Source: Prorocentrum cordatum (lineage: Eukaryota). Taken from it: a stretch of 54,795 bases of DNA. Of the stretch, positions 1-54,795 are shown piece after piece. Within the stretch, counting starts at the first letter, position 1; the number at the start of each line of letters is the position of its first letter. A model generated the notes under the pieces. That model saw only the letters and a list, made by a program, of their open reading frames with translations, did no database searches and was not told where the DNA came from. The translations under genes and the position numbers were made by a program. The DNA lies in assembly GCA_963575745.1 (NCBI GenBank), contig CAUYUJ010000209.1, positions 62,001 through 116,795 of the forward strand. The letters are read 5' to 3'.

Positions 1-301
1 TCGTGTCTCCGGCCCTCGCCCAGGCCACGCCGTGTGCATCCAGCTTCCGCAGCAGGGCGTGGCCTGCCAGCGTGGCCAGACCCCCTCGCGCTGTGAAAAA
101 ACACACGACGATAATAGTTGCTTCGCTATTTTCGGTCTCCAGGGGCTCTTGCTGGGCCTCGGGACCGTCCAAAAACGATTCAGGATAAGAAAACGGTCCC
201 AGGGAAGGGGTCCAAACCTCTGGGGGTCAACGTTGCGAAAAAACACACGACATCTTGGGTCTGCGTGGGTCATACCGCCGAGCCTGGCTCTCCTCTGCAC
301 A

Positions 302-401
302 CTCCTCCGCCTCCTCCTCCTCCTCCTCCTCCTCCTCGTCCTCCTCCTCCTCCTCCTCCTCCTCCTCCTCCTCCTCCTCCTCCTCCTCCTCCTCCTCCTC
401 C
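302..401. repeat. (CCT)n microsatellite
   Basis: Direct reading. Confidence 0.95.
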
Positions 402-700
402 TGCGTGGACCCGAGATCTGTTGACGAGCATCTCTGCTGATTGACTTGCAGCTCCACATCTGCGCGTTGGGCGAGGGCGACCCCGTGCCAAAGGCCACGC
501 TCGAGGGCGGGTCAGAGCGACGGTAAGCTGCACCAGTCTCGAGTCAGCAACGCAGCAAGTCGTCATGGCTGGGCACTTTCTCCGGACGGCACGACGGGAT
601 GCAGTCAGTTAGTAGGAGGCAACTACTGGGAGGTGTTCGTCGGAAAGATGAAGGAGGATTAAGCCCCGTTTGGGAGCTGTTACGCCGGAGTGGGCCTCGG

Positions 701-794
701 GTCAAGCGGTACTAAGCCGGATTAAGCGGGATCAAGCGGGATTAAGCGGGATCAAGCCGAATTAAGCCGGATTAAGCCGGATTCAGCCGGATTT
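701..794. repeat. 10-bp tandem repeat attaagcSgg, about 9 copies
   Basis: Direct reading. Confidence 0.9.
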
Positions 795-1808
795 GGGACC
801 AGGGGAAAGTCAGAATTTGACCTCCCAGGAGGTTGCATCCGAACACGATGGGATGGAATCTGCTCTGTGGCCTAAAGCATGTCGCCAAAAACTTCAATAT
901 GCCTTCTGGCGGGACAAGGGGGTGAGGGAGAAGTGGGGGGGAAGCGGAAGTGGGAGGGGGGGACGGCTGTAGAGGGGGGAGGGGATGGAAGGGGAAGGGA
1001 GAGTGGGACGAGTAGGGGAAGGCAGAATCAGCCAGAATCGAATCAGCGAAAATCGAATCGCACCGGGACGTGCACTGGACTCGGCTGCGTCGGCACGGCG
1101 TCGGAGTCGAATCGGATCGGCTGCGCAGGGATATACAACAGCGCCGTGCGGGCAACGGGCCTCACCAGACCGCCAAAACATCGGAATCGAATCGGACATG
1201 GCCGGCCAGAACCGACATCGAAAGGACTCGATCGGATCGAGGTGCCCCCTGGCGAGGTGGAAGGGGCGGGAGGGAAAGAGGGAGCGAGGACGGGGAGAGA
1301 AATGTGAGCGGCGAGGGTGAAGCAAGAAACACTTGCATGAGCATACACACTGTTGGAGGTCCGCGCAAATGTCTTGGATCGGCGATGCGCCAGGCGCGCC
1401 GCCAGGGGGGTGTCCGGCGCAGTTCCACGACATCCGCGCGGACCACCGAGAGTTCATGACCATGCCGCTCCTCGCCATCGCTCGGACGTCCATTCCTCGT
1501 GTTTTTTGTCGACTTCGTGCGTGTGTTTTTTCGCCACATGATCAAGGCTGCTCCTCGATGGCCGTCGCCGAGAAAAAAATGCACACGTCCGAGCGATGCC
1601 GAGGCTCTTGCCTTCGGGAAGGTCGGAGGACGGGAAGGCAACCCCGCGCGGCAGCAGGCCCGCGCCTGGCACCGGCGCCAGGTGCTCCTGGGGGCGCCGC
1701 GCCCAAGGAGCGCCGCCGGGCACCGCCCGGGGGGGGCCACCCGCCCCGCCCCACCCTCGGATGGAGGAGGCGGGGCGGGCGGGCCCGGGCGGCACCCAGC
1801 CTGCACTA

Positions 1809-2130
1809 TAGGGGAACAAGCAGTGGCATAAACATAGAAACGAAGGATTGCAAAAAAACGAAGGATTGCAAAAAAAACAAGGATTGCAAAAAAACGAAGG
1901 ATTGCAAAAAAAACCTTCGTAGGATTGCAAAAAAAACCTTCGTTCAAGGGTTTTTTTGCAATCCGGAGGTCCGCGCGGATCTCTCGGATCGGCGCTGGGG
2001 CCCCCCCCGCGGCGCCTCCAGCGCCGCCCCTGGCGCGCTCCGCGCGCCAGGGAGGGGGGGTCCAGCGCCGATCCGAGAAATCCGCGCGGACCTCCGAGTT
2101 TTTATGCTTATGCCACTTGTTGTTCCCCTA
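1809..2130. mobile_element. MITE with about 33-bp TIRs starting TAGGGG and internal repeats
   Basis: taggggaacaagcagtggcataaacatagaaac versus gtttttatgcttatgccacttgttgttccccta. Internal 5x aaggattgcaaaaaa and a hairpin at 1966-2095. No clean TSD. Confidence 0.7.
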
Positions 2131-2956
2131 ATGCATTGACATGCACGTTCCCCTGCTCGCAAAGTAACTGCTAGCACATGGCCTGGATCCACCACGGGGG
2201 ATCTTCGATGCATCACGTCGAGGCGAAAATGTGTTTCTCGGACCTTTGCGAGGAGGAACTCTGCGAGCAGTGGGGCGCGCTCGGTGAATGCAGGTGCGAG
2301 GAGGGATGGCCCCTCCTCGCGCCTGCATACCGGGCGCACTCCTGCCAAGAGGCAGGGCGCAGGGCTGTGCATCCGGCGCGAGGGCCGCCGCAGTGCCTTT
2401 GCCCCCATGCCGCTGCCCCCCGCAAGGAGGAGGAGAAGCACACACAGACTGTTCTGCGCAAACTTTCTCGATGCCGTTGTGGGCGTCTCTACCCCGAGGA
2501 TCAGCACTGGCACGGTCCTGCCCGATGGAACGACACAAGCCTCTTTGGCGAGAGGGCTCGGCCAGATAGGCAACGCGACGACTTCGGCGGAGCGCGGGTG
2601 AGCAGGGGCGCTGCTGACGGGGCATATGCTCTCCCCCTCCTCCTTCCTTCCGCCCCACCGCTTCACCCCCGTTCAGCACTACGCACTGGCAGTCTGGGTG
2701 CGCTGGCGCGCTCCCTGCCCAAGAACACTGCTCGCGGCCATGCACGACTCTTCGCGCGGACCCCTCGCCTCCCCGTCCCGCTCCGCATCCCTGGAGCGGC
2801 GCGGCGGTCTGTGGACTCGCGCCAACTCGAGGGCCATGGCCACAGGAGCATCGCGGAAAAAAATGCAGAGCAACGGCAGCAGCATGAAGGCACCACCTTT
2901 CTCTTGATCCAGTTTCGCGAAGTGCGGCCCTTTCACACGCAGAGCTCTCCCTCTGC

Positions 2957-3066
2957 CTTGAAGCCGCCCAGAGTACGGACCGCGCACAACGTACAGAGCA
3001 TCGAGGGGGAAGTACGTCGAGTGCCCCTCAATGTTCCCTCCGTTGGCTTCGGCCGAAGTCCGGATC
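2957..3066 (-). CDS. Candidate exon of an unidentified gene
   Basis: acAG|G ... AAG|GC boundaries around the non-repetitive peptide IRTSAEANGGNIEGHSTYFPLDALYVVRGPYSGRLQ. Confidence 0.3.
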
Positions 3067-3991
3067 CTGTCGGCCGCGTGCCAGGCGAGGTAAGATGCGC
3101 CAGCGCTTGGGCACCTTCGTCCATAGCAACGGCCTCAGCTTAGAATGAGGACATCAACTCCTGTAGGAATGTGCCAGACATGGCGATAGGGAAACGGATA
3201 GCACGAGCGCCGCCCTTCCGCATGCCTCATCCCTCCTCGGTGTACGCTGACGCGAATCGAGCCTGAAGCGGCAACTAGGCGCCACCCAGATGCAACGATC
3301 CTCATTCGCTAGTCTGCCTCCCGCGCAACTGCATTTACAGACGCGCAACACAGATCGGAAATATCTCAACTGTTCGCGAGCGCTCGTGCTTGACAACCAC
3401 TAAGATCTACACTTGCAATCAACTGGATGTTGAAATATTACGCCACCGGAGAGCAGCATGTCCGTGAAAGCGCAGGGGAGAATGAGAAAAGGAACCGTGA
3501 ATCAATCGAGATTCTTCCCGCTCAACTCCCGCGCGAGCGTGGCGGAGGTTGTAAACGACAGCGCATCTGAATAAGAGGCTGTCGAGTACACCACGTGGCA
3601 CGAGCCATGGATCCTCGGATTTCCAAGTGAAGCCCAGAAACCTGAAAGACCCGCAGATTCCTGCAAGCCAAATAATGATGCCCATCATCAGGGTTGCATA
3701 GCAAAGATTGATGGGTCGAGGTCATGCTGAACCAGGATTCGCCGCCACGTTTCAAGAGTCTGAACATCTTCACTAATTCTCCACATGAAACATCATTGTT
3801 CTACTGATACTGACCTGGTCCTTTACCGTACCAGCATTACTGCTCTTAGTACTTGTGATCATGTTTGCTTGGGCATTACTCTGTTCTCCATACTCGAAAT
3901 ACTACTCTTACAGCTGCTACCAATTACCGTGCCCTTGCATTCCCCCTGCGTTCAATTCTCCCTTGCTATTACTTTTGCGTACCGCATGATG

Positions 3992-4323
3992 ACCGCGAAC
4001 CAACAAGAGAACCGCGAACCGGCTCTGGAACCGAAACGGCAGCACAAAACCCGCTGGCCGAACCGGACTGGCCGATTCAGACCAGCCCGCTATGCGAACC
4101 GCACTGGCCGAACCGAACCGGCCGAACCAGACAGGCCGAACCGGACCAGCCTGCTGCGCGAACGGAACCAGCCGAACCGAACCAGCCGAATCGAAACAAC
4201 CAAACCTGACCGTCGCGGGCACCACCGCGGGCACCGGGCTGGTCGCAGGGGGTCGCCGCGGGGCGGCGGCGGCGGCAGTGACGTCGACGTCGACGTCGAC
4301 GTCGACGTCGACGTCGTCGTGGA

Positions 4324-4386
<63 letters not shown>

Positions 4387-4910
4387 TGGCGACGCCGACG
4401 CCGACGCCGACGACGCCAGCGGCGTCCCTCAATAGCCCCCCTTCGTGGCACCTTCTCGGTGACTCTGTCGATGGCCCCCCTCGGTGGCCCTCCCCTCGGT
4501 GGCCCCCCTCGGTGGCCCCCCCTCGGTGGCCCCCCCTCGGTGCCCCCTCCGTGCCCCCCCCTCGGTGACCTCCTCTGTGGTCCCCCCCCGTGGCCTGCCA
4601 CGGTGGCTCCTCTCGGTGGCTCCCTCGGTGGCCCCCCTCGGGGGCCCCCCCCGGTGGCCCCCCTCGGTGGCCCCCCTCCGTGCCCCCCCCCTCGGTGCCC
4701 CCCCCGTCGGTGCCCCCTCTGTGGTCCCCCCTCGGTGACCCTCTCTCCGTGGCCGCTCCCCTCGGTGGCCCCCCTCGGTGGCTCCCGTTCGTGCTCCCTT
4801 CGTGGTCCCCTCTCGGTGCCCCCCCTTGGTAATCACCCTCGATGGCCCCCCTCTCGGTGGCCCTCCTCGGTGCCCCTGCTCTGTGCTCCCTCCCCCCTCG
4901 GTGCCCCATC
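3992..4910. repeat. Composite array: GAACC pentamers, (GACGTC)/(GACGCC)n, ccccctcggtgg units
   Basis: Direct reading. Confidence 0.9.
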
Positions 4911-5574
4911 CCATCCCATGCAAGCGAGAACCTCCGACTGGTTCAGATCGGCTATGTTTGGGGGTAAATGGTGTACTCTATTGTTCAGATATGGCATATC
5001 TGAACCCTGGGCCCCGCGGGCCCCCGAACTTTAGCCCTCGAGCCGCGACGATGCGGAGGGCGAGGTCGCGAGGGGGAAGTGGGCGGAGCGGGGGAGGGAT
5101 AGTCGCCTTAGGGCATTATTGGGCGGGTGCTGTTGCAGCGCACCGATGGGGTGGTATGAGTTGCTGGGCTTGCCCATGCCTTCCTGCGCGTTGTTAGTAT
5201 ACAGTGCTATGATGTGCGATGCTTGGCTATGTTTGTACTGTGGCGATGCTATGATATGATGATTCGGTGGTATGCAGATGTGGCATGCTACGATATGGTT
5301 GCTCTGTTACGCTATGGACTGATGTTGGTCCTACGGTTGCTATGCTATGGTGGTGTTCTGATTTGATATGCACCACTATGAAACGATTGTTCATGTGATG
5401 GCATGATGGTATGATGACACGATGGTGCTATGTTACGGTTTGTCACGATGATGGTCTGATGTGGCATGTTGCTACGTGTTGCTTTGCTATGTTATGATGC
5501 TGCTATGTCAGGCCAACATACACACGACCGACAATCGTGCCGACAACCGCGATGATCTAAATCCTCGGCCAGCC

Positions 5575-5788
5575 TCGGGAGCCCCCCTTCGTGGACCCTC
5601 TCTCGGTGGGCCCCCCATCGGTGGCCTCCCTTCGGTGGCCCCCCTCCGTGGCCCCTTCTCGGTGGCCCTGCTCTGTTGGCAGCCCCATTCGATGGCCCCC
5701 TCTCGGTGCCCCCCGCCCCTTGGTGGCACCCTCCGTGGACACCTCGGCGGCCCCGGGGGCGGCGCGGGGCGACGACGGCGGCAGCAAC

Positions 5789-5846
<58 letters not shown>

Positions 5847-6160
5847 TCAGTCGGCAACAGGACGTCAAATCGGATCCGTCGATTCGTCGGGGGGAACAGG
5901 CCGAACCGGCCGAACCGAACCAGCCGAACCGAACCGGTCGAAAACGGGAGAACCGAACCAACAGGTCCAAACCGGTCGAACCGAACCGGCCGAACTGGAC
6001 CAGTCTGCGGCGCGATCCGAACCAGCCGAACCAAATCAATCTCGGACGCGAACCGAACTGGCCGAGCCGGACTGGGCGCGCCCCGAAGCGAACCGAACCG
6101 CGGCTTTTCGTGGTGCCATGGTGATATGAACCATGTTCAGTACTCCTACTACTACTACTA

Positions 6161-6201
<41 letters not shown>

Positions 6202-6268
6202 GCTACTACTACTAAAACTACTACAACAACAACAACAACAACTACTACTACTACTACTACTACTACTA
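5575..6268. repeat. Composite array: ccctcggtgg units, (GAC)n, GAACC pentamers, (TAC)n
   Basis: Direct reading. Confidence 0.9.
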
Positions 6269-6432
6269 TGACCAATTACTGCCCGTACTGCTCATGCGCG
6301 ATTGCTAGTAAGGCATGCGCGCGAGATGGCGATCGCTGGCATTGCCGTCACTGGTGACATCGATACTGGGGGCGTTCTCTGTCCCATTCTGACATCTACT
6401 CTCGCGGTTGCAACCGCTCCCGACCGAGCTCT

Positions 6433-6575
6433 TGGGGAAACCACAAAGTACCGATACCGCTACCCCCCGGACCTCTCCCAGGGTGCGTTCTGACCAGAAC
6501 TTCGAACCCCGGAGGCCCAATAATAAAGGGAAAACGGCCGAAGGCTAGCGGTATGGGTACCTGTTCCTCCTCTGA
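6433..6575. mobile_element. 143-bp sibling of the intron-4 element outside the anoctamin gene
   Basis: Its start tggggaaaccacaaagtaccgataccgctaccccccggacctctcccagggtgcgttctgacca resembles 37666-37730, and its end tagcggtatgggtacctgttcctcctctga resembles 38020-38050. TSD gctct at 6428-6432 and 6576-6580. Confidence 0.85.
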
Positions 6576-8704
6576 GCTCTCATGTCCTTTCCAACTCGCA
6601 CTATCGCTTGAGGAAGGAGCGACTAAGCATGAACGTTCGGAGGGCAGCGCGGAGTGCTTGCGCCCGCGCTGGGCCCCTTGCCCGGGCGCGCGAAGCGCGC
6701 CGGGGGGTCGGCGCCAGAAGTCCCGCCAGGTGGGGCAGATCGCCGGCCTGCGCAATCCACAACGGAACTCCGAGAGATGATCCTTTAGGTTTTGTCTTTT
6801 CTCCTCGGATCGTACTCCGGGGAGGAAGAAGAAGAAGGAGAAGTGGTGCGGGAAGGCACGCCGGGAGCGCCATCCTGCTCTGGCAGCGCCAGGTTTACGG
6901 CCTCGTGGTCGCCGTTGTTGGCGAGCACCACCTCGAACATGACAGGGTCCCTCTGGTTGAATTTCGCCTGGGCCAACCGGCATCCGTATCAACAGACCTG
7001 TCTCCACTACGAGGCGGCCAGGGCTTCTTAGTGCCACCAGCCTCTCCGACAACGAGGCCAGGATTCTCCCGGTGGAGCTGCTGGCCGCGTCCAGAATGCG
7101 GCGTCGCGACAAGGCCTCGCCATGGATGCCCCCCAGTCGCGCCAGGGGTTCGCCCGAGATGCCCCACCGATACCGGTTTGCGTCGCCAAAGGGGGTCATA
7201 GGACGCAAAAAACCCACCCCCATAATAACCACCCCGACAAGCACCAAGGAAGGAATCGAACAGGGCAGGGCTGTTTAGTAAACGCTCAGGGCCGTTTAGT
7301 AAACGCCAATTGTCGGAGTCTGGGTGGTTTTCCCTCCTTTGGCACCAGCCCGCTGGGCCCGAACCAACCACTCCGCGCCAGACCAGGTCAGCCCCGTGAC
7401 GCACGGAGGATGTGAGAGGGCAGACGGCGGAGCGCACCGCTCGTGGAGATGGTTGCCCAGCTCTCCTGTGTTGGGTTACCGTTTTCGAATACCACTGTCG
7501 CTCCCAAGCCCGCCCCGACCAGTCTCCAGGTCTCCTGCTTGCCTCATCGCGTCCCGTGTCTCCTGCGTCCCTCATCGCTTCAGTTGTGGATTCCTCACCC
7601 CAGTGGGTGCTGTTCAGCGCGGGACTGCCGCCACTTAGCTGCGCCCATGGGGGGTCTAGCGGAATGCGGCCTTGCGCAGACCCAAACGATACCTCGCCCC
7701 TCCCCCCCTTGGGTGCTGCCAGGCATACAACTGTCGACATTGATCTGCGCCCCTGAGGAGTCTAGCAAAGCGCTGTCTTACGCAATCCAAATGCGCCTGG
7801 CTGGCGATCCACCGATCGAGAAAGACGATGACAATATCTTCCCGTCAACGTGTACGTCCTACGTAAGATGCCGCGAAACAGCAAGTCACTGCATTACACA
7901 TGATATCGCCTGCGCTTTGTGCTGCGAGTATCTCTGCCTGGTCGTATGCCCGAGGCGGCGGTACAAGCGCAGGGCGAAGAAAAAGGAGTGAAAGAAATCC
8001 AGACCTCCGACCTGGCCCACCGTCAGGGGACGTCAACCATCCACCTCACCGAGCAAGACCAGGCTGATCATGGGCTCGGGACCGGTGCGTACACCCTTAT
8101 GGCTCGACCAGCGAAGCACGTGCACCCGTCCTGGGCCCAGGGCTCGCCCAGCCTGGATCGGTGAGGTGGACATCGCTGAAGCCCTTCGCCACTGAAGAAG
8201 TGCGCGCCAGGAGCTCTCGAGGCCAGCGGCGTCCGGAGGGGCGAGAGACGGGAGTCGCGATGGGCCCCGCAAACGGGGACTTCGCTAAGCCAGGACATTG
8301 GCGCACCCAAGGAAACTAAGCATCCATGGGCCGACGCGTTCCCCACGTTTTTTCGTTGCCTCCAGCTGGATCTGGCGAGAAGTCTTGGCCTGCGCACGAA
8401 GTCCTGGCTTCAGGGACCGAGGCTGGCGCGAGAAGGGGGAGAACAGCGGGGGGGGGAAGGGGGGGGGGAGAACAATCGAGCTGGGATCCGCGCTGCATCG
8501 CCGAAAGATCGGCGATATGCCCCCGATAGCAAGACCGCACGTCCGTGGGCAAGGCGCGCTATCGCTGCCGCAGCGCTTGCTCTGCACCCGGAAGACGTCG
8601 CGCCGCGGCCGAGGCCGCGTCGGCCGAGCGCCCGACGGCTCTCCACCGTGGCCACACGCCCTCGACATGCCCAGTGCCTCTAGCAGGTGCCCTTCACGGG
8701 GCTC

Positions 8705-8864
8705 CACCTCCTCCCTCCTCCTCTTCCTCCTCCTCCTCCTCCTCCTCCTCCTCCCTCCTCCTCCTCCTCCTCCTCCACCTCCTCCTCCTCCTCCTCCTCC
8801 TCCTCCTCCTCCTCTTCCTCCTCCCTCCTCCTCCTCCTCCTCCTCCTCCTCCTCCTCCTCCTCC
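8705..8864. repeat. (CCT)n microsatellite
   Basis: Direct reading. Confidence 0.95.
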
Positions 8865-10580
8865 ACAGAGCCCCCGGAACCGTCTCTCGCCGTGTGCGGG
8901 GCTGGGGCTCGTCCATTGGCACTGCCTCGGGAGTCGATCTTCGCTGACCCCGGTGGGCGGTGAGTAACAGTGCACGAGTCACAGGTCTGTGCGAGAGTCG
9001 CCGTGATTAGTCATGCCCTCTTGCCCCTTTCTCATCGCCTCACGTCCCGCCGAGAACTCGTGCTGGGGACGCTCAGGTCTTCTGCTCAAGATCCGGTGGG
9101 CTCCTGAATGAGAGTTGCCGCTTGTGTTCACTGATTCATTATTAGTGTTTTCTTCGTATTATCATTCTTCTTATTAGCATCATTATTAGCTCTACTCTGA
9201 TTAGTATCAACACACTATGTATATAGCGAATAGCAATATGAGCACCACCATTATTATGATTACCATTAGTGGTCGTCTTCCTCCAACCCTTCCTCCTCCC
9301 CGTGTCCTTGTCAGCTGGCGCATAGTTTGACCCAACTCGGCTTGCAGACGGCGTATGGCTTGTGCGTGAGCGAGAGGGCCCGTGTGGGTATGTATACACA
9401 TATATATATATATATACAAGACTGCATTGGCGCTTCGCGCCATGCACCTTGATTCTTAAAGCTCGGCATGCAGGAGAACCAAATATAGCGATGATTCATT
9501 GTTGCCGTTTGCGCCATCGTCGTTATAGTAATGTTATGTACTATCCTTATACTTCCTCTCCTCTTACTCGTAATCGTCCTTGTCTGCGAGCCACTCCTTG
9601 TCCTCATCCCCAGCTTTTTATTGCAGGGGCTCCTCTTTGGAGGTGTTCTTGGGACCCTCTCAAAAGCTTTTTGGAGACCTCTGGGGGCCTCCTGGGCGCC
9701 TTTTGGAGGCCTCTGGGGGCTTCTTGCGGCCACCTTGCTACCAACCACGGTCTCCCTGAACGACCGGGTCACGATTTGGAGTGCTTCGGGAGGCGTCTTG
9801 GGGCCATATGGGGCTGTCAGCAGGGCTCTCTTGGGGCCATCTTGCGGCCCTGTTGGACCATATTGGGGCTCTTTTGGACTGTCTGGAAGCCCTTTGACAC
9901 CGCTGTGGGAGGATTTTGGGGGCCTCTTCGGCGGACTCGGACGCACGGAATACCGAAGAACCGAATGTCCAAAAATACAACACAAAAGAAAAAGAAAGTG
10001 TTGTTTTTTTGCACTTGGAGGACCTCTTGGGGGTCTTCTTTGGGTCGTCTTCGGGCGTCTTTGACGTCTCGGGCGTCTTTGGGCTGTCTGGGGCCGCGTG
10101 GGGCTTCCCGCTGGGGGCCCGTTGGGGGACGCCCTCCTGACCCGCTTAGATTGGGCCCCGCTGCAAGGCCCGCAGGCGTCCGAGGCCCGGAAGGCCCGGG
10201 GGACCCCTACAAAAGAAAAAAGCAAAAAAAAAAAAAAAAAAAAAAAACACCACAAAAAAGATAAAATTAAAAAAAGCAAAAAACAATACACAAAACCCAA
10301 ACACTCCACCCCCCCCCCCCCCTCCCCGCCCCCCCCCCCCCCCCCCACACCCCCCCGCCCCACCCCCCCCCCCCCCCAGCCCCCCCCACCCCCCCCGCCC
10401 CCCGACCACCCTCACCCCCCCCCCCCCACTCCCCCCCACCCCTCCCCACCCCCACACAGGCGACCCCGGGCCCCACCCTCTCCCCCCCCGGGGTGTCCCG
10501 AATTTCCGCGAGGGGGGTTTGGGGTCCCACCCCCCCAGATTGTAAAAATGTAGAAAAGGGAATGTATAGATCCACACCGC

Positions 10581-10897
10581 CTGCCGAGGTCCCCGAAGAG
10601 CGCTTCCCCTGGCAGCGGTATGAATATACCCCAACCTCGAACGTATGGACCTTCATGAGCGGATCGATGCGTCCTGGCGGAATCAGAGCCACAAGACGGG
10701 TCTTGGCAAACCCACACCAAAACAAACGAAACGAAAAACTGACCGACGATTTGGACTATCTCGTGACGTCGGATGCCAGGGTCCGCTGCCAGACCACGCT
10801 GGTTCGCCTTATCAATCAGCGGACTCCACTCGACGTGGAACACCAGGTTGCCCTCGAAGCTGAAGGACTGCAGGTGACCGAAGCCCCTCTCGACAAC
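10581..10897 (-). CDS. Two candidate exons of an unidentified gene (10897-10744 and 10673-10581)
   Basis: cccgcAG|G acceptor, G|GTCAGT donor, 70-nt intron, ccAG|G acceptor, AG|GC donor. In-frame join: VVERGFGHLQSFSFEGNLVFHVEWSPLIDKANQRGLAADPGIRRHEIVQIVG-RIDPLMKVHTFEVGVYSYRCQGK. Confidence 0.45.
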
Positions 10898-11476
10898 CTG
10901 CGGGCCGACTCGCTCCAGCCCATCGGGTCCACTCCGAGCCTTCGTTTCGGCTTCCAGCTGCCTTCCAACTTCTCCTTGCTTTGCTCCTCCCGTAAGGAGG
11001 GCACTCCACCCGTCGATTACTAGGGGCCGTCGATCTCAGAGAGCGGGGAGTTGACTTCGAGAGCGATGAAGAGATCGGAGTGATGAGCAGGGTAATTGAC
11101 TGGCACAGAGTGAGAGGGAGAGCGAGAGAGCAAACCAATAACATGAACACCAGGAGGAGAGGGAGAAAGACCACAGGCGCCTTGAGAAAACAATGGCCGC
11201 TCAAGGGAGGGAAGGAAAAGCACGGGATCTGCGCTCCCGAGGCCACGATCCTTTATTTCAAAACGACGGGTCCGCGGCCCGAACCGGCCAGCCACCCAGT
11301 CAGCCTTCCAACCAGTCAGTAAGCCTGCAAACCAGAGATTCGGCCAACCAAGAAGCCTTCCAACCTGCCAACCCAACCATCCATCCAGTCAGCGAACCAG
11401 GGGGGGGGAGGGGCTACAGCAGGGGGCGAGTTCCATCTAGATACGTTGTTGCAGGGTGTTTGAGGTCTTGAGGATA

Positions 11477-11669
11477 TCCTCCTCCTCATCCTCCTCCTCA
11501 TCATCGTCAGCATCGTCATTATCAGAATCAGCATCATCATCAGCATCACCATCAGCATTAGCAGCAGCATCAGTATTATCATCAGCCGCATCATGATCAG
11601 AATCAGCAACATCAGCATCTTCATCTTCGTATTTATATTCATGTTCAGCATCATCGTCATCATCGTCAA

Positions 11670-11760
<91 letters not shown>

Positions 11761-11970
11761 AGCAGCATCATCATCCCTCCTCCTCCCTCCTCCTCCTCCT
11801 CCTCCTCCTCCTCCTCCTCCTCCTCCTCCTCCATCCCCCGCCCTTCCTCTTCCCTCCTCCCTCCTCACCCCTCCCTCCTCCCTCCCTCCACCCTCCTCAT
11901 CCTCCTCCTCCTCCTCCTCCGTCCTCCTCCTCCTCCTCCTCCTCCTCCTCCTCCTCCTCCTCCTCCTCCT
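11477..11970. repeat. (CAT)n/(CAG)n/(CCT)n compound microsatellite
   Basis: Direct reading. Confidence 0.95.
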
Positions 11971-12849
11971 TTCTCCTCCTCGCAAGATCCGGCCCTGGGG
12001 CTTCCCCCCAAATCAGCCCCGGAACCGTCAAATAACCATAATTGTTTGACTGCCTGGGGGACCAGGAAGGGCCCTGGGAAGCCGAAGGCGGCGACAAGAC
12101 TTAGGACCCCTTCTCCTCGGGACTGCTTCGACTTCAGGGCGAGCTCTTGCTGCTGTCGCCCGCGCCTCCTGCGCTTCATGAGGAGATCTGCCCTGCTGCA
12201 GCATCGTTGATGCATGCTGGGTGTACTCTAGCCGCTCCTCCTGATCCCTATCGTCATCCTCCGTTCCCCCTTCTTCTCCTGGGGCCCCCTCGGAAGCCCA
12301 GGGCAGACCCCTGGAGGTCCCAGGAAGCACCCGCGGCCTCCAGAGGCCTCTGAAGATCAAAGCTCCACCCACAAAAACAAATTGGGTCGGGCACGCGCTC
12401 ACATGAATCAGGGATCCGTGGGTCTGGCAAGCGAGCGCCAGATCCACAGATCGGGAAAGAGACCTCCGAAAAGCGCACCCAGTGCCGCCTCATTTGTCGA
12501 CGGACCGCGTCGATGTCGCACGGAAACAGAACACACCGCTAATCCGCGCGCCATAAACCATCAATGTGTTCGTTCCCTCGAGGGGGAAGGGGGGGGGGAA
12601 CACGATCCTCAACGTTCCCGTGGGCGTATCTCCGATCCGGGCGACGCGCCCGACTTTTGCACCGCGAGCCCGCCCTCTCGCAGGACGCGCGGGCGCGCGG
12701 GCGCAGGGCGCGCTCCCCACGGGGCCGGCGCAGGCGCCTTGTCTGGCGTTGTGACGAACCAGCCTCGGGTGGAGCGCGCCCGCTCTCCTCTGTTTCTCCT
12801 CCTCAGCAACAGCAGTAAACAGCTGCATAGACAACAAACAGCGTCATCC

Positions 12850-12876
12850 GCACCATCATCGTCATCGTCATCGTCG

Positions 12877-12947
<71 letters not shown>

Positions 12948-12951
12948 GTCG

Positions 12952-13009
<58 letters not shown>

Positions 13010-13437
13010 TATCATCACCATCATTATCCGCAGCAGCATCATCACCATCATCATCAGCATCAGCATCAGCATCAGCATCACCATCATCATGAGCATCAGC
13101 ATCAGCATCATCGTCATCATCAGCATCACAATCATCATCAGCATCAGCCGCAGCAGCATCATCATAATCATCATAATCATCACCATCATCATCCTCATGC
13201 TCATCCTCCTCCTCCTCATCCTCATCATCAGCAACAGCATCATCATCATCAGCATCATCATCAGTAGCAGCAGCATCATCGTCATCATCAGCAGCATCAT
13301 CATCAGCAGCATCATCACCATCAGCATCGTCACCGTCGTCGTCATCGTCATTGCCGTCATCATCATCATCATCATCACCACCATCATCATCATCATCAAC
13401 ATCATCAACATCATCATCATCATCATCATCATCATCG

Positions 13438-13498
<61 letters not shown>

Positions 13499-13659
13499 AA
13501 CATCATCATAAGCATCATCAGCATCGTCGTCGCAATCATCCTCATCATCAACCTCGTCCTCCCCCTCCCCATCCTCCTCCTCCTCCTCGTCATCACCATC
13601 ATCATCAACATCGTCACCATCGTCGTTATCGTCATCGCCATCATCAGCAACATCATCAT

Positions 13660-13691
<32 letters not shown>

Positions 13692-13734
13692 TCAACCACC
13701 ACCACCACCACCACCACCACCACCACCACACCAC

Positions 13735-13798
<64 letters not shown>

Positions 13799-13810
13799 TC
13801 ACCATCATCA
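12850..13810. repeat. Degenerate (CAT)n microsatellite
   Basis: Direct reading. Confidence 0.95.
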
Positions 13811-13839
13811 ACTCATTGAAAAAATATCCTTGCGAAGGT

Positions 13840-15138
13840 TCCAACTATATGCAGTTGTGGGTACCGTAATTGTGAATATCTGCTTCGGTGAAGCTCCCTA
13901 TGGGGCCACGAAGCGCTGCACTGGGCGGGGGGGAACGCTGTACTGTGTGGGTGGTGTGCCGAGTTGGGTTTCCGGGACGCATGCGGACGGTCCCACTGAG
14001 GGCTTCGGTGGAGCTCAAAATGGGGCCACGAAGCGCTCTACTGAGTGAGCGAAAATGCCCAATGGGGCCTCCGGGACGCATGCGGACGGTCCCACTGGGG
14101 GCTTCGGTGGAGCCCCCTATGGGGCCACGAAACGCTGCACTGGGCGGGTGGAAATGCCAACTTCCATTTCCCGGACGCATACGGACGGTGGCACTGGGGC
14201 CCTGGGTGGAGCCCCCTATGGGGCCGCGAAACGCTGCACTGGGTGGGTGAAAATGCCAAATTGGGCTCCCGGGACGCATGCGGACGGGGGCACTGGGGCC
14301 TTCGGTGGAGCTCCCCGTGGGGCCACGAAACGCTGTACTGGGTGGGTGAAACGCAGAGAGGAGGGGGAGGAGGGCCACGAAACGCTGTCCTGGGTGTGCG
14401 GGACGCATGCGGACGGTAGCGCTGGGACCTTCGGTGGGGCTCCCTATGGGGCCACGAAACGCTGCAATGGGTGTTCGGGACGCACGCGGACGGTAGCACT
14501 GGGACCTGCGGTGGGGCTCCCTATGGGGCCACGAAGAGCTGTACTGGGTAGGTGAAACGAAGGAATGAAGAGGGCCACGAACCGCTGTACTGGTGTGCGG
14601 ACGCATGCGGACGGTAGCACTGGTCCTTCGGTGGGCTCCCTATGGGGCCACGAAACGCTGCAATGGGTTGCGGGACGCCATGCGGACGGTAGCACTGGGG
14701 CCTTGGGTGGGCCCCCTTATGGGGCCACGAAAAACCGCTGCACTGGGGTGTGCGTGAGCGCATGCGGGCGGTAGCACTAGGACCTTCGGTGGGGCTTCCC
14801 TATGGGGCCACGAACGCTGTACTGGGTGGGTGAAACGCAAGGGAGGAGGGGAGGAGGGCCACGAAACGCTGTACTGGGTGTGCGGGACGCATGCGGACGG
14901 TAGCACTGGGACCTTCGGTGGGGCTCCCTATGGGGCCACGAAACGCTGTACTGGGTGTGCGGGACGCATGCGGACGGTAGCACTAGGACCTTCGGTGGGG
15001 TTCCCTATGGGGCCACGAAACGCTGTACTGGGTGTGCGGGACGCATGCGGACGGTAGGGAGGAGGGGGGGCACGAGAGGAGGAGAATGCGGGGACCGTCT
15101 CTTCAAAAGGAGGACCCAACACCACAGGATGGTTGGGA
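13840..15138 (+). mobile_element. 1.3-kb non-autonomous element made of about 73-bp tandem units, copy 1
   Basis: Unit ccctatggggccacgaaacgctgtactgggtgtgcgggacgcatgcggacggtagcactgggaccttcggtggggct. Termini tccaactatatgcagttgtg and cacaggatggttggga are shared with the inverted copy at 51360-52415. Confidence 0.85.
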
Positions 15139-16299
15139 ACAAAAACCTTCTCCCTGTCGCACCACCAGGCGCCAGCCCCAACGCTTCGCTCGAGGCTTCC
15201 ACATAACTTCCGACTCTGCAGCTTCAAGCTCCTACTAGCTACGCAAATAGAGGCCAATATCTCATGGCGCTCTCGCCGTAAATCCGCGCACATTCGCTTT
15301 TAAAGGCTGTGAACAAATACGCGGCTGGAGGCAGGATTGTTTCCAGTGTGCAAGTTACCGCAGAAAAGTTCCAAACCAACGATCATGACGAACGTTAGAT
15401 GGTGCAACAGCCACACAGGTGGAGGGCGGTTCATTTTCAAAGTGAGCCTCTCGCTTCAGAAACCTTCCCATATTACAACTACGACAACGGCAGCCTGAAC
15501 AGCTGTAAGAGCTGTAAGCCCTTCGAGGCGAAGCTCTCGGCCCGAGGCGTCCTCGGGCTGCTCGACCAGACGTGCGTGCACGCGCACGGGCGACGCGGAC
15601 GGGACAGCTCTTCGTCAAAACGGGGCTCTCGCGAGACGCTTCGCTGAACTTGAACTTTCCTGCCCTTGGGGGACACCGAGAGGCACCGCTACCGCCTGCT
15701 GCCCGGACCTCTCTCCCGGGGGGGGTCCTGGCCAGGCTCTCGCGGCGAATGCAGCGGTGGCGACGAGGAATGCCCAGGAGGCCCAAAATCGGGAGCGGCC
15801 AAGAGGGGGGTGTCCAAGAGGGGGGGGGTGTAAATCATGACCGGCGGCATGTGCGCGGCCCAGCGGGGGGGCCAGGGACGTAATGAAACAAGAAGGGGCG
15901 CCACGAAATCTGGGGAAATATCATGGCCCGCTCCATGATATCCACCCCCCCTAGTCATCACCGCATGTAGGCCCAATCCCAACCCACTGGGCCCAATCCC
16001 AACCAACCGGGACCAATCCCAACCAGTGCGAAAAGCAAACTGGGCCCAATCCCAACCATCTTGGGATAGCCCTACAAAAGGATTTTAATTGTAGAGAAAC
16101 CCAAGACGACTGCGAAGACCAAGTGACACCCCTTCTGTCAACGCAGAGGATCTGGAAGCCAACACGCGTGCTCGAGTTGGAATTGGTCTCAATTTATGGT
16201 CTGCGCACGAGCGCTACGTTAAGATGAGCAAGAGGGCACCGAAGCGTAAGCAAAAACGCACCGAATTGCATCGATTCTAAAATATGCAAATGGATCCTC

Positions 16300-16413
16300 C
16301 TAGTAGTAGAAATAGTAGTAGTAGTGGTGGTAGCAGTAGTAGTCGTAATCGTAGTCGTAATAGTCGTAGAAGTCGTAGTAGAAGTAGTCGTAGTCGTAGT
16401 CATAGTCGTAGTC

Positions 16414-16463
<50 letters not shown>

Positions 16464-16491
16464 CGTCGTAGTAGTAGTAGTTGTAGTAGTT

Positions 16492-16522
<31 letters not shown>

Positions 16523-16554
16523 TAGTAGTAGTAGTAGTAGAGGTAGTAGTAGTG

Positions 16555-16594
<40 letters not shown>

Positions 16595-16596
16595 TA

Positions 16597-16639
<43 letters not shown>

Positions 16640-16681
16640 CAGTAGTAGTAGTAGTGCTCGTAGTAGTAGTAGTAGTAGTAA

Positions 16682-16735
<54 letters not shown>

Positions 16736-17116
16736 TGGTGGTAGCAGTAGTAGTCGAAATCGTAGTCGTAGTAGTCGTAGTAGTCGTAGCAGTCGTAGTA
16801 GTAGTCGTCGTAGTAGTAGTAGTAGTGGTCGAAGTAGCAGTAGTAGAAGTAGTAGTAGTGGTAGTAGTAGTGAAATAAAGAGCAATTGTAGTAGCAGTAG
16901 TAGCAGTAGTAGTAGTAGTAGTAGTTGTAGTAGTAGTAGTAGTAGTAGTGGTAGTAGTAGTAGTAGTATTAGAAGTAGTAGTAGAAGTAGTAGTAGTGGT
17001 GGTGGTAGTAGTAGTGCAAATAGTAGTAGTAGTAGTAGTAAGCCAGTATATGTAGTAGGGTAGTAGTAATATAGGTCGTAGTAGTAGTAGTAGTAGTAGT
17101 AGAAGTAGTAGGAGTA

Positions 17117-17153
<37 letters not shown>

Positions 17154-17215
17154 AAGTAGTAGTAGCAGTAGTAGTGGTGGTAGCAGTAGTAGTAGTAGTA
17201 GAAGTAGTAGGAGTA

Positions 17216-17252
<37 letters not shown>

Positions 17253-17422
17253 AAGTAGTAGTAGCAGTAGTAGTGGTGGTAGCAGTAGTAATCGAAATCG
17301 TAGTCGTAGTAGTCGTAGTAGTCGTAGTAGTAGTAGTAGTAGTCGTGGTAGTAGTCGTAGTCGTAGTAGTAGTAGTAATAGAAATAATAGAAGTAGTAGT
17401 AGTAGAAGTAGTAGTAGTGCTC

Positions 17423-17459
<37 letters not shown>

Positions 17460-17524
17460 CAGTAGTAGTCGAAATCGTAGTCGTAGTAGTCGTAGTAGTC
17501 GTAGCAGTCGTAGTAGTAGTAGTC

Positions 17525-17568
<44 letters not shown>

Positions 17569-17893
17569 CGAAGTAGCAGTAATAGAAGTAGTAGTAGTGG
17601 TAGTAGTAGTGAAATAAACAACACTTGTAGTAGCAGTAGTAGTAGTAGTAGAAGTAGTAGTAGTAGTGGTGGTAGTAGTAGTAGTACAAATGGTAGTAGT
17701 AGTAGTAGTAGTAGTAGCAGTGGTGGTGGCAATCGTAGTCGTAGCAAAAGTAGTCGTAGCCGTAGTCGTAGTTGTAGTAATCTTAATCGTAATAATTGTA
17801 GTAGTGGTACTCGTAGTAGCAGTAGTAATGGAAGCAGTAGTAATCATAGTCGTAAACGGTGTCGTAGTCGCAGTCGTAGTCGTAGTCGTGGTC

Positions 17894-17926
<33 letters not shown>

Positions 17927-17929
17927 CTA

Positions 17930-17965
<36 letters not shown>

Positions 17966-17986
17966 GTGGTGGTAGTCGTAGTAGTC

Positions 17987-18036
<50 letters not shown>

Positions 18037-18094
18037 CGTACTAGTCGTAGCACTATAGTAGTAGAAGTAGTAGTCGTAGTTGACATTAGTAGTA

Positions 18095-18168
<74 letters not shown>

Positions 18169-18183
18169 GTAGTAGTAGTAGTC

Positions 18184-18243
<60 letters not shown>

Positions 18244-18326
18244 TAGTCGTAGTAGCAGTAGTAGTAGTAGTAATACTCGTAGTAGTAGTGAAATAAGTAT
18301 AATAAGTAGTAGTAGCAGTAGTAGTA

Positions 18327-18363
<37 letters not shown>

Positions 18364-18671
18364 AAGGAGCAGTGGTGGTAGTAGTAGCCGCAGTAGAAGT
18401 AGTCGTAGTCGTAGGCGTGGTTGTAGTAGTCTTAGTCGTCATAGTGATAGTCGTAGTAGTAGTCGTAGTAGTAGTCGTAGTAATAGTAGTAGTAGTAGTA
18501 GTAGTAGTGGTAGTAGTAGTAGTAGTAGTAGTAGTAGTACTAGTAGTAGCAGTAGTAGTAATAGTAGTCGTCGTAGCCGGTGTCGTAGTCGTAATCGTGG
18601 TAGTAGTAGTAGTAGTAGAAGAAGTAGTAGTAGTGGTAGTAGTAGTAGTAGTAGTAGTAGACGTACGAGTC

Positions 18672-18709
<38 letters not shown>

Positions 18710-18830
18710 CGTAGTAGTAGTAGTAGTAGTAGTAGTCGTAGTAGTAGTAGTAGTAGTAGTAGCAGTAGTACTAGTAGTAGCAGTAGTAGTAATAGTAGTC
18801 GTCGTAGTCGGTGTCGTAGTCGTAATCGTG

Positions 18831-18867
<37 letters not shown>

Positions 18868-19008
18868 AAGTAGTAGTGGTGGTAGTAGTAGTAGTAGACG
18901 TAGGAGTCGTAGTAGTAATAGTAGTAGTAGTAGTAGTAGTCGTAGTAGTAGAATTCGTAACATCATTTGTATTAGTATTAGTAGTAGTAGTAATAGTAGT
19001 AGTCATCT

Positions 19009-19042
<34 letters not shown>

Positions 19043-19043
19043 C

Positions 19044-19097
<54 letters not shown>

Positions 19098-19130
19098 ATA
19101 GTAGTAGTAGTAGTAGTGGTAGTGGTAAGT
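16300..19130. repeat. 2.8-kb degenerate (TAG)n tract with internal block duplications
   Basis: Direct reading. The landmark gtagtgaaataa recurs at about 16868, 17607 and 18286. Confidence 0.95.
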
Positions 19131-19134
19131 GGTA

Positions 19135-19560
19135 TTCGAAGGAATCTGGTGGTAATAGTGATAGGAATCCAAAAGGAATTCCCAAGAATCCGAAGGAATC
19201 CATAGGAATTCCGAAGAATCCAAAGGAATCCGTAGGAATTCCGAAGAAATTCCGAAGAATCAGAAGGACGGCTGAGGAATTCCGAAGAATCCAAAGGAGT
19301 CCTGAGGAATTCCGAAGGAGGAATCCAAAGGAATTCCGAAGGAGGATTCCAAAGGAATTCCGAAGGAGGATTCCAAAGGAATTCCGAAGGAGGAATCCAA
19401 ATGAATTCCGAAGGAGGAATCCAAAGGAATTCCGAAGGAGGAAGCCAAAGGAATTCCAAAGAATTCCGAAGGAATCCCAAGGAATTCCGAAGGAGTCCTA
19501 AAGAATCCTCAGGAATTCCGAAGAATTCGAAGGGATCCGGAGGAATTCCGAAGATCCCAT
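19135..19560. repeat. GGAATTCC-based tandem repeat (24-bp unit aggaattccgaaggaggaatccaa)
   Basis: Direct reading. Confidence 0.9.
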
Positions 19561-20339
19561 CCGTGGTTGGAATTGGTCTCATTTTTGGTTGGGTTGGAAT
19601 TGGTCTCATTTGTGGTTGGAATTGGTCTCTTTTCTGGTTGCAATTCGCTCCGAACGGTTGGAATTGGGACTAGTCGGTTGTAATTCGTACCATTTCGAGT
19701 CATCACCCCCCTCTTTTCCGCTCCCGACAAAAAGGGGAAAACGAGGGAAGGGTAGAGGTACAGTGCCGGTTTTAATGCATGCTCCGCGTGCGGACCATGT
19801 ATGAAAAATGCAGGGTTTAGTATTACAAACAACGATGAGTTCATGCGTAAGTTCATTCATACATCAATCATGTATTAGGAATCCTATAGTTTAAAAATCC
19901 TATGTAGTAAAAACTGCCCTGCATAGGTACCGTTTCCTCCTCGGAGTCCTTTGCCTCTTGCGCAGTCCGTGCCCTTCGGCCGGGGGGATGCGGGGCACGT
20001 CTCCCTCGACCGGGAGCGCTCGCGCCCGCACGGCAGGCCCGCGGGCCGCCCGTCCCTCCAGGAGGCCCTGCGGGGGCCCGGGGACGGGAGGGTGCGCTGC
20101 AGCATCGTTGGGGAGCGTTTCGCTTACGCCAGTCCTCCTCCTCCTCCTCCTCCTCCTCCTCCTCCTCCTCCTCCTCCTCCTCCTCCTCCTGCTGATGCTC
20201 CTCCTCATCACCCTCCTCTTCCGTCCCCTTTTCCGGTGCGATGCGCCCTCCGCGTCGCACGCCCAGGCGTGTCGGCAGGGTGGGCTGGACGTTCCGCCTG
20301 AGACGACCCCGGCATGTGTGATCCTGAGGCGCGGACTGC

Positions 20340-20800
20340 GCAGCAGCTGCACGGATGGAGGGCGGGTCGTCTTCAAAATGTGGCTCTCGCATTAGAGCCG
20401 CACGCATTCGTCGTAAAAGGTCGCAGCAGCTTCACGGATGGATGACAGGTGGCCTCCAACGTGTGGCGACCGCTGGAGCGCCGCGCACACTCGCCCCAAA
20501 CGCTTGCAACGGCCTCCAATCACGGAAGGCGGCTCGTTTTCAAAATGTGGTTCTTGCCTGAGATCCGCGCACGTTCGTCTTAAATGTTTGCAGTGGTGTC
20601 ATGGATGAAGTGCGGCTAGTTTTCGAAAATGTGACTCTCGCCTGAGCGCCGCGCGCTTTCGTTTTAAAGGTGTGCAGCAGTTGTGAGGACGAAGGGCGGC
20701 TCGATTTCAAAATGTGGCTCTCGCCTTAGCACCGCGCGCATTCGTCGTAAAAGTTCGCGAGCGGTTCAAAGATCCGTGTGGCCGAAGTCCCAAGAATGGC
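20340..20800. repeat. Degenerate 82-bp minisatellite (ttcaaaatgtggctctcgcc..gcgcattcgtc)
   Basis: The core recurs at about 20372, 20539, 20624 and 20706. The same family occurs at 22770-23490 and 15150-15470. Confidence 0.8.
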
Positions 20801-21449
20801 GCTCTGACACGATTTAGGGCTGTCCGAACGCACCCGTCATGGTAAGTCGCCGTGCTGAAGTCTGGGGAACCGCGTTCTGGCACGATTCGGGATTGCCAGA
20901 ACGCAACCCTCATGCAGTCGCGTTGATCTGCGGCGCCGAAGTGCCAAGAAAGCTGCTTTGGCGCGATGGGGAATCCTCCGACGGTTGTGTTCCCGCAATG
21001 AAACTAGCCTCATGTGAGACCCATGAAGGCTGAACGCGGAGGGAGGGTTTACTGCAACATCGTTGATGCGCCTTGCGTTTACACTGGTCATCCTCCTCGT
21101 CCTGGTCCTCCTCCTCCTCCTCTTCCTCCTCCTCCTCCTACTCCTCCTCCTCTTCCTCATCCTCCTCTTATTCCTCCTACTCCACCTCCTCCTCCTCACC
21201 CACCTCCTCCTGATCCCCCTCTCGGGTGTTGCCACAGGTGTCCCTGGCCCAAGCAGTCCCAAGGATTTCTGGGGGTGCCCAGGTTGCCTTCATAGCACCC
21301 CACACGAGGCACAGAGGGGCCCGGGGGCTCTGACACAACGACTCGCAGGGGGCACCTTGGGCCAGGGACACCGTTGGTACCCCCCACCTCCGCCCCGCAC
21401 TTCCTCTTCACAATCCGCAATGCGCTTCCCCTACTCCCTCCCATGAGCT

Positions 21450-21602
21450 CCTCATCATCATCATCATCATCCTCCTCTTGCTCCTCCTCCTCCCCCTCCT
21501 CCTCCGAACCCCCTGCCACATCGTCATCACAACCATCATGCTCATCATAATCAGCATCATAGTCACCAGCAACATCATCATCATCATCATCATCATCATC
21601 AG

Positions 21603-21659
<57 letters not shown>

Positions 21660-22375
21660 CAGCATCATCGTCATCATCATCATGATCAGCAGCAGCACCA
21701 GCGTCATCCTCCTCATGTTCACCATCACCATCGTCATCAGCATCGTCGTCCTCATCATCATCATCAGCAGCGTCATCGTCGTCGTCATCATCAGCATCAC
21801 GAAAGTCATCGACATCGTCATCGCAGCCACTCATCCTCATCATCAGCGGCATCATCATCACCATCATCATCAGCATCAGCAGCAGCAACATCATCATCAC
21901 CATGGACGTCGTCGTCGTCGCCAACATCACCATCACCATCATCAGAATTACCATCGTCATCACCATCACCATCCCCAGCCGTGTCATCAGCAGCGGCATC
22001 ATCAACATCATCAGCATCACCATCATCAACACCACCATCATGATCGGCATGCTCATCACCATCATCACCATCATCACCATCATCATCAGCATGATCAGCA
22101 TCATCCTCATCATCATCAACATCATCAGCAGCATCATCGTCATTGTCGAAGGCATCGTCCTCCTGCTCAGTACCTCTGCAACCTCATCCGCTTCCTTCTC
22201 CTCCACGTATTCTCCGTCTTCCTCCTGCCACCATCGCCGACATCGCCATCGCAGTCAGCATCAGCAGCAGCAACATCATCACCACATTGCGCATCGTCAT
22301 ACTTGTTATCATCCACCACCTTGTACGCATACCCATTGTCATCGTCAACATCGTCAGCATCGACAGCATCATCAA

Positions 22376-22432
<57 letters not shown>

Positions 22433-22630
22433 GATCGTCATCATCATCCTATTCTTCTTCAGCGCCAGCGTCATCAGCATCATCGTCATCATACTTATCA
22501 TCATCAGCAGCAGCAGCATCAGCGCCATCATCATCGTCAACATTACCACCATCATCGTCATCAGCATCACCAACATCAACAGCATTATCAGTACCGTCAT
22601 CACCACCATCATCAGCATCGGCATCATCAT
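21450..22630. repeat. Degenerate (CAT)n microsatellite
   Basis: Direct reading. Confidence 0.95.
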
Positions 22631-22769
22631 CAGATCCGCCTCCTCCCTCCTCCCCATGAACCACTGTTCTTGTAGATAGCCCCTCGCCCTGCCTGCCACA
22701 TCCCAAGACGTGTCGGTAAGTCGGGACGGGTGTCTCGACATGGACCACCTATGACCATGAAGTTTGGAA

Positions 22770-23490
22770 CCTGCAACACTTTCAGGGATGGAAGGGCAGC
22801 CTCTTCAAAATAGAGCATTCGCCTTAGCACAGCGCACACTCGTTTTGGAAAGCCTACAACAGCCATAAATGGAAAGGGGACCGTGTCCAAAATGGAGCTC
22901 TCGCCTCAGCGCAGCGCACATTCGTCTTACACGTTTGGAACATCTATGAGGATGGGGGGGTGCGTTTTCGACATCAGCCGCTCGCCTCGGCGCCGCACGC
23001 ATTCGTCTGCAAATTTTGCAACGCCTGCCAGGATTGAGCGGGGTCGCTTTCAAAATGGAGCCATCGCCTCAGCACCTCGCACAATCATCCTAGAACTTTG
23101 CAGCATCTGCAAAGATGGAAGGGCCATTCTCAAATGACGACTGAAGACCTCGCTGTAGCGACGCGCACGGCCTTCCTAAAATATGGGATCGTTTTCAAAA
23201 TGGGGCTGTCGCGTTCGCGACGCGCACATTCGTCTCAAGATTGTGTAGCAGCTGCGAAGATGGGGTGCGATGCCGCTTCAAAGCGAGGCTCTCGGCTCTG
23301 CGCCACGCACACTGGACACAACAGCTTGCACGAGGTAGGGATGGAGAACGGCTCCTTTTCAAATTTGGCGTGCCACTGCAGACTTTCTTAAATGTCGTAC
23401 TCTGGATATCAGAAGCTTGGACATGTGCAACAACTGAACGGATCGAGGGCGGCTCCTTTTCAAGATGGGGCTATCGCTTCAGGTTCTCGA
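22770..23490. repeat. Degenerate 82-bp minisatellite, same family, about 9 units
   Basis: The core recurs roughly every 80-84 bp from 22804 to 23460. Confidence 0.8.
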
Positions 23491-23749
23491 AGTTCGTGAC
23501 CTGAAACGCGAAGTTGAGCAGCAATGACACGGATAGGGGCAATCAGTTTCTCAGAACCGGCATATCGCTGGATACCTCGCTGGACTGCATGATCATACCT
23601 TCGCGCATTCCTCATCATCCTCTAGAAGGATGTAAGGCAGTTCCTTTCCAGCCCTTAGGGAGCTGATACTTCTAAGGCATGCTTCTTATTGCGAACAGGA
23701 AGCATCGCAGGGACCTATGAGAAGGGAACTTCGGACAGGAAAAGACGTA

Positions 23750-23858
23750 CTGCAGCATTGTTGATGCATCGAGGAGGAAGGGCAGACTGGAGCATGGGGA
23801 GGGATGAGAAGGAGGAGGAGGACCATAATAAACTCATGATGCATCAACGATGCTGCAG
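23750..23858. mobile_element. 109-bp Tc1/mariner-like MITE (TA TSD)
   Basis: 21-bp TIRs ctgcagcatYgttgatgcatc with TA on both sides. Solo TIR-like copies occur at about 12196, 20097 and 21052. Confidence 0.8.
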
Positions 23859-24050
23859 TACACCCTCCCGCCCGAAGTCACATCCTCAAGATTCCCTCCA
23901 AGTAATCCCTTCCACTGCGGGAAGCGCGCCCCTTGAATCACGAGAGCCTGGTGGGCTGGCCACTCGGAGGAGGCCCTGTTCTGTAAAGGATCGGCTCTGC
24001 ATCCTTCTACCAGAGAGTGACGGGACCCGAACAGGAAAGAACGAGTAGAA

Positions 24051-24218
24051 TTAGGTCGGGCCTGTCCCCCGGGGGATTTTCGACGAACGATTTAAAAAAA
24101 ATCCAAAAATAGACTGGGGACTATTTTTGGGGTATTGTTTGACCCTTTGGGGGTAATGTTTGGGGTCTTCAAAATTTTTCGTCGAAAATCCCCCTGTAGG
24201 GGGACACGCCCGACACAA
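24051..24218. mobile_element. 168-bp TIR element flanked by 46-bp direct repeats
   Basis: TIRs ttaggtcgggcctgtccccc..gattttcgacgaa and ttcgtcgaaaatccccctgtagggggacacgcccgacacaa. Flanks 24005-24050 and 24219-24264 match at 41/46. Confidence 0.85.
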
Positions 24219-24726
24219 TTCTACCGGAAAGTGACGGAACCCGAACAGGGAAGAATGAGTAGAACAGGAAGAAGACTAAACATCTACAAAAACAGGAGCT
24301 GTCGGAGGTCCGTGCGGATTCCTTGGGCCGGCGCTGAGACCCCCTCCCTCCGCTCCGGTGCCGCCCGGGGGGGTGCCAAGCGCCGAGCCAAGAACTCTGG
24401 GCGGACCTTCGAAAGTTCATACCTGGGCAGTTCTTCTCTTCGGAAGGAGGAAGAGGAAGAGGAGGAGGAGGAGGAGGAGGAGGACGAGGCGAAGGAGGGG
24501 GAGGAGGAAGAGCGGAACAGGGAAATGAGCGGAGAGACGAGGAGCAGGAAACACCAAAACCATCTCGGCCGAGACTCGATGCACCCGCTTTTCCGTCCCG
24601 ACCCCCTCCCCACAGGGCCAGCTTCTCGCCCCGAGCAGCCTTCACGGCCCCGGGGCCCGAGACCCCCGGAGGCCGCACACTGCCAGAAAAAGCAGCCGCC
24701 GTGAACGTCCTCCCGGCGCGGGGATC

Positions 24727-24970
24727 TCCTCCTCCTCCTCCTCCTCCTCCTCCTCCTCCTCCTCCTCCTCCTCCTCCTCCTCCTCCTAATCCTCCTCCTC
24801 CCTCCTCCTCCTCCTCCTCCTCCTCCTCCTCCTCCTCCTCCTCCTTTCCCTCGTCCTCCTCCTCCTCCTCCTCCTCCTCCTCCTCTCCTCCTCCACCTCC
24901 ACCTCCGCCTCCTCCTCTCCTCCTCCTCCACCTCCCCCTCCCCCCCTCCCCCCCCCCACCCCCTCCCCCT
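24727..24970. repeat. (CCT)n microsatellite
   Basis: Direct reading. Confidence 0.95.
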
Positions 24971-26034
24971 CCGCGAGGACGTCAGGCCCCCAGCGCCGGG
25001 CCTTCGATGCGCCCGGCGCCGACGCAGTTGCTCACCGGGTACTCGGCGCTGAGGCCCTCGGACTTGCCCCTGGCGCGCCAAGCGCGGCAGGTCTGCACCG
25101 TGCGGAGGGGGGCGGGGCTGCCCCCCTGCGGAGCGGCCAGGCAGGCCGAGGAGCGAGGATCGGGGGCCGAGGAGAAGTGGCGCACAGGGGTCGAGGAGCG
25201 CGGAGGAGGGTCGAGGGCCGAGGGACTAGGATCGAGGAACGAGCGCCGGTGAGGCAGGTCGAGGAGCGAGGACCGAGGTTCGTCGGGATGATTGGCCTCT
25301 TCTTCTGCACGAAGCATGGCGCCCACTCATCGCAAGATCAGCTAGCGCGCCAGGATGCACGACAGCGCCATGCGAGCAAGCGCCATGCAAGCATCGGGCC
25401 GCATCGGATAGTCGGAACATCGGAATCTAATCGGATCGAGCCTGCCAAACCATCAAAGCAAACCTTGAGTGCCGATAAGGCAGGTCGCGGAAGAGGATCC
25501 AGGTACGTGGATAGTTGGGGATGGCTCTTCTATGCGAAACACGACGCACAGTTCTCCACAATGAAGCACGCACTGCACTATAGACATCGAGCACTGTGAC
25601 AATATCATCTTGCGATGGGATGGATCCCCCACACGGGCAATCGGCAGGGAAAATGGGAGCGCCAATACTAAGACCGACGAACGGTTGAAGCGGTGGCGGC
25701 GCTTGAAGCACAGCGCCGTGCCAGAGGCGTCGCGCGGACAGTGCCAGTCTGCCAAATATGAAGCGGGAGGAGCAGGCCACAGGAAAGAGGATGTCTCTTT
25801 CCCTGATGGTGGGGCCTCTGGAAGCCTCCAGGACCTCTCGACCTCTTCCCCCACGGCCGGCCTCTCCTCCCGAGCCGATGCTTGACGGCCCCGGTGGCCG
25901 AAACCGACCCGCTCAGGCCACGGATGGCGACAGGCTGGCCGCCTCGATTGTCGAGGCGCTGGATGCCTGGGGCCCTTCTCCTCGCCTCCTCTCGGCGGCG
26001 GGCCCTGCGGGGGCGGGTCTTCTCGGAAGGCTCA

Positions 26035-26125
26035 GGAGACCTCCCGCCTTCTGAGAAGCCTTCTCCGCCGCCTTCTGAGAAGGCCTGCCCCTTCTCTCCC
26101 ACTTCCACTCTCGGCGCGCCGCCGA
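26035..26125. mobile_element. Partial copy of the 38260-38463 MITE family
   Basis: ccgccgccttctgagaaggcct...cgccgccga resembles 38408-38463. The other end was not found. Confidence 0.55.
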
Positions 26126-26783
26126 ATTCACCTCCGTGGACCTCACCTTGTGATCTACACATGTAAATAAACATCTTCGAATACTCTTACATCGGGAAAC
26201 CCCGGGTCGTCTCCCACCCCGTGCAGAAATCCAGCTCGGGCGCTCCCGCCGGCCAGAAATAAGATGTTCCGTTCTGGAGGCCCCTTCCAGCCTTTCTTGC
26301 CTGCCCGAGCGGGCCCCAGATCGCCTCCTGCCTGCTCTGTCGCACGGAGCTCCGAAACGGCCCAAGAGCGCTGCAATGCGCCCGAGAAAACCTCAAGACG
26401 ACCCAAACGGCCGCTAAGACGCCCCACGAGGGCTCCAAGATGACTCCCAAGGGGGCCTTAGATGGTGTGTAAGTTTCCGTGCGTTTCCCAAGATTCTGAC
26501 GTATCTTTTGTTTCCGAATTGTCACCGCCCAAGACGGCCCAAGAGGCCCCCAAGATCGCCCCAGTACGACCCAAGAGGATCCTAAGAGGGCCCCAAGACA
26601 GACCAAGAGGACCCCAAGACGGACCAAGAGGGTCCAATTGCGAGCCAGTCCCAAAAAATGTTGTCGCCGAGATTACCGAGAGGGCCCCAAGAGGCCTTAA
26701 GAGGCCCCCGAGAGGCGCCCAAGAGGCCGCCAAACAGACCCTAAGAGGCCCAACTAATCCATGTTCGCCTCAGCAATCTTCCC

Positions 26784-26914
26784 GTCCTCCTCCTCCTCCT
26801 CCTCCTCCTCCTCCTCCTCCTCCTAATCCTCCTCCTCTTCCTCTTCCGCTTCCTCCTCATCCTCCTCCTCCTCGTCCTCCTCCTCCACCTCCGCCCCATG
26901 CTCCTCCTCCTCGT

Positions 26915-26945
<31 letters not shown>

Positions 26946-27103
26946 CTGGCCCTCCTCCTCATCCTCATCCTCCTCCTCCTGGCCCTCCTCCTCCTCCTCC
27001 TCCTCATCCTCCTCATTATCGTTATCATCAGCAGCAGCATCTGAATCATCATCATCATCAGCAGCAGCAGCATCGGCATCAGCATCAGCATGATCATGAT
27101 CAG

Positions 27104-27162
<59 letters not shown>

Positions 27163-27172
27163 TCAGCATCAG

Positions 27173-27234
<62 letters not shown>

Positions 27235-27240
27235 CCATCG

Positions 27241-27276
<36 letters not shown>

Positions 27277-27800
27277 ACATCATCATCATCATCATCATCA
27301 TCGTCATCATCAGCATCATCATCATTATCATCAGCATCAGCATCATCATCATCGGCAGCATCAACAGCATCAGCATCATCATCGACGTCATCATCATCAT
27401 CGTCGTCGTCAGCATCCTCATAATCATCAGCACCACCATCATCATCCTCATCATCATCATAATCAGTATTGCCATCATATCCACAGTCAGCATCACCAGC
27501 ATCGTCACCGTAGTCATCATAAGCATCGTCACCGCCAGCATCAGCAACAGCAGCATCATCATCAATATTACCAGCATCATCATCAACAAAATCATCATAA
27601 TCATCATCACGACCATCATCAACATAATCTTCATCATCAGCATCAGCATCATGGTCATCATCATCAACATTATCATCAGCACCATCATCGTCATCGTCAT
27701 CGTCATCATCATTATCAGCATCACCACCATCATCATCAGCACCATCGCCATCGTCATCGTCATCGTCAGTGCCATCGTCATCGTCATCGTTATCGTCGGC
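26784..27800. repeat. (CCT)n plus degenerate (CAT)n microsatellite
   Basis: Direct reading. Confidence 0.95.
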
Positions 27801-28669
27801 ATCTATCATCTCATTGAGGTTTTCATCAGGAATGGCGCTCCGGAGACGAATTGCTCACCGACGTCCTGGTCAAAACCTCCCGCGTCTGCAGGCAGAACGC
27901 CCCTGACCCATGCACGAGAGGGGAGAGACGGTAGAGGGAAACAATTACTGAACACTCCCCCTCCCCCTCGACCTCAGCGTTGGCACGCGCGGGGGAAACT
28001 GCGGTCGAGATGCATCTCATCAGACCCACCGCCAACTTTGAACATTGGGGGGAGGGGGAGCCGTTGACAGATGAATGTGGCATCATGAAAGTTCGCTAAT
28101 TTGTTCCGACTACCCTCGAACTGATTGGGGCGCAAAAATAAAGGAAGAGGTACACGGGAAAATGCTCGAGGGGAGGACCGGGGAGGAGTCATCTCACTCA
28201 CTACGAAAATCCAACCGTCAACCGTGGACTTACCCCAGACTGAGACAGACAGGGGTAAATCGAACTTGACACTTTGATTTTCGACTTTTACGCCGAACCA
28301 CAGCCTGGAGAGCGCCCCCGGCCCCCGTGCCAAGAACACACCCGTCTGCGCACGGGGCGTTAGGGGCGACCTCGGTGCCGGGCCACCAGCGCCGCTCCGC
28401 TCGCCGCTCCACGCTGCTCCGCTCTGCCCCTCGTCCTCCTCCTCCTCCTCCTCTTCCTCCTCCTCCTCCTCCTCCTCCTCGTCAGCCTCATCCTCCTCCT
28501 TCTCTTCCTGTTCTTCCTCGTCCTCCTCCTCCTCCTCCTGTTCGTCCTCGTCCTCCTCCCCGACAGCACCGGTTTGGGAGAGTCTGTTGGAGAGCAATGG
28601 TGCTGTACTTCCCTCCCTCAGTGCCATCCTCCTCCATCACTCTTCCTCCCCGTCGTTTCCCTCACAAGT

Positions 28670-29790
28670 TGTCACGGCCTGCGAATGCCCGTCGCAACCT
28701 GGCGCGGCCTCCCTGGAGCGGCAGACGGCATTGTTGGGGACTGGTGCAAAGGGATCGGCACGATCCCTGACAAATAGCAAGGCTTGCGAATGCCTGCGGC
28801 AGTCTGGCGCCGCCTCCCTGCTGGGTGCAGCGGGCATTGGTAGGACTGGTGGAGCGGGTGCGGCACGAGCCCTGACGAATGCCGTGGTTTGCGAATGCCT
28901 GCCGCGGTCACCCTCGAGGGGCAGACGGCACCGCTGGGATGGGTGGAGCGGGAGAGGGGCGCTCCTCACAGGTACCACGCTCGGATCCCTGCCGCGGTTT
29001 GGCGCGGCCGCCCTGGATAGGGAAGGCGGCACTGGCGGGACTCACGGCGTGGGAAAAGCACGAACTCTAACGAATGATCGGACCTGCGTGTGGCATGCCG
29101 GACGCAGTCTGGCACGGCCTGCCTGAAGGAGCAGACGGCACTGCTGACAGTGGACAGGTGGAGTGCGAAGGGCACCTTCCCCCCACAGACATCACGGCTT
29201 GCGAAGGCCTACCGCGGTCTGGCGCAGCCTCCCTGTTGGGGCAGGCGGCAGTGTCAGAGCTGGTGGAGTGGAAGCGGCACGTTCCTGGACAAATGGCATG
29301 GTTTGAGAATGCCTGTCGCAGTCTGGCGCAACCCCTCGAGAGGCAGACGGCACTGTTTGGACTGGTGGGGTGGGAACGACACGTTCCCTCACAATGCGAA
29401 CTGTTGGGACTGGTGGGAACGGCACTGTTGGGACTGGTGGGGTGGGAACGGCCTGCGAATGCCTGCGGCGGTCTGGCGCGGCATTCCTGGAGGGGCAGAC
29501 GGCACTTTGGGGACTGGCGCAAGGGGATCGGCACGATCCCTGACAAAGAGCCCGGTCTTGCAAATGCCTGACGTGGACAGGCGTGCCCCCCCCCGGAAGA
29601 GCAGACGGCACCGGCGGGACTGGTGGAGCACGAAGGGCCCGGTGCCTGCAAGAATGGAAGAGTTTATGAAGTCCTGCCAGGGTCTGGCGTGGCCTCCCAG
29701 GAGGAGCAGACGGCACCGGTGGGAGTCCTGGAGTAGGGAGGGGGCAATCACTGAGAAAGGGCACGGCTCCCGAATGCCATGCCTGCCGCC
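28670..29790. repeat. Tandem repeat of about 105 bp, about 10 units
   Basis: gcgaatgcctg..gtctggcgcggcctccc..gcagacggcactgttgggactggtgg recurs at about 105-bp spacing. Confidence 0.9.
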
Positions 29791-29889
29791 GTCCCGCGGC
29801 CCAGGGCAAGCCGCGCTGGAGCTTGAAACGGGGTGGAGAGGGGCAAGACCCCTGATGAGTAAAACAGTGTTCAAATGGTCCGATCCCTG

Positions 29890-30285
29890 CGCTCCAAGTC
29901 GGCCCAAGAGGCCCCCAAGATCGCCCCAAGTCGGCCCAAGAGGCCCCCAGTAGCCCCCCCAGACGGCCCAAGAAAGCCCCAAGACGGCCCAATACGGCCC
30001 AAGAGGACTCCGAGACGGCCCAAAATAGCCCCAAGGGGGCCCCAAGCGGGGCCGTCTAGGTGCGATTTCGGGAGCCTCTTGGGCTGTCTTGAACCCTGTG
30101 AACAAGCTGATATGCTAAAAATACTGGTCTCCCCAAAAAGAATTTGACGATCTTAGCATCTGTGGGGTCCTCTTGGGGGCCTCTTGGGGCCCTCTTGGAA
30201 CGTCTTGGAGCCATCTTAACGTGTCCTGGGGGCCTCGTGGACCGTCTTGGGGCCAATTTAGGCTGTCTTGGGGCGCTCTCGGGCA
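29890..30285. repeat. Inverted arrays of 10-11-bp ggcccaag/cttgggcc units (dispersed MITE-like family)
   Basis: cccaag units at 29890-30050 face cttggg units at 30160-30280. The same units occur at 9640-9930 and 26370-26750. Confidence 0.7.
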
Positions 30286-30689
30286 CGGGGACGGAACGCG
30301 CAACTTATAGTAGGGCCGGACAACAAGAAACCGGAACGTCACATGGGAAAATGATCGGAACCCAAAAAAAACAGGGCACCCTGGAGGCAAGCATGGTGTT
30401 TCTTGGCATGGGTCTCCACTGTACTTTGTGATGGCGCGAACTCGCCAGCTTGTCCGTTCTTCCTCCTCCTACGTCATATGTTGCCATCGCCCTTGTCGCA
30501 TCCTGTGGGGGATCCTGGGGCACTCTTGGGCCGTCTTGAGAGACTCTCGGAATGGATTCGGGCCCTCTTGAGCCGTCTTGAGACCCTTCAAGCGGGATCC
30601 CAAGACGATGTTAGAAACATCAGTTTGAACATGGTATGCTAGAGATCGGTCATATATGTAAGGATGTCCACGGTGCTATCGGTTGAACC

Positions 30690-31320
30690 CGACTGGCCGC
30701 GCTGACCCGCCTGGCATGTTCGACCCGCCTGGGCGTTTGAAACCGCCTAGCCGTTTCGACCAGAATGTCAGCTTCGAATGTCAGCTTCAAACCACGTGGT
30801 AATTACGACCGCGCGACTGGTTTCATCGGCATGTCCTTTTAAACCCGCCTGGCCGCGCTGGCATCCTTGGAAGCTTGAACCATCCTGGTCGTTTTCACTC
30901 GCCTCGCTGGTTTACAAACCTGGCCGTTTTAACCCGGGTGGCCGTTTCAACCCGCATGGCAATATTAAATCGCTTGGCCTCTTTTACTCCCCCAGCCGTT
31001 TTAACTGGCCATTTGCACCCGCCTGGGCGTTTTAACCCGCGTGGCCGTTTTAACCCGCATGGCCGTATTATCTGGCCTGGCAGTTCTTATCCGCGTGGCA
31101 GATTTAACTCACGTGGCAGTTCTAACCCGCGTGGCCGCATGAACCCGCCTGGCCATTTTAACCCGCCTGGCCGTTTTCACCAGCCTGGCCGTTGGAACTG
31201 GCCTGGCCGTTTTAACCCTCCTCGCAGTTTTAACCCGCCTGGTCGTTTTAATCCGCATCCGCCTGGCCGTTACAACACGCCTGGTCACCGCCTTGCCCTG
31301 TTAACCCGCCTGGCCAGCCG
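30690..31320. repeat. 18-bp minisatellite cgttttaacccgcctggc
   Basis: Direct reading. It produces the PPGRFN repeat ORF. Confidence 0.9.
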
Positions 31321-31923
31321 CGTGGGTCATCTTGGAGCGACACCAAGACGACGCGGACAACATCTCATGCTTGGGAGGATGTCCCTCGCAAAATCGCTAT
31401 GTTGGGCAAGGGCGGTACCAGGACGATGTCGGCAACATCTCCTTCTGAGGACGTCCCCAGTGAAATCAGCTAATCGCCATGTTGGGGAAGACCAAGACCA
31501 AAAGGTCGTCGACAACATCTCATTTTTGTGAAGACGTCCCTAGCGAAATCTCCATTGTGGGCAAGAGCGATGTCGACGATTTCCCATTTGTGTAAGGATG
31601 CCCCTGCCAAATTACAATCTGGAGAGCGGAAGAAGGGCGTCTTAGAGCCATATTGTTGGGCTATGCTGGGCCGTCTTGAGGCCTTCCGAGAGCGATCTGG
31701 TCAGCGGGGTACATAGTTGCAACTCCAGCTGCTGGCGCTGCCGCTTTTGCCCGTGCCCCTCCTCCAATTTGCCCCGCTCACAGGCACCCATGAAACGTCA
31801 TGTCAACATGCCGCCCGAGATGGTCCCCAAGATGGCCTCCAAGATGGCCCAAGGCGGTTCGCAGCAGGCGTCTTCGACCCGCCGCCCCGTTCTCCTCCTC
31901 CTCCCACGCAGCTTCCCCCTGCT

Positions 31924-32145
31924 TGAGGTGGAGCGTGGGGGGGGGAGGAACCGCCTCAGGGGGGAAAACATCGCCCCAGGATCGGCGATCCATCGCCGAT
32001 AGAGATCGACGATAGACCCCCGGGTAGCGAAGACGCACGTTCCTGGGCTGCGCGGCCTGTCGGGCTCCTGTCGGCGAGGGGCGATGAGGGGTCGCTGCCT
32101 CCCCCCCTGAGCCGATCCCCCCCCCACACACACGTCCTCCGCCGG
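31924..32145. mobile_element. Sibling of the intron-1 element
   Basis: Its start tgaggtggagcgtgg..ggaaccgcctcagggggg resembles 40902 onward, and its end gagccgatccc..cctccgccgg resembles 41252-41287. Flanks are ctgct/ccgct. Confidence 0.6.
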
Positions 32146-32829
32146 CCGCTCGGGACGAGCCGGGCGCCCCGGGAGCGCTCTCGGCGAAAGGCGCAGCTGC
32201 TGGAAAAAGCACCCCGCGGCGGAGAAAAAACCCGCGGAGAAAACCGACGGAGCGTCCGAAAGCCTCGAGCCTCGAACCCGAAACTTCCACCCTTTCTGAT
32301 GCCCATGACTGCTGCTGCACTCACGCTGGCGGACCGCCGTCGCGTACCACTGGCGCTCGCAGGCGCCCCAACCGCGGAGGCGGTCGAGGCATGGCACCCT
32401 CCGACCACCCCATCCTCCACCTCCTCCTCCACCTCCTCCTCCACCTCCTCCTCCTCCTCCTCCTCCTCCTCCTCCTGGCACTGGCACTGACGACACGTGG
32501 CTCCTCAAGGCTTTCTTGACGATGGCGGTCTCGTCCTCCTTCTTGCTGCTTCTGATCTCCTGCTTGTGGCCCTTGGAAGCTCCTGGGCGAATGGGGGACG
32601 GCCCGCACGGGTCCCGCGAGCGCGCTGGCGCGCAGAGCGGCCAGCTGCAACCCGCCTCGAACGCATCCAGATCCGTACGATTCACAAGCACAAGGCGATG
32701 TGCAGCATCGATCTCCGAAAGAAGAGCACGCTGTCCCTGTGTGAGGCGATCCCCCCGCGAGGGCCTCGTCACTGCGCACGCTATCCCAAGGCCAGGGCTT
32801 TCTCGGTGCGCACCGTCCACAATGATTTT

Positions 32830-32931
32830 TGTCATTATTACTATGATTAGTAGTATTCGTACTAGTTGTGTCATTATTGTTATTAGTATTAATATCATTA
32901 TTGTTATTATTATTATTATTAGTAGTAGTAT

Positions 32932-32975
<44 letters not shown>

Positions 32976-33080
32976 AGTTATTTTTATTATTAATAATAAT
33001 AATATTAGTATTATTATTATTAGTTGTAGTAGTAGTAGTATTAGTAGTAGTAGTATGCTTGTTATTATGATCATTATTCT
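32830..33080. repeat. (TAT)n/(TAG)n microsatellite
   Basis: Direct reading. Confidence 0.9.
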
Positions 33081-33089
33081 TATAGATTG

Positions 33090-33542
33090 TTCCCTACCTA
33101 GGCTCTGCCTAGAGGGTTCTTACTCTCTTAGCTTAAAGGGACCGGACAGTGCAAAGCGCCCCGGGCGGTTCCCCCAGTCCCCTGGGAGCGGTTCCCCCAG
33201 TCCCCTGGGAGCTTTAGCTTTAGCTTTACCTTTAGCTTTAGCTTTAGCTTATCTTCAGCTTAACTTTAACTTAGCTTTAGCTTAGCTTTAGCTTTAGCTT
33301 TAGCTGTAGCTCAGCTTTAGCTCAGCTTTAGCTCAGCTTTAGCTTAGCTTTAGGTTTGATTTAGCTTAGTTTTAGTAGCTTAGCTTTAGCTTAGCTTAGG
33401 CTTAGCTTTAGCTTAGCTTTAGCTTAGTTTTAGCTTAGCTTTAGCTTAGCTTTAGCTTAGCTTTAGCTTAGCTTTACTGTTACTATTAATGCTGCTTTCC
33501 TAGGGGCTCCAACTCCTAGGCAGGGTCGCGCTGGGATAATTT
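33090..33542 (+). mobile_element. Non-autonomous element with internal (TTAGCT/TTAGC)n satellite, copy 1
   Basis: Inverted repeats ccctacctagg...cctaggcaggg, satellite at 33211-33476. The whole unit is repeated in inverted orientation at 34078-34678. Confidence 0.8.
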
Positions 33543-34032
33543 GTTTTTATCTCTCTCTATATATATAGTGTTTGTGCACACCGTCCCCGGTGTGGGGGGT
33601 CGCGTGTGATAAGCGGCTTCGGCGGCGGGCCCCGCCGGCGCCACACCGCGCGCTGCCGTTCCAGCGCCAGCCGCGGGGAGAGACATCCTCGGAGACACCG
33701 GGCGCCGAGAGGAGGCCGCGCCGAGCGCCGAGGAGAGGCGGCCGAGACGACGGCGGCCCCACCGCTGGGCCGCCCAAGCCCGTCGCAGGCCTGCCCCCGG
33801 ACCCCCCTCCCATAGGGAGCCCACAAAGGACGTACGCACCCAGCTATGTACATGAACACGGCCCCTCGATTCGCGAGACCAGCCGCGTTATACGAACATT
33901 TGTGCAATGCGTGCTCTCGAAACCGGCGTGGATTCATGACATGTGCGTCCTTCTTTCGCTCCTGATCCCAGGGGTCCATCCTGACCCGTCCGTCGAGGCG
34001 GGTCCAGGCGTGGCGGCGAGGAGCCGGCAGAG

Positions 34033-34789
34033 TTATGTCGGGCCTGTCCCCCTACAGGGGGACTTTCGACGAAAAAGAAATTATCCCAGTACGACCCTAC
34101 CTAGGAGTTGGAACCCCTAGGAAAGCAGCATTAGTAGTAACAGTAACGCTAAGCTAAAGCTAAGCTAAAGCTAAGCTAAAGGTCAGCTAAAGCTAAGCCA
34201 CTGCTGAGCTGAAGCTAAGCTAAAGCTAAGCTAAAGCTAAGATAAAGCTAAGCTAAAGCTAAGCTAAAGGTCAGCTAAAGCTAAGCTAAAGCTGAGCAAC
34301 AGCTAAGCTAAAGCTAAGCTACAGCTAAGCTAAAGATAAGCTAAAGCTAAGCTAAAGCTAAGCTGAAGCTAAGCTGAATCTAAGCTAAAGCTAAGCTACA
34401 GCTAAGCTAAAGGTCAGCTAAAGCTAAGCTAAAGCTAAGCTAAAGCTAAGCTAAAGCTAAGCTAAACGATAAGCGAAAAGCTGAGCAAAACGCTAAGCTA
34501 AAGCTAAGCTACAGCTAAGCTAAAGCTAAAGCTAAAGCTAAAGCTAAAGCTAAAGCTCCCAGGGGACTGGGGGGAACCGCGGGGCGGGGACTGGGGGAAC
34601 CGCCCGGGGCGCTTTCCACTGCCCGGCCCCTTTAAGCTAGAGAGTAAGAACCCTTCTAGGCAGAGCCTAGGTAGGGAAAAATACACCAAAAATACCCCAA
34701 GAGAGTCAACAAATACGCAAAACATAGTCCCCCGACATCTTTTATCGTTCGTCGAAAATCCCCCTGTAGGGGGGACAGGCCCGACTTAA
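34033..34789. mobile_element. Second copy (opposite orientation) of the 24051 TIR family, with a nested TTAGCT element
   Basis: Same TIRs. Interior 34679-34746 is the reverse-complement homologue of about 24090-24170. A third left TIR starts at 34869. Confidence 0.82.
34078..34678 (-). mobile_element. Element with internal (TTAGCT)n satellite, copy 2, inverted and nested
   Basis: Reverse complement of 33090-33542 with a longer satellite (34148-34557), inserted in an A-run. Confidence 0.8.
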
Positions 34790-34951
34790 CCCTAGACCCC
34801 CTCCCAGGGGTCCCTCCTGACGCGTCCGTCGAGGCGGGTCCAGACGTGGCGGCGAGGAGCCAACAGAGTTATGTCGGGCCTGTCCCCCTACAAGGGGGAG
34901 CTTCGACGATAAATAAAAAAATACCCCAAAAAGACCCTACAAAGGTAAAAA

Positions 34952-35168
34952 TATGGGTTCCTAACGCCCCAGGGCGGGACACAGGTGAAAACACATGGTT
35001 CCTAACGCCCCAGGGCGGAGCAAGCGCGAAAACATATGGGCTCCTAACGCCCCAGGGCGGGAGAAGCGTGAAAACACATGGGTTCCTAACGCCCCAGGGC
35101 GGAGCAAGCGCGAAAACACATGGGTTCCTAACGCCCCAGGGCGGGGTAAGCCTGAAAACACATGGTCC
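34952..35168. repeat. Tandem repeat of about 42 bp, 5 copies (atgggttcctaacgccccagggcgg..gaaaacac)
   Basis: Direct reading. Confidence 0.92.
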
Positions 35169-35441
35169 TCTGTCACGTCCTGTGGCACGTCCATTGGCAC
35201 GTTCCGTAGCGCGTCCCCTTGGCACGTCCCGCGGTGCGTCCCCAAGATCGGTACATTCAGCATTACATTTGCCCGTCGCCCAATCAGGTGTCTTTGAAGC
35301 GTTGCCATGCCTTACATTTCTACATTCCCTTCCGGGTTCGTGGGTCGATTATGTTTCATAGTATTGGGATTGTCGTCTCCCCCCCCACTTCCCACATTTC
35401 CCCGTGGTTTCTGGGGGATCGACGACTCATCGTGTCTATGT

Positions 35442-35654
35442 TTTGGACGCCCGAAATGGGCACGGAAAGAATGGGTACAATGCCCAACAACAAATGTTGT
35501 CCCAAACCAGCAGCGGCTGCTGTTGGGCAGGCGGCCTTCTGTCTCGAATGGACGCAGGCCGCGGCGGCGTGGACAGCGAGTCCTGTTCAAAATGAACAGG
35601 AACTGCTGTTGGGCATTGTACCCGTTCTTTCCGTACCCATTTCGGGCGTCCAGA
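35442..35654. mobile_element. MITE with about 48-bp TIRs and 5-bp TSD
   Basis: TIR tggacgcccgaaatgggcacggaaagaatgggtacaatgcccaaca and its near-perfect reverse complement ending ccaga. TSD tatgt at 35437-35441 and 35655-35659. Confidence 0.88.
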
Positions 35655-36580
35655 TATGTTTCCCCTTCTGACACACAATGCGACCCTGCCAGCGCCTGCA
35701 GAGGCAGCCTCCCCGAGCGGCCGGCCGGCCGGCCAGGCGACGGGCCCGGCGGAGAGGCCGGGGAGAGGCGCAGGCCCCGCGCGGGCACGCGCTCGCGACG
35801 TCGGCGCCGCTCGCGGGGGCGGAGCCGGGCAGCACGAAGGATTTTTTGGACTTGCAGAGTCGCCACTCGCAAATGGCCTGGATCTGCCGCGGGGAAGGCA
35901 CGACAAACGGCACGAGGCAGACGCATATGGCTTCTCGGACGCTTGCGAGCAGGCACTCTGCGAGCAGAGGAGAGCGCGCTCGGCGAGCTTTGGGGCACCC
36001 CCAGGGCCAATCGGCCGAAACGGTGGCAGCTCATTCCCGGCGCCGTTCTTCGACCTCGGCCTCCGGGGCCCGTGCTCGGGCCGTCCTGGCCCCCTCGATG
36101 GCTGAAGCTGTGGGACGGGGGGGGGATGTCTTGCAGAGAGATCGGGGAGTGTCCGACTCTGCTGGGCGGTCTGCGGCGGATGCGCTCGGGGCAGCTTCCG
36201 TTATGCTGGTCCACGCACTGGACGGCCAAAGAAACAGTGACTGGGCTGCCGGAGCCCTCCCGTTAAAGACGCGCAGAGAAGATCTGACAAAACTGTTACG
36301 GGGCCATGAGAGACAGCGAGAGGGATCAGGGAGGCGCCTGTGCAAGGACACCCGCAGCCGAGTGCTTTTTTGACGTCTTGCCCGATAGAGAGCTTCAGAT
36401 CGGGCAGCGCGGTGCAGTGCGGCAATCCTACAGATGATGCCCGCCCTCTGCGAGGAACGGCGCGCATACCGCACAGGATGCCGCCATCCCTTCGACCCAT
36501 CCGGCGGCGCCCTTTCGAGGAGAGCCGCGGGGGACGCGCGCGGGCCAGCCGACCACCGCCTGGCAGGGCGGGCCCAGGCG

Positions 36581-37027
36581 TCACCTGGTGGGCGCGCGTG
36601 CCTCGCTCGACTCACGCCCTGCCCGCGGCGTCCTCGTGAGCTGGCCGTCCAGGCGAGGGATGGCGAGCCAGTCCTCGTTCTGCACGATCCTGCCCAGCGG
36701 GATCAAGTCCTCGACATCACAGCCTAGGTGAAGATGAACGGTTCTGTTCGTGGTGGAGGACGCGAGATTGAGGGAGGCCCCAAGCGACGGCATCCGCGAG
36801 GCCTTCTTCCCCGGGGCCGGCCCGGACTCATCGCTGGAAGCCTCTACGTCGTCGCAGTCGCCGCCTAAGCCCGAACCGCTGGAGCATGAGCCCTCGTCTG
36901 CGGCCTCGTCACCGACCAGGGCGTGACCAGCCTGATTGGACGGTCTGTGGGACGACTCTGCAGCTTGCGCGTCCATGGCGGCCTCCGTGATCACGCGGCT
37001 GGCGTAGTTCCGGCGCCTGACCAGGAC
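36581..37027 (-). CDS. Anoctamin exon 6 (C-terminal tail)
   Basis: Acceptor gcccAG|G in phase 0. Reads VLVRRRNYASRVITEA... to TGA at 36581, in the frame of ORF 36581..37219. Confidence 0.65.
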   Translation of the reverse strand, partial: VLVRRRNYASRVITEAAMDAQAAESSHRPSNQAGHALVGDEAADEGSCSSGSGLGGDCDDVEASSDESGPAPGKKASRMPSLGASLNLASSTTNRTVHLHLGCDVEDLIPLGRIVQNEDWLAIPRLDGQLTRTPRAGRESSEARAPTR

Positions 37028-40000
37028 CTGGGCACAGGCTCGAGGCGCCCGAGTCTGGTTACGCAGGGGCTCGCTTCGCCACGTCGGGCGGGCGGGGCCC
37101 CAGCGGGTGGGCCTGGCTGGCCGCCACCCCAACAAGTTGGGCCGGCGGGCCAGGAAGGCGGGCGGGCGGGCGGGCTTTCCAGCATGCGAGCGAGCTGGCT
37201 TCAACGGGTGGAGCCTCACGAGCAGCGGGTGAAACAGAAGAGGTGGGCGGCGAAGCGTCCCGGGCGGGACGATCTGGGCGAAGGGAGCTGGGCGAAGCGA
37301 GGCCCGATCGAAGCGAGCCAGGCGAAACGAGCCATGCGAAGCGAGCCTGGCAGAGCGAGCCCAGGCGAAGCGTCCCCGAGAAGCGAGCCTCGGGCAAAGC
37401 GAGCTGGGCGAAGCAAGCAGGGCGAAGCGATACCCAGGCGAAGCGCGTCTACCCGTCTATTCCCCTATGGCCTTCGCGTGTGGGGACGTTGGCGGCACGA
37501 CGATGTCCACCAGCGCCCATATGCCCGATATCAGCATGAACCACATAACGAGCCCACTAATCTTCGCGAGCAGAAGGGCGCCGTGGAAGAAACGCCCCCA
37601 CAGCACGACGAGCACCCCGGAAAAGAAAATGCCAAAGTTCATCAGCACGGTCATCACGCCCGACCTGGAGAGACCATGAAGGTACCGATCCCGCTGCTCC
37701 CCGGACCTCTCCTGGGGTGCGCTCTGACCAGGAGGCGAATCCAGCGGTGGCGACGAGGGCCTCCCAGGAGGAGGAGGAGGAGGAGGAGGAGGAGGAGGAG
37801 GAGGAGAGAAGGAGGAGGAGGAGGAGGAGGAGAGGAGGAGGGGAGAGGAGAGGAGAAGAGGGGAAGAGGAGGAGGAGGACGAGGAAGAGGAGGGGGGAGG
37901 AGAGGAGGAGGGGGAGGAGGAGGAGGAGGAGGAGGAGGAGGAGGAGGAGGAGGAGGAGAGGGAGGAGGAGTAGGCGGAGGAGGAGTAGGCGGAGGAGGAG
38001 GGGGAGAACGAGGGAGGGGTAGCGGTGGGGGCACCTTTCCCTCCGCCTGACGACCAGGCCCCCACGCCTCCGAGCTTGTGGGGGAGCGGGCGCCGCGTAA
38101 ACTTCCACGTGAGGAGCAGGGCCCGGAAGCGCAGCGCGCAGGCGAAGTGCACGAGGCACAGGGGCACCACCATGGGCTGCAGCGTCCCGAAGAGCATCAC
38201 GAAGCCCAGGCCGATGACGAGCTGGAGCATGTTCTCGATCTGCGCCCGCATGTTGAGGGCCGGCGGCGAGCGAGGGGGGGGGGAGGCGAGGAGGAGGAGG
38301 CCCTCTCGGAGGGCTCGCGCAAGTCCCCCGGCCTTCGGGGAGGTTTGCTGAGCCCTCCCCGAAGACACGGGCAGCTTCTCAGGAGGCGCGAGGGCTTCTG
38401 AAGAGTCCCGCCGCCTTCTGAGAAGGCCTTCTCCTTCTCGCTTCCCCCCTCGCTCGCCGCCGAGAAGGGCGTGTACTTCGACTGCTCCTCCAAGAATGAT
38501 CGGTGCTTCACGCTGCCGTCCTCGCTCGTGCTTTTCTGAAGCTTGTAGTCCTCCCACCGCAGCACGAGCCACACTTGCACCGCCTCGAGCACGCTGAGGC
38601 CGATGCTGCAGGCCAGAAGGATACCCACCAGCATGCTCACCTGCCTCTGCAGGGCCAGGAAGCAACCAGCCTCAGGGCAATGCCCAGACACCAGCTGGCT
38701 GAAAGCCACGGATACGCAGGGCCAATAATTGTTCACGGCCTGGAACAGAAACTGACCCCACACCCAGCTGTCATGGTAATCCTGGTCATACTTGTGATTC
38801 TCCATCTCGACGAGCCTGGCAGAAAGCGCATTGTACAGCAGCTCGGAAATCTTCACGATGATACTGAGCCACAGAGACGCAACCAGATCGAGGTCTCCCC
38901 GATGGATGTGGACCCAGGTCCCTGATATTAGCATCACCGCGGCACAGCAGACGAGAGTGATGCAGACTGACAAGACTCGCAGGCCGACTGCCGTTTTAAA
39001 AGGCGCATTCTCTTCCATAAGGTTCCCGTCGACATCCGACTTCATGAAAACGCCCTTGAAGCTCGGGCGAATGATTTGGTCGATGGCATCTTGCTCGTTC
39101 CACAGCGTCTTGAAATACTCTTCGTCTCGCCTCCACAGGTTCGCCATGACCCTCGCCCAGGCAAGTATGAGGATGGAGAACGGCATGAGCTGCCTCTCTG
39201 GGACGACCGTGCGATCCCCAAGCCGTACACCGACGTCGACCCCGAGCAGTTGCACGGCGAGGCGGACCGGAACGAACTTCAAGACGGTGATCAGGATCGC
39301 TGCCACGCTGAGGCATACCAGGCCCTTGGACCAGGGCTGAACCTAAACGGTTTTTTTGTTTTCGTTTTGTTGTCGTTTTCCCTCGCACTTGTCTCGAATC
39401 CACCTCCACCGCAAAACGAAATCAAAACGAAAACGGCCCACGAAATCGCCAAAACACCGTTTAGGTCCAGCCCTGCCTTGGACCACACGCCCTGCCACAC
39501 GAAGCCGAACGCCAGCTGCGAGCCGTAGTACTCCCCCACGAGCGGAATGGGCTGCACAAAGCTCAGGTCCGTCACCACCTCCAGCGGCGCCCAGGTGTCC
39601 CGCAGCCTGTTCAGCCACAGCTCGCTGTGGCACGGGTACCAATCTGTGACGATGCCGACGTCCTTGACAGCTTCGAGGTTGAGGAATCGTGTGAGTTCGA
39701 GCTGGATAACACGGATGCGCGCCGAGCCGCTCATGACCGAGCCTTCGACGCCACTGTCGCGGTATAGCCGGTACAGTGCCCGCTCATCAGGCTCGTCGAT
39801 TGCGTTGGCCTTGAACAGCGACTTGACGAGCCTTTGATCGTAGCGCAAGAACGGAGGCGACGATTGTGGATCCCGTGGGTCCTGAAGGATCTTAAGTCGT
39901 TCTACCACCGCGTGCGTCGTCTGGAGCTCAACGTTCCCCCGCTGGAGGTAATGTGAGACGACCTCCGGCCGGTTGAGGCTGATGCAAAGAAACAACTCGT

Positions 40001-41448
40001 CGCCATCGATAGAACTGAACAGGTTCACGGAGAAACCAAGGAGCGGCAATGACCTACACATGTCCTTCAGGACAAGGATCCTCAGCTCCCCCATAGTTAT
40101 GTCCAAGGCCTCGCCGACCGTGCTCCTGATGCGACGCAGGGCCTTCTCCGCGGCCGTGGCGCGCGACACCTTGAGATCGTGGTCTCTGATGACGGTCTCG
40201 ATCCCTTGGAAGAAGCCCTGGTCCGGCCGGTGAGCCAAGGCACCCTGCAGCATTTCGCGCGTGACGAGCTTGTCCCTGTCGTGCTGCAGCTCGTAGCTCG
40301 GATGGGGAAACACGAAAACGACGTCGGCATGCATATGGAACTTGTTTGTCGACTCCTGACTGGCATCTAGCTTCTGCGCATGGGCCGCGTCTTCCCATGT
40401 GACGCTCGACGTGGACGTGGTGGTGGCCTCGATTTGCCGCCGCCAAGCTCGAGGGGTGAGGATCTGCGCCACCGTCGCCGTCTCCGTCTTCGGCCGCGAG
40501 TGGTCGTCCCCAAAGTGATGATGCTCCTCGTGGTCGTGCGTATAGAAGAACATGAAGTATACAGTACCCCACAAGATGCCACTGACCACAATGACGGGCA
40601 GGGTCAACGTGCTGCTCGTTCGCGCCTCCATCCCTGGCATCAGCCGCTCGATAAGGTGCAGGTTTGAGATGAACATGTGCCTCATGCCAGATGGGAGCCT
40701 GCGGAAGTCGTCGATGCACTCCCTGAACCTCTGCTTCACGCCATCCACGATCGAGGCGTCGCCCTCCAAGATCGCCTTCTTCACGTCGTCGGGATCGAGA
40801 TCATGCTCATCGGGAATGTCCACGTCAACGTGGCCGGGAAGATCCGGCAGCGGAGGCTCAGTCGTGCCGGCAAGGGGAGCGCCCGCGTGCAGTCGTAGAC
40901 CTGAGGAAGAGCCGCGGGCGGGGGGGGGAACCAGCTCAGTGGGGGGGAATCAGCGATACACGTCGTTCATTTCTGATCGTGCTCATTTCTGATCGTGCTC
41001 GTCTCTAACGGTTCCTGGCCCCCCAGTGGCCAGGAAGAGGCCCAGGACAGAACCGTCAGAAATGGAAGGATCTCGACCCCCCAAAAAATTGGAGGAACTT
41101 TCGAAAAATCAGAGAGGAACAACGTGCACGTCGCCAAAACCTCGGCGATATACACCCCCGACGGAAAATCCGCACCCTCCCGGGCTTGGTAGGCTGTCGG
41201 GGCCCCGGCGGCGGAGAAAGTGGGGCCGTCGGGGGACGGGGCGCCCCCGCGGAGCCGATCTCTCCCCCCCGAGCGCGCTCCCCCCGAAGACCGCGGCGGC
41301 CCAGGAGAGCGGCCACCGCCCCGGCGGGGGGTAGCGACCCGGGCGCGGCGTGCGGCTCGGAGGCGTGCCCCGGGCCCCGGGGCTCCCCGAACGGGGCCGC
41401 CGTGCGGGCGAGGAGGCACAGCGCCAGGCACCGGAGGGAGTGCTCCAT
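36581..41448 (-). CDS. Anoctamin/TMEM16-family membrane protein, 6-exon model, about 1090 aa
   Basis: Anoctamin motifs occur in order: QPIPLVGEYYGSQLAFGFVWQG, LWRRDEEYFKTLW, IRPSFKG, ENHKYDQDYHDSWVWGQFLFQAVNNY, C..GCFLALQRQV, ENMLQLVIGLGFVMLF, RRPLPHKLGGVGAW. Exons 41448-41292, 40900-39477, 39324-38458, 38239-38055, 37664-37472 and 37027-36581 are phase-consistent and sum to 3273 nt. The exon 3/4 junction is uncertain. Confidence 0.88.
37472..37664 (-). CDS. Anoctamin exon 5 (TM9-TM10)
   Basis: Acceptor ctccAG|G, two hydrophobic segments (SGVMTVLMNFGIFFSGVLVVLWG and ISGLVMWFMLISGIWALVDIVVP), donor AAG|GC. Confidence 0.8.
37666..38050. mobile_element. TG...GA element with 5-bp TSD forming intron 4 (37665-38054, GT-AG), carrying a (GGA)n tract
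   Basis: TSD cgacc at 37661-37665 and 38051-38055. Both ends are homologous to the copy at 6433-6575. Confidence 0.85.
38055..38239 (-). CDS. Anoctamin exon 4 (TM7-TM8)
   Basis: IENMLQLVIGLGFVMLF...RRPLPHKLGGVGAW. The 5' boundary is uncertain (38239-38259). Donor TG|GT. Confidence 0.82.
38260..38463. mobile_element. 204-bp MITE interrupting anoctamin between TM6 and TM7
   Basis: Perfect 19-bp TIRs cggcggcgagcgagggggg (38261-38279 / 38444-38462). Near-TSD gaggg/gaagg. Removing 209 nt restores the frame. Confidence 0.85.
38458..39324 (-). CDS. Anoctamin exon 3 (TM1-TM6)
   Basis: Lies in the frame of ORF 38197..39306 and contains ENHK...FLFQAVNNY. The 3' boundary is uncertain (38458-38468). 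Confidence 0.85.
39332..39475. mobile_element. 144-bp hAT-like MITE forming intron 2 (39325-39476, GC-AG)
   Basis: 19-bp TIRs cagggctgaacctaaacgg / ccgtttaggtccagccctg (1 mismatch). Perfect 8-bp TSD ccttggac at 39324-39331 and 39476-39483. Confidence 0.93.
39477..40900 (-). CDS. Anoctamin exon 2 (extra TM, cytosolic N-domain, start of TM1)
   Basis: Lies in the frame of ORF 39291..40823. Acceptor tcttcctcAG|G, donor AAG|GC, contains the QPIPLVGEYYG motif. Confidence 0.88.
40902..41287. mobile_element. TG...GA element with 5-bp TSD forming intron 1 (40901-41291, GT-AG)
   Basis: TSD agacc at 40897-40901 and 41288-41292, degenerate terminal inverted repeats, sibling copy at 31924-32145. Confidence 0.8.
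41292..41448 (-). CDS. Anoctamin exon 1 (signal-peptide-like N-terminus)
   Basis: Starts ATG with MEHSLRCLALCLLARTAAPFG. The G|GT donor at 41291 is phase 1 and matches the acceptor at 40901. Confidence 0.65.
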
Positions 41449-41560
41449 GGTCGGCCGGGAGGCGCAGGGAGCTGCACGGGCGGGCTCGTGGCGTGTCCGT
41501 CGGGGTCGTTAGGTATCATGTCCTCTTCATTGCGTGGTAGAACTGCGGCATCGAGACGCG

Positions 41561-41588
41561 CTCGAGCCGACTTGAGATAAAATAACGG
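41561..41588 (-). other. Relic dinoflagellate spliced-leader sequence(s) upstream of the anoctamin ATG
   Basis: Minus strand reads ccgttattttatctcaag-tcggctcgag versus DinoSL CCGTAGCCATTTTGGCTCAAG (11/15 at the 3' end plus a partial second copy), about 115-140 nt before the ATG. Confidence 0.55.
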
Positions 41589-42047
41589 ACGCACACACAC
41601 ACACTGACAGACAGACAGACGGACGTGCGCGCAGACGCACACACGCAGACAACCACGCAGACAACCACGCACACACACACACACGAACACCCGCACACAA
41701 GCACAGACACACACGCACACAAACAAACAAACAAACAAACAAACAAACAAACAAACAAACATCATGAACCAGCGAGCAGGGGGACGCCGTCCGGCCGGGG
41801 ATCAATGTTGGCACATGCGGTGTGCTATGTTGCGGCCACGTGTATACAATAGCTGCAATACCGCACACACACACACGCACATTATCCTCCTGCGCAGCGT
41901 TGTCGTAACGATTGGTCGCAGACTGAAGGGACACATCAGCATAAATTGCAATCGCACGCGTGACGCTCGTGCTGAAGACAAGGAACGTTCTCGCCTGGGT
42001 TACGGGCGACCCGAAACGAAATGTACAAAGCGAGAAACAGAAAAATA

Positions 42048-42282
42048 GTGTTTGGGCCTGATGACCCAACTATCCCAGAGCATTTGATGCATCCTCTTCA
42101 TGATCTCCTAGCTCAATAGACCCCTTGACAACGGTCTTTGGAATGCTATGCTCCTTAACGCTGACGGACGACATGGCGGCGCGCGCGCCACTCCATTTTT
42201 CCACCTACGAAGCACCAGCTGCGTTCCGCAAAGTAACTTGAGCCAAACGCGCGCGGCGGCACCCGCATGGAGGGCAGAAGAA
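42048..42282 (-). pseudogene. Truncated 5' end of an unknown gene with SL-like motif, copy 1
   Basis: TTTGGCTCAAG at 42247-42237, GCCGCCATG at 42174, MSSVSVKEHSIPKTVVKGSIELGDHEEDA then a stop. Homologous to 47506-47735. Confidence 0.5.
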
Positions 42283-45049
42283 AGCAGCAAGGAGCAAAAG
42301 GGGTTGCCCCCCCCCCCCCCCCCCTCGCGTCGGCGACCCGGCCAGCCGCACCTCAGTATGCCGGCCTTCAACACACCGCGCCATGGAGCGCCAACCCCAA
42401 AAAGATTACACCGCGCTCACCATCCGCAAAGTCCCTAAAAATGCCGCAGCTGCAAAGGCGGTCGCTCGACGGACCCGCAGTGCGCCAGGAACGCGGGGCG
42501 CCCAGAGCTGATCGCTCATTCGACTATGTCGCCCCGCAGCTCGCGACGACCTCGATTGCCTTTTCGACCAACCGTCTTTCTTGCGCTTCCTGCCAAATTC
42601 CTTGTCGGAAGCGCGCGCCCGCGACGACTTGCCAAACCCACCTTCCATTTACTGTCGCGCCATCCGCTCCCCGAGCTCTGTTCGCCACCACTGGCGCTGC
42701 TCGCTTTATGGCACCTGCCCCTGCCGCGAGCTCCAGTCGCCACCGCTAGCACTGCCTGCTTCGACAGCCCTGGCCCACAATCTCTCGCCCTCTTTTCCAC
42801 GGCTCTTGCTGGCATCGCTGCCCCAGCGACCGTTGTTAGACCAAGATGTATTCCAACCACCTTTGCCTCCGACCTCGTTTCCACCACGCGCCCCCCCCTC
42901 CTCGGGGCAGGCGCTTTCCACTCGCCGCGCCCGCGGCCCCCTTGTCCCCCCCCCCCCACCCGCCCTCAATCACGCCCGGAATCCGGGTCTGGGCCGGGGC
43001 CAACATAACCACCTATGCCCGACCCCCGCGGTGGCGGAGGGGGGCAACGCAAACCTGCCAGCCGCCGACGCGGCGGCAGAGTGCAAGTGCGGATTGACTC
43101 CCCAATTCATGTAGCTAATTCTCATCCAGATAGCATTCGTGGTCAACCACATCCGGCGCTCCTCGATCGCTCGACCCATTCATTCTCATCTCGAGAACCT
43201 GCGGATCGATCAGCGTCGCCAACATCCCATTCCCCTCCGAGGATGCCTGATTCTTCTCTCGCAGCAAAACCAGCGGGCAGGACCGCGCCACCCTTCAATC
43301 CCTCTCGCGGGGAGAGGCAAATCGACCCATTCATGACGCCGCCTCCACAACGCATGCGCCTGTCAACATCTCCCCGTGATACTTCTGCATGCCACGCACA
43401 ACGGCGTCGCGGAACGCGCGGTCCATCTTGCCGTCGTCCTGCACGGTCGCAGGGTCAGCACACGAATGGGACGCATCCATCACAACGCGAAATATCTCTC
43501 GCGCAAACAATCCTTATCGCCAAGATGCCACGGCGCACGCTCTTCTTCACCCGTCAGGTCCCAGTCGGGTTCATCTTGCGCCGCAGTCGCGGTCAGGTTC
43601 GTCGATTAATTAGGCCGCGGCCACCTCGCCCGAAACGCACTTCATCGGAATGGGAAACTCCCTCGCCCCCTCCGGCCCAGACAGGCGACTGGCCAGTTGC
43701 CGGGAGCGTCACAGTCTCGCAATCGGCACTGTGCACCCCCATTGCGAGTCGCAGCCTGGTTGGGCACGGTATCTTCCAGCGCCCGTTCAAGCCCGTGATG
43801 GTCAGCGCGTGCTTCATTGAACTCGGGCGCAACGTCTCGCCTCGTGGCGGGGAGCGTTAAGTACCCGCTTTTTTCGCGGCATTTTCCCAACTGCGAGCCA
43901 AATCTACGATTGTACCTCAATTCGAATCGACTCCTTTCTGGGAGACCCACACTGCCCGGCCATCACTTACAAGGCGAAATTCCCCTGCCCCCCAGGGTCG
44001 GCAAAGTCCCAGTCGAACACGCCCAGGGAGCCGGAATCTAGGGCATTGGGACTCGCGTCGATTAGGGAACAACGTTCTGGACGCTGACTCGATTTCAAGA
44101 AGGGCAGCCTTCGCGCGCAATTGAACCCCCTGGACAGCTTGCCGAACTTCCTCCAACAGGGCAGAGAACAAGCCACTGGCATGCGCTGCTGAAGCCCCGG
44201 GGCCCACGCGAAATACGCGGCGGCGGCGTCTCTCTTTCACGCTCGTCTCAAGAATCGCGAGCGCCGCGACCCGCGCGCGGCAGACGACAGCGCCCAATGG
44301 TCTTTCATCTGCTTGTCTAGACTGTTCGCTCTGGGGGACAACTGCATGTACAAGTTTGTATCGTCGGGGCGGGGCCCCCGGGTTGGTCGCGGCAACCGAC
44401 GTCGAGCCCGGCCCCGCACCCGCCGGGATGGGCGCCGCCACCAGCGGTTTGACCCCATCGGGCGCACTGCAAAATCTGGCGAACTTACGTCTGGAACCGC
44501 CGGTTGTTCGCGACGCGCGCGCGGCGAGAGCCCCAGGTACCAGCTGCCCCAACCCCAAAAGGCCCCCCATTTCTAAGGACTCCACCCAGAAGCGCTCAGG
44601 CGCGCTCACCCATGAAATTGTTGCACCTGTTCAGTTTCATGTCATGAGCCGCAGACACCTCGCTGAAGAGCGGGCTCAAATTTAGGGGCGCACCACCCAA
44701 CCCCACTTAGATGGGCGGCGGCACTGCGAGATGATCTTAGATGATAGCGAAAAAGGGGTCATAGTTCTAACTCCCTCGCATCATCTCGCATCATCCTCGC
44801 ATCATCTCGCGTCACCTTACACCATGGATCATCATAGATCATCTGCGCCGGTCATACTCAGAAGATGGCGAGCCTGGCATACATATTATCTCTTTGGGAC
44901 ATCATCCGGCAAAGTTGCGGCGCTTGGGCCCGCTAGTTATCATCTATGTGGCGTAGTTATGCAAAGTTATCATCCCCGCTATACAGGGGTTATAACTTGT
45001 TGTGATCTTGCACGATCTTACCTCGCATCTTCTGCTATCTTGCCCCGTT

Positions 45050-45790
45050 GGGGGTCGGCCACCCGCTGACGCGCCATCGTCCCCGCTGGGGGTCGGCGAC
45101 CCGCTGACACGCCAGTGGCCCCAACGGGGTCGCCGATCCGCCCACGCGCCATCGGCCCCGAGAAGCCCGTGCCCCAGTGGGGGCCCGCTCACAAGCCAGC
45201 GGCCCTGCGGCCCCAATTTGGGTCGGCGGCCCGCTCACACGCCAGCGGCCTTAAGATGCCCGTGGCCCCGACGGGGTCGGCGGCCGGTTCACGCGCCATT
45301 AGATGCCCGTTCGCTGGTTGGTTGGTCGCTAGGTTGGCTGGTTGGTTGTGTCCCCATTGCCCTCCGAGCCTCCAAGGACCCCCCCAAGACGTCAAAATGG
45401 TTCCAAAATTCTTGACGTTTCGCGCGGCACCAGCCCATCCAGCAACAATGCCAAGGAGAGCTGACGGGGGAAGGGAGGTCGGCGCCGAGGGCGGTCGGCG
45501 GCCCGCGCACACGCCGTCGGCCCAGAAAGGCCCGTGGCCCCATTGGGGGTCGGCGGCCCGCTCACACGCCCGTGGCCCGGATGCAGGCGGGTCGGCGACC
45601 CCTTCACACGCCCGTGGCTCCGACGGGGTTGGCGACCTGCTCACACGCCCGGGGTCGGCGACCCGCGCACGCGCCAGGAGAAGCACGTGACCCCGCTAGG
45701 GGTCGGTGGCCCGCTCGCACGCCAGCGGCCCGAAGAGGCCCGTGGCCCCGACGGGGTTGGCGGCCCCCTCGCGCGCCAGCGGCAAGAAGG
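45050..45790. repeat. Minisatellite of about 36 bp (ggggtcggcgRcccgctcacacgccagtggcccc) in two blocks
   Basis: Direct reading. Confidence 0.85.
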
Positions 45791-47505
45791 CAGATCTGGG
45801 CGCAGGTGGTTTGAGGAGTGGTTTGAGGAGTTTCCTAACCCCCTTTTTCCCCTTGGGGGTGCTGCTGTTGGTGCTGTTGCTGGTGCTGGCACTGCTGGTG
45901 GTGCAGCATGGCGATGCTGCTGCTGCTGCTGCTGCTGGTGCTGCGGTGGCGTTGTTGGTTCTCGCGCTGACGGCGCTGATGCTGGCGGTGCTGCTGGCAC
46001 TGAGAAGGCGGAAAGGGGTATAGGTGAAAAAGGAGGAGGGGGAGGTGGAGGACGAGGATAGGGCGGGGGAGGCGGAGGAGAGAGAAGGGAAGAGTACGAG
46101 GATGTTGACAGGAGGAGAAGGCGGTTGAGAAGGATGATGCTGATCTGATGATGGTGATGATGGTGAGGAGGATTGTTCACGCCGCCTCGCCTTGCACCAT
46201 CAATCACGGACCTTCGAGGAGCGGGGTTCGGATGGATTCCTTGGTCTGCGCCTTTTTCTCTGCGATTATCGAAGCTTGCTCGCCCCCTCTTTTCCCGCCA
46301 CGACTTGCCCCACGCTCTGCAACGTTGCCCCCTGTAGATTCTCGGCGCCCAGCCTCGCGTCGCGCTGCCCGGGCCTCGCGCGTCTCAACCATAGTGGCGC
46401 CCTTGGCCCCAGCTTCAGACATCTCGACGAGTCGGGCAACCCGTTGAGCCTCAGGTTCGCCAGAGGCAGAGGCATCGCGCCCAAGCAGAAGCAAGCGCTG
46501 ATCCATTATTCGTCGAGCCTCAATCTCCCTTGCGAATTCAGCCCGGGCCTTTTCGGCCTCTGCGCGGGCCTGGCTCGCGGCAATCTCGATGCCGACTCTC
46601 GCCCGGGTCTTTTCCGCTGCCTCAGCCTGAGTATTTCTAGTTGCCGAATCTGGAGCTCCTGTCCTTTAAAAAAAAACTTCAATAGTGCGACCGAGGCCTT
46701 TGTTTTTCGAAGCTGCCTACCAGTCTGCGTTCCGCTATGCAATGGTGGCGTGGCTGGGTGGTGCAAGTCGCCCATCACATAGGAAGTTCACGCTGCAATC
46801 CTTGCCCTCGTAGGAGCCACCCAGCAGGCGGGCCGAGCACAATTCCCTGACTGCCGTGGGCATCGATATCCCGCCGTGCGACCACGCCACACCGTATATC
46901 GCTCGACGGTCCGAGATTTCCGCGTCGAGGCCAAGAGGCTGCTGGTCTATTTCCGCGTCGTCCTCTTCTCCTGTGTCGGGCAAGTGCTCGTGCTGATCGC
47001 CAAAATTGTTTTTCGCGATCCCCTTCTCCCACGCCGTCTTGAATCTCTTCCGTGGCAAATTAACGTTGTCAATCCCAGCCTGCACTTCCAATGGGAAGTC
47101 CGTCCCATACGCCGCACCGTACGCTCCTGGCACCTTCAAATAATTTTCGGCGGCGCTAACGCGAAATCGGTTTCCTGCTCGTGAGGCGGTTAGCCCCAGC
47201 CCGATTGTTACTCGGCACGCCTGGTACTGATCGTGAAATACACAAATCCCGCCACATCTGGCAGTGAGATCGCGAGGACCCTCGCTCACCGTCAGAATCT
47301 TTTTCAAAATCATGATTTGTCGCTCCAGAAATAAAAATATGATGATGCACGCCATACCTCGTTTCCCAGAGCAACGAACTCGCGAGATCGGTCAGGTTTG
47401 TCACCTGGCATCACGCCAGCACTGTCAGCTGCCTTGCGGCTGCGATGAAAGCGATCATCTGGGCCAACGCAAGGGACAACACCCTGCTCTCCTTCGGCTG
47501 GTAGA

Positions 47506-47735
47506 CTGTTTGATCAGATGGTCAAGATGGACTGACCAATATGGAGTATCATCTTCATCTTCTCCTATCCCAGTAGACCCCTTTCACAACATTTTGTTGG
47601 ATACGATGGCATCTTAATGTGACGGACGACATGGCGGCGCGCGCCGCTCGTTTTACCACCTACGCAGAGCCAGCGGCACTCCGCAAAATAATTTGAATCG
47701 AACGCGCGTGGCGGCACGCGCAGGGAGGGCAAAAG
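47506..47735 (-). pseudogene. Diverged copy 2 of the same 5' end
   Basis: GCCGCCATGTCGTCCGTC at 47632 and a shared aaggggtcta..taggaga..atgaaga segment. Frameshifted. Confidence 0.5.
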
Positions 47736-47769
47736 TGGGCAGGAGTGAGCGTAAGGAATCGACTGAAAG

Positions 47770-47823
47770 AAAGAGAGAGAGAGAGGGAGAGAGAGAGAGA
47801 GAAACGCACACACACACACACAG

Positions 47824-47903
<80 letters not shown>

Positions 47904-47925
47904 ACACACACACACACACACACAC
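47770..47925. repeat. (GA)n(CA)n(CACG)n compound microsatellite
   Basis: Direct reading. Confidence 0.95.
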
Positions 47926-50648
47926 TTGTTCCTCCAGCGACGGTGGCGGCACAGTGCCGACGTGCTGAGTCGAGTCACGCTTCGGCGAATTACCACCCGG
48001 CGAAGCAGATGGGTGGTCTGGATGGGGGCAGACGCTTGCGGAAAAACGCGAAAACGCGCATGCACGTGGAAAACCGAGAGACACACAAACACTTCCCAGA
48101 TGCTTTAGCGTTGACGCAACCAGCGGTCGGGCACAGGCGCAAGCGCGCCAGCGAAACCCGAAGGAGTGTTGTGAGGAATGCGCTCGATGAGAAATACATA
48201 TGAAGAACTGTTAAAACAGAATTGCCTTGAGGTCGGCGTGGGTTTCTCGAATCGGCGCTGGATCCCATCCCTGGCGCACGGAACGTGCCGGGGGCGGCGC
48301 CGTAGGCACCGCCAGTGGGCCCAACGCCGATCCACAAAATCCGTGCGGACCTCCGAGGAAGTATGTTCATCCCGTTTTTTTGCTCGTCGACTCGAGCGCA
48401 AGCAATTTTCTCTGGGGTCGTGGGCGGGCAAGTGTGAGCAGATGGGAACAGTCGAATGAGTGCCACGCAGCGGACCTGGCAGGTGCCACGCACAACTGGC
48501 GAGACAACGGTTGCGGCAATGGGCCCGAGCGAAGCCAGGAGGAAGCGAGAGGAAGACGAGACGACCACGACGGAGCGACAAGGCGAGGCCGAAGCCAAGG
48601 AAGGCGAGAGAGAGAGAGAGAGAAGCGAACGACGACGACAACGAGGGCCAAGGAGAGGGACAGGGCTGACAAGGGCTCACGCGTCGCACCCAGCGAATTG
48701 GGAAAAGAAGCGCAGATGCCCCAGCTGCTGGACATCTGGCGGATGCTCAAACAACTGCATCGGGGAAGCCCCTTGCGGGCGCGAACGACAAGAAGTAGAA
48801 GGACAAGAACCAACCACGACGGAAGTGTCGGGAAGCGCGAAGCCCGAACGTGACGACTGGCATTCTGAGCTGCCTTAACAAATGGTGGCAACAACTGCGG
48901 CAGCCAGGCGAACAAGAGGCGCCCGCGCCAAGAAAGAGCAACCGCCCAAAAAGCGGGCCCGACTCACCGCCAGAGGGGAAAAAACAGCAGCAGCCACGGG
49001 CGTCCGACATCCAGCGTCGTGATGATTTCGCAGCGTGGCTCCGCACGAGTCTGGGCCCCCTCCTGGGAACCCGACCGTCCCAGGGGTCCCGGTAAGGGCC
49101 CCCCGTAGGCCCAAATAGCAGTTCTTGTGACAGCCGCGACGCCAGGATGTCAGGGGCCGGGAGCGGAGAAGCACGGGGCCGGTAGAGAGTCGGGCGTCGG
49201 CAGAACTGGGTTTAGAAGAACCTGGTTACGTGATCTGTACCGGGGGCGCCCCCCGTCCCATCTCCACTAACCGGAGCTGCCGTCACACGAAAAACACCCA
49301 ATTACGGCAAACCTGGTTTAGTGAATCTGGCCAATTCCAGGGCCCCGGGGCCCTACCACGAACCGGGTCCCCTTCCCCGGGGTCCTGGCTCTAACCGAGA
49401 GGGGTGCGCAGCGGAAGCTGGCCAGGGGCACAAGGGAAACAGGCGCCGCCTCGCGGCGGCCGAACGGCGGAGAGAGACTGCAGCACCCGCGGCCGCTGAG
49501 CAGGGCGCTGGGTCCGAGGCGAAGTCCTGCGAGCAGCCGCGAGGATCAGCCGAGCCGGCGGAGCAGGGGGAAGAGGCACGAGCAGAGGCGACAACAGCGA
49601 GGAGAGAGACTGGGCGCTGCGCGGAGCAGCTCATCGACATGGAAAAGCTGCCCCAAAACCTATCTGACAGACCACACGCTAACTCTTGTTCCCCTCCCCG
49701 TCCATCCCCTCACCCCTCTCTTATCCGACCATCCCATTCCAACGGTCGAGAACTGTTGTTTAGCGTGTCGCGGCGGCGGCCCCGGCGACACGCCATGCCC
49801 AGCGAGTGGACAACGTGTCGCTCCGCTCCGCGGGGCGGGAGGCTGGGAAAAGCTCGGAACGTGGACGCATGGTGACCGAGAAGTTGTCAACGTGTCACGC
49901 CGAGGTGCGGTGGGCCAGAACCGCAAGCGCAACATGATTCCACTGCTTTGTCTTACTAGTTACACTTGTTTCTATTACTATTGTTCGCCTTAGTAGCGTT
50001 GTTATCCTTATTGTTGTTCGTATGATTATGTTTGCTCGTCGATCGTTGCCCCTGGCTTTCAGGTCACACCTAGGCTCTCAGGCGGCCGTTCGGGACGATT
50101 CGAGCACCCCCAGAATGCTCTCGGCGAAGCGCAGCTGCTGGAAAACAGCCCGAGGCCAGAAACAAGCCGAGAACAAACGAACACGTCCGAAAACCGCGAA
50201 TCTCGACCCCTCGTCCTCGGGCCTTCCTGACCATTCCTTCCCCCCAGCGATGGGCCCGGGTCACCGCCGATGAGGGACGGCGGCGAGCCATCGCTCGCGG
50301 AGGGCGCGCGCGCGCGGGGGACGGGGGTTGCTGCCCCGGCCTTTCGCGCCGCGGGTGTGCAACACGTACTGCGCGCGTGCGGCCGCCTCCTCCACCTTGC
50401 GGATCTCCTGCGCGGGCAGCCGCGAGGGGGTCAATCCGCGTTTCTTCTTCGGCATTAGCTCCTCGTCGCGTCATCCCCGTCGCCCCTGGGCGCCACCTCC
50501 TCTTCCTCCTCCTCCTCCATCCTCCTCCTCCACGCCCCTCTTTATTGAGAGATTGCACGGAGGGCGGCTCCCCGCGCGCGACCCGAAGAGTTGCGGCCGC
50601 CACCCGCGGGGATGATGTCTGCGGCCCAGCGGGAGGTGCTCTGAAGGT

Positions 50649-53600
50649 ATGCCTTTCCTGAGAATGTGTGGATCCAATCCTCAACATACGTCAGGTGAAC
50701 GCCTTCCTGAACTCCTGGAGGAAACAAGGAATTCCGATCTGGTTCTTCTGGCAGGTACTCAGCAGGTGGAACACAATTCTCTCGCCCCGCATGTTCACAG
50801 CACGAGTTGTGCTGAGCGCTGGCAAAATGTGTATCACTGGTCCGTACTTCCCATCGCCGTTCAGCAACCACAGCTGTGGCTGCTCACTCGCCTTCGGCCC
50901 GCAGGTGCAAGCTCGACACCTACTTCGGACGTGGGCGCCTCCGCCAGAGGCGCGAGGCAGAGCGGTTGCAGCAAGAGTGAAGTGCGGCTCGGTTGACATG
51001 TGTGGCATAGTATGTTATCCCCCACCCCGTCCGAAGTCACGTGCTGAACATGGAGGTTTTTTCAAGACTGTGGCGAGGTTGGTTGCACGGCTCACGGCCA
51101 TATTGTGCTCTTCCAGTTCGCTGCACGCCGATCGTTGTTTGCGGTCTGAATGATGGTAGTGGTGAAGTTACATCGGACGGAGTGTAGTCGCCAGTTGATT
51201 CTCCAATAGTGGGCATGCCGATCGAGTTATGTGTGAACGATGCAGGTCACCGGATGCGTATGCTGATGGAGACTCAGGAGCTCCCGGCCGCGAACACGTT
51301 CGGGCCTGAGATTGAATGCGCGTGTTTGGGCACTAGTGAGAAGTCACGAATTGATCGTTTCCCAACCATCCTGTGGTGCTGGGTCCTCGTTTTGAAAGGA
51401 CAGCGCAACGCGTCTCCTCCTCCTTCCTTCCTCCTCGCCCCTTCTCCCTCCTCTCTCCTCCGCAGTTCGCATGCGTCTCTCCCACCCAGTACAACGTTTC
51501 GTGGCCCCAGCGGAGGCTCCAACGACGGTCCCAATGGCGAAGTCCGCATGAGGTTCCTGCGCCCAGTGCAACGTTTCGTGGCCCCAGAGGGAGCTACAAC
51601 GACGGTACCAGTAGCGCAGTCCACATGCGGTTCCTGCGCACAGTGCAGAGTTTGGGTCCCAAGAGGGAGCTGCACCGAAGGTTCCAGTGGCGCAGTCCGC
51701 ATGCGGCTCCTGCGCCCACTACAACGTTTCGTGGCCCCAGAGGGAGCTCCACTGAAGGTTCCAGTGGCGCAGTCCGCATGCGGTTCCTGCCCCCAGTGCA
51801 ACGCTTCGTCTCCCCAGAGGGAGCTCCACCGAAGGTCCCAGGTAGCGCAGTTCGAATGCGGTTCCCCCACCCAATACACCGCGTCGTGGCCCCAGCGGGA
51901 GCTCCACCGAAGGTCCCTGTGGCGCAGTCCGCATGCGGATCCTGCGCCGAGTGCGGCGCTTCGTGGCCCCAGGGGGAGCTCCACAGAAGTTGCGGTTCCA
52001 GTGGCGCAGTCCGCATGCGGTTCCTGCGCGCAGCGCAGCGTTTCGTGGCCCCAGGGGGAGCTCCACCGAAGGTTCCAGTGGCGAAGTCCGCATGCGGTCC
52101 CCGCGCCCAGTACAGCGCTTCGTGGCCCCAGAGGGAGCTCCACCGAAGGTCCCAGGGGCTCAGTCCGCATGCGGTTCCCCCGCCCAGTACAGCGCCTCCT
52201 GCCCCAGAAGGAGCTCCACCGAAGGTTCCAGTGGCGCAGTCCGCACGTGGCTCCCCGCCCACTACAGCGTTTCGTGGTCCCAGAGGGAGCTCCACCGAAG
52301 GTCGCAGGTGGCGCAGTCCGCATGCGTTTCCCCCACCCAATAGGGCGTTTCGTGGCACAGAGGGAGCTCCACGGAAGACGATGCCCACAATTGCTCACAA
52401 CTGCATATGGTTGGGTTGTTCGCCAGGCTATGTATGATTCGGTGTCTACGTGTCGGGCACATCTCCGCCCGGGCGCCAAGCGGCATGCGATTCGAAGAGC
52501 ATCATCTCGTGATCATGTCCCTGTGGCGGCTGTCCTGCGGCATGGGAAACACGGCGGCACTGTCGACGCATCTCTCACTCGAGAACGATGAGAGCGTGAA
52601 GCACGAGTGCGCGCACAGTGCTTGGAGACGCTCAAGACCAGATGCGATCCTCTCCACCTGCAGTGGTTCAGAGACAATGCGTCCCCCGAGGAGAACTTCG
52701 AGGAGCTGGAGCGAGTCTTGGCGGAGGCAGGCCAGGCTTGTTTTACCCATTCACATGGAATCTCGTCCTGGATATTCGGCCGATTGTCTGGGCGTGGGCA
52801 CTCTTCTGGCACGGCGAGCCCAGCTTCGGAGTGCCAAGGACCAAGCATCACCTGAGGAAGCCCTCTTCGCCTTGACCATGAACTGAAGGAGTGAACCCGC
52901 CAGCTCACATAGATCAACGCCACGTGACCCGGAGGCCGAGAACTCAACTTGCCCGCGAGGCTGTCGATCTGTGGCATCAGGGGCGCGCGGCAGAGGGGAT
53001 GAAACTGACCGGGCGCGCAGCTGGCACGCGGCACGGGCCCGAACGTCACGATGGTCGTTTAGTTCGCCGCACCCCCCTAGCCGAGAAGCTCGACTCGAAG
53101 CCTTGGGGCAAGTCTGGGCCTGAGGGCGGCGGGGAGGTGGTCGTATATTCTTGGCAGAACTGGAGGGACTCTCGGGTGGACACTGGCGTCTTCTTCTCCG
53201 ACATTTCGAATGAGGAGGCCTTGGAGCTCGTCGGAGAAGATATTCACGAAATTCGCAGATACGCCAGGAGGGCACCTGAGAGAAAGTCGGTTCCTGCGGG
53301 GACCGCGCCTCTGGAGTTCTGGCACCAGTGCACGTGGCCAAACTACAGAGTTCGTTCTCGGGCTTGGCTAGGAGCTGCAGCGAAAATCGCGCCGCAGGGC
53401 TCCTGGTCTCTTCTTAGTCCGGGGCTGGCAAAAATGCGGGAGCACCAGGGGGTGTCTTTATACTGGAACAAATCTCAGGGCGCGAACATCCCAAAGTGGC
53501 TGGAGGAAGGACCCAGGGGGGTTCGCGCGGTTCACGTTCTGCCGTTCGCAGGCAAGTCCTGCTGTGCTAAGAAGCTGAAGGTTACTCCAACGGTGGCCGA

Positions 53601-53731
53601 CCATGCTTGCGTAAAACATCAACGACGGGAAAATGCTGCGATGACGAGCTTAACAACAGCGTGGCGGGCTAAATGATTGGGGATCACATATTGCGACACG
53701 TTTAAGGACATGAGCGATGCATTTGCAAGTT
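50649..53731 (+). mobile_element. Decayed non-LTR (LINE-like) retrotransposon ORF2: APE endonuclease plus N-terminal part of reverse transcriptase
   Basis: APE-like motifs LRMCGSNP, DLVLLAGTQ, GRAVAARVK..GIVCYPPP, ELPAANTF, SRID, RDHVPV. RT-like motifs WNKSQGANIPK, RAVHVLPFAGK, RRENA, FKDMSDAFAS. Frameshifts and stops are present. Confidence 0.75.
51360..52415 (-). mobile_element. Same minisatellite-carrying element, copy 2, inserted in the LINE endonuclease
   Basis: Short TIR cccaaccat/atggttggg. The units are diverged reverse complements of copy 1. It splits the APE segment SRID|..SSRDHVPV. Confidence 0.85.
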
Positions 53732-53734
53732 CGA

Positions 53735-54228
53735 CCCGGTCTGACTCGGACCCGTCAGTTTCTCATGCGGCAGCTGACCGAAATGAATGACGTCAGCGCT
53801 ACCGCTCGGCCACGATTAAACTGGGCGCGCAGGACGGGAAATGGAGGTGTTTGCGTGTCAGTGGATCTGTTTTTGCGGAGTTGGGCGCCCTGGCGCGGAC
53901 GGCCGAACGACCCCTGCAGCGCGACACCCTGGCCACACGGTCGCCGCCGCAAAAACTGCCCGTTCAACGCTGGCGCCGCGCAAAGGAGGCGCCGAACGTG
54001 GACGGCGCGGAGAAAATTGCACTTGTATGCCAGGGGGTACGCCGCGGGCCCTTCTAGATGAGTTAGGGAAACTGGACGGCGTATAAGACGAAGCTCCACC
54101 GCTTTATGGACACGGACAAGACATTAGCAGGGAAGAGATGTTACTTCATTTCGCACGTCATGATTACGCCGCGCGTCGCGCGCTCCGGGCCTGCAGATCT
54201 ATTATCCCGGGGACTGTGTCGGACTGGG
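53735..54228. mobile_element. Probable TIR element truncating the RT remnant
   Basis: Imperfect inverted ends cccggtctgactcggacccg and ggggactgtgtcggactggg, starting right after DAFAS. Confidence 0.4.
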
Positions 54229-54795
54229 CTCGCCACCTGGGCCCCCCCCTGTAATCCCGGGGCACTGCGCATCGCGAAATGAATTGATGCTGCGAGATGG
54301 CAAGGAAGGCGCGCCATCGATTGGGGGAGCTCTGTCATCAGCACTACATCCCCAGGCCGAAAGTTTTTTCTTCTTGGACTAAAAATGTGAGAATTGCGCG
54401 GATCCAGTTTCCTGCGTGTTATTTTTTTATACATAAAAAACGATGAATCCATTTATTTCGCGGAAACATATAATAATACTTAACATCCGGGACCCAGGGG
54501 ACATGGGATCCGCGGAGCACCGCAAGTGAAGCATCATGCTATCCACGGAGCTGTGCATATGCAGACCAATGCTATGATTCTACGTGGGAGGGGGTCTTCC
54601 CAGGATGAAGAGGGGAAGGATGAGGGAAGAGACAAGAGGAGGTGGGAGGAGAACAGAGGGGACGCAGGGGGGGGGGAGAGAGGAGAAATAATCAGGGAAG
54701 AGGGGGGGAGGAGGAAGGAAGAGGAGAAGGAGGAGGAGAAGGAGGATGAGGGAGGAGGGAGGAGAGAGGAGGGAGGCGGACGGACGAAGGAGGAA

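What the first reader, a model, noticed from the sequence alone, without database searches (positions are those of the whole stretch)
35437..35659. A group of short elements with T[C/G]...GA termini and 5-bp TSDs that is hard to assign to a known superfamily
Seen: six insertions from four sequence families (6433, 31924, 35442, 37666, 38260, 40902) share 5-bp TSDs and ends close to TC/TG...GA. This copy has long near-perfect TIRs and TSD tatgt. Known: 5-bp TSDs occur with Transib (CAC ends) and with LTR/Ginger integrases (TG...CA), and neither matches these ends exactly. Inference: this may be an uncharacterised transposase lineage. Symmetric TC...GA members have no acceptor, while members with one TG end gain the CA(G) acceptor and can act as introners.
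Basis: inference. Interest (0 to 1): 0.75.

Follow-up and report, generated by a model that had tools for sequence, protein, structure and literature searches.

The report
Small jumping elements that become introns
These are short gene-less mobile DNA elements in a dinoflagellate-like genome that duplicate five bases where they land; several sit inside a gene and are removed exactly from its RNA, a way of making introns already known in these algae, and the enzyme that moves them is still unknown.

Summary
The observation mostly holds. The copy at 35442-35654 is a 213-bp element with near-perfect inverted ends (37 of 40) and an exact TATGT duplication. Of the six listed insertions, four have exact 5-bp duplications. 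One (38260) has a single mismatch. One (31924) could not be confirmed. An unbiased scan added a seventh candidate (2281-3341).

All six copies with a defined right end finish in ...CNGA (TCNG on the other strand).

RNA contigs from four runs skip exactly "element + 5 bases" at 37666, 38260 and 40902, all inside an anoctamin gene:
- **37666 and 40902:** GT-AG|G introns built from the duplication GGTCN plus the element's last A.
- **38260:** no usable splice sites in any register, yet it is missing exactly from the RNA.

No transposase was found in the window, in metagenome contigs or in viral contigs, and no whole genome is held. The "new transposase lineage" idea is therefore neither shown nor refuted. 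The ends fit none of Transib, Ginger, hAT or Nuwa.

Dinoflagellate introner-like elements with 5-nt duplications are already published for Polarella, so this is a new member of a known kind.

The parts
35437..35441 (.). left target-site duplication TATGT of the family D copy
35442..35654 (.). family D element (the finding): 213 bp, long inverted ends TTTGGACGCCCG... / TCTGGACGCCCG...; lies about 720 bp beyond the 3' end of the anoctamin transcript contigs; no in-place RNA evidence
35655..35659 (.). right target-site duplication TATGT
6433..6575 (.). family A copy, 143 bp, TGGGG...TCTGA, duplication GCTCT (6428-6432 and 6576-6580); subterminal inverted repeat GTACCGATACCGCTA / GTACCCATACCGCTA starting 15 nt from each tip
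37666..38050 (-). family A copy, 385 bp with an (AGG)n core, duplication CGACC (37661-37665 and 38051-38055); spliced as the 390-nt GT-AG|G intron 37665-38054
40902..41287 (-). family B copy, 386 bp, TGAGG...CCCCGA, duplication AGACC (40897-40901 and 41288-41292); spliced as the 391-nt GT-AG|G intron 40901-41291
31924..32142 (.). family B copy with a degraded or overlaid right end; 5-bp duplication not confirmed (CTGCT against CGGCC)
38260..38463 (-). family C copy, 204 bp, inverted ends CCGGCGGCGAGCGAGGGGGG / TCGGCGGCGAGCGAGGGGGG, duplication GAGGG/GAAGG (38255-38259 and 38464-38468); RNA contigs skip exactly 209 nt here with no canonical splice sites
2281..3341 (.). candidate seventh member (fifth family), 1061 bp, TCGGTGAATGCAGG... 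/ TCTGTAAATGCAGT... (18/24), duplication CGCGC; caveat: its left flank plus first 7 nt has a paralogue at 35866-35986
36372..41500 (-). anoctamin-family gene that hosts three of the elements; the spliced form has one open frame of 1110 codons across all five joints

Best explanation
**What they are.** The elements are non-autonomous cut-and-paste DNA transposons (MITE-like, gene-less). There are at least four, perhaps five, sequence families in a GC-rich dinoflagellate-like genome.

**How they move (inferred).** One transposase, or one lineage of transposases, acts in trans. It recognises tips of the form 5'-TCNG...CNGA-3' and makes cuts staggered by five bases, which leaves a 5-bp target duplication.

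**How they become introns (shown by RNA).** Every member ends in A on both strands. A copy that lands in a transcribed G-G-H-N-N target therefore builds a complete intron:
- The donor is G|GH from positions 2-3 of the upstream duplication.
- The acceptor is the element's last A plus the first G of the downstream duplication.
- Splicing removes the element plus one duplication and restores the original reading frame.

**Adaptation of families A and B (inferred).** They have replaced one TC tip with TG and a pyrimidine-rich arm. On the gene's strand this gives a Y-rich tract ending in CAG|G, so they look adapted to be introners.

**Families C and D.** They keep symmetric hairpin ends.

**The family C copy in the coding sequence.** It is also absent, to the base, from the mRNA. 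Most likely it is removed at the RNA level, with its terminal hairpin bringing the two exon ends together. This step is inferred, and no mechanism is known for it.
For: **Structure**
- Inverted ends match 37/40 (D), 20/24 (C) and 18/24 (E1). Families A and B have subterminal inverted repeats.
- Exact 5-bp duplications occur in 5 of the 7 elements examined, one more has a single mismatch, and one is unconfirmed. The chance per site is 0.0065.
- The tip is TCNG in 6 of 6 defined right ends. The chance at one place is 0.017.

**Multi-copy families**
- Families A and B each have two copies in the window.
- Many RNA contigs at 90-95% identity cover families C and D. They lose similarity exactly at 35442, 35654 and 38463, for example 10 X1 contigs at 38463.

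**No coding capacity**
- None of 193 scanned ORFs of at least 110 aa has a transposase or integrase domain.
- Those 193 are what remained of 263 ORFs after 70 low-entropy ones were dropped.

**Intron function**
- One contig of about 3.6 kb in each of X1, X5 and X8 has 0-1 mismatches and joins 37660>38051, 38254>38464 and 40896>41288.
- In X16 the first two joints lie on a 3.1-kb contig that ends at 40852, and the third lies on a separate 251-nt contig.
- The joined exons give one open frame of 1110 codons. Keeping the family C copy cuts it to 919.
- The Pfam Anoctamin profile runs 25-315 before and 327-387 after the family C copy.
- Pyrimidines make up 14/20 and 16/20 of the bases before the AG of the two GT-AG introners.

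**Hairpin**
- The RNA fold of the family C copy closes exactly at its two tips, z = -6.8.

**Context**
- Polarella has an introner class with 5-nt duplications.
- P. cordatum introns are reported as enriched in introner elements, with GT/GC/GA donors and AGG acceptors.
Against: - No autonomous copy with these ends was found, so "one transposase lineage" rests only on 4 shared tip bases and the duplication length.
- Alignment of the 13 termini shows nothing conserved between families beyond the tips.
- Families A and B have poor terminal inverted repeats (10-13 of 24), and their left ends start TG, not TC.
- The 31924 copy shows no duplication.
- The E1 candidate has a paralogous left flank that runs 7 nt into it.
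- Cut-and-paste movement itself is inferred. No empty site or excision footprint was seen.
- For the family C copy, all runs were contigs. I saw no DNA run and no contig that keeps the element in place. An identical gene copy without the insertion could therefore give the same joint.
Confidence: 0.8

Rival explanations
1. The group belongs to a superfamily that is already described, and only looks unassignable because the copies are non-autonomous. Candidates are PIF/Harbinger relatives (HarbS/Nuwa-like), the 5-bp branch of hAT, or the CACTA-Mirage-Chapaev-Transib clade with RAG1-like enzymes.
For: - The supplement table of Gozashti et al. [quoted passage not shown]
- hAT is cited with 5-8 bp duplications and Ginger with 4-5 bp (PMC4482050 passage).
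- Earlier notes of this scan report many RAG1-fold transposases in this genome (unchecked AI notes).
Against: - The tips here are TCNG. NuwaI/II inverted repeats start GG(G), and their targets are CWG or C|TNA|G.
- None of the six duplications (TATGT, CGACC, AGACC, GCTCT, GARGG, CGCGC) fits those targets.
- CAC... (Transib/CACTA), TGTNR (Ginger) and YARNG (hAT) tips, as I recall them, are not present either.
- The one clear hAT-like element in the window (39332-39475, CAGGGCTG, 8-bp duplication) looks different.
Confidence: 0.5
2. The families do not share an enzyme. The common 5-bp duplication and similar tips are a coincidence between two or more unrelated mobilisation systems. For example, A/B could be derived from integrase-type elements (TG start) and C/D/E1 from a DDE transposon.
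For: - The left tips of A and B start TG, like integrase substrates, and their terminal inverted repeats are weak.
- No sequence is conserved between families beyond four bases.
- The Polarella paper stresses several mobilisation machineries in one genome.
Against: - The right tips of A and B are TCAG and TCGG, the same as C, D and E1.
- A and B end in ...GA, not ...CA, and have subterminal inverted repeats.
- All copies with defined ends have the same duplication length.
Confidence: 0.15
3. The exact 209-nt gap at 38255-38463 in the RNA contigs is not RNA processing. The transcripts would come from an identical allele or paralogue that never received the family C insertion.
For: - All four runs are assembled contigs. 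No DNA run held more than 36% of the sampled words, so the DNA state in the RNA-producing cells is unknown.
- The joint equals the pre-insertion sequence.
- Dinoflagellate genes are often multi-copy (general knowledge).
Against: - The contigs match the window with 0-1 mismatches over about 3.5 kb in four studies.
- The other four introns of the same gene are removed in the same molecules.
- Earlier notes of this scan report the same exact, signal-less removal at two other genes of this genome (unchecked).
- The element folds so that its tips pair, as in the Amoebophrya and euglenid cases.
Confidence: 0.3

Closest known systems
Introner-like elements of dinoflagellates (Polarella glacialis classes, notably class 12 with 5-nt duplication; Symbiodinium 4-nt class). 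Roy et al., preprint 10.1101/2020.10.14.339549, passages read. The Curr Biol 2023 version was seen only as a reference.
   Same: - Short inverted-repeat elements in many copies.
- A fixed duplication length for each class.
- One splice site carried by the element and the other taken from the duplication.
- GT/GC/GA donors and AG|G acceptors.
- A 5-nt class exists.
   Different: - Class 12 is described as starting with C and using NAGGH/NNAGG targets for the acceptor.
- Here the elements start with T and end with A, and the target is GGTCN. The acceptor is element-A plus duplication-G.
- The species is different. No sequence comparison was possible because the supplements of the preprint are closed.
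Non-canonical introner elements of Amoebophrya A25/A120 (Farhat et al. 2021, PMC7789003, passages read), and nonconventional introns of euglenids (review PMC11282704, passages read)
   Same: - Inverted repeats of 8-20 nt and direct repeats of 3-5 nt at the borders.
- A hairpin that brings the exon ends together.
- No fixed dinucleotides at the borders.
- Exact removal of element plus one repeat. The family C copy at 38260 behaves in this way.
   Different: - Those cases are in a parasitic early-branching dinoflagellate that appears to lack U1 snRNA, and in euglenids.
- This genome looks like a core, free-living dinoflagellate whose other introns in the same gene are G[T/C]-AG|G.
- RNA-level removal is not proven here.
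PIF/Harbinger relatives NuwaI / NuwaII (Han et al. 2015, PMC4482050, passages read). This is the tentative label given to 5-bp-duplication Polarella introners in Gozashti et al. 2025, supplement file 8.
   Same: - Inverted-repeat DNA transposons.
- NuwaII flanks can be read as a 5-bp CTNAG duplication.
- This is the only published superfamily label attached to dinoflagellate 5-bp introners.
   Different: - The duplications here have no CWG or CTNAG pattern.
- The tips are TCNG, not GG(G).
- No Myb/SANT or DDE gene was seen.
Transib / RAG1-like, Ginger, hAT (5-8 bp branch) and solo LTRs
   Same: A 5-bp target duplication is possible in each.
   Different: - The tips expected for these groups (CAC..., TGTNR, YARNG, TG...CA; recalled, not taken from a call) are not present.
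- Long hairpin-forming inverted ends argue against solo LTRs.

Membership tests
MITE-like non-autonomous inverted-repeat DNA transposon | terminal inverted repeats | tested here: met
   D 37/40, C 20/24, E1 18/24. Families A and B have only subterminal repeats and weak tips (10-13 of 24).
MITE-like non-autonomous inverted-repeat DNA transposon | target-site duplication of constant length | tested here: met
   5 bp exact in 5 of 7 elements, one mismatch in 1, unconfirmed in 1. RNA joints equal element + 5 at three sites.
MITE-like non-autonomous inverted-repeat DNA transposon | multi-copy, no coding capacity | tested here: met
   Two copies each of A and B in the window. Other copies of C and D occur in RNA contigs. 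No Pfam transposase in 193 ORFs scanned.
MITE-like non-autonomous inverted-repeat DNA transposon | autonomous partner with the same ends | not testable with these tools
   No whole genome is held. Metagenome and viral scans gave only chance seeds.
Introner (intron-generating transposon) | the insertion is removed from mRNA as an intron that restores the frame | tested here: met
   Joints of 390, 391 and 209 nt in RNA contigs of four runs. Open frame of 1110 codons across all joints.
Introner (intron-generating transposon) | splice sites carried by the element and/or co-opted from the duplication | tested here: met
   Met for 37666 and 40902: G|GTCN donor from the duplication, element A plus duplication G as acceptor. 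Not met for 38260, where no G[T/C/A]...AG register exists.
Transib | 5-bp duplication | tested here: met
Transib | CAC... termini (recalled) and a RAG1-like transposase | tested here: not met
   The tips are TCNG or TG. The transposase part is not testable because no autonomous copy is available.
PIF/Harbinger NuwaI / NuwaII | CWG or C|TNA|G target; inverted repeats starting GG(G) (PMC4482050) | tested here: not met
   The duplications are TATGT, CGACC, AGACC, GCTCT, GARGG and CGCGC, and the tips are TCNG.
hAT | 8-bp (5-8) duplication; short inverted repeats starting YARNG (recalled) | tested here: not met
   The length of 5 bp is within the cited range, but the tips differ. A typical hAT-like MITE in the same gene has CAGGGCTG and 8 bp.
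Ginger / LTR integrase substrates | TG...CA ends (TGTNR for Ginger, recalled) | tested here: not met
   All right ends are ...GA. Only families A and B start TG.

The most novel reading that the evidence does not exclude
The TCNG...CNGA elements with 5-bp duplications are moved by a transposase lineage that has not been described. Copies that carry no splice signals at all, like the one at 38260, are still cut out of the mRNA of a core, free-living dinoflagellate. That removal would use a hairpin-guided route independent of GT-AG, of the kind so far reported only for Amoebophrya and euglenids.
Probability: 0.25. Interest if true: 0.7.

Novelty: new member of a known kind. Interest (0 to 1): 0.4.

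Why it matters
Introners are the best current explanation for bursts of intron gain, and dinoflagellates are the richest case.

**What this window shows.** One gene holds three members of a 5-bp-duplication group plus a hAT-like element, all removed exactly from the RNA. This shows how one terminal base (A) and a GGH target are enough to make an intron.

**What would follow if confirmed.**
- A transposase behind the TCNG tips would give a name to a class of dinoflagellate introners that published tables still list as unknown or only tentatively as PIF/Harbinger.
- If the signal-less copy is really removed at the RNA level, core dinoflagellates would share with Amoebophrya and euglenids a way to neutralise insertions without splice sites. 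That would also mean gene models built on GT/GC/GA-AG rules are wrong at such places.

Tried and rejected
- **Metagenome scan.** A scan with a 17-mer of the family D end gave 75 loci. None matches the element beyond 24 nt and none has a second inverted match, so these are chance seeds.
- **Viral-contig scans.** The family D end gave 0 loci. The family C end gave 4 loci with only the seed matching.
- **Earlier findings by sequence or by relatives.** Families D and C and the 30.4-42.4 kb stretch gave nothing. A word look-up for TCGG/CCGA gave nothing.
- **Empty-site reconstruction from paralogues inside the window.** This failed.
  - E1's left flank has a paralogue (35866-35986), but its right flank does not.
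  - For the 31924 copy, the right side has a paralogue (50065-50253) but the left flank does not.
- **Coding remnants in the 1061-bp E1.** Six-frame translations look like random GC-rich reading.
- **Alignment of 13 termini across families.** It showed no shared subterminal motif.
- **RNA contigs at 31924 and 35442.** Contigs gave no in-place cover or joint at either. A part without cover says nothing either way.
- **De novo scan at a loose inverted-repeat threshold (15/24).** It is no better than shuffled sequence: 5 hits against 2 and 0 for 5-mers with T...A ends. Only the two hits with at least 18/24 were kept. Three repeat-rich regions were masked in that run.
- **Literature.** Four searches turned up no description of TCNG...CNGA tips with 5-bp duplications. 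None of the searches could query the motif itself, so this is weak evidence of absence. The supplements of the bioRxiv preprint are closed.

Full report
**What the window is**

The 54.8-kb window has 58% G+C and is full of microsatellites and satellites. It carries a eukaryotic anoctamin-family gene on the minus strand (Pfam PF04547, E = 9e-27). No whole genome is held for it.

Earlier AI notes of this scan call the genome a Prorocentrum-like dinoflagellate (unchecked). The G+C agrees with the 59.7% reported for P. cordatum. That paper also reports introns "enriched in introner elements", donors GT 24.7 / GC 51.4 / GA 23.8%, and AGG acceptors in 79.7% (PMC10666404, passages).

**The focal element**

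- Element 35442-35654 is 213 bp long.
- Its two ends are inverted copies: 22/24 and 37/40 ungapped, and 93.9% over 49 nt by BLAST.
- As single-stranded DNA it folds into one long hairpin (-85.5 kcal/mol, z = -14.3).
- It is flanked by TATGT on both sides.
- The repeat can be stretched to TATGTTT if the element's first two T are counted. The other arm reads TCTGG where this one reads TTTGG, which puts the boundary after TATGT.
- Other copies of the family exist in transcriptomes and lose similarity exactly at these tips. An X8 contig stops matching at 35442, and two X5 contigs diverge after 35654. Up to 13 contigs of one run cover its interior at 90-95% identity.
- The copy lies about 720 bp beyond the 3' end of the anoctamin transcript contigs. 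No RNA contig shows it transcribed or spliced in place.

**The other five insertions**

- **Family A:** 6433-6575 and 37666-38050. The copies are 83% alike over the first 66 nt, and similarity starts and ends at the proposed tips. Duplications GCTCT and CGACC are exact.
- **Family B:** 40902-41287 has an exact AGACC.
- **Family B, second copy (31924):** it shares the left end and interior. By homology its right end is near 32142, where the flank is CGGCC against CTGCT on the left. That side runs into another repeat shared with 50065-50253. Its duplication is not confirmed. The CTGCT matches further right lie in a CTG-rich stretch.
- **Family C:** 38260-38463 has 20/24 inverted ends and GAGGG/GAAGG, one mismatch.

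The tally is 4 of 6 exact, 1 of 6 with one mismatch, and 1 of 6 unconfirmed. Two fixed 5-mers in this window agree with probability 0.0065.

**A seventh candidate**

I scanned for any exact k-mer duplication around an inverted-repeat pair, with shuffled controls. Three repeat regions were masked. The stricter filter removed the focal copy because its repeat is extendable. One search, without that filter, recovered it.

The scans found one more element, 2281-3341:
- It is 1061 bp long.
- Its ends are TCGGTGAATGCAGG... and TCTGTAAATGCAGT... (18/24).
- Its duplication is CGCGC.
- Its left flank plus first 7 nt has a paralogue at 35866-35986, so I list it as a candidate only.

**Shared ends**

Read inward, the right ends are TCTG, TCAG, TCTG, TCAG, TCGG and TCGG. 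That is TCNG in 6 of 6 copies with a defined right end, from five families. The chance of TCNG at one place is 0.017.

- The left ends of C, D and E1 are the same motif with point changes (CCGG, TTTG, TCGG).
- The left ends of A and B start TG (TGGG, TGGA, TGAG).
- Beyond the tips nothing aligns between families.

The scan has therefore seen this group before on other DNA, and my window agrees with it.

**What the RNA shows**

Twenty of the 24 listed runs hold about a third of the sampled words of 31501-41500, which looks like the exon share. I laid four of them, from four studies.

In X1, X5 and X8 one contig of about 3.6 kb, with 0-1 mismatches, joins:

| Joint | Bases skipped |
|---|---|
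| 37026>37471 | 444 |
| 37660>38051 | 390 |
| 38254>38464 | 209 |
| 39323>39476 | 152 |
| 40896>41288 | 391 |

In X16 the first four joints lie on one 3.1-kb contig that ends at 40852. The fifth lies on a separate 251-nt contig with 57 letters on its shorter side.

The joined exons give a single open frame of 1110 codons, 1093 from the first ATG. Keeping the 209-nt piece cuts the frame to 919. The Anoctamin profile continues across it, 25-315 before and 327-387 after.

Three of the five gaps are exactly element + 5: 385 + 5, 204 + 5 and 386 + 5.

- **Families A and B (37666, 40902).** The only canonical register is GT...AG on the minus strand. The duplication there reads GGTCG and GGTCT. The intron begins at its second base (G|GTCG..., G|GTCT...). 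It ends with the element's last A plus the first G of the downstream duplication (...CTCTCCAG|G...TTCCTCAG|G). The last 20 bases before the AG are 14/20 and 16/20 pyrimidines. The TG end of these families thus provides a tract plus CAG.
- **Family C (38260).** The mismatch in the duplication leaves three registers, TC..TC, CT..CT and TC..CC. None has a G[T/C/A] donor or an AG acceptor. As RNA the element folds with its two tips paired (-145 kcal/mol, z = -6.8). The exon ends are brought together, with the 5-nt duplication left as an overhang.
- **The other two introns.** They fit GC-AG|G one base off the register printed by the tool. One of them is a separate hAT-like MITE (see the notes in passing).

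**How to read the family C joint**

There are two readings.
- **RNA-level removal without splice signals.** This has been described for the inverted-repeat/direct-repeat introners of Amoebophrya (PMC7789003 passages) and for the nonconventional introns of euglenids (PMC11282704 passages).
- **Transcripts from an identical gene copy that lacks the insertion.**

I could not separate them. All runs were contigs, no DNA holder was offered, and the tool did not report the joined form in other runs.

Two earlier notes (e1-7695820, e1-7695824) report the same exact, signal-less removal in two other genes of this genome. That makes an empty twin at every locus less likely, but those notes are unchecked. 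I put RNA-level removal at about two in three.

**Which transposase**

None of 193 ORFs of at least 110 aa has a transposase or integrase domain. Those 193 are what remained of 263 after 70 low-entropy ones were dropped. Scans of metagenome and viral contigs with the family D and C ends gave only chance seeds. The ends can therefore be compared only with descriptions.

- **NuwaI/NuwaII.** They have CWG or C|TNA|G targets and GG(G) tips (PMC4482050 passages). Neither feature is met here.
- **Transib, Ginger, hAT and LTR.** The tips, as I recall them, are not met either.
- **Closest published match.** This is functional rather than taxonomic: the introner-like elements of Polarella, which include a class with 5-nt duplications (preprint passages).
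- **Published labels.** In the supplement table of Gozashti et al. [quoted passage not shown] Most dinoflagellate families are "Unknown". Prorocentrum does not occur in the 12 of 14 supplementary files that were searched.

**Verdict**

- The group is real, and its intron-making mechanism is shown for two copies.
- The kind of element is already known in dinoflagellates.
- The same group was already noted elsewhere in this genome by the scan.
- The claim of a new transposase lineage stays open.
- The unexpected item is the signal-less exact removal of the family C copy.

Noticed in passing
window 39324-39483: A separate hAT-like MITE (39332-39475, ends CAGGGCTGAACC.../CAGGGCTGGACC..., 8-bp duplication CCTTGGAC) interrupts the same anoctamin gene. 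RNA contigs of four runs skip exactly 152 nt (144 + 8). The only canonical register is GC...AG|G, made from the last G of the duplication plus the element's first C.
   Followed up: partly
window 37027-37470: Another intron of the gene (444 nt) fits GC-AG|G with a 3-nt repeat (AGG) at its borders. It contains a 14-nt tandem array (37270-37445). Whether it is transposon-derived is unknown.
   Followed up: no
window 37661-38050: The family A intron is 390 nt (130 codons). If it were kept it would read through without a stop, giving an open frame of 1240 codons instead of 1110, so retention would add a low-complexity insert rather than break the protein.
   Followed up: partly
window 33091-34677: A large foldback of about 1.6 kb. 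Its arms start TTCCCTACCTAGGCTCTGCCTAGAGGG... and contain inverted arrays of an 11-nt unit (TTAGCTTTAGC, 24 and 37 copies). The central part (33505-34172) has the deepest RNA-contig cover of the laid stretch. The ends look like CCCTA...TAGGG, but no TTAA duplication is present.
   Followed up: partly
window 2171-2287 and 35866-35986: A paralogous block of 117 nt (about 78% alike) ends at ...GCGCGCTCGG(T/C)GA in both places. That is 7 nt inside the candidate element E1 in one place, and in front of a TCGGCGAGC... stretch in the other. I cannot say whether this is a preferred target, an older repeat or part of a longer element.
   Followed up: partly
window 32125-32329 and 50065-50253: A further interspersed repeat (about 75% alike over 200 nt) abuts the right side of the 31924 copy. 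This is probably why that copy has no recognisable duplication.
   Followed up: partly
window 12854-13810, 16301-19127, 21519-22632, 27004-27768: Very long trinucleotide arrays occur: (CAT)n of 0.96 and 1.1 kb, (TAG)n of 2.8 kb and (TCA)n of 0.76 kb. The (TAG)n block drops the local G+C to 40%.
   Followed up: no
window 13934-15057 and 51461-52377: A 77-nt satellite (unit containing GGGCCACGAAACGCTGTACTGGG) is present in two arrays in opposite orientation, 36 kb apart.
   Followed up: no

What the first reader, a model, noticed from the sequence alone, without database searches (positions are those of the whole stretch)
36581..41448. An anoctamin gene whose introns come from several distinct transposon families (introner-colonised gene)
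Seen: four of the five interruptions have TSDs and inverted ends (40902-41287, 39332-39475, 38260-38463, 37666-38050). They share no obvious interior similarity, and removing each element plus one TSD restores the anoctamin frame. Three have splice sites that achieve exactly this removal. Known: introner transposons create spliceosomal introns in dinoflagellates and other algae. Inference: this locus records repeated, independent intron gain by 8-bp-TSD and 5-bp-TSD DNA elements in a previously intron-poor gene.
Basis: partly seen in the sequence, partly recalled or inferred. Interest (0 to 1): 0.9.

Follow-up and report, generated by a model that had tools for sequence, protein, structure and literature searches.

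The report
Transposon-derived introns in an anoctamin gene
An expressed algal-type anoctamin gene is interrupted five times, mostly by small transposon-like insertions that are cut out of the RNA as introns, a known way of gaining introns, but one of them is removed without the usual splice signals.

Summary
The minus strand carries an intact six-exon anoctamin gene (CDS 36581-41448, 1093 aa).

- I2 (39325-39476) is a clear MITE. It has a 25-nt TIR and a perfect 8-bp TSD, and is removed as GC..AG using TSD bases.
- I3 (38255-38463) is a 204-nt TIR element of a 5-bp-TSD family. Other copies lie in the window and in two metagenome contigs.
- I4's 3' 100 nt is a dispersed repeat that ends exactly at the acceptor AG.
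- I1 has only a 5-nt boundary repeat and weak inverted ends.
- I5 is an ordinary GC-AG intron.

Inverted ends are significant for I2 and I3, marginal for I1 and absent for I4.

This is therefore a real introner-colonised gene, which is a known phenomenon. The new element is I3. The RNA lacks the element plus one repeat copy, but no GT/GC..AG pair is available (TC..TC, CT..CT or TC..CC). My odds are about 50% hairpin-guided non-canonical RNA removal (Euglena/Amoebophrya-like), 30% an empty allele or paralogue, and 15-20% a reverse-transcription artefact.

The organism was not identified and no orthologous genomic loci could be fetched. "Previously intron-poor" remains untested.

The parts
36581..41448 (-). 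Anoctamin/TMEM16 coding region. It has six exons and gives 1093 aa plus a stop. The mRNA reaches at least 36400-41564.
   Evidence: The spliced CDS is 3282 nt and in frame. It is identical to the transcript-derived protein P0001 except for 2 residues that match SNPs seen in run X16. Pfam PF04547 matches.
41292..41448 (-). Exon 1 (coding part). The ATG is at 41448-41446.
   Evidence: RNA contigs cover 41288-41564 joined to 40896. P0001 starts MEHSLRC.
40901..41291 (-). Intron I1, 391 nt, GT..AG, phase 1. The boundary repeat GGTCT lies at 41288-41292 and 40897-40901.
   Evidence: Joint 40896->41288 is present in 4/4 runs, slidable by 5. The inverted ends are weak (pair I2 at 70%, 1 of 300 shuffles). 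Other transcripts share an interior part, with loose ends at 40956/40957 in X1.
39477..40900 (-). Exon 2
39325..39476 (-). Intron I2, 152 nt, GC..AG, phase 0. It equals the MITE 39332-39475 (144 nt) plus one copy of the 8-bp TSD. On the gene strand the TSD reads GTCCAAGG, at 39476-39483 and 39324-39331.
   Evidence: TIR 39332-39356 / 39451-39475, 25 nt at 92%. The 19-nt TIR pattern occurs only at these two places, against 0.02 expected. Joint 39323->39476 is in 4/4 runs, slidable by 10. RNA hairpin -86.6 kcal/mol, z -6.5. Contigs in X1 and X8 diverge at 39475-39477, which indicates other copies.
38464..39324 (-). Exon 3 (anoctamin core)
   Evidence: Pfam E 1.4e-26
38255..38463 (-). Interruption I3, 209 nt, absent from RNA with no GT/GC..AG pair. 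It is slidable by 2, so the ends read TC..TC, CT..CT or TC..CC. It equals the element 38260-38463 (204 nt) plus one copy of a 5-nt repeat: CCTTC at 38464-38468 and CCCTC at 38255-38259.
   Evidence: Joint 38254->38464 is in 4/4 runs. P0001 reads ...KYTPF|NMRAQ... and 3 homologues are gap-free there. If I3 were retained, the frame would stop at aa 903 of 1093.
38261..38279 (.). Right arm of the I3 terminal inverted repeat. Its partner is 38444-38462.
   Evidence: 19 nt at 100% complementary, extending to 45 nt at 82%. RNA fold -153.1 kcal/mol, z -6.3.
38444..38462 (.). Left arm of the I3 terminal inverted repeat
   Evidence: Contigs of other transcripts diverge at 38462-38464, which marks the family terminus (table 7).
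38055..38254 (-). Exon 4
   Evidence: Pfam profile 328-384
37665..38054 (-). Intron I4, 390 nt, GT..AG, phase 2, in frame and free of stops, with a (CCT)n core at 37766-38006. The boundary repeat GGTCG lies at 38051-38055 and 37661-37665.
   Evidence: Joint 37660->38051 is in 4/4 runs, slidable by 5. The 3' ~100 nt (37665-37765) is repeated at 6433-6497 and 15681-15781, and similarity ends at the acceptor AG. The TIR test is not significant.
37472..37664 (-). Exon 5
37028..37471 (-). Intron I5, 444 nt, GC..AG, phase 0. It contains degenerate GCTTCGCC-type tandem repeats and has no TSD beyond AGG.
   Evidence: Joint 37026->37471 is in 4/4 runs, slidable by 3. Repeat families D5, D10 and D15.
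36581..37027 (-). Exon 6 (coding part). The stop codon is at 36581-36583.
25992..26125 (.). Shorter copy of the I3 family elsewhere in the window. It has the same TCGGCGGCG...CGCCGCCGA ends and no clear TSD.
6433..6497 (-). Copy of the I4-family 3' end
   Evidence: 83% identity over 66 nt; alignment A1
15681..15781 (-). Copy of the I4-family 3' part
   Evidence: 75% identity over 101 nt; alignment A1

Best explanation
This is an intact, expressed anoctamin (TMEM16) gene whose introns are mostly small non-autonomous DNA-transposon insertions, that is, introners.

- I2 is a hAT-like MITE with an 8-bp TSD. Its GC donor is made from the last TSD base plus the first element base. Its AG acceptor lies inside the second TSD copy. 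Splicing therefore removes exactly the element plus one TSD and restores the pre-insertion codons.
- I1 and I4 follow the other known pattern. The GT donor lies in a 4-5-nt boundary repeat and the acceptor AG is the last two bases of the inserted sequence.
- I5 is an ordinary GC-AG intron.
- I3 belongs to a 5-bp-TSD TIR family. In another locus (L077) a copy sits in AGGTC and so gains GT..AG. In this gene it sits in CCTTC and has no usable pair, yet the mRNA lacks element plus one repeat copy.

I take it as most likely (about 0.5) that I3 is removed at the RNA level. In that reading the 19-45-bp terminal hairpin brings the two ends together. This is how euglenid nonconventional introns and Amoebophrya non-canonical introners appear to work.

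Shown: the gene model, the removal of all five from RNA, the TIR/TSD anatomy of I2 and I3, and the multi-copy status of I3 and I4.
Inferred: the insertion origin of I1 and I4, and the RNA-level, hairpin-guided removal of I3.
For: RNA evidence:
- Five joints are present in contigs of 4 of 4 laid runs from 4 studies. Two of these are recorded poly(A) RNA libraries.
- The X1 contig has 0 differences from the window over 3599 nt.
- The spliced CDS equals P0001 at 1091 of 1093 residues.
- Junctions I2-I5 fall in gap-free conserved alignment with the homologues that cover them: 3 of 3 (P0002-P0004, 77/63/52% identity).

Element anatomy:
- I2 and I3 TIRs beat 300 of 300 shuffles.
- Hairpin z-scores are -6.5 and -6.3.
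- I2's TSD is a perfect 8 bp.

I3 family:
- A scan of metagenome contigs with the 19-nt TIR gave 102 loci. BLAST with I3 showed only 2 of them (L077, L095) to be full copies, at 80% over ~190 nt.
- L077 has a perfect 5-bp TSD. It interrupts an ORF whose two halves come into frame on removal of 205 nt, with GT..AG supplied by AGGTC.

I4 family: two more copies lie in the window, ending at the AG.

Site selection: only 4-9% of sites in this CDS would supply AGG[T/C] to such elements. I2 occupies one of them.

Against an empty allele for I3:
- The repeat copies differ (CCTTC / CCCTC) and one element end is G where the family has A. The insertion is therefore probably not brand new.
- Yet X1 RNA is identical to the window's exons.
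- The exons downstream of I3 are intact and conserved.

Precedents read:
- Roy et al. preprint, parts 1-2 of the whole text: TSD-recruited splice sites, TSDs of 3-8 nt.
- Farhat 2021, passages: IR 8-20 nt plus DR 3-5 nt, non-canonical.
- Nomura 2025, abstract and sections 5 and 8: code 5'-N3CDG..CH'GN5-6|R.
Against: - For I3 no DNA run of the RNA-seq strains could be laid. An empty allele or paralogue therefore cannot be excluded.
- All evidence comes from assembled contigs, which drop rare variants and cannot show retention.
- A very stable hairpin flanked by direct repeats is the classic setting for reverse-transcriptase template switching.
- 4 of the 5 repeat-bounded elements examined (I1, I2, I4, L077) carry AGG[T/C]. 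This suggests that the ordinary spliceosome is the rule here and that I3 should not be spliceable.
- I3 fits the Euglena code only in part. The acceptor spacer is 4 nt rather than 5-6, and the exon then starts with a pyrimidine.
- Splicing of the L077 copy is inferred from frame only. A protein search found no transcript product.
- I4 has no significant TIR, and its 5-nt repeat has a 5% chance under a splice-consensus context. The same holds for I1.
- No orthologous genomic loci were available, so the gain of each intron is inferred from anatomy alone.
Confidence: 0.72

Rival explanations
1. I3 is a DNA-level insertion polymorphism. The assembled copy carries a disruptive TE insertion that is heterozygous, strain-specific or in one paralogue. 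The mRNA seen in all runs is transcribed from an uninterrupted copy, so nothing non-canonical happens.
For: No GT/GC..AG pair exists in any of the three allowed registers. The family normally appears to rely on TSD-supplied AG|GT (L077). The family is abundant in transcripts and may be active (loose ends at 38462-38464 in X8, X15 and X16). Contigs drop minor variants (tool note).
Against: The flanking repeat is imperfect (4 of 5) and one terminal base deviates. That is unexpected for a very recent insertion. The X1 contig is identical to the window over 3599 nt, so it comes from the same haplotype or a nearly identical one. A null allele that is old enough to have decayed and is still present is unlikely.
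Confidence: 0.3
2. The I3 joint is an artefact. Reverse transcriptase jumps across the base of the ~200-nt GC-rich hairpin between the flanking direct repeats, and the cellular mRNA actually retains the element.
For: Predicted fold -153 kcal/mol with a perfect 19-bp GC-rich terminal stem. Direct repeats flank it. The junction lies within those repeats.
Against: The joined form is the main contig in 4 of 4 runs from 4 studies, at depths 13.8-149. Other copies of the same element ends are read through into their flanks in the same libraries (tables 7 and 8). Retention would truncate the protein at aa 903 of 1093, yet the downstream exons are intact and conserved. The microhomology at the joint is only 2 nt.
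Confidence: 0.15
3. I1 and I4 are ordinary old spliceosomal introns that later accumulated repeats, namely a (CCT)n array and a nested dispersed element. Their 5-nt boundary repeats would be chance extensions of the G|GT..AG|G consensus, not target-site duplications.
For: TIR test: I4 69 of 300 and I1 1 of 300 shuffles reach the observed score. A boundary repeat of 5 or more occurs in 5.3% of consensus-matched pseudo-introns. The repeated part of I1 seen in other transcripts ends at 40956/40957, which is inside the intron and not at its border.
Against: Two such repeats in one gene have a joint chance of about 0.3% (my product of the 5.3%). I4's similarity to two other copies ends exactly at the acceptor AG, as expected if the element end supplies the acceptor. 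Both fit the published GHNN 4-nt-TSD pattern.
Confidence: 0.25

Closest known systems
Introner elements / introner-like elements of algae and dinoflagellates (Micromonas, Aureococcus, Symbiodinium, Polarella; Roy et al. preprint 10.1101/2020.10.14.339549; Gozashti et al. PMC9860276)
   Same: These are short non-autonomous TIR/TSD elements inside coding sequence, removed as introns. Splice sites are carried by the element or recruited from the TSD. [quoted passage not shown] I1 and I4 match the GHNN 4-nt TSD pattern in which the element end supplies the 3' site. Several families with different TSD lengths coexist in one genome.
   Different: The organism here is unidentified, and no spliced leader is seen on its transcripts. 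One element (I3) is removed without any GT/GC/GA..AG pair, which these papers do not describe in the parts I read.
Non-canonical introner elements of Amoebophrya (Farhat et al. 2021, PMC7789003)
   Same: Inverted repeats of 8-20 nt join the intron ends. Direct repeats of 3-5 nt overlap the borders. There is no fixed dinucleotide. The same organisation is also seen in some canonical introns. I3 has a 19-nt perfect IR and a 5-nt DR.
   Different: In Amoebophrya more than 60% of introns are non-canonical and genomes are compact (232-273 genes/Mb). Here 1 of 5 is non-canonical, and the 55-kb window holds one Pfam-recognisable gene amid microsatellites.
Nonconventional introns of euglenids (Nomura et al. 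2025, PMC12501133; review PMC11282704)
   Same: Borders are non-GT-AG and the ends are base-paired. TSD-like slidable repeats occur at most introns. I3 fits the strict donor half (TCT-CGG) and has the complementary CCG.
   Different: I3's acceptor spacer is 4 nt, which gave about 20% efficiency in their assay, and the exon then begins with T. I2's fit follows automatically from a CAG-ended element with an 8-bp TSD. Membership of the organism in Euglenozoa is not shown.
hAT-superfamily MITEs
   Same: I2 has an 8-bp TSD and TIRs beginning CAG. That this is the hAT hallmark is recalled, not tested.
   Different: No autonomous partner or transposase was found in the window.

Membership tests
Anoctamin / TMEM16 (Pfam PF04547) | Profile match above the curated cut-off | tested here: met
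   Exon 3 scores 93.8 bits against a cut-off of 28. Exon 4 alone scores 26.1 bits on the adjoining profile part.
Introner elements (TE-derived spliceosomal introns) | The sequence lies inside a coding gene and is removed from mature mRNA | tested here: met
   All five joints are present in 4 of 4 runs. The spliced CDS equals P0001.
Introner elements (TE-derived spliceosomal introns) | Multiple similar copies exist in the same genome | tested here: inconclusive
   Met for I3 (window 25992-26125; L077 and L095; RNA loose ends) and for I4 (2 more copies in the window). For I2 there are only RNA contigs diverging at the TIR end. For I1 only an interior part is shared. No whole genome is held.
Introner elements (TE-derived spliceosomal introns) | Hallmarks of transposition (TSD, TIR) | tested here: met
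   I2 has an 8-bp perfect TSD plus a 25-nt TIR. I3 has a 5-bp TSD (4 of 5 here, perfect in L077) plus a 19-nt perfect TIR. I1 and I4 have boundary repeats only.
Introner elements (TE-derived spliceosomal introns) | Canonical splice sites are carried by the element or co-opted from the TSD | tested here: met
   Met for I1, I2 and I4. Not met for I3, which has no GT/GC..AG in any allowed register.
Introner elements (TE-derived spliceosomal introns) | The intron position is lineage-specific (absent from orthologues) | not testable with these tools
   Only transcript-derived homologues were found. No genomic relative was found in the metagenome contigs.
Euglenid nonconventional introns | 5'-N3CDG ... 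CH'GN5-6 | purine exon start | tested here: not met
   I3 has a donor N3+CGG and a partner CCG, but the acceptor spacer is 4 nt and the exon starts with T in that register. Other registers give 1+6 or 2+5. I2 meets the code, but trivially, because it is a CAG...CTG element with an 8-bp TSD.
Euglenid nonconventional introns | The host is a euglenozoan with spliced-leader trans-splicing | tested here: inconclusive
   The contig 5' ends at 41556-41564 carry no extra leader letters (table 8). Rfam finds no SL RNA or any other RNA gene in the window. The taxon was not identified.
Amoebophrya-type non-canonical introners | IR of 8-20 nt joining the ends, DR of 3-5 nt over the borders, non-canonical dinucleotides | tested here: met
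   For I3: 19-nt perfect IR, 5-nt DR (4 of 5), TC..TC / CT..CT / TC..CC. This is a structural resemblance only. The genome context differs from Amoebophrya.
hAT MITE (I2) | 8-bp TSD and short TIRs, no coding capacity | tested here: met
   The superfamily assignment by TIR start is recalled, not tested against a TE library.

The most novel reading that the evidence does not exclude
This organism, which is not shown to be a euglenid or Amoebophrya, has a second intron-removal route alongside ordinary GT/GC-AG splicing. That route excises TIR elements precisely as element plus one target-site copy, measuring from the terminal hairpin and ignoring GT-AG. I3 reveals it because its target site offers no splice signals. 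I2, whose ends fit the same geometry, might use it too. Such a route would let transposons land almost anywhere in coding sequence without killing the gene.
Probability: 0.3. Interest if true: 0.8.

Novelty: new member of a known kind. Interest (0 to 1): 0.5.

Why it matters
Introners are the best-supported source of new spliceosomal introns. A single gene with RNA-verified introns from at least three transposon families, each using a different way of obtaining splice sites, is a compact illustration of that process. It does not extend the concept.

The part that could matter more is I3. Suppose a hairpin-ended element without GT-AG is truly removed from RNA in a lineage where nonconventional splicing is not described. 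That would widen the known distribution of spliceosome-independent, or very tolerant, intron removal. It would also give a tractable test case: one gene, one element and an exact product.

Tried and rejected
1. My first model for I3 was a GC..AG intron at 38240-38460. The RNA joint and P0001 refute it.

2. I considered nested or two-step splicing and an opposite-strand reading of I3. Both are rejected from the sequence. The first intron base would be T or C in every allowed register, and the + strand gives GA..GA, AG..AG or GG..GA.

3. Orthologous or empty-site DNA could not be found.
- The search for related loci with P0001 in metagenome contigs matched 12 pattern stretches, and none encodes a relative.
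- No whole genome is held.

4. Viral carriage of the elements is not supported.
- The I2 TIR gave 0 hits.
- The I3 18-mer gave 4 hits, and all 4 match only the seed.

5. A search for a transcript product of the L077 gene found none. A search with exon 2 at near lengths also found none.

6. The organism could not be identified.
- Pfam on 55 + 113 other ORFs of the window gave only three sub-threshold matches.
- Rfam found nothing.
- The listing of cluster members and the protein Atlas were unavailable.
- Earlier scan notes held nothing.

7. One BLAST of the I4 ends was swamped by (CCT)n hits and was not used.

8. Stretches of the introns without contig cover, including 38255-38313 in all four runs, are not used as evidence for or against retention.

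9. I considered whether I1 is a diverged member of the I3 family, because the starts are similar (TCGG.GG.GAGCG). This was not established.
Full report
**What is there**

The minus strand between 36581 and 41448 encodes an anoctamin. Pfam PF04547 matches the translation of 38461-39324 at E 1.4e-26 (profile positions 40-312). It also matches 38057-38239 on the adjoining part of the profile (328-384). No other ORF of the window gave a Pfam match above threshold: 55 ORFs and 113 gave three sub-threshold matches only. Rfam found no RNA gene. The rest of the 55 kb is about 60% G+C and is dominated by microsatellites and satellites.

**RNA evidence**

The run search listed 24 runs. Twenty hold the stretch or part of it, 18 hold half of its words or more, 6 are on record as RNA, and they come from 8 studies. 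Shares of 0.59-0.70 fit a spliced transcript of a 5.2-kb stretch.

I laid 4 of the 24, one per study: X1 and X8 (kind not on record), and X15 and X16 (poly(A) RNA libraries). In all four, one long contig (3094-3599 nt, depth 13.8-149) joins the following positions:
- 37026->37471
- 37660->38051
- 38254->38464
- 39323->39476
- 40896->41288 (in X15 this joint is carried by a separate short contig)

The X1 contig has no difference from the window. X8 and X15 have one difference and X16 has three.

Joining the exons accordingly gives a 3282-nt open frame. Its product equals the database protein P0001 at 1091 of 1093 residues, and the two differences are the X16 SNPs. Three homologues (77, 63 and 52% identity) align without gaps across junctions I2 to I5.

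**Anatomy of each interruption**

I2 (39325-39476):
- It is a 144-nt element with 25-nt inverted ends at 92%. It is flanked by a perfect 8-bp duplication.
- Its 19-nt end motif occurs only at these two places in the window, against 0.02 expected.
- The joint is slidable by 10 nt. Control pseudo-introns reach this in 0.01-0.15% of cases.
- One register gives GC..AG. The donor G is the last TSD base, the C is the first element base, and the AG lies in the second TSD copy.
- Contigs in X1 and X8 share the element end and diverge at 39475-39477, so other copies are transcribed elsewhere.

I3 (38255-38463):
- It holds a 204-nt element with a perfect 19-nt inverted repeat, extending to 45 nt at 82%.
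- It folds as RNA at -153 kcal/mol, z -6.3.
- Contigs of other transcripts diverge at 38462-38464, which marks the family terminus.
- A shorter copy lies at 25992-26125.
- A scan of metagenome contigs with the 19-nt end gave 102 loci. BLAST with I3 showed 2 of them to be full copies, L077 and L095, at 80% over about 190 nt. The rest match only the seed.
- L077 has a perfect 5-bp duplication. L095 and the window copy have none.

I4 (37665-38054):
- It has a (CCT)n core and no significant inverted ends (69 of 300 shuffles).
- Its 3' 100 nt recurs at 6433-6497 and 15681-15781, and similarity stops at the acceptor AG.

I1 (40901-41291):
- It has marginal inverted ends (1 of 300 shuffles).
- An interior part is shared with other transcripts.

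I1 and I4 each have an exact 5-nt boundary repeat. Such a repeat is found in 5.3% of consensus-matched pseudo-introns.

I5 (37028-37471) is a GC..AG intron with tandem repeats and no duplication beyond AGG.

**How they are removed**

I1, I2 and I4 follow patterns already described for introners, in which splice sites are recruited from the TSD or supplied by the element end (Roy et al. preprint, parts 1-2 read). Only 7.4% of sites in this CDS would give an I2-type insertion an AGG[T/C], and 4-9% would do so for a 5-bp-TSD element. I2 sits on such a site. So does the L077 copy of the I3 family. On its coding strand the L077 duplication reads AGGTC, and removal of 205 nt brings ...LDAENFAQ and VDMTDVGP... 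into one frame. This is what selection for spliceable insertions predicts.

**The exception**

I3 lies in CCTTC (second copy CCCTC). The RNA keeps ...CCCTTC|AACATG..., which is the uninterrupted codons F-N. All homologues have these contiguous. The three registers allowed by the 2-nt slide give TC..TC, CT..CT or TC..CC on the gene strand, and none is canonical on the other strand. If retained, I3 would shift the frame and stop translation at residue 903 of 1093.

There are three readings.

(a) RNA-level, hairpin-guided removal.
- The geometry resembles Amoebophrya non-canonical introners (inverted repeats of 8-20 nt, direct repeats of 3-5 nt; passages read).
- It also resembles the Euglena code 5'-N3CDG..CH'GN5-6|R (abstract and sections 5 and 8 read).
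- In one register I3 reads TCT-CGG...CCG-GCCC|T. The donor half fits. The acceptor spacer is one short, and the exon start is a pyrimidine.

(b) An empty allele or paralogue supplies the mRNA.
- Against this: the repeat copies and one element end are not perfect, the X1 RNA is identical to the window's exons, and the downstream exons are intact.
- No DNA run could be laid.

(c) Reverse-transcriptase template switching across the hairpin.
- Against this: the joined form is the main contig in four studies, and other copies' ends are read through in the same libraries.

I put these at about 0.5, 0.3 and 0.15-0.2.

**Comparison with what is known**

Introners are established in Micromonas, Aureococcus, dinoflagellates, fungi and many marine protists, including a Chrysochromulina MAG (passages of PMC9860276; passages of PMC12130899).

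The gene is therefore a new example of a known kind. I could not say whether this genome's introners are in print, because I could not name the organism. A search for papers holding both "coccolithophore" and "introner" found 0. The main text of PMC12130899 holds no haptophyte term. Its supplementary species lists were not opened.

GC donors at about 60% are reported for Emiliania huxleyi (passages of PMC4028052). GT/GC-AG conventional introns with slidable repeats are reported for Euglena. Both are compatible with this gene, and neither identifies it.

**What stays open**

- Whether the gene was intron-poor before, and when each insertion happened.
- Whether I1 and I4 began as insertions or acquired repeats later.
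- The true mechanism for I3.

Noticed in passing
window 13934-15057 and 51461-52377: The same ~77-nt satellite family occurs as two arrays in opposite orientation, about 37 kb apart. The consensus units are reverse complements of each other in their shared blocks.
   Followed up: no
window 33210-33476 and 34144-34553: Two arrays of an 11-nt unit (TTAGCTTTAGC and its complement TAAAGCTAAGC) face each other across about 670 bp. Together they form a large inverted pair of tandem arrays.
   Followed up: no
window 16301-19127: A 2.8-kb (TAG)n microsatellite gives a low-GC block with strong GC skew. Long (CAT)n and (TCA)n arrays lie at 12854-13810, 21519-22632 and 27004-27768. These arrays produce long spurious ORFs.
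   Followed up: no
window 41590-41760: (GT)n, (GTCT)n and (GTTT)n microsatellites lie directly upstream of the transcript's 5' end, which is at about 41556-41564.
   Followed up: no
P0002 (homologue, 77% identity): This partial transcript-derived protein begins only four residues before the position of intron I2 (VWSK|GLVC). The break may be a coincidence, or its contig may end at an intron or repeat at the same site in that species.
   Followed up: no
L077:1-135 and 700-819: The metagenome contig that carries the second I3-family copy also has long (AGG)n/(CCT)n stretches flanking its ORF, like the core of I4. Such arrays may be a common intron filling in this lineage.
   Followed up: partly
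window 37665-38054: Intron I4 is in frame and free of stops. If retained it would add 130 low-complexity residues rather than break the protein. No contig showing this was seen.
   Followed up: partly

What the first reader, a model, noticed from the sequence alone, without database searches (positions are those of the whole stretch)
37661..38055. TSD-built splice sites: a CA-ended element landing at G|GT makes a perfect intron, with a non-intronic sibling at 6433-6575
Seen on the coding strand: GCCT-GGTCG-[tcagg...tctcca]-GGTCG-GGC. The first TSD copy supplies the G|GT donor, and the element's terminal CA plus the G of the second copy supply CAG|G. Splicing 37665-38054 gives GVGAW-SGVMTVL with no nucleotides added. 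A 143-bp sibling with the same two ends at 6433-6575 has a different 5-bp TSD (gctct) that cannot give a precise intron. Inference: the element is mobile, and it becomes a harmless intron only at GG[T/C]-starting targets in one orientation.
Basis: partly seen in the sequence, partly recalled or inferred. Interest (0 to 1): 0.85.

Follow-up and report, generated by a model that had tools for sequence, protein, structure and literature searches.

The report
Transposon insertion spliced out as intron
A small mobile DNA element landed inside a membrane-channel gene and is cut out of the messenger RNA as a perfect intron, using a splice signal made from the short duplication it created on landing; this way of making introns has already been described in several marine protists.

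Summary
A 385-bp non-coding element (37666-38050) flanked by a perfect 5-bp duplication (GGTCG on the gene strand) interrupts an anoctamin/TMEM16-like gene on the minus strand. Removing 38054..37665 (390 nt, GT..AG) is the only 1 of 12 possible registers with G[T/C/A]..AG ends. RNA contigs in 4 of 4 runs laid, from four studies, skip exactly these 390 nt. All 10 of 10 homologues run through the junction without a gap. The sibling at 6433-6575 (TSD GCTCT) is real, and there is a third copy at 15667-19945 (TSD 4 of 5).

This is an introner: a MITE-like transposon that makes an intron by recruiting its duplicated target. The mechanism is published for Aureococcus, Micromonas, Symbiodinium, Polarella and Amoebophrya. 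It is therefore a new member of a known kind.

No genome is held and no further copies were found. A neighbouring intron of the same gene (38255-38463) weakens the rule: it is also a hairpin element with 5-nt flanks, and it is removed from RNA with non-canonical ends.

The parts
37666..38050 (-). Element A: 385-bp non-coding MITE-like element, in intron sense on the minus strand (starts TCAGG, ends CTCCA)
   Evidence: Homology to B and C begins and ends at these bases. It has no Pfam, tRNA or Rfam match.
38051..38055 (-). Upstream TSD copy GGTCG. Its first G is the last exon base and its GT is the splice donor.
37661..37665 (-). Downstream TSD copy GGTCG. Its first G (37665) completes the acceptor CAG; the remaining 4 bases are exon.
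37665..38054 (-). Intron 4 of the anoctamin-like gene: 390 nt, GT..AG, phase 2
   Evidence: RNA contigs of 4 of 4 runs skip 390 nt here, with 5 ambiguous letters and CT..AC on the + strand at cut +4. P0001 reads GVGAW|SGVMTVL.
37766..38006 (.). (AGG)n microsatellite grown inside element A. It accounts for most of the size difference from B.
   Evidence: TRF period 3, 83.7 copies; alignment of A, B and C
38055..38254 (-). Exon 4 (upstream of the element). It encodes the anoctamin segment ending ...GGVGAW.
   Evidence: Pfam PF04547 profile positions 327-387 end at the junction. The alignment to anoctamin-6 chains ends at ..GAW. RNA contig pieces support it.
37472..37664 (-). Exon 5 (downstream of the element), SGVMTVL...PHAK
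6433..6575 (-). Copy B: 143-bp sibling in the same orientation as A, with TSD GCTCT (+) at 6428-6432 and 6576-6580. None of its 12 registers has G[T/C/A]..AG ends.
   Evidence: (folds as a hairpin: 32 pairs between the first 40 and last 45 nt)
15667..19945 (-). Copy C: both family ends are present, and the interior is swollen by a 2.8-kb (TAG)n array and other tandem repeats. TSD is GCCCT/GTCCT (4 of 5). One GA..AG register exists on the minus strand.
   Evidence: nhmmer left end E 2e-25; right end in two pieces, E 1e-8 and 4e-4.

Best explanation
Element A is a non-autonomous cut-and-paste-type DNA transposon: MITE-like, with a 5-bp target-site duplication and subterminal inverted repeats that fold into a hairpin. 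It inserted into a coding exon of an anoctamin/TMEM16-like gene at the target GGTCG.

The insertion created an intron. The spliceosome uses the GT inside the upstream TSD copy as donor. The acceptor is CAG, made of the element's terminal CA plus the first G of the downstream TSD copy, and it is preceded by a pyrimidine-rich element end. Because exactly the element plus one TSD copy is removed, the mRNA is restored to its pre-insertion sequence.

Shown: the anatomy, the family, the TSDs, and the exact RNA junction.

Inferred: that insertion created the intron rather than landing in an older one; this follows from intron = element + TSD with nothing left over. Also inferred: that the spliceosome does the cutting, and that copies at unsuitable targets in exons are lost by selection.
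For: - Anatomy and coordinates were read directly.
- The family has 3 copies in the window, each with a different 5-nt flank repeat (5/5, 5/5, 4/5), and homology ends at the repeats. Chance rates are 1.5%, 0.47% and 2.0%.
- Only 1 of A's 12 registers has G[T/C/A]..AG ends, and it is the one that fits the protein.
- One 3.1-3.6-kb RNA contig in each of 4 of 4 runs laid (four studies, two of them poly-A RNA libraries) skips exactly 390 nt at 37660>38051, along with the other four introns.
- The best holders among the 24 runs listed carry 0.62-0.69 of the sampled words. That equals the exon share of the stretch, 3365 of 4951 bases.
- P0001, a 1093-aa protein on contigs of about 3.6 kb, reads straight through the junction.
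- 10 of 10 homologues have no gap at the junction.
- The Pfam anoctamin match and the anoctamin-6 alignment both stop at the junction in the unspliced reading.
- Intron 1 of the same gene has the same geometry: 5-nt repeat GGTCT, an element ending ..TCA, and GT..AG in register 1.
- The hairpin is clear in copy B: 17 of 20 in the inverted repeat and 32 end-to-end pairs.
Against: - Only one copy of this family is known to be an intron, so calling it an introner family rests on n=1, plus a look-alike (intron 1) with no significant sequence similarity (best E 0.049).
- All RNA evidence is from assembled contigs, not raw reads, and no DNA run of the same strain was found. An expressed allele or paralogue without the element is therefore not formally excluded.
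- Intron 3 shows that this organism removes a 5-nt-flanked hairpin element without GT..AG, so the GT/AG of A may not be what decides its removal.
- No transposase or autonomous partner was found: 0 convincing Pfam hits in 36 other ORFs.
- A's own inverted repeat is weak (14 of 20).
Confidence: 0.85

Rival explanations
1. Element A is removed in the register of its duplication and hairpin, not because of GT..AG. The same relaxed or structure-guided removal that takes out intron 3 would take out A at any target, and the GT/AG at this site is incidental.
For: - Intron 3 (38255-38463) has a 19 of 20 terminal inverted repeat and 5-nt flanks matching 4 of 5. It is skipped in 4 of 4 runs, and none of the registers compatible with the mRNA has G[T/C/A]..AG ends.
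- Copy B and intron 3 fold with their ends paired.
- Farhat 2021 (passages read) describes such introns in Amoebophrya: inverted repeats of 8-20 nt, direct repeats of 3-5 nt, and more than 60% non-GT-AG.
Against: - A and intron 1 both sit at GGTC targets with GT..AG in register 1. That is 2 of 2 for the elements with TC...CA ends, which is not expected if the target were free.
- 4 of 5 introns of the gene have G[T/C]..AG|G ends.
- In A's minimum-energy fold, no pairs link its first 40 and last 45 nt.
Confidence: 0.09
2. The mRNA comes from another allele or paralogue that lacks the element (an empty site), so the window's copy is an interrupted, unspliced gene.
For: - No DNA run holding the whole locus was found; the highest share of words was 0.69.
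- The evidence is contigs only.
- Genomes of this style are described as rich in duplicated genes (Dougan 2023, passages read).
Against: - The same contig skips all five introns and matches the window's exons with 0 other letters in 3 of 4 runs and 2 in the fourth. An empty-site copy would have to lack all five, which makes it a cDNA.
- The removed piece has GT..AG ends in the one register that restores the frame.
- Low-depth contigs (2.8 against 149) reach into the element in run X1, although these may come from other family copies.
Confidence: 0.03
3. An older ordinary intron stood here, and either the element later landed in it or the 5-nt repeat is a chance product of splice-site consensus.
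For: In this gene, AG|GTC recurs at 3 of the 4 acceptors that end in AG, so part of the repeat resembles the local splice consensus.
Against: - The intron is exactly the element plus one repeat copy, 385 + 5 = 390, with no base left over.
- Homology with B and C ends at the repeats.
- B and C carry different repeats at the same boundaries.
Confidence: 0.02

Closest known systems
Introner-like elements of dinoflagellates (Symbiodinium, Polarella glacialis; Roy et al. preprint 10.1101/2020.10.14.339549; parts 1-2 of 4 of the whole text read)
   Same: These are short TIR elements with a TSD. [quoted passage not shown] G follows the AG acceptor, and GC donors are common. Several families with different TSD lengths occur in one genome. 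In some classes the splice sites span the element/TSD boundary, and a 5-nt TSD class exists.
   Different: Here the donor is at positions 2-3 of a 5-nt TSD (G|GTNN), and the AG is the element's last A plus the first G of the TSD. I did not see this exact register among the classes described. No sequence comparison with their families was possible. Only one intronic copy is known here, against hundreds to thousands there.
Introners of Aureococcus anophagefferens and Micromonas pusilla (Huff, Zilberman and Roy 2016). The paper is not held; it is known here through Roy 2020, Farhat 2021 and the review PMC11282704 and from recall.
   Same: A non-autonomous DNA transposon carries one splice site and co-opts the other from the duplicated target, so splicing restores the mRNA.
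   Different: The lineages, TSD lengths (3 nt and 8 nt as described) and sequences differ. Here the element supplies only part of the acceptor.
Introner elements and non-canonical introns of Amoebophrya (Farhat et al. 2021, PMC7789003; passages read)
   Same: Inverted repeats of 8-20 nt and direct repeats of 3-5 nt overlap the exon/intron boundaries. The same layout is also seen in some canonical introns. Non-GT-AG introns are removed precisely, as intron 3 is here.
   Different: Element A itself is GT..AG. The window is gene-sparse and full of satellites, unlike the compact Amoebophrya genomes described there and (average intergenic length 1.5 kb).
Nonconventional introns of euglenids and hemistasiid diplonemids (PMC11282704 and PMC12621601; passages read)
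   Same: For intron 3 only: non-canonical ends, G/C-rich inverted ends that pair, short direct repeats at the junctions, and a suspected MITE origin.
   Different: Four of the five introns here, A included, follow G[T/C]..AG|G. No lineage evidence points to Euglenozoa.

Membership tests
Introner / introner-like element | The intron consists of a member of a repeated sequence family | tested here: met
   Element A has two relatives in the window: nhmmer left end E 7e-31, 2e-25 and 3e-19; right end E 4e-16, 2e-11 and 1e-8.
Introner / introner-like element | Many introns in different genes derive from the same family | not testable with these tools
   No genome is held. The metagenome scan gave 27 loci, all chance (best 13.9 bits, no right-end hit). 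The viral scan gave 0. Only 1 of 3 copies is known to be intronic.
Introner / introner-like element | The splice sites are carried by the element and/or recruited from the TSD, so splicing leaves the mRNA unchanged | tested here: met
   Intron = 385 + 5 nt; GT comes from the TSD and CA+G from element plus TSD. RNA contigs skip 390 nt in 4 of 4 runs. There is no gap in 10 of 10 homologues.
MITE (non-autonomous TIR transposon) | Short, with no coding capacity | tested here: met
   B is 143 bp. A is 385 bp, of which 241 bp are microsatellite. No Pfam family was found.
MITE (non-autonomous TIR transposon) | Target-site duplication of fixed length | tested here: met
   5 nt in all three copies: 5/5, 5/5 and 4/5.
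MITE (non-autonomous TIR transposon) | Terminal inverted repeats | tested here: inconclusive
   The inverted repeats are subterminal, starting about 13 nt in: 17 of 20 in B, 14 of 20 in A, 10 of 20 in C. The outermost 12-13 nt of the two ends differ. B folds as a hairpin.
MITE (non-autonomous TIR transposon) | An autonomous partner with a transposase and the same ends | tested here: not met
   None was found in the window. The interior of C is tandem repeats, and 36 other ORFs gave no transposase domain. The rest of the genome could not be searched.
Amoebophrya-type non-canonical introner | Boundaries other than GT-AG | tested here: not met
   Element A is GT..AG. Intron 3 of the same gene does meet this feature.
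A named DNA-transposon superfamily with a 5-bp TSD | Superfamily-specific terminal motif and transposase | not tested
   No transposon library is among the tools. I make no assignment.
Anoctamin / TMEM16 (the host gene) | Pfam PF04547 domain | tested here: met
   E 9e-27 (94.4 bits; cutoff 28) for exon 3. The unspliced exon-4 reading scores 27.5 bits, just under the cutoff.

The most novel reading that the evidence does not exclude
In this organism, hairpin elements with 5-nt duplications are taken out of RNA in the register of their duplication whether or not they offer GT..AG, as intron 3 shows. A structure-guided or very relaxed removal system would then work beside ordinary splicing. If the genome is, as its style suggests, a free-living high-GC dinoflagellate, this would extend the Amoebophrya/euglenid kind of non-canonical, transposon-derived intron to core dinoflagellates. 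Their gene-finding pipelines allow only GT/GC/GA donors (Dougan 2023 methods), so such introns would be missed. The GGT target of element A would then be a preference, not a requirement.
Probability: 0.2. Interest if true: 0.65.

Novelty: new member of a known kind. Interest (0 to 1): 0.3.

Why it matters
This is a clean, base-exact example of intron birth by transposon insertion, and RNA confirms that the new intron restores the message. One gene carries five introns that all bear repeats at their ends, from at least three unrelated element families. This shows how strongly such elements shape gene structure in this genome. It does not open a new question, because the mechanism and its variants are published. 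The part worth following up is the neighbouring non-canonical intron. It bears on how far removal depends on GT..AG in this lineage, and on whether standard annotation pipelines miss such introns.

Tried and rejected
- Metagenome scan with a degenerate core pattern that fits A, B and C: 27 loci. All were judged chance, because the left-end profile scored at most 13.9 bits (the pattern itself) and the right-end profile hit 0 of 27. This used the only metagenome scan, so orthologous loci in relatives could not be fetched.
- Viral contigs, same pattern: 0.
- Earlier findings of this scan: 0 by place, by sequence and by words.
- The listing of cluster members for names of the homologues: the database was switched off, so no source name or taxon was obtained.
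- Pfam on the two short exons alone: 0 families. The match appeared only with longer readings.
- tRNA or SINE origin of the element: 0 tRNA genes and 0 Rfam families in the window.
- C as an autonomous element: rejected, because its interior is tandem repeats.
- Intron 1 as a member of A's family: not supported by sequence (best E 0.049). Only the geometry is shared.
- Spliced-leader relic, using a 15-nt motif recalled from memory: 0 matches at up to 2 mismatches. A by-eye resemblance about 120 nt upstream of the start codon is too weak to use.
- Parts of introns without RNA cover are not used as evidence; only the joints are.
- Huff 2016 could not be read.
- Supplements of Roy 2020, Gozashti 2022 and Dougan 2023, which list families and species, were not opened. 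They might hold this family.

Full report
**What is there**

On the minus strand, the pentamer GGTCG stands at 38055-38051 and again at 37665-37661. Between the two copies lie 385 bp that start TCAGG and end CTCCA. Most of the interior is an (AGG)n microsatellite at 37766-38006.

**The gene**

The surrounding minus-strand reading frames belong to an anoctamin/TMEM16-like gene. Pfam PF04547 matches at E 9e-27 over 38200-39342. In the unspliced reading of 37460-38671 it scores 27.5 bits, and that match ends at profile position 387 of 460, right at ...GGVGAW. The alignment to solved anoctamin-6 chains also ends at GAW.

A search of the large protein collection gave 10 relatives among 6405 candidates. 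The best is P0001, 98% identical and 1093 aa, on contigs of about 3.6 kb. That is too short to hold introns. P0001 reads ...KLGGVGAWSGVMTVLMNF....

Mapping P0001 back on the window gives six exons and five introns:

| Intron | Coordinates | Length | Ends |
|---|---|---|---|
| I1 | 41291..40901 | 391 nt | GT..AG |
| I2 | 39476..39325 | 152 nt | GC..AG |
| I3 | 38463..38255 | 209 nt | no canonical register |
| I4 (the finding) | 38054..37665 | 390 nt | GT..AG, phase 2 |
| I5 | 37471..37028 | 444 nt | GC..AG |

In an alignment of the 10 proteins, none has a gap at junctions 2, 3, 4 or 5.

**RNA**

Of 24 runs listed for 36550-41500, 18 hold half or more of the sampled words. The top shares are 0.62-0.69, which equals the exon share of the stretch: 3365 of 4951 bases. 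No run holds more, so no DNA run of the locus was found.

I laid four runs from four studies, two of them poly-A RNA libraries. In each, one contig of 3.1-3.6 kb joins across all the introns:

| Skip | From > to | Ambiguous letters | Note |
|---|---|---|---|
| 444 nt | 37026 > 37471 | 3 | |
| 390 nt | 37660 > 38051 | 5 | CT..AC on + at cut +4, i.e. GT..AG on the gene strand |
| 209 nt | 38254 > 38464 | 2 | GA..GA on + |
| 152 nt | 39323 > 39476 | 10 | |
| 391 nt | 40896 > 41288 | 5 | CT..AC at cut +4; in run X16 this joint is on a separate 251-nt contig |

The exons match with 0 other letters in three runs and 2 in the fourth. These are assembled contigs, so they show that the joined form exists. 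They do not show its share or the absence of other forms.

**The element family**

Profiles of the two ends find three copies in the window and nothing else convincing:

- A, the finding.
- B, at 6433-6575.
- C, at 15667-19945. Both its ends are present, but its interior is swollen by a 2.8-kb (TAG)n array and other tandem repeats.

All three lie in the same orientation. Their 5-nt flanks on the + strand are CGACC/CGACC, GCTCT/GCTCT and GCCCT/GTCCT. In this satellite-rich window such flank matches occur at 1.5%, 0.47% and 2.0% (4 or more of 5) of positions at the respective spacings. Three in a row at homology-defined boundaries is about 1e-6.

The inverted repeat is subterminal: 17 of 20 in B and 14 of 20 in A. 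B folds into a hairpin with 32 pairs between its first 40 and last 45 nt. The outermost 12-13 nt of the two ends differ, so the element is polar.

No protein family, tRNA or Rfam family is in or near the copies, and there is no transposase in the window.

**How it works**

Of the 12 ways to remove the element plus one repeat copy (six registers on each strand), exactly one has G[T/C/A]..AG ends for A, and it is on the gene strand. The donor GT is bases 2-3 of the upstream repeat. The acceptor is the element's CA plus the first G of the downstream repeat, behind a pyrimidine-rich element end. Since intron = 385 + 5 with nothing left over, the insertion made the intron; it did not land in an older one.

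C has one (GA..AG, minus strand). Whether B or C is transcribed is unknown. No recognisable coding sequence flanks them: 0 curated Pfam hits in 36 ORFs.

**The rest of the gene changes the picture**

- I1 has the same geometry as A: a 5-nt repeat GGTCT, an element starting TC and ending TCA, and GT..AG in register 1. It has no significant sequence similarity to A. Its first half resembles two other loci in the window.
- I2 is a different MITE, with a 19 of 20 terminal inverted repeat and an 8-nt duplication. Its GC donor is the last G of the duplication plus the first C of the element, and its AG comes from the duplication.
- I3 is a third kind: a 19 of 20 G/C-rich terminal inverted repeat and 5-nt flanks CCTTC/CCCTC. 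It is removed from RNA in 4 of 4 runs although the registers compatible with the mRNA read TC..CC, CT..CT or TC..TC.
- In three runs, contigs match the first ~40 nt of I3 and diverge at its first base. Others do the same at the start of I2. These families therefore have further transcribed copies (table 7).

So all five introns carry end repeats, and one of them is non-canonical.

**Comparison with what is known**

This is the introner mechanism.

- Roy et al. [quoted passage not shown] In Polarella they describe 15 classes, including 5-nt and 8-nt TSDs, splice sites that span the element/TSD boundary, and a GC donor made from the last G of the TSD and the first C of the element. That last case is exactly what I2 does.
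- Gozashti et al. 2022 (passages read) list cases where both sites are wholly or partly recruited from the TSD.
- Farhat et al. 2021 (passages read) describe Amoebophrya introns with inverted repeats of 8-20 nt and direct repeats of 3-5 nt, most of them non-GT-AG, and the same layout in some canonical introns.
- The review PMC11282704 (passages read) sets these beside euglenid nonconventional introns.

I did not see the exact register of A (G|GTNN, with the AG completed by the TSD) among the classes described. I could not compare sequences with published families, and their supplements were not opened.

**Kind of genome**

The window has 60% G+C and is full of satellites. It has one recognisable gene in 55 kb, GC donors in 2 of 5 introns, and AG|G at 4 of 5 acceptors. 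This fits the table for a high-GC free-living dinoflagellate in Dougan et al. 2023 (passages read): 59.7% G+C, 51% GC donors, 80% AGG acceptors and 26-kb intergenic regions. It fits the compact Amoebophrya genomes less well. This is an inference from style. No marker gene or name was available.

**Verdict**

The proposed rule, only GGT/GGC targets in one orientation, is untested, and I3 weakens it. I rate the finding a new member of a known kind, of modest interest. The non-canonical neighbour is the better lead.

Noticed in passing
window 38255-38463 (minus strand), intron 3 of the same gene: This 209-nt intron has a 19 of 20 G/C-rich terminal inverted repeat and 5-nt flanks CCTTC/CCCTC. It is skipped in RNA contigs of 4 of 4 runs, but no register compatible with the mRNA has G[T/C/A]..AG ends (TC..CC, CT..CT, TC..TC). 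Contigs in three runs match its first ~40 nt and diverge at its first base, so other copies are transcribed.
   Followed up: partly
window 39325-39476 (minus strand), intron 2: This 152-nt GC..AG intron is a different MITE, with a 19 of 20 terminal inverted repeat and an 8-nt duplication GTCCAAGG (10 letters ambiguous in RNA). The GC donor is the last G of the duplication plus the first C of the element, and the AG comes from the duplication. A contig at depth 186 in run X1 shares its start and then diverges.
   Followed up: partly
window 40901-41291 (minus strand), intron 1; also 31944-32143 and 8470-8665: This 391-nt GT..AG intron has a perfect 5-nt repeat GGTCT, and its element starts TC and ends TCA. 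The geometry is the same as the finding, but there is no significant similarity to it. Its first ~190 nt align weakly (about 65%) to two other places in the window.
   Followed up: partly
window 16301-19127 inside copy C; 37766-38006 inside copy A: Family copies act as seats of microsatellite growth: a 2.8-kb (TAG)n array in C and a 241-bp (AGG)n array in A. Both start just after the same conserved block of the element.
   Followed up: no
window 19772-19917: An A+T-rich stretch of about 147 bp splits the right end of copy C into two pieces. It may be a nested small insertion.
   Followed up: no
window 26000-26127 (minus strand): A shorter relative of the intron-3 element (75% over 95 nt) has ends TCGGCGGCG...CGCCGCCGA but no matching 5-nt flanks.
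   Followed up: no
whole window: Only one recognisable protein-coding gene lies in 54.8 kb. Of 36 other long ORFs sent to Pfam, none passed a curated cutoff. Tandem repeats are very dense (131 TRF rows), including several trinucleotide arrays of about 0.8 to 2.8 kb.
   Followed up: partly
window 37028-37471 (minus strand), intron 5: This is a 444-nt GC..AG|G intron. Its ends share AGG, then differ at one base and match again (AGGCC/AGGTC), so a decayed 5-nt duplication is possible. Its interior is a 14/28-nt tandem repeat.
   Followed up: no
window about 41570-41589 (minus strand), about 120 nt upstream of the start codon: A short stretch resembles, by eye only, the recalled dinoflagellate spliced-leader motif. 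The formal search at up to 2 mismatches found nothing. The RNA contigs end within about 10 nt of it.
   Followed up: partly

What the first reader, a model, noticed from the sequence alone, without database searches (positions are those of the whole stretch)
38240..38468. In-exon MITE without canonical splice sites at its ends: non-canonical intron, cryptic splicing or gene-killing insertion
Seen: perfect 19-bp TIRs and a TSD of gaggg/gaagg. Precise 209-nt removal gives KYTP(F/L)NMRAQIENML, but no GT/GC/GA-AG pair exists at those ends. An alternative in-frame route uses G|GCGAGC inside the TIR (38457) and gcgcAG (38240), a 218-nt intron that swaps NMRAQ for SA. Known: Amoebophrya dinoflagellates have non-canonical introners with inverted and short direct repeats. 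The outcome decides whether this gene copy is functional.
Basis: partly seen in the sequence, partly recalled or inferred. Interest (0 to 1): 0.7.

Follow-up and report, generated by a model that had tools for sequence, protein, structure and literature searches.

The report
Hairpin transposon spliced out without splice signals
A 204-base miniature transposon sitting inside a coding exon of a dinoflagellate ion-channel gene is cut out of the messenger RNA exactly, although its ends carry none of the usual splice signals, so the gene still works and the public gene model that stops at the element is wrong.

Summary
A 204-nt MITE (38260-38463) with perfect 19-bp terminal inverted repeats and a 5-bp target-site duplication (4 of 5 match) interrupts an exon of a minus-strand anoctamin/TMEM16 gene.

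In 4 of 4 public runs laid on the window (4 studies, one on record as polyA RNA), a 3.1-3.6 kb contig matches the exons with 0-1 mismatches. Each skips exactly 209 nt here (element plus one TSD copy). All four also skip introns i2, i4 and i5; three also skip i1. The possible intron ends are TC..CC, CT..CT or TC..TC, so no GT/GC/GA-AG pair exists. The spliced CDS equals a 1093-aa transcript-derived protein, 1093 of 1093 residues. The 218-nt cryptic route and the retained form were not seen.

The element belongs to a family. A shortened copy lies at 25992-26125, and two copies lie in metagenome contigs. The RNA folds into a -150 kcal/mol hairpin.

A cluster member annotated as Prorocentrum cordatum (822 aa, partial) ends at the element. 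This matches the non-canonical introner elements of Amoebophrya, but in a core dinoflagellate, where I found only GT/GC/GA-AG introners described. The removal mechanism is inferred, not shown.

The parts
36372..41556 (-). Transcribed anoctamin/TMEM16 gene: six exons (41556-41292, 40900-39477, 39324-38464, 38254-38055, 37664-37472, 37027-36372). The CDS runs from about 41448 to 36584 and encodes 1093 aa.
   Evidence: Pfam PF04547. RNA contigs of 3582-3599 nt with 0-1 mismatches in X1, X6 and X10, and of 3094 nt in X16. The spliced translation is identical to P0012, 1093 of 1093.
38255..38463 (-). The 209-nt non-canonical intron: the element plus one TSD copy. The cut may lie up to 2 nt further (38256-38464 or 38257-38465). 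Ends on the sense strand are TC..TC, CT..CT or TC..CC.
   Evidence: Joint 38254->38464 'skips 209', both=2, in 4 of 4 runs. Three protein-compatible positions.
38260..38463 (-). The MITE itself, 204 nt with no coding capacity. Family termini are T/C-CGGCGGCG...CGCCGCCG-A.
   Evidence: Similarity to L069, L082 and window 25992-26125 starts and stops at these ends, and the flanks are unrelated. Two X16 contigs diverge from the window exactly at 38463 (table 7).
38444..38462 (-). 5' TIR arm on the sense strand (CGGCGGCGAGCGAGGGGGG).
38261..38279 (-). 3' TIR arm on the sense strand. It is part of a C/T-rich tract that ends 4-6 nt before the 3' cut.
38464..38468 (-). 5' copy of the 5-bp target-site duplication (sense CCTTC). 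It stays in the mRNA and supplies the conserved Phe codon.
   Evidence: Homologues have F/Y at this position.
38255..38259 (-). 3' copy of the target-site duplication (sense CCCTC, one mismatch). It is removed with the element.
39325..39476 (-). Neighbouring intron i2, 152 nt: a different MITE with TIR CAGGGCTGGACCTAAACGG and an 8-bp TSD GTCCAAGG. It is spliced at GC..AG sites built from the TSD and the TIR.
   Evidence: skips 152, both=10; fold -83.6 kcal/mol, z -7.19.
25992..26125 (+). Second, internally deleted copy (134 nt) of the same element family in the window.
   Evidence: same termini TCGGCGGCGGGCCC...CGCGCCGCCGA.

Best explanation
A non-autonomous TIR transposon (204 nt, 5-bp TSD) inserted into a coding exon of an anoctamin gene at a site (sense CCTTC) that offers no AG|G(T/C/A) motif. 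The pre-mRNA is still processed so that the element plus one TSD copy, 209 nt in all, is removed exactly. This restores the pre-insertion reading frame and a full-length 1093-aa channel.

Shown: the anatomy of the insertion, its membership in a repeat family, the exact 209-nt gap in mature RNA-derived contigs, and the lack of any canonical dinucleotide pair at the three possible cut positions.

Inferred: the transcribed element folds into a long GC-rich hairpin whose base lies 1-3 nt from the 5' cut and 4-6 nt from the 3' cut. This would bring the two TSD copies together and mark the segment for removal. The agent would be either a spliceosome with relaxed end recognition or a separate, unknown activity. 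It is the same kind of object as the non-canonical introner elements of Amoebophrya, here in what is most likely Prorocentrum cordatum.
For: (1): in 4 of 4 runs laid (X1, X6, X10, X16; 4 studies; X16 on record as polyA RNA-Seq), one contig of 3094-3599 nt lies on the exons with 0 (X1, X6, X16) or 1 (X10) other letters. In all four it skips 444, 390, 209 and 152 nt. In X1, X6 and X10 the same contig also skips the 391-nt intron; in X16 that joint is carried by a separate small contig (depth 3.4). The joined form therefore lacks the other introns as well, which means it is mature RNA.

(2) Bin arithmetic, table 2: in X6 the depth of bin 38338-39004 (49.9) is fully accounted for by the exon part (541 nt x 61.5 / 667 = 49.9). 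No contig of X6 covers the element.

(3): the window spliced this way translates to 1093 aa identical to P0012 (sources MMETSP and JGI). P0001, which differs at 2 of 1093 residues, has the same junction, so a second genotype shares it.

(4): only three cut positions fit the protein, and none is GT/GC/GA-AG.

(5): relatives at 52-78% identity read K-Y-x-x-(F/Y)-(D/G)-M-R-(A/E)-Q without a gap. The Pfam match continues from profile position 311 to 327 across the site.

(6): MFE -149.9 kcal/mol, z -6.85, and 0 of 200 shuffles fold as well. The 19-bp stem pairs 38462 with 38261.

(7): four family copies (two in the window, two in metagenome contigs) share the ends, so this is a real mobile element and not an assembly artefact.

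(8): the Amoebophrya introner elements are defined by RNA-validated non-canonical ends, 8-20 nt inverted repeats, 3-5 nt direct repeats over the boundaries and hairpins. All of these are seen here.
Against: All runs are assembled contigs, not raw reads. They show that the joined form exists and dominates, not that the retained form is absent. Tables 7 and 8 were cut (77 loose ends and 205 pieces not shown).

No DNA run of the same culture was available (no run held more than 0.69 of the words; table 5b not given). An insertion-free gene copy or strain is therefore not directly excluded.

A hairpin flanked by a short direct repeat is also the classic setting for reverse-transcriptase template switching.

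Only one such intron could be examined. The other four introns of the gene have GT-AG or GC-AG options.

The role of the hairpin and the identity of the machinery are untested. The neighbouring canonical MITE intron i2 folds just as well, so a hairpin alone does not imply a special pathway.
Confidence: 0.78

Rival explanations
1. Empty-site transcripts. The RNA comes from another copy of the gene, or from strains, that never received the insertion. The copy in the window would then be a silent or dying pseudogene, and the exact 209-nt gap would simply be the uninterrupted original sequence.
For: An empty site would read exactly as the observed junction. [quoted passage not shown] No DNA run could be laid. 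P0001 shows that at least one other genotype exists.
Against: Exons and UTRs of the X1 contig match the window at 3599 of 3599 positions. The 90%-identity protein cluster holds only one genome-derived member, the truncated model P0013, and no intact genomic copy. The next relatives are at 78% identity or less. No contig bridging exon and element was listed in any of 4 runs. The downstream exons are intact and in frame.
Confidence: 0.1
2. Reverse-transcriptase artefact. The mRNA keeps the element, and RT jumps across the base of the very stable hairpin using the short direct repeat, producing a false intron in cDNA.
For: Non-canonical ends, a direct repeat at the junction (2 nt exact, 4 of 5 overall) and a -150 kcal/mol hairpin are the known hallmarks of such artefacts. 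That they are hallmarks is established knowledge recalled by me, not taken from a call.
Against: The same junction is the only assembled form in 4 of 4 runs of 4 studies, at the same depth as the rest of the mRNA. The contig is not broken there, just as at the four other introns. Fragmented, random-primed libraries should still give exon-element reads, but X6 has no cover on the element (arithmetic). Retention would truncate a conserved channel to 902 aa.
Confidence: 0.05
3. Cryptic canonical splicing is the main outcome, giving KYTPFSAIENML.
For: The sites exist. The public gene model P0013 ends exactly at ...KYTPFSA, so an annotation pipeline picked that donor.
Against: 0 of 4 runs show a 218- or 221-nt joint. 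All 4 show 209. P0012 and P0001 read KYTPFNMRAQ. The route would delete the conserved MRAQ motif.
Confidence: 0.02
4. Excision at the DNA level (somatic transposon excision) before transcription.
For: The element has intact TIRs, so a transposase could in principle still recognise it.
Against: Cut-and-paste excision normally leaves a TSD footprint rather than restoring the exact sequence (established knowledge). The element is present in the assembly. It would have to be lost in nearly all transcribing nuclei in 4 studies.
Confidence: 0.02

Closest known systems
Non-canonical introner elements (IEs) of Amoebophrya A25/A120 (Farhat et al. 2021, PMC7789003; passages read)
   Same: An RNA-validated intron without GT-AG; an inverted repeat of 8-20 nt between the intron ends (19 here); a short direct repeat over the exon/intron boundaries; a predicted hairpin joining the exon ends; no transposase inside; a repeated family. 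The length (209 nt) is close to the 240-nt mean given for A120.
   Different: The host is most likely a free-living core dinoflagellate, not the parasite. Only 1 of 5 introns of this gene is non-canonical, against more than 60% in Amoebophrya. The direct repeat is imperfect (4 of 5; 2 nt exact). The Amoebophrya authors link their introns to missing U1 components, and whether that applies here is not tested.
Canonical dinoflagellate introners and 'identically repeated intron boundaries' (Roy et al. preprint 10.1101/2020.10.14.339549, passages; Mendez et al. 2015, PMC5032977, sections 11 and 15)
   Same: A TIR element plus TSD is removed as one unit, so the repeat stays once in the mRNA. TSD lengths of 4, 5 and 8 nt are described. 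Intron i2 of this gene is a textbook case. A family copy in L069 sits in an AGGTC duplication that would give AG|GT...AG|GT (inferred).
   Different: Those introns always use G(T/C/A) at the 5' end and AG at the 3' end, recruited from an AGG-type target. The repeat 'always' holds GG/AGG. Here the target is CCTTC and none of the three possible cuts has such ends.
Nonconventional introns of euglenids (PMC3935182, abstract in listing; PMC12501133, two passages)
   Same: Variable non-canonical borders, RNA pairing that brings the intron ends together, short direct repeats that make the junction ambiguous, a suspected MITE origin and unknown machinery.
   Different: An unrelated lineage. The euglenid sequence signatures were not compared here. 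This resembles them in how it works and is not a member.
Non-canonical introns of the tunicate Fritillaria (PMC13326754, abstract in listing only). The MITE origin of these introns is my recollection.
   Same: Introns that escape the GT/AG rule are removed efficiently.
   Different: That listing attributes the removal to changed U1/U2AF/U6 of the major spliceosome. Nothing about the spliceosome was tested here.

Membership tests
Amoebophrya-type non-canonical introner element | Intron validated by RNA data | tested here: met
   A 209-nt joint in 4 of 4 runs. P0012 and P0001 read across it.
Amoebophrya-type non-canonical introner element | Ends differ from the canonical motif | tested here: met
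   TC..CC, CT..CT or TC..TC are the only options. On the + strand they read GA..GA with both=2.
Amoebophrya-type non-canonical introner element | 8-20 nt inverted repeat between the 5' and 3' ends of the intron | tested here: met
   19 of 19, lying 1-3 nt and 4-6 nt from the cuts.
Amoebophrya-type non-canonical introner element | 3-5 nt direct repeat overlapping the exon/intron boundaries | tested here: inconclusive
   A 5-nt repeat with one mismatch (CCTTC/CCCTC). Only 2 nt (TC) are exactly shared at the junction.
Amoebophrya-type non-canonical introner element | Repeated in the genome (family) | tested here: met
   A second copy at 25992-26125 in the window, plus L069 and L082. RNA contigs that end at 38463 or carry the family's extra C. 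The genome-wide copy number is unknown because no genome is held.
Amoebophrya-type non-canonical introner element | Host is Amoebophrya | tested here: not met
   The cluster member built on this sequence is annotated Prorocentrum cordatum. The window G+C of about 0.6 fits the 59.7% given for that genome. I therefore file it as the same kind of element in another host, not as one of the described families.
MITE (non-autonomous TIR DNA transposon) | Terminal inverted repeats, small size, no ORF | tested here: met
   The element is 204 nt.
MITE (non-autonomous TIR DNA transposon) | Target-site duplication of fixed length | tested here: inconclusive
   The first 5 nt flanking each end match 5 of 5 in L069, 4 of 5 here and 2 of 5 in L082. 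None is evident at 25992-26125.
MITE (non-autonomous TIR DNA transposon) | Autonomous partner or assignable superfamily | not tested
   No genome is available. A 5-bp TSD alone does not assign a superfamily.
Canonical dinoflagellate intron/introner (GT/GC/GA-AG with AGG boundary repeat) | G(T/C/A) at the 5' end, AG at the 3' end, G after the 3' cut | tested here: not met
   The other four introns of the gene do meet it.
U12-type (minor spliceosome) intron | AT-AC or GT-AG ends with a conserved extended 5' splice-site motif | tested here: not met
   The intron starts TCGGCG, CTCGGC or TCTCGG. The U12 motif itself is recalled, not taken from a call.

The most novel reading that the evidence does not exclude
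Core, free-living dinoflagellates have a general pathway that removes hairpin-forming transposon insertions from pre-mRNA by their structure, or by the element plus its duplicated target, regardless of the end dinucleotides. It may be independent of normal 5'/3' splice-site recognition. It would be the same capacity seen in Amoebophrya and, convergently, in euglenids. Such insertions into exons would then be neutral on arrival. Because current pipelines allow only GT/GC/GA-AG, many published dinoflagellate gene models would be truncated or split at these introns.
Probability: 0.35. Interest if true: 0.8.

Novelty: new member of a known kind. Interest (0 to 1): 0.6.

Why it matters

It also shows, with RNA support, that an intron with TC..TC-type ends and a MITE anatomy is removed exactly in what is most likely Prorocentrum cordatum. 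The genome paper for that species searched for introner elements only inside introns predicted with GT/GC/GA-AG sites (methods passages). Introns of this type are invisible to that approach. Here the public model is a partial 822-aa protein that stops at the element, and it also mis-places the acceptor of the neighbouring MITE intron.

If this is common, non-canonical introner splicing is not a peculiarity of parasitic Amoebophrya, and the explanation by loss of U1 components needs revisiting. It would also offer a culturable, axenic species with multi-omics data for testing how a fresh transposon insertion becomes an intron.

My searches for such introns in core dinoflagellates found only the Amoebophrya paper and papers on canonical introners. 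Supplements of the P. cordatum paper (Supplementary Note, Tables S1-S2) were not read and may bear on this.

Tried and rejected
1. Whole-genome search for copies: no genome is held.

2. Earlier notes of this scan: nothing by place, by sequence or by words.

3. Metagenome scan with the 19-nt TIR: 93 loci. 91 share only the 19-mer or a little more and are unrelated contigs. Only L069 and L082 carry the element.

4. Transcript support for splicing of the L069 copy. A word-indexed search among longer proteins found none. The exhaustive search gave 3 hits, and the only close one (P0027, 81 aa) is the contig's own ORF reading into the element. The GT-AG reading of L069 therefore stays an inference. 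The L082 flanks gave no interpretable ORF or TSD.

5. A census of further introns in the window. 43 other long ORFs gave 0 Pfam families. Read laying listed no further credible joints in 29000-48999; the two long 'skips' of 4787 and 4660 nt have only 20 nt on one side, occur in one run each, and I treat them as repeat artefacts. I cannot say how common such introns are.

6. Rfam: 0 families in the window.

7. My first shuffle test of inverted repeats was confounded by overlapping palindromes and simple repeats. One search replaces it.

8. Parts of 29000-48999 without RNA cover, and the small-share runs X19-X24, are not used as evidence.

9. An antisense-strand intron was considered. The + strand ends would be GA..GA, AG..AG or GG..GA, which are not canonical either.
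Full report
WHAT IS THERE

The window is G+C-rich (about 0.6 in most 2-kb bins) and full of GGA/TCC simple repeats. The minus strand from about 41556 to 36372 carries an anoctamin/TMEM16 gene. The open frames on both sides of the finding match Pfam PF04547, with E 1.2e-26 at profile positions 25-311 upstream and E 6.4e-08 at positions 327-386 downstream.

Its arms at 38261-38279 and 38444-38462 are 19/19 complementary. This is the only non-simple perfect 19-mer inverted repeat in the window, and 0 of 100 shuffles contain any.

Comparison with three related copies sets the element's ends at 38260 and 38463, so it is 204 nt long. It is flanked by gaggg and gaagg, a 5-bp target-site duplication with one mismatch. 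Similarity to the other copies stops exactly at these ends. The related copies are:
- L069 and L082, from one metagenome, each about 80% identical to the window copy over about 187 nt.
- A 134-nt internally deleted copy in the window itself, at 25992-26125.

In L069 the 5-bp flanks are identical, GACCT/GACCT. The element is therefore a real miniature TIR transposon of a multi-copy family and not an assembly artefact.

WHAT HAPPENS TO IT

A search with the upstream exon found P0001 (1093 aa). It sits on contigs of at most 3614 nt, so its CDS is uninterrupted there. It reads ...EEQSKYTPFNMRAQIENML....

Its cluster also holds two other members:
- P0012, from MMETSP/JGI transcripts.
- P0013, an NCBI model annotated as Prorocentrum cordatum, partial, 822 aa.

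I mapped the protein back onto the window. Exactly three equivalent cuts fit, and each removes 209 nt. Their ends are TC..CC, CT..CT or TC..TC.

I then laid contigs of four public runs from four studies on 29000-48999. One of these runs is on record as polyA RNA-Seq.
- In 4 of 4 runs a contig of 3094-3599 nt lies on the exons, with 0 other letters in X1, X6 and X16 and 1 in X10.
- Every one of them skips 444, 390, 209 and 152 nt. The 391-nt intron is skipped by the same contig in X1, X6 and X10, and by a separate small contig in X16.
- The 209-nt joint is 38254->38464, with 2 nt of freedom, exactly as computed from the protein.

The window spliced in this way gives 1093 aa identical to P0012. 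P0001 differs at 2 residues but has the same junction.

The alternatives give different products. Keeping the element would give a 902-aa protein with a junk tail. Neither appears among the joints of any run.

In X6 the depth of the bin that contains the element is fully explained by its exon part, so no contig covers the element there (table 2; my arithmetic). In X1, X10 and X16 some contigs do lie on the right half of the element. They either carry the extra C typical of the L069/L082 subfamily or diverge from the window exactly at 38463 (tables 4 and 7). I read these as other, expressed family copies.

THE OTHER INTRONS

The gene's other four introns behave as dinoflagellate introns are described. 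Each has a boundary repeat that contains (A)GG (compare Mendez et al.).
- i1, 391 nt: GT..AG.
- i2, 152 nt: GC..AG.
- i4, 390 nt: GT..AG.
- i5, 444 nt: GC..AG.

Intron i2 is itself a MITE of another family. It has the TIR CAGGGCTGGACCTAAACGG and the 8-bp TSD GTCCAAGG, and its GC and AG are assembled from the TSD and the TIR. This is the mechanism described for canonical introners. The same gene thus holds one transposon-made intron that found canonical sites and one that did not. Both are removed as element plus one TSD.

HOW IT LIKELY WORKS

The sense RNA of the element folds into a near-continuous hairpin of -149.9 kcal/mol, with z -6.85 and 0 of 200 shuffles as stable. The 19-bp stem starts 1-3 nt after the last exon base. 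It ends 4-6 nt before the first base of the next exon, so the two TSD copies are held side by side.

My best reading (confidence 0.78) is genuine RNA-level removal of a non-canonical intron, guided by this structure. The 3' arm is also a long C/T tract in the sense orientation, which may serve as a pyrimidine tract. Whether the spliceosome or another activity does the cutting is not shown. The canonical MITE intron i2 folds equally well, so the hairpin by itself does not prove a special route.

One observation hints that the same family can make either kind of intron, depending on where it lands. In L069 the same family, in the same orientation relative to a plausible ORF, sits in an AGGTC duplication that would offer AG|GT...AG|GT. 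This is inferred only, because no transcript for L069 was found.

RIVALS

- Empty-site transcripts from another gene copy or strain: 0.10.
- Reverse-transcriptase template switching across the hairpin: 0.05.
- Cryptic canonical splicing as the main outcome: 0.02.
- Excision at the DNA level: 0.02.

The first two cannot be excluded without DNA reads and RT-free RNA data from one culture. Three points count against them:
- The exons and UTRs are identical to the window, 3599 of 3599 in X1.
- The protein cluster holds only one genome-derived member.
- The joined form is the only assembled form, at full mRNA depth, in four independent studies. The contig is unbroken at this junction, just as at the canonical ones.

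COMPARISON WITH WHAT IS KNOWN

The object matches the definition of the Amoebophrya introner elements on these features (Farhat et al.):
- RNA-validated non-canonical ends.
- Inverted repeats of 8-20 nt.
- A hairpin.
- A repeated family.

The 3-5 nt direct repeat over the boundaries is met only imperfectly (4 of 5 match; 2 nt exact). The host differs. The cluster member and the G+C content point to Prorocentrum cordatum, a core dinoflagellate.

For core dinoflagellates, the texts I read describe only G(T/C/A)-AG introns and introners. The P. cordatum gene models were built with pipelines that allow only those sites. That explains why the public model P0013 ends at ...KYTPFSA inside the element. 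It also explains the six extra residues (VQPWSK) that P0013 inserts at i2, where the RNA contigs use a different acceptor.

The element works like the nonconventional introns of euglenids but is not a member of that group.

I rate it a new member of a known kind, with interest 0.6. It is one well-supported case that makes the mechanism question testable in a culturable species and flags a systematic annotation blind spot.

LIMITS

- Only one intron of this type could be examined.
- All RNA evidence is from assembled contigs.
- No genome and no DNA run were available.
- Supplements of the cited papers were not read.

Noticed in passing
window 39325-39476 (-): Intron i2 is a 144-nt MITE plus an 8-bp TSD (GTCCAAGG), with TIR CAGGGCTGGACCTAAACGG. 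The 8-bp TSD and the CAGGG start resemble hAT elements; that resemblance is my recollection and was not tested. It is spliced GC..AG in 4 of 4 runs. The public model P0013 instead uses an acceptor 18 nt upstream and gains VQPWSK.
   Followed up: partly
window 25992-26125 (+): A 134-nt internally deleted copy of the same element family, with ends TCGGCGGCGGGCCC...CGCGCCGCCGA. It has no evident TSD, and whether it lies in a gene is unknown.
   Followed up: partly
L069:321-525 and L082 (metagenome contigs): Two full-length family copies about 80% identical to the window copy. In L069 the 5-bp TSD is perfect and, on the strand with a plausible ORF, reads AGGTC. That would give a canonical GT..AG intron made by the same family.
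   Followed up: partly
window 37665-38054 (-): Intron i4 (390 nt, GT..AG) consists largely of a long imperfect (GGA)n/(TCC)n microsatellite. Similar tracts are frequent across the window, for example 24442-24885.
   Followed up: no
window 16001-20000: A 4-kb block with G+C of only 0.40-0.41 and GC skew of +0.44 to +0.58, unlike the rest of the window. Its ORFs are extremely low in complexity.
   Followed up: no
window 33376-33548 and 34072-34244: A large inverted repeat with 173-nt arms, 90% complementary, 523 nt apart. It lies in a stretch that RNA contigs cover (bin 33669-34335, depth up to 223 in X1).
   Followed up: no
window 35444-35652, 35473-35623, 21237-21372, 1982-2078: Further perfect 17-nt inverted repeat pairs spanning 97-209 nt. 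These are possible additional MITEs. The pairs at 35.4-35.6 kb lie in an RNA-covered stretch.
   Followed up: no
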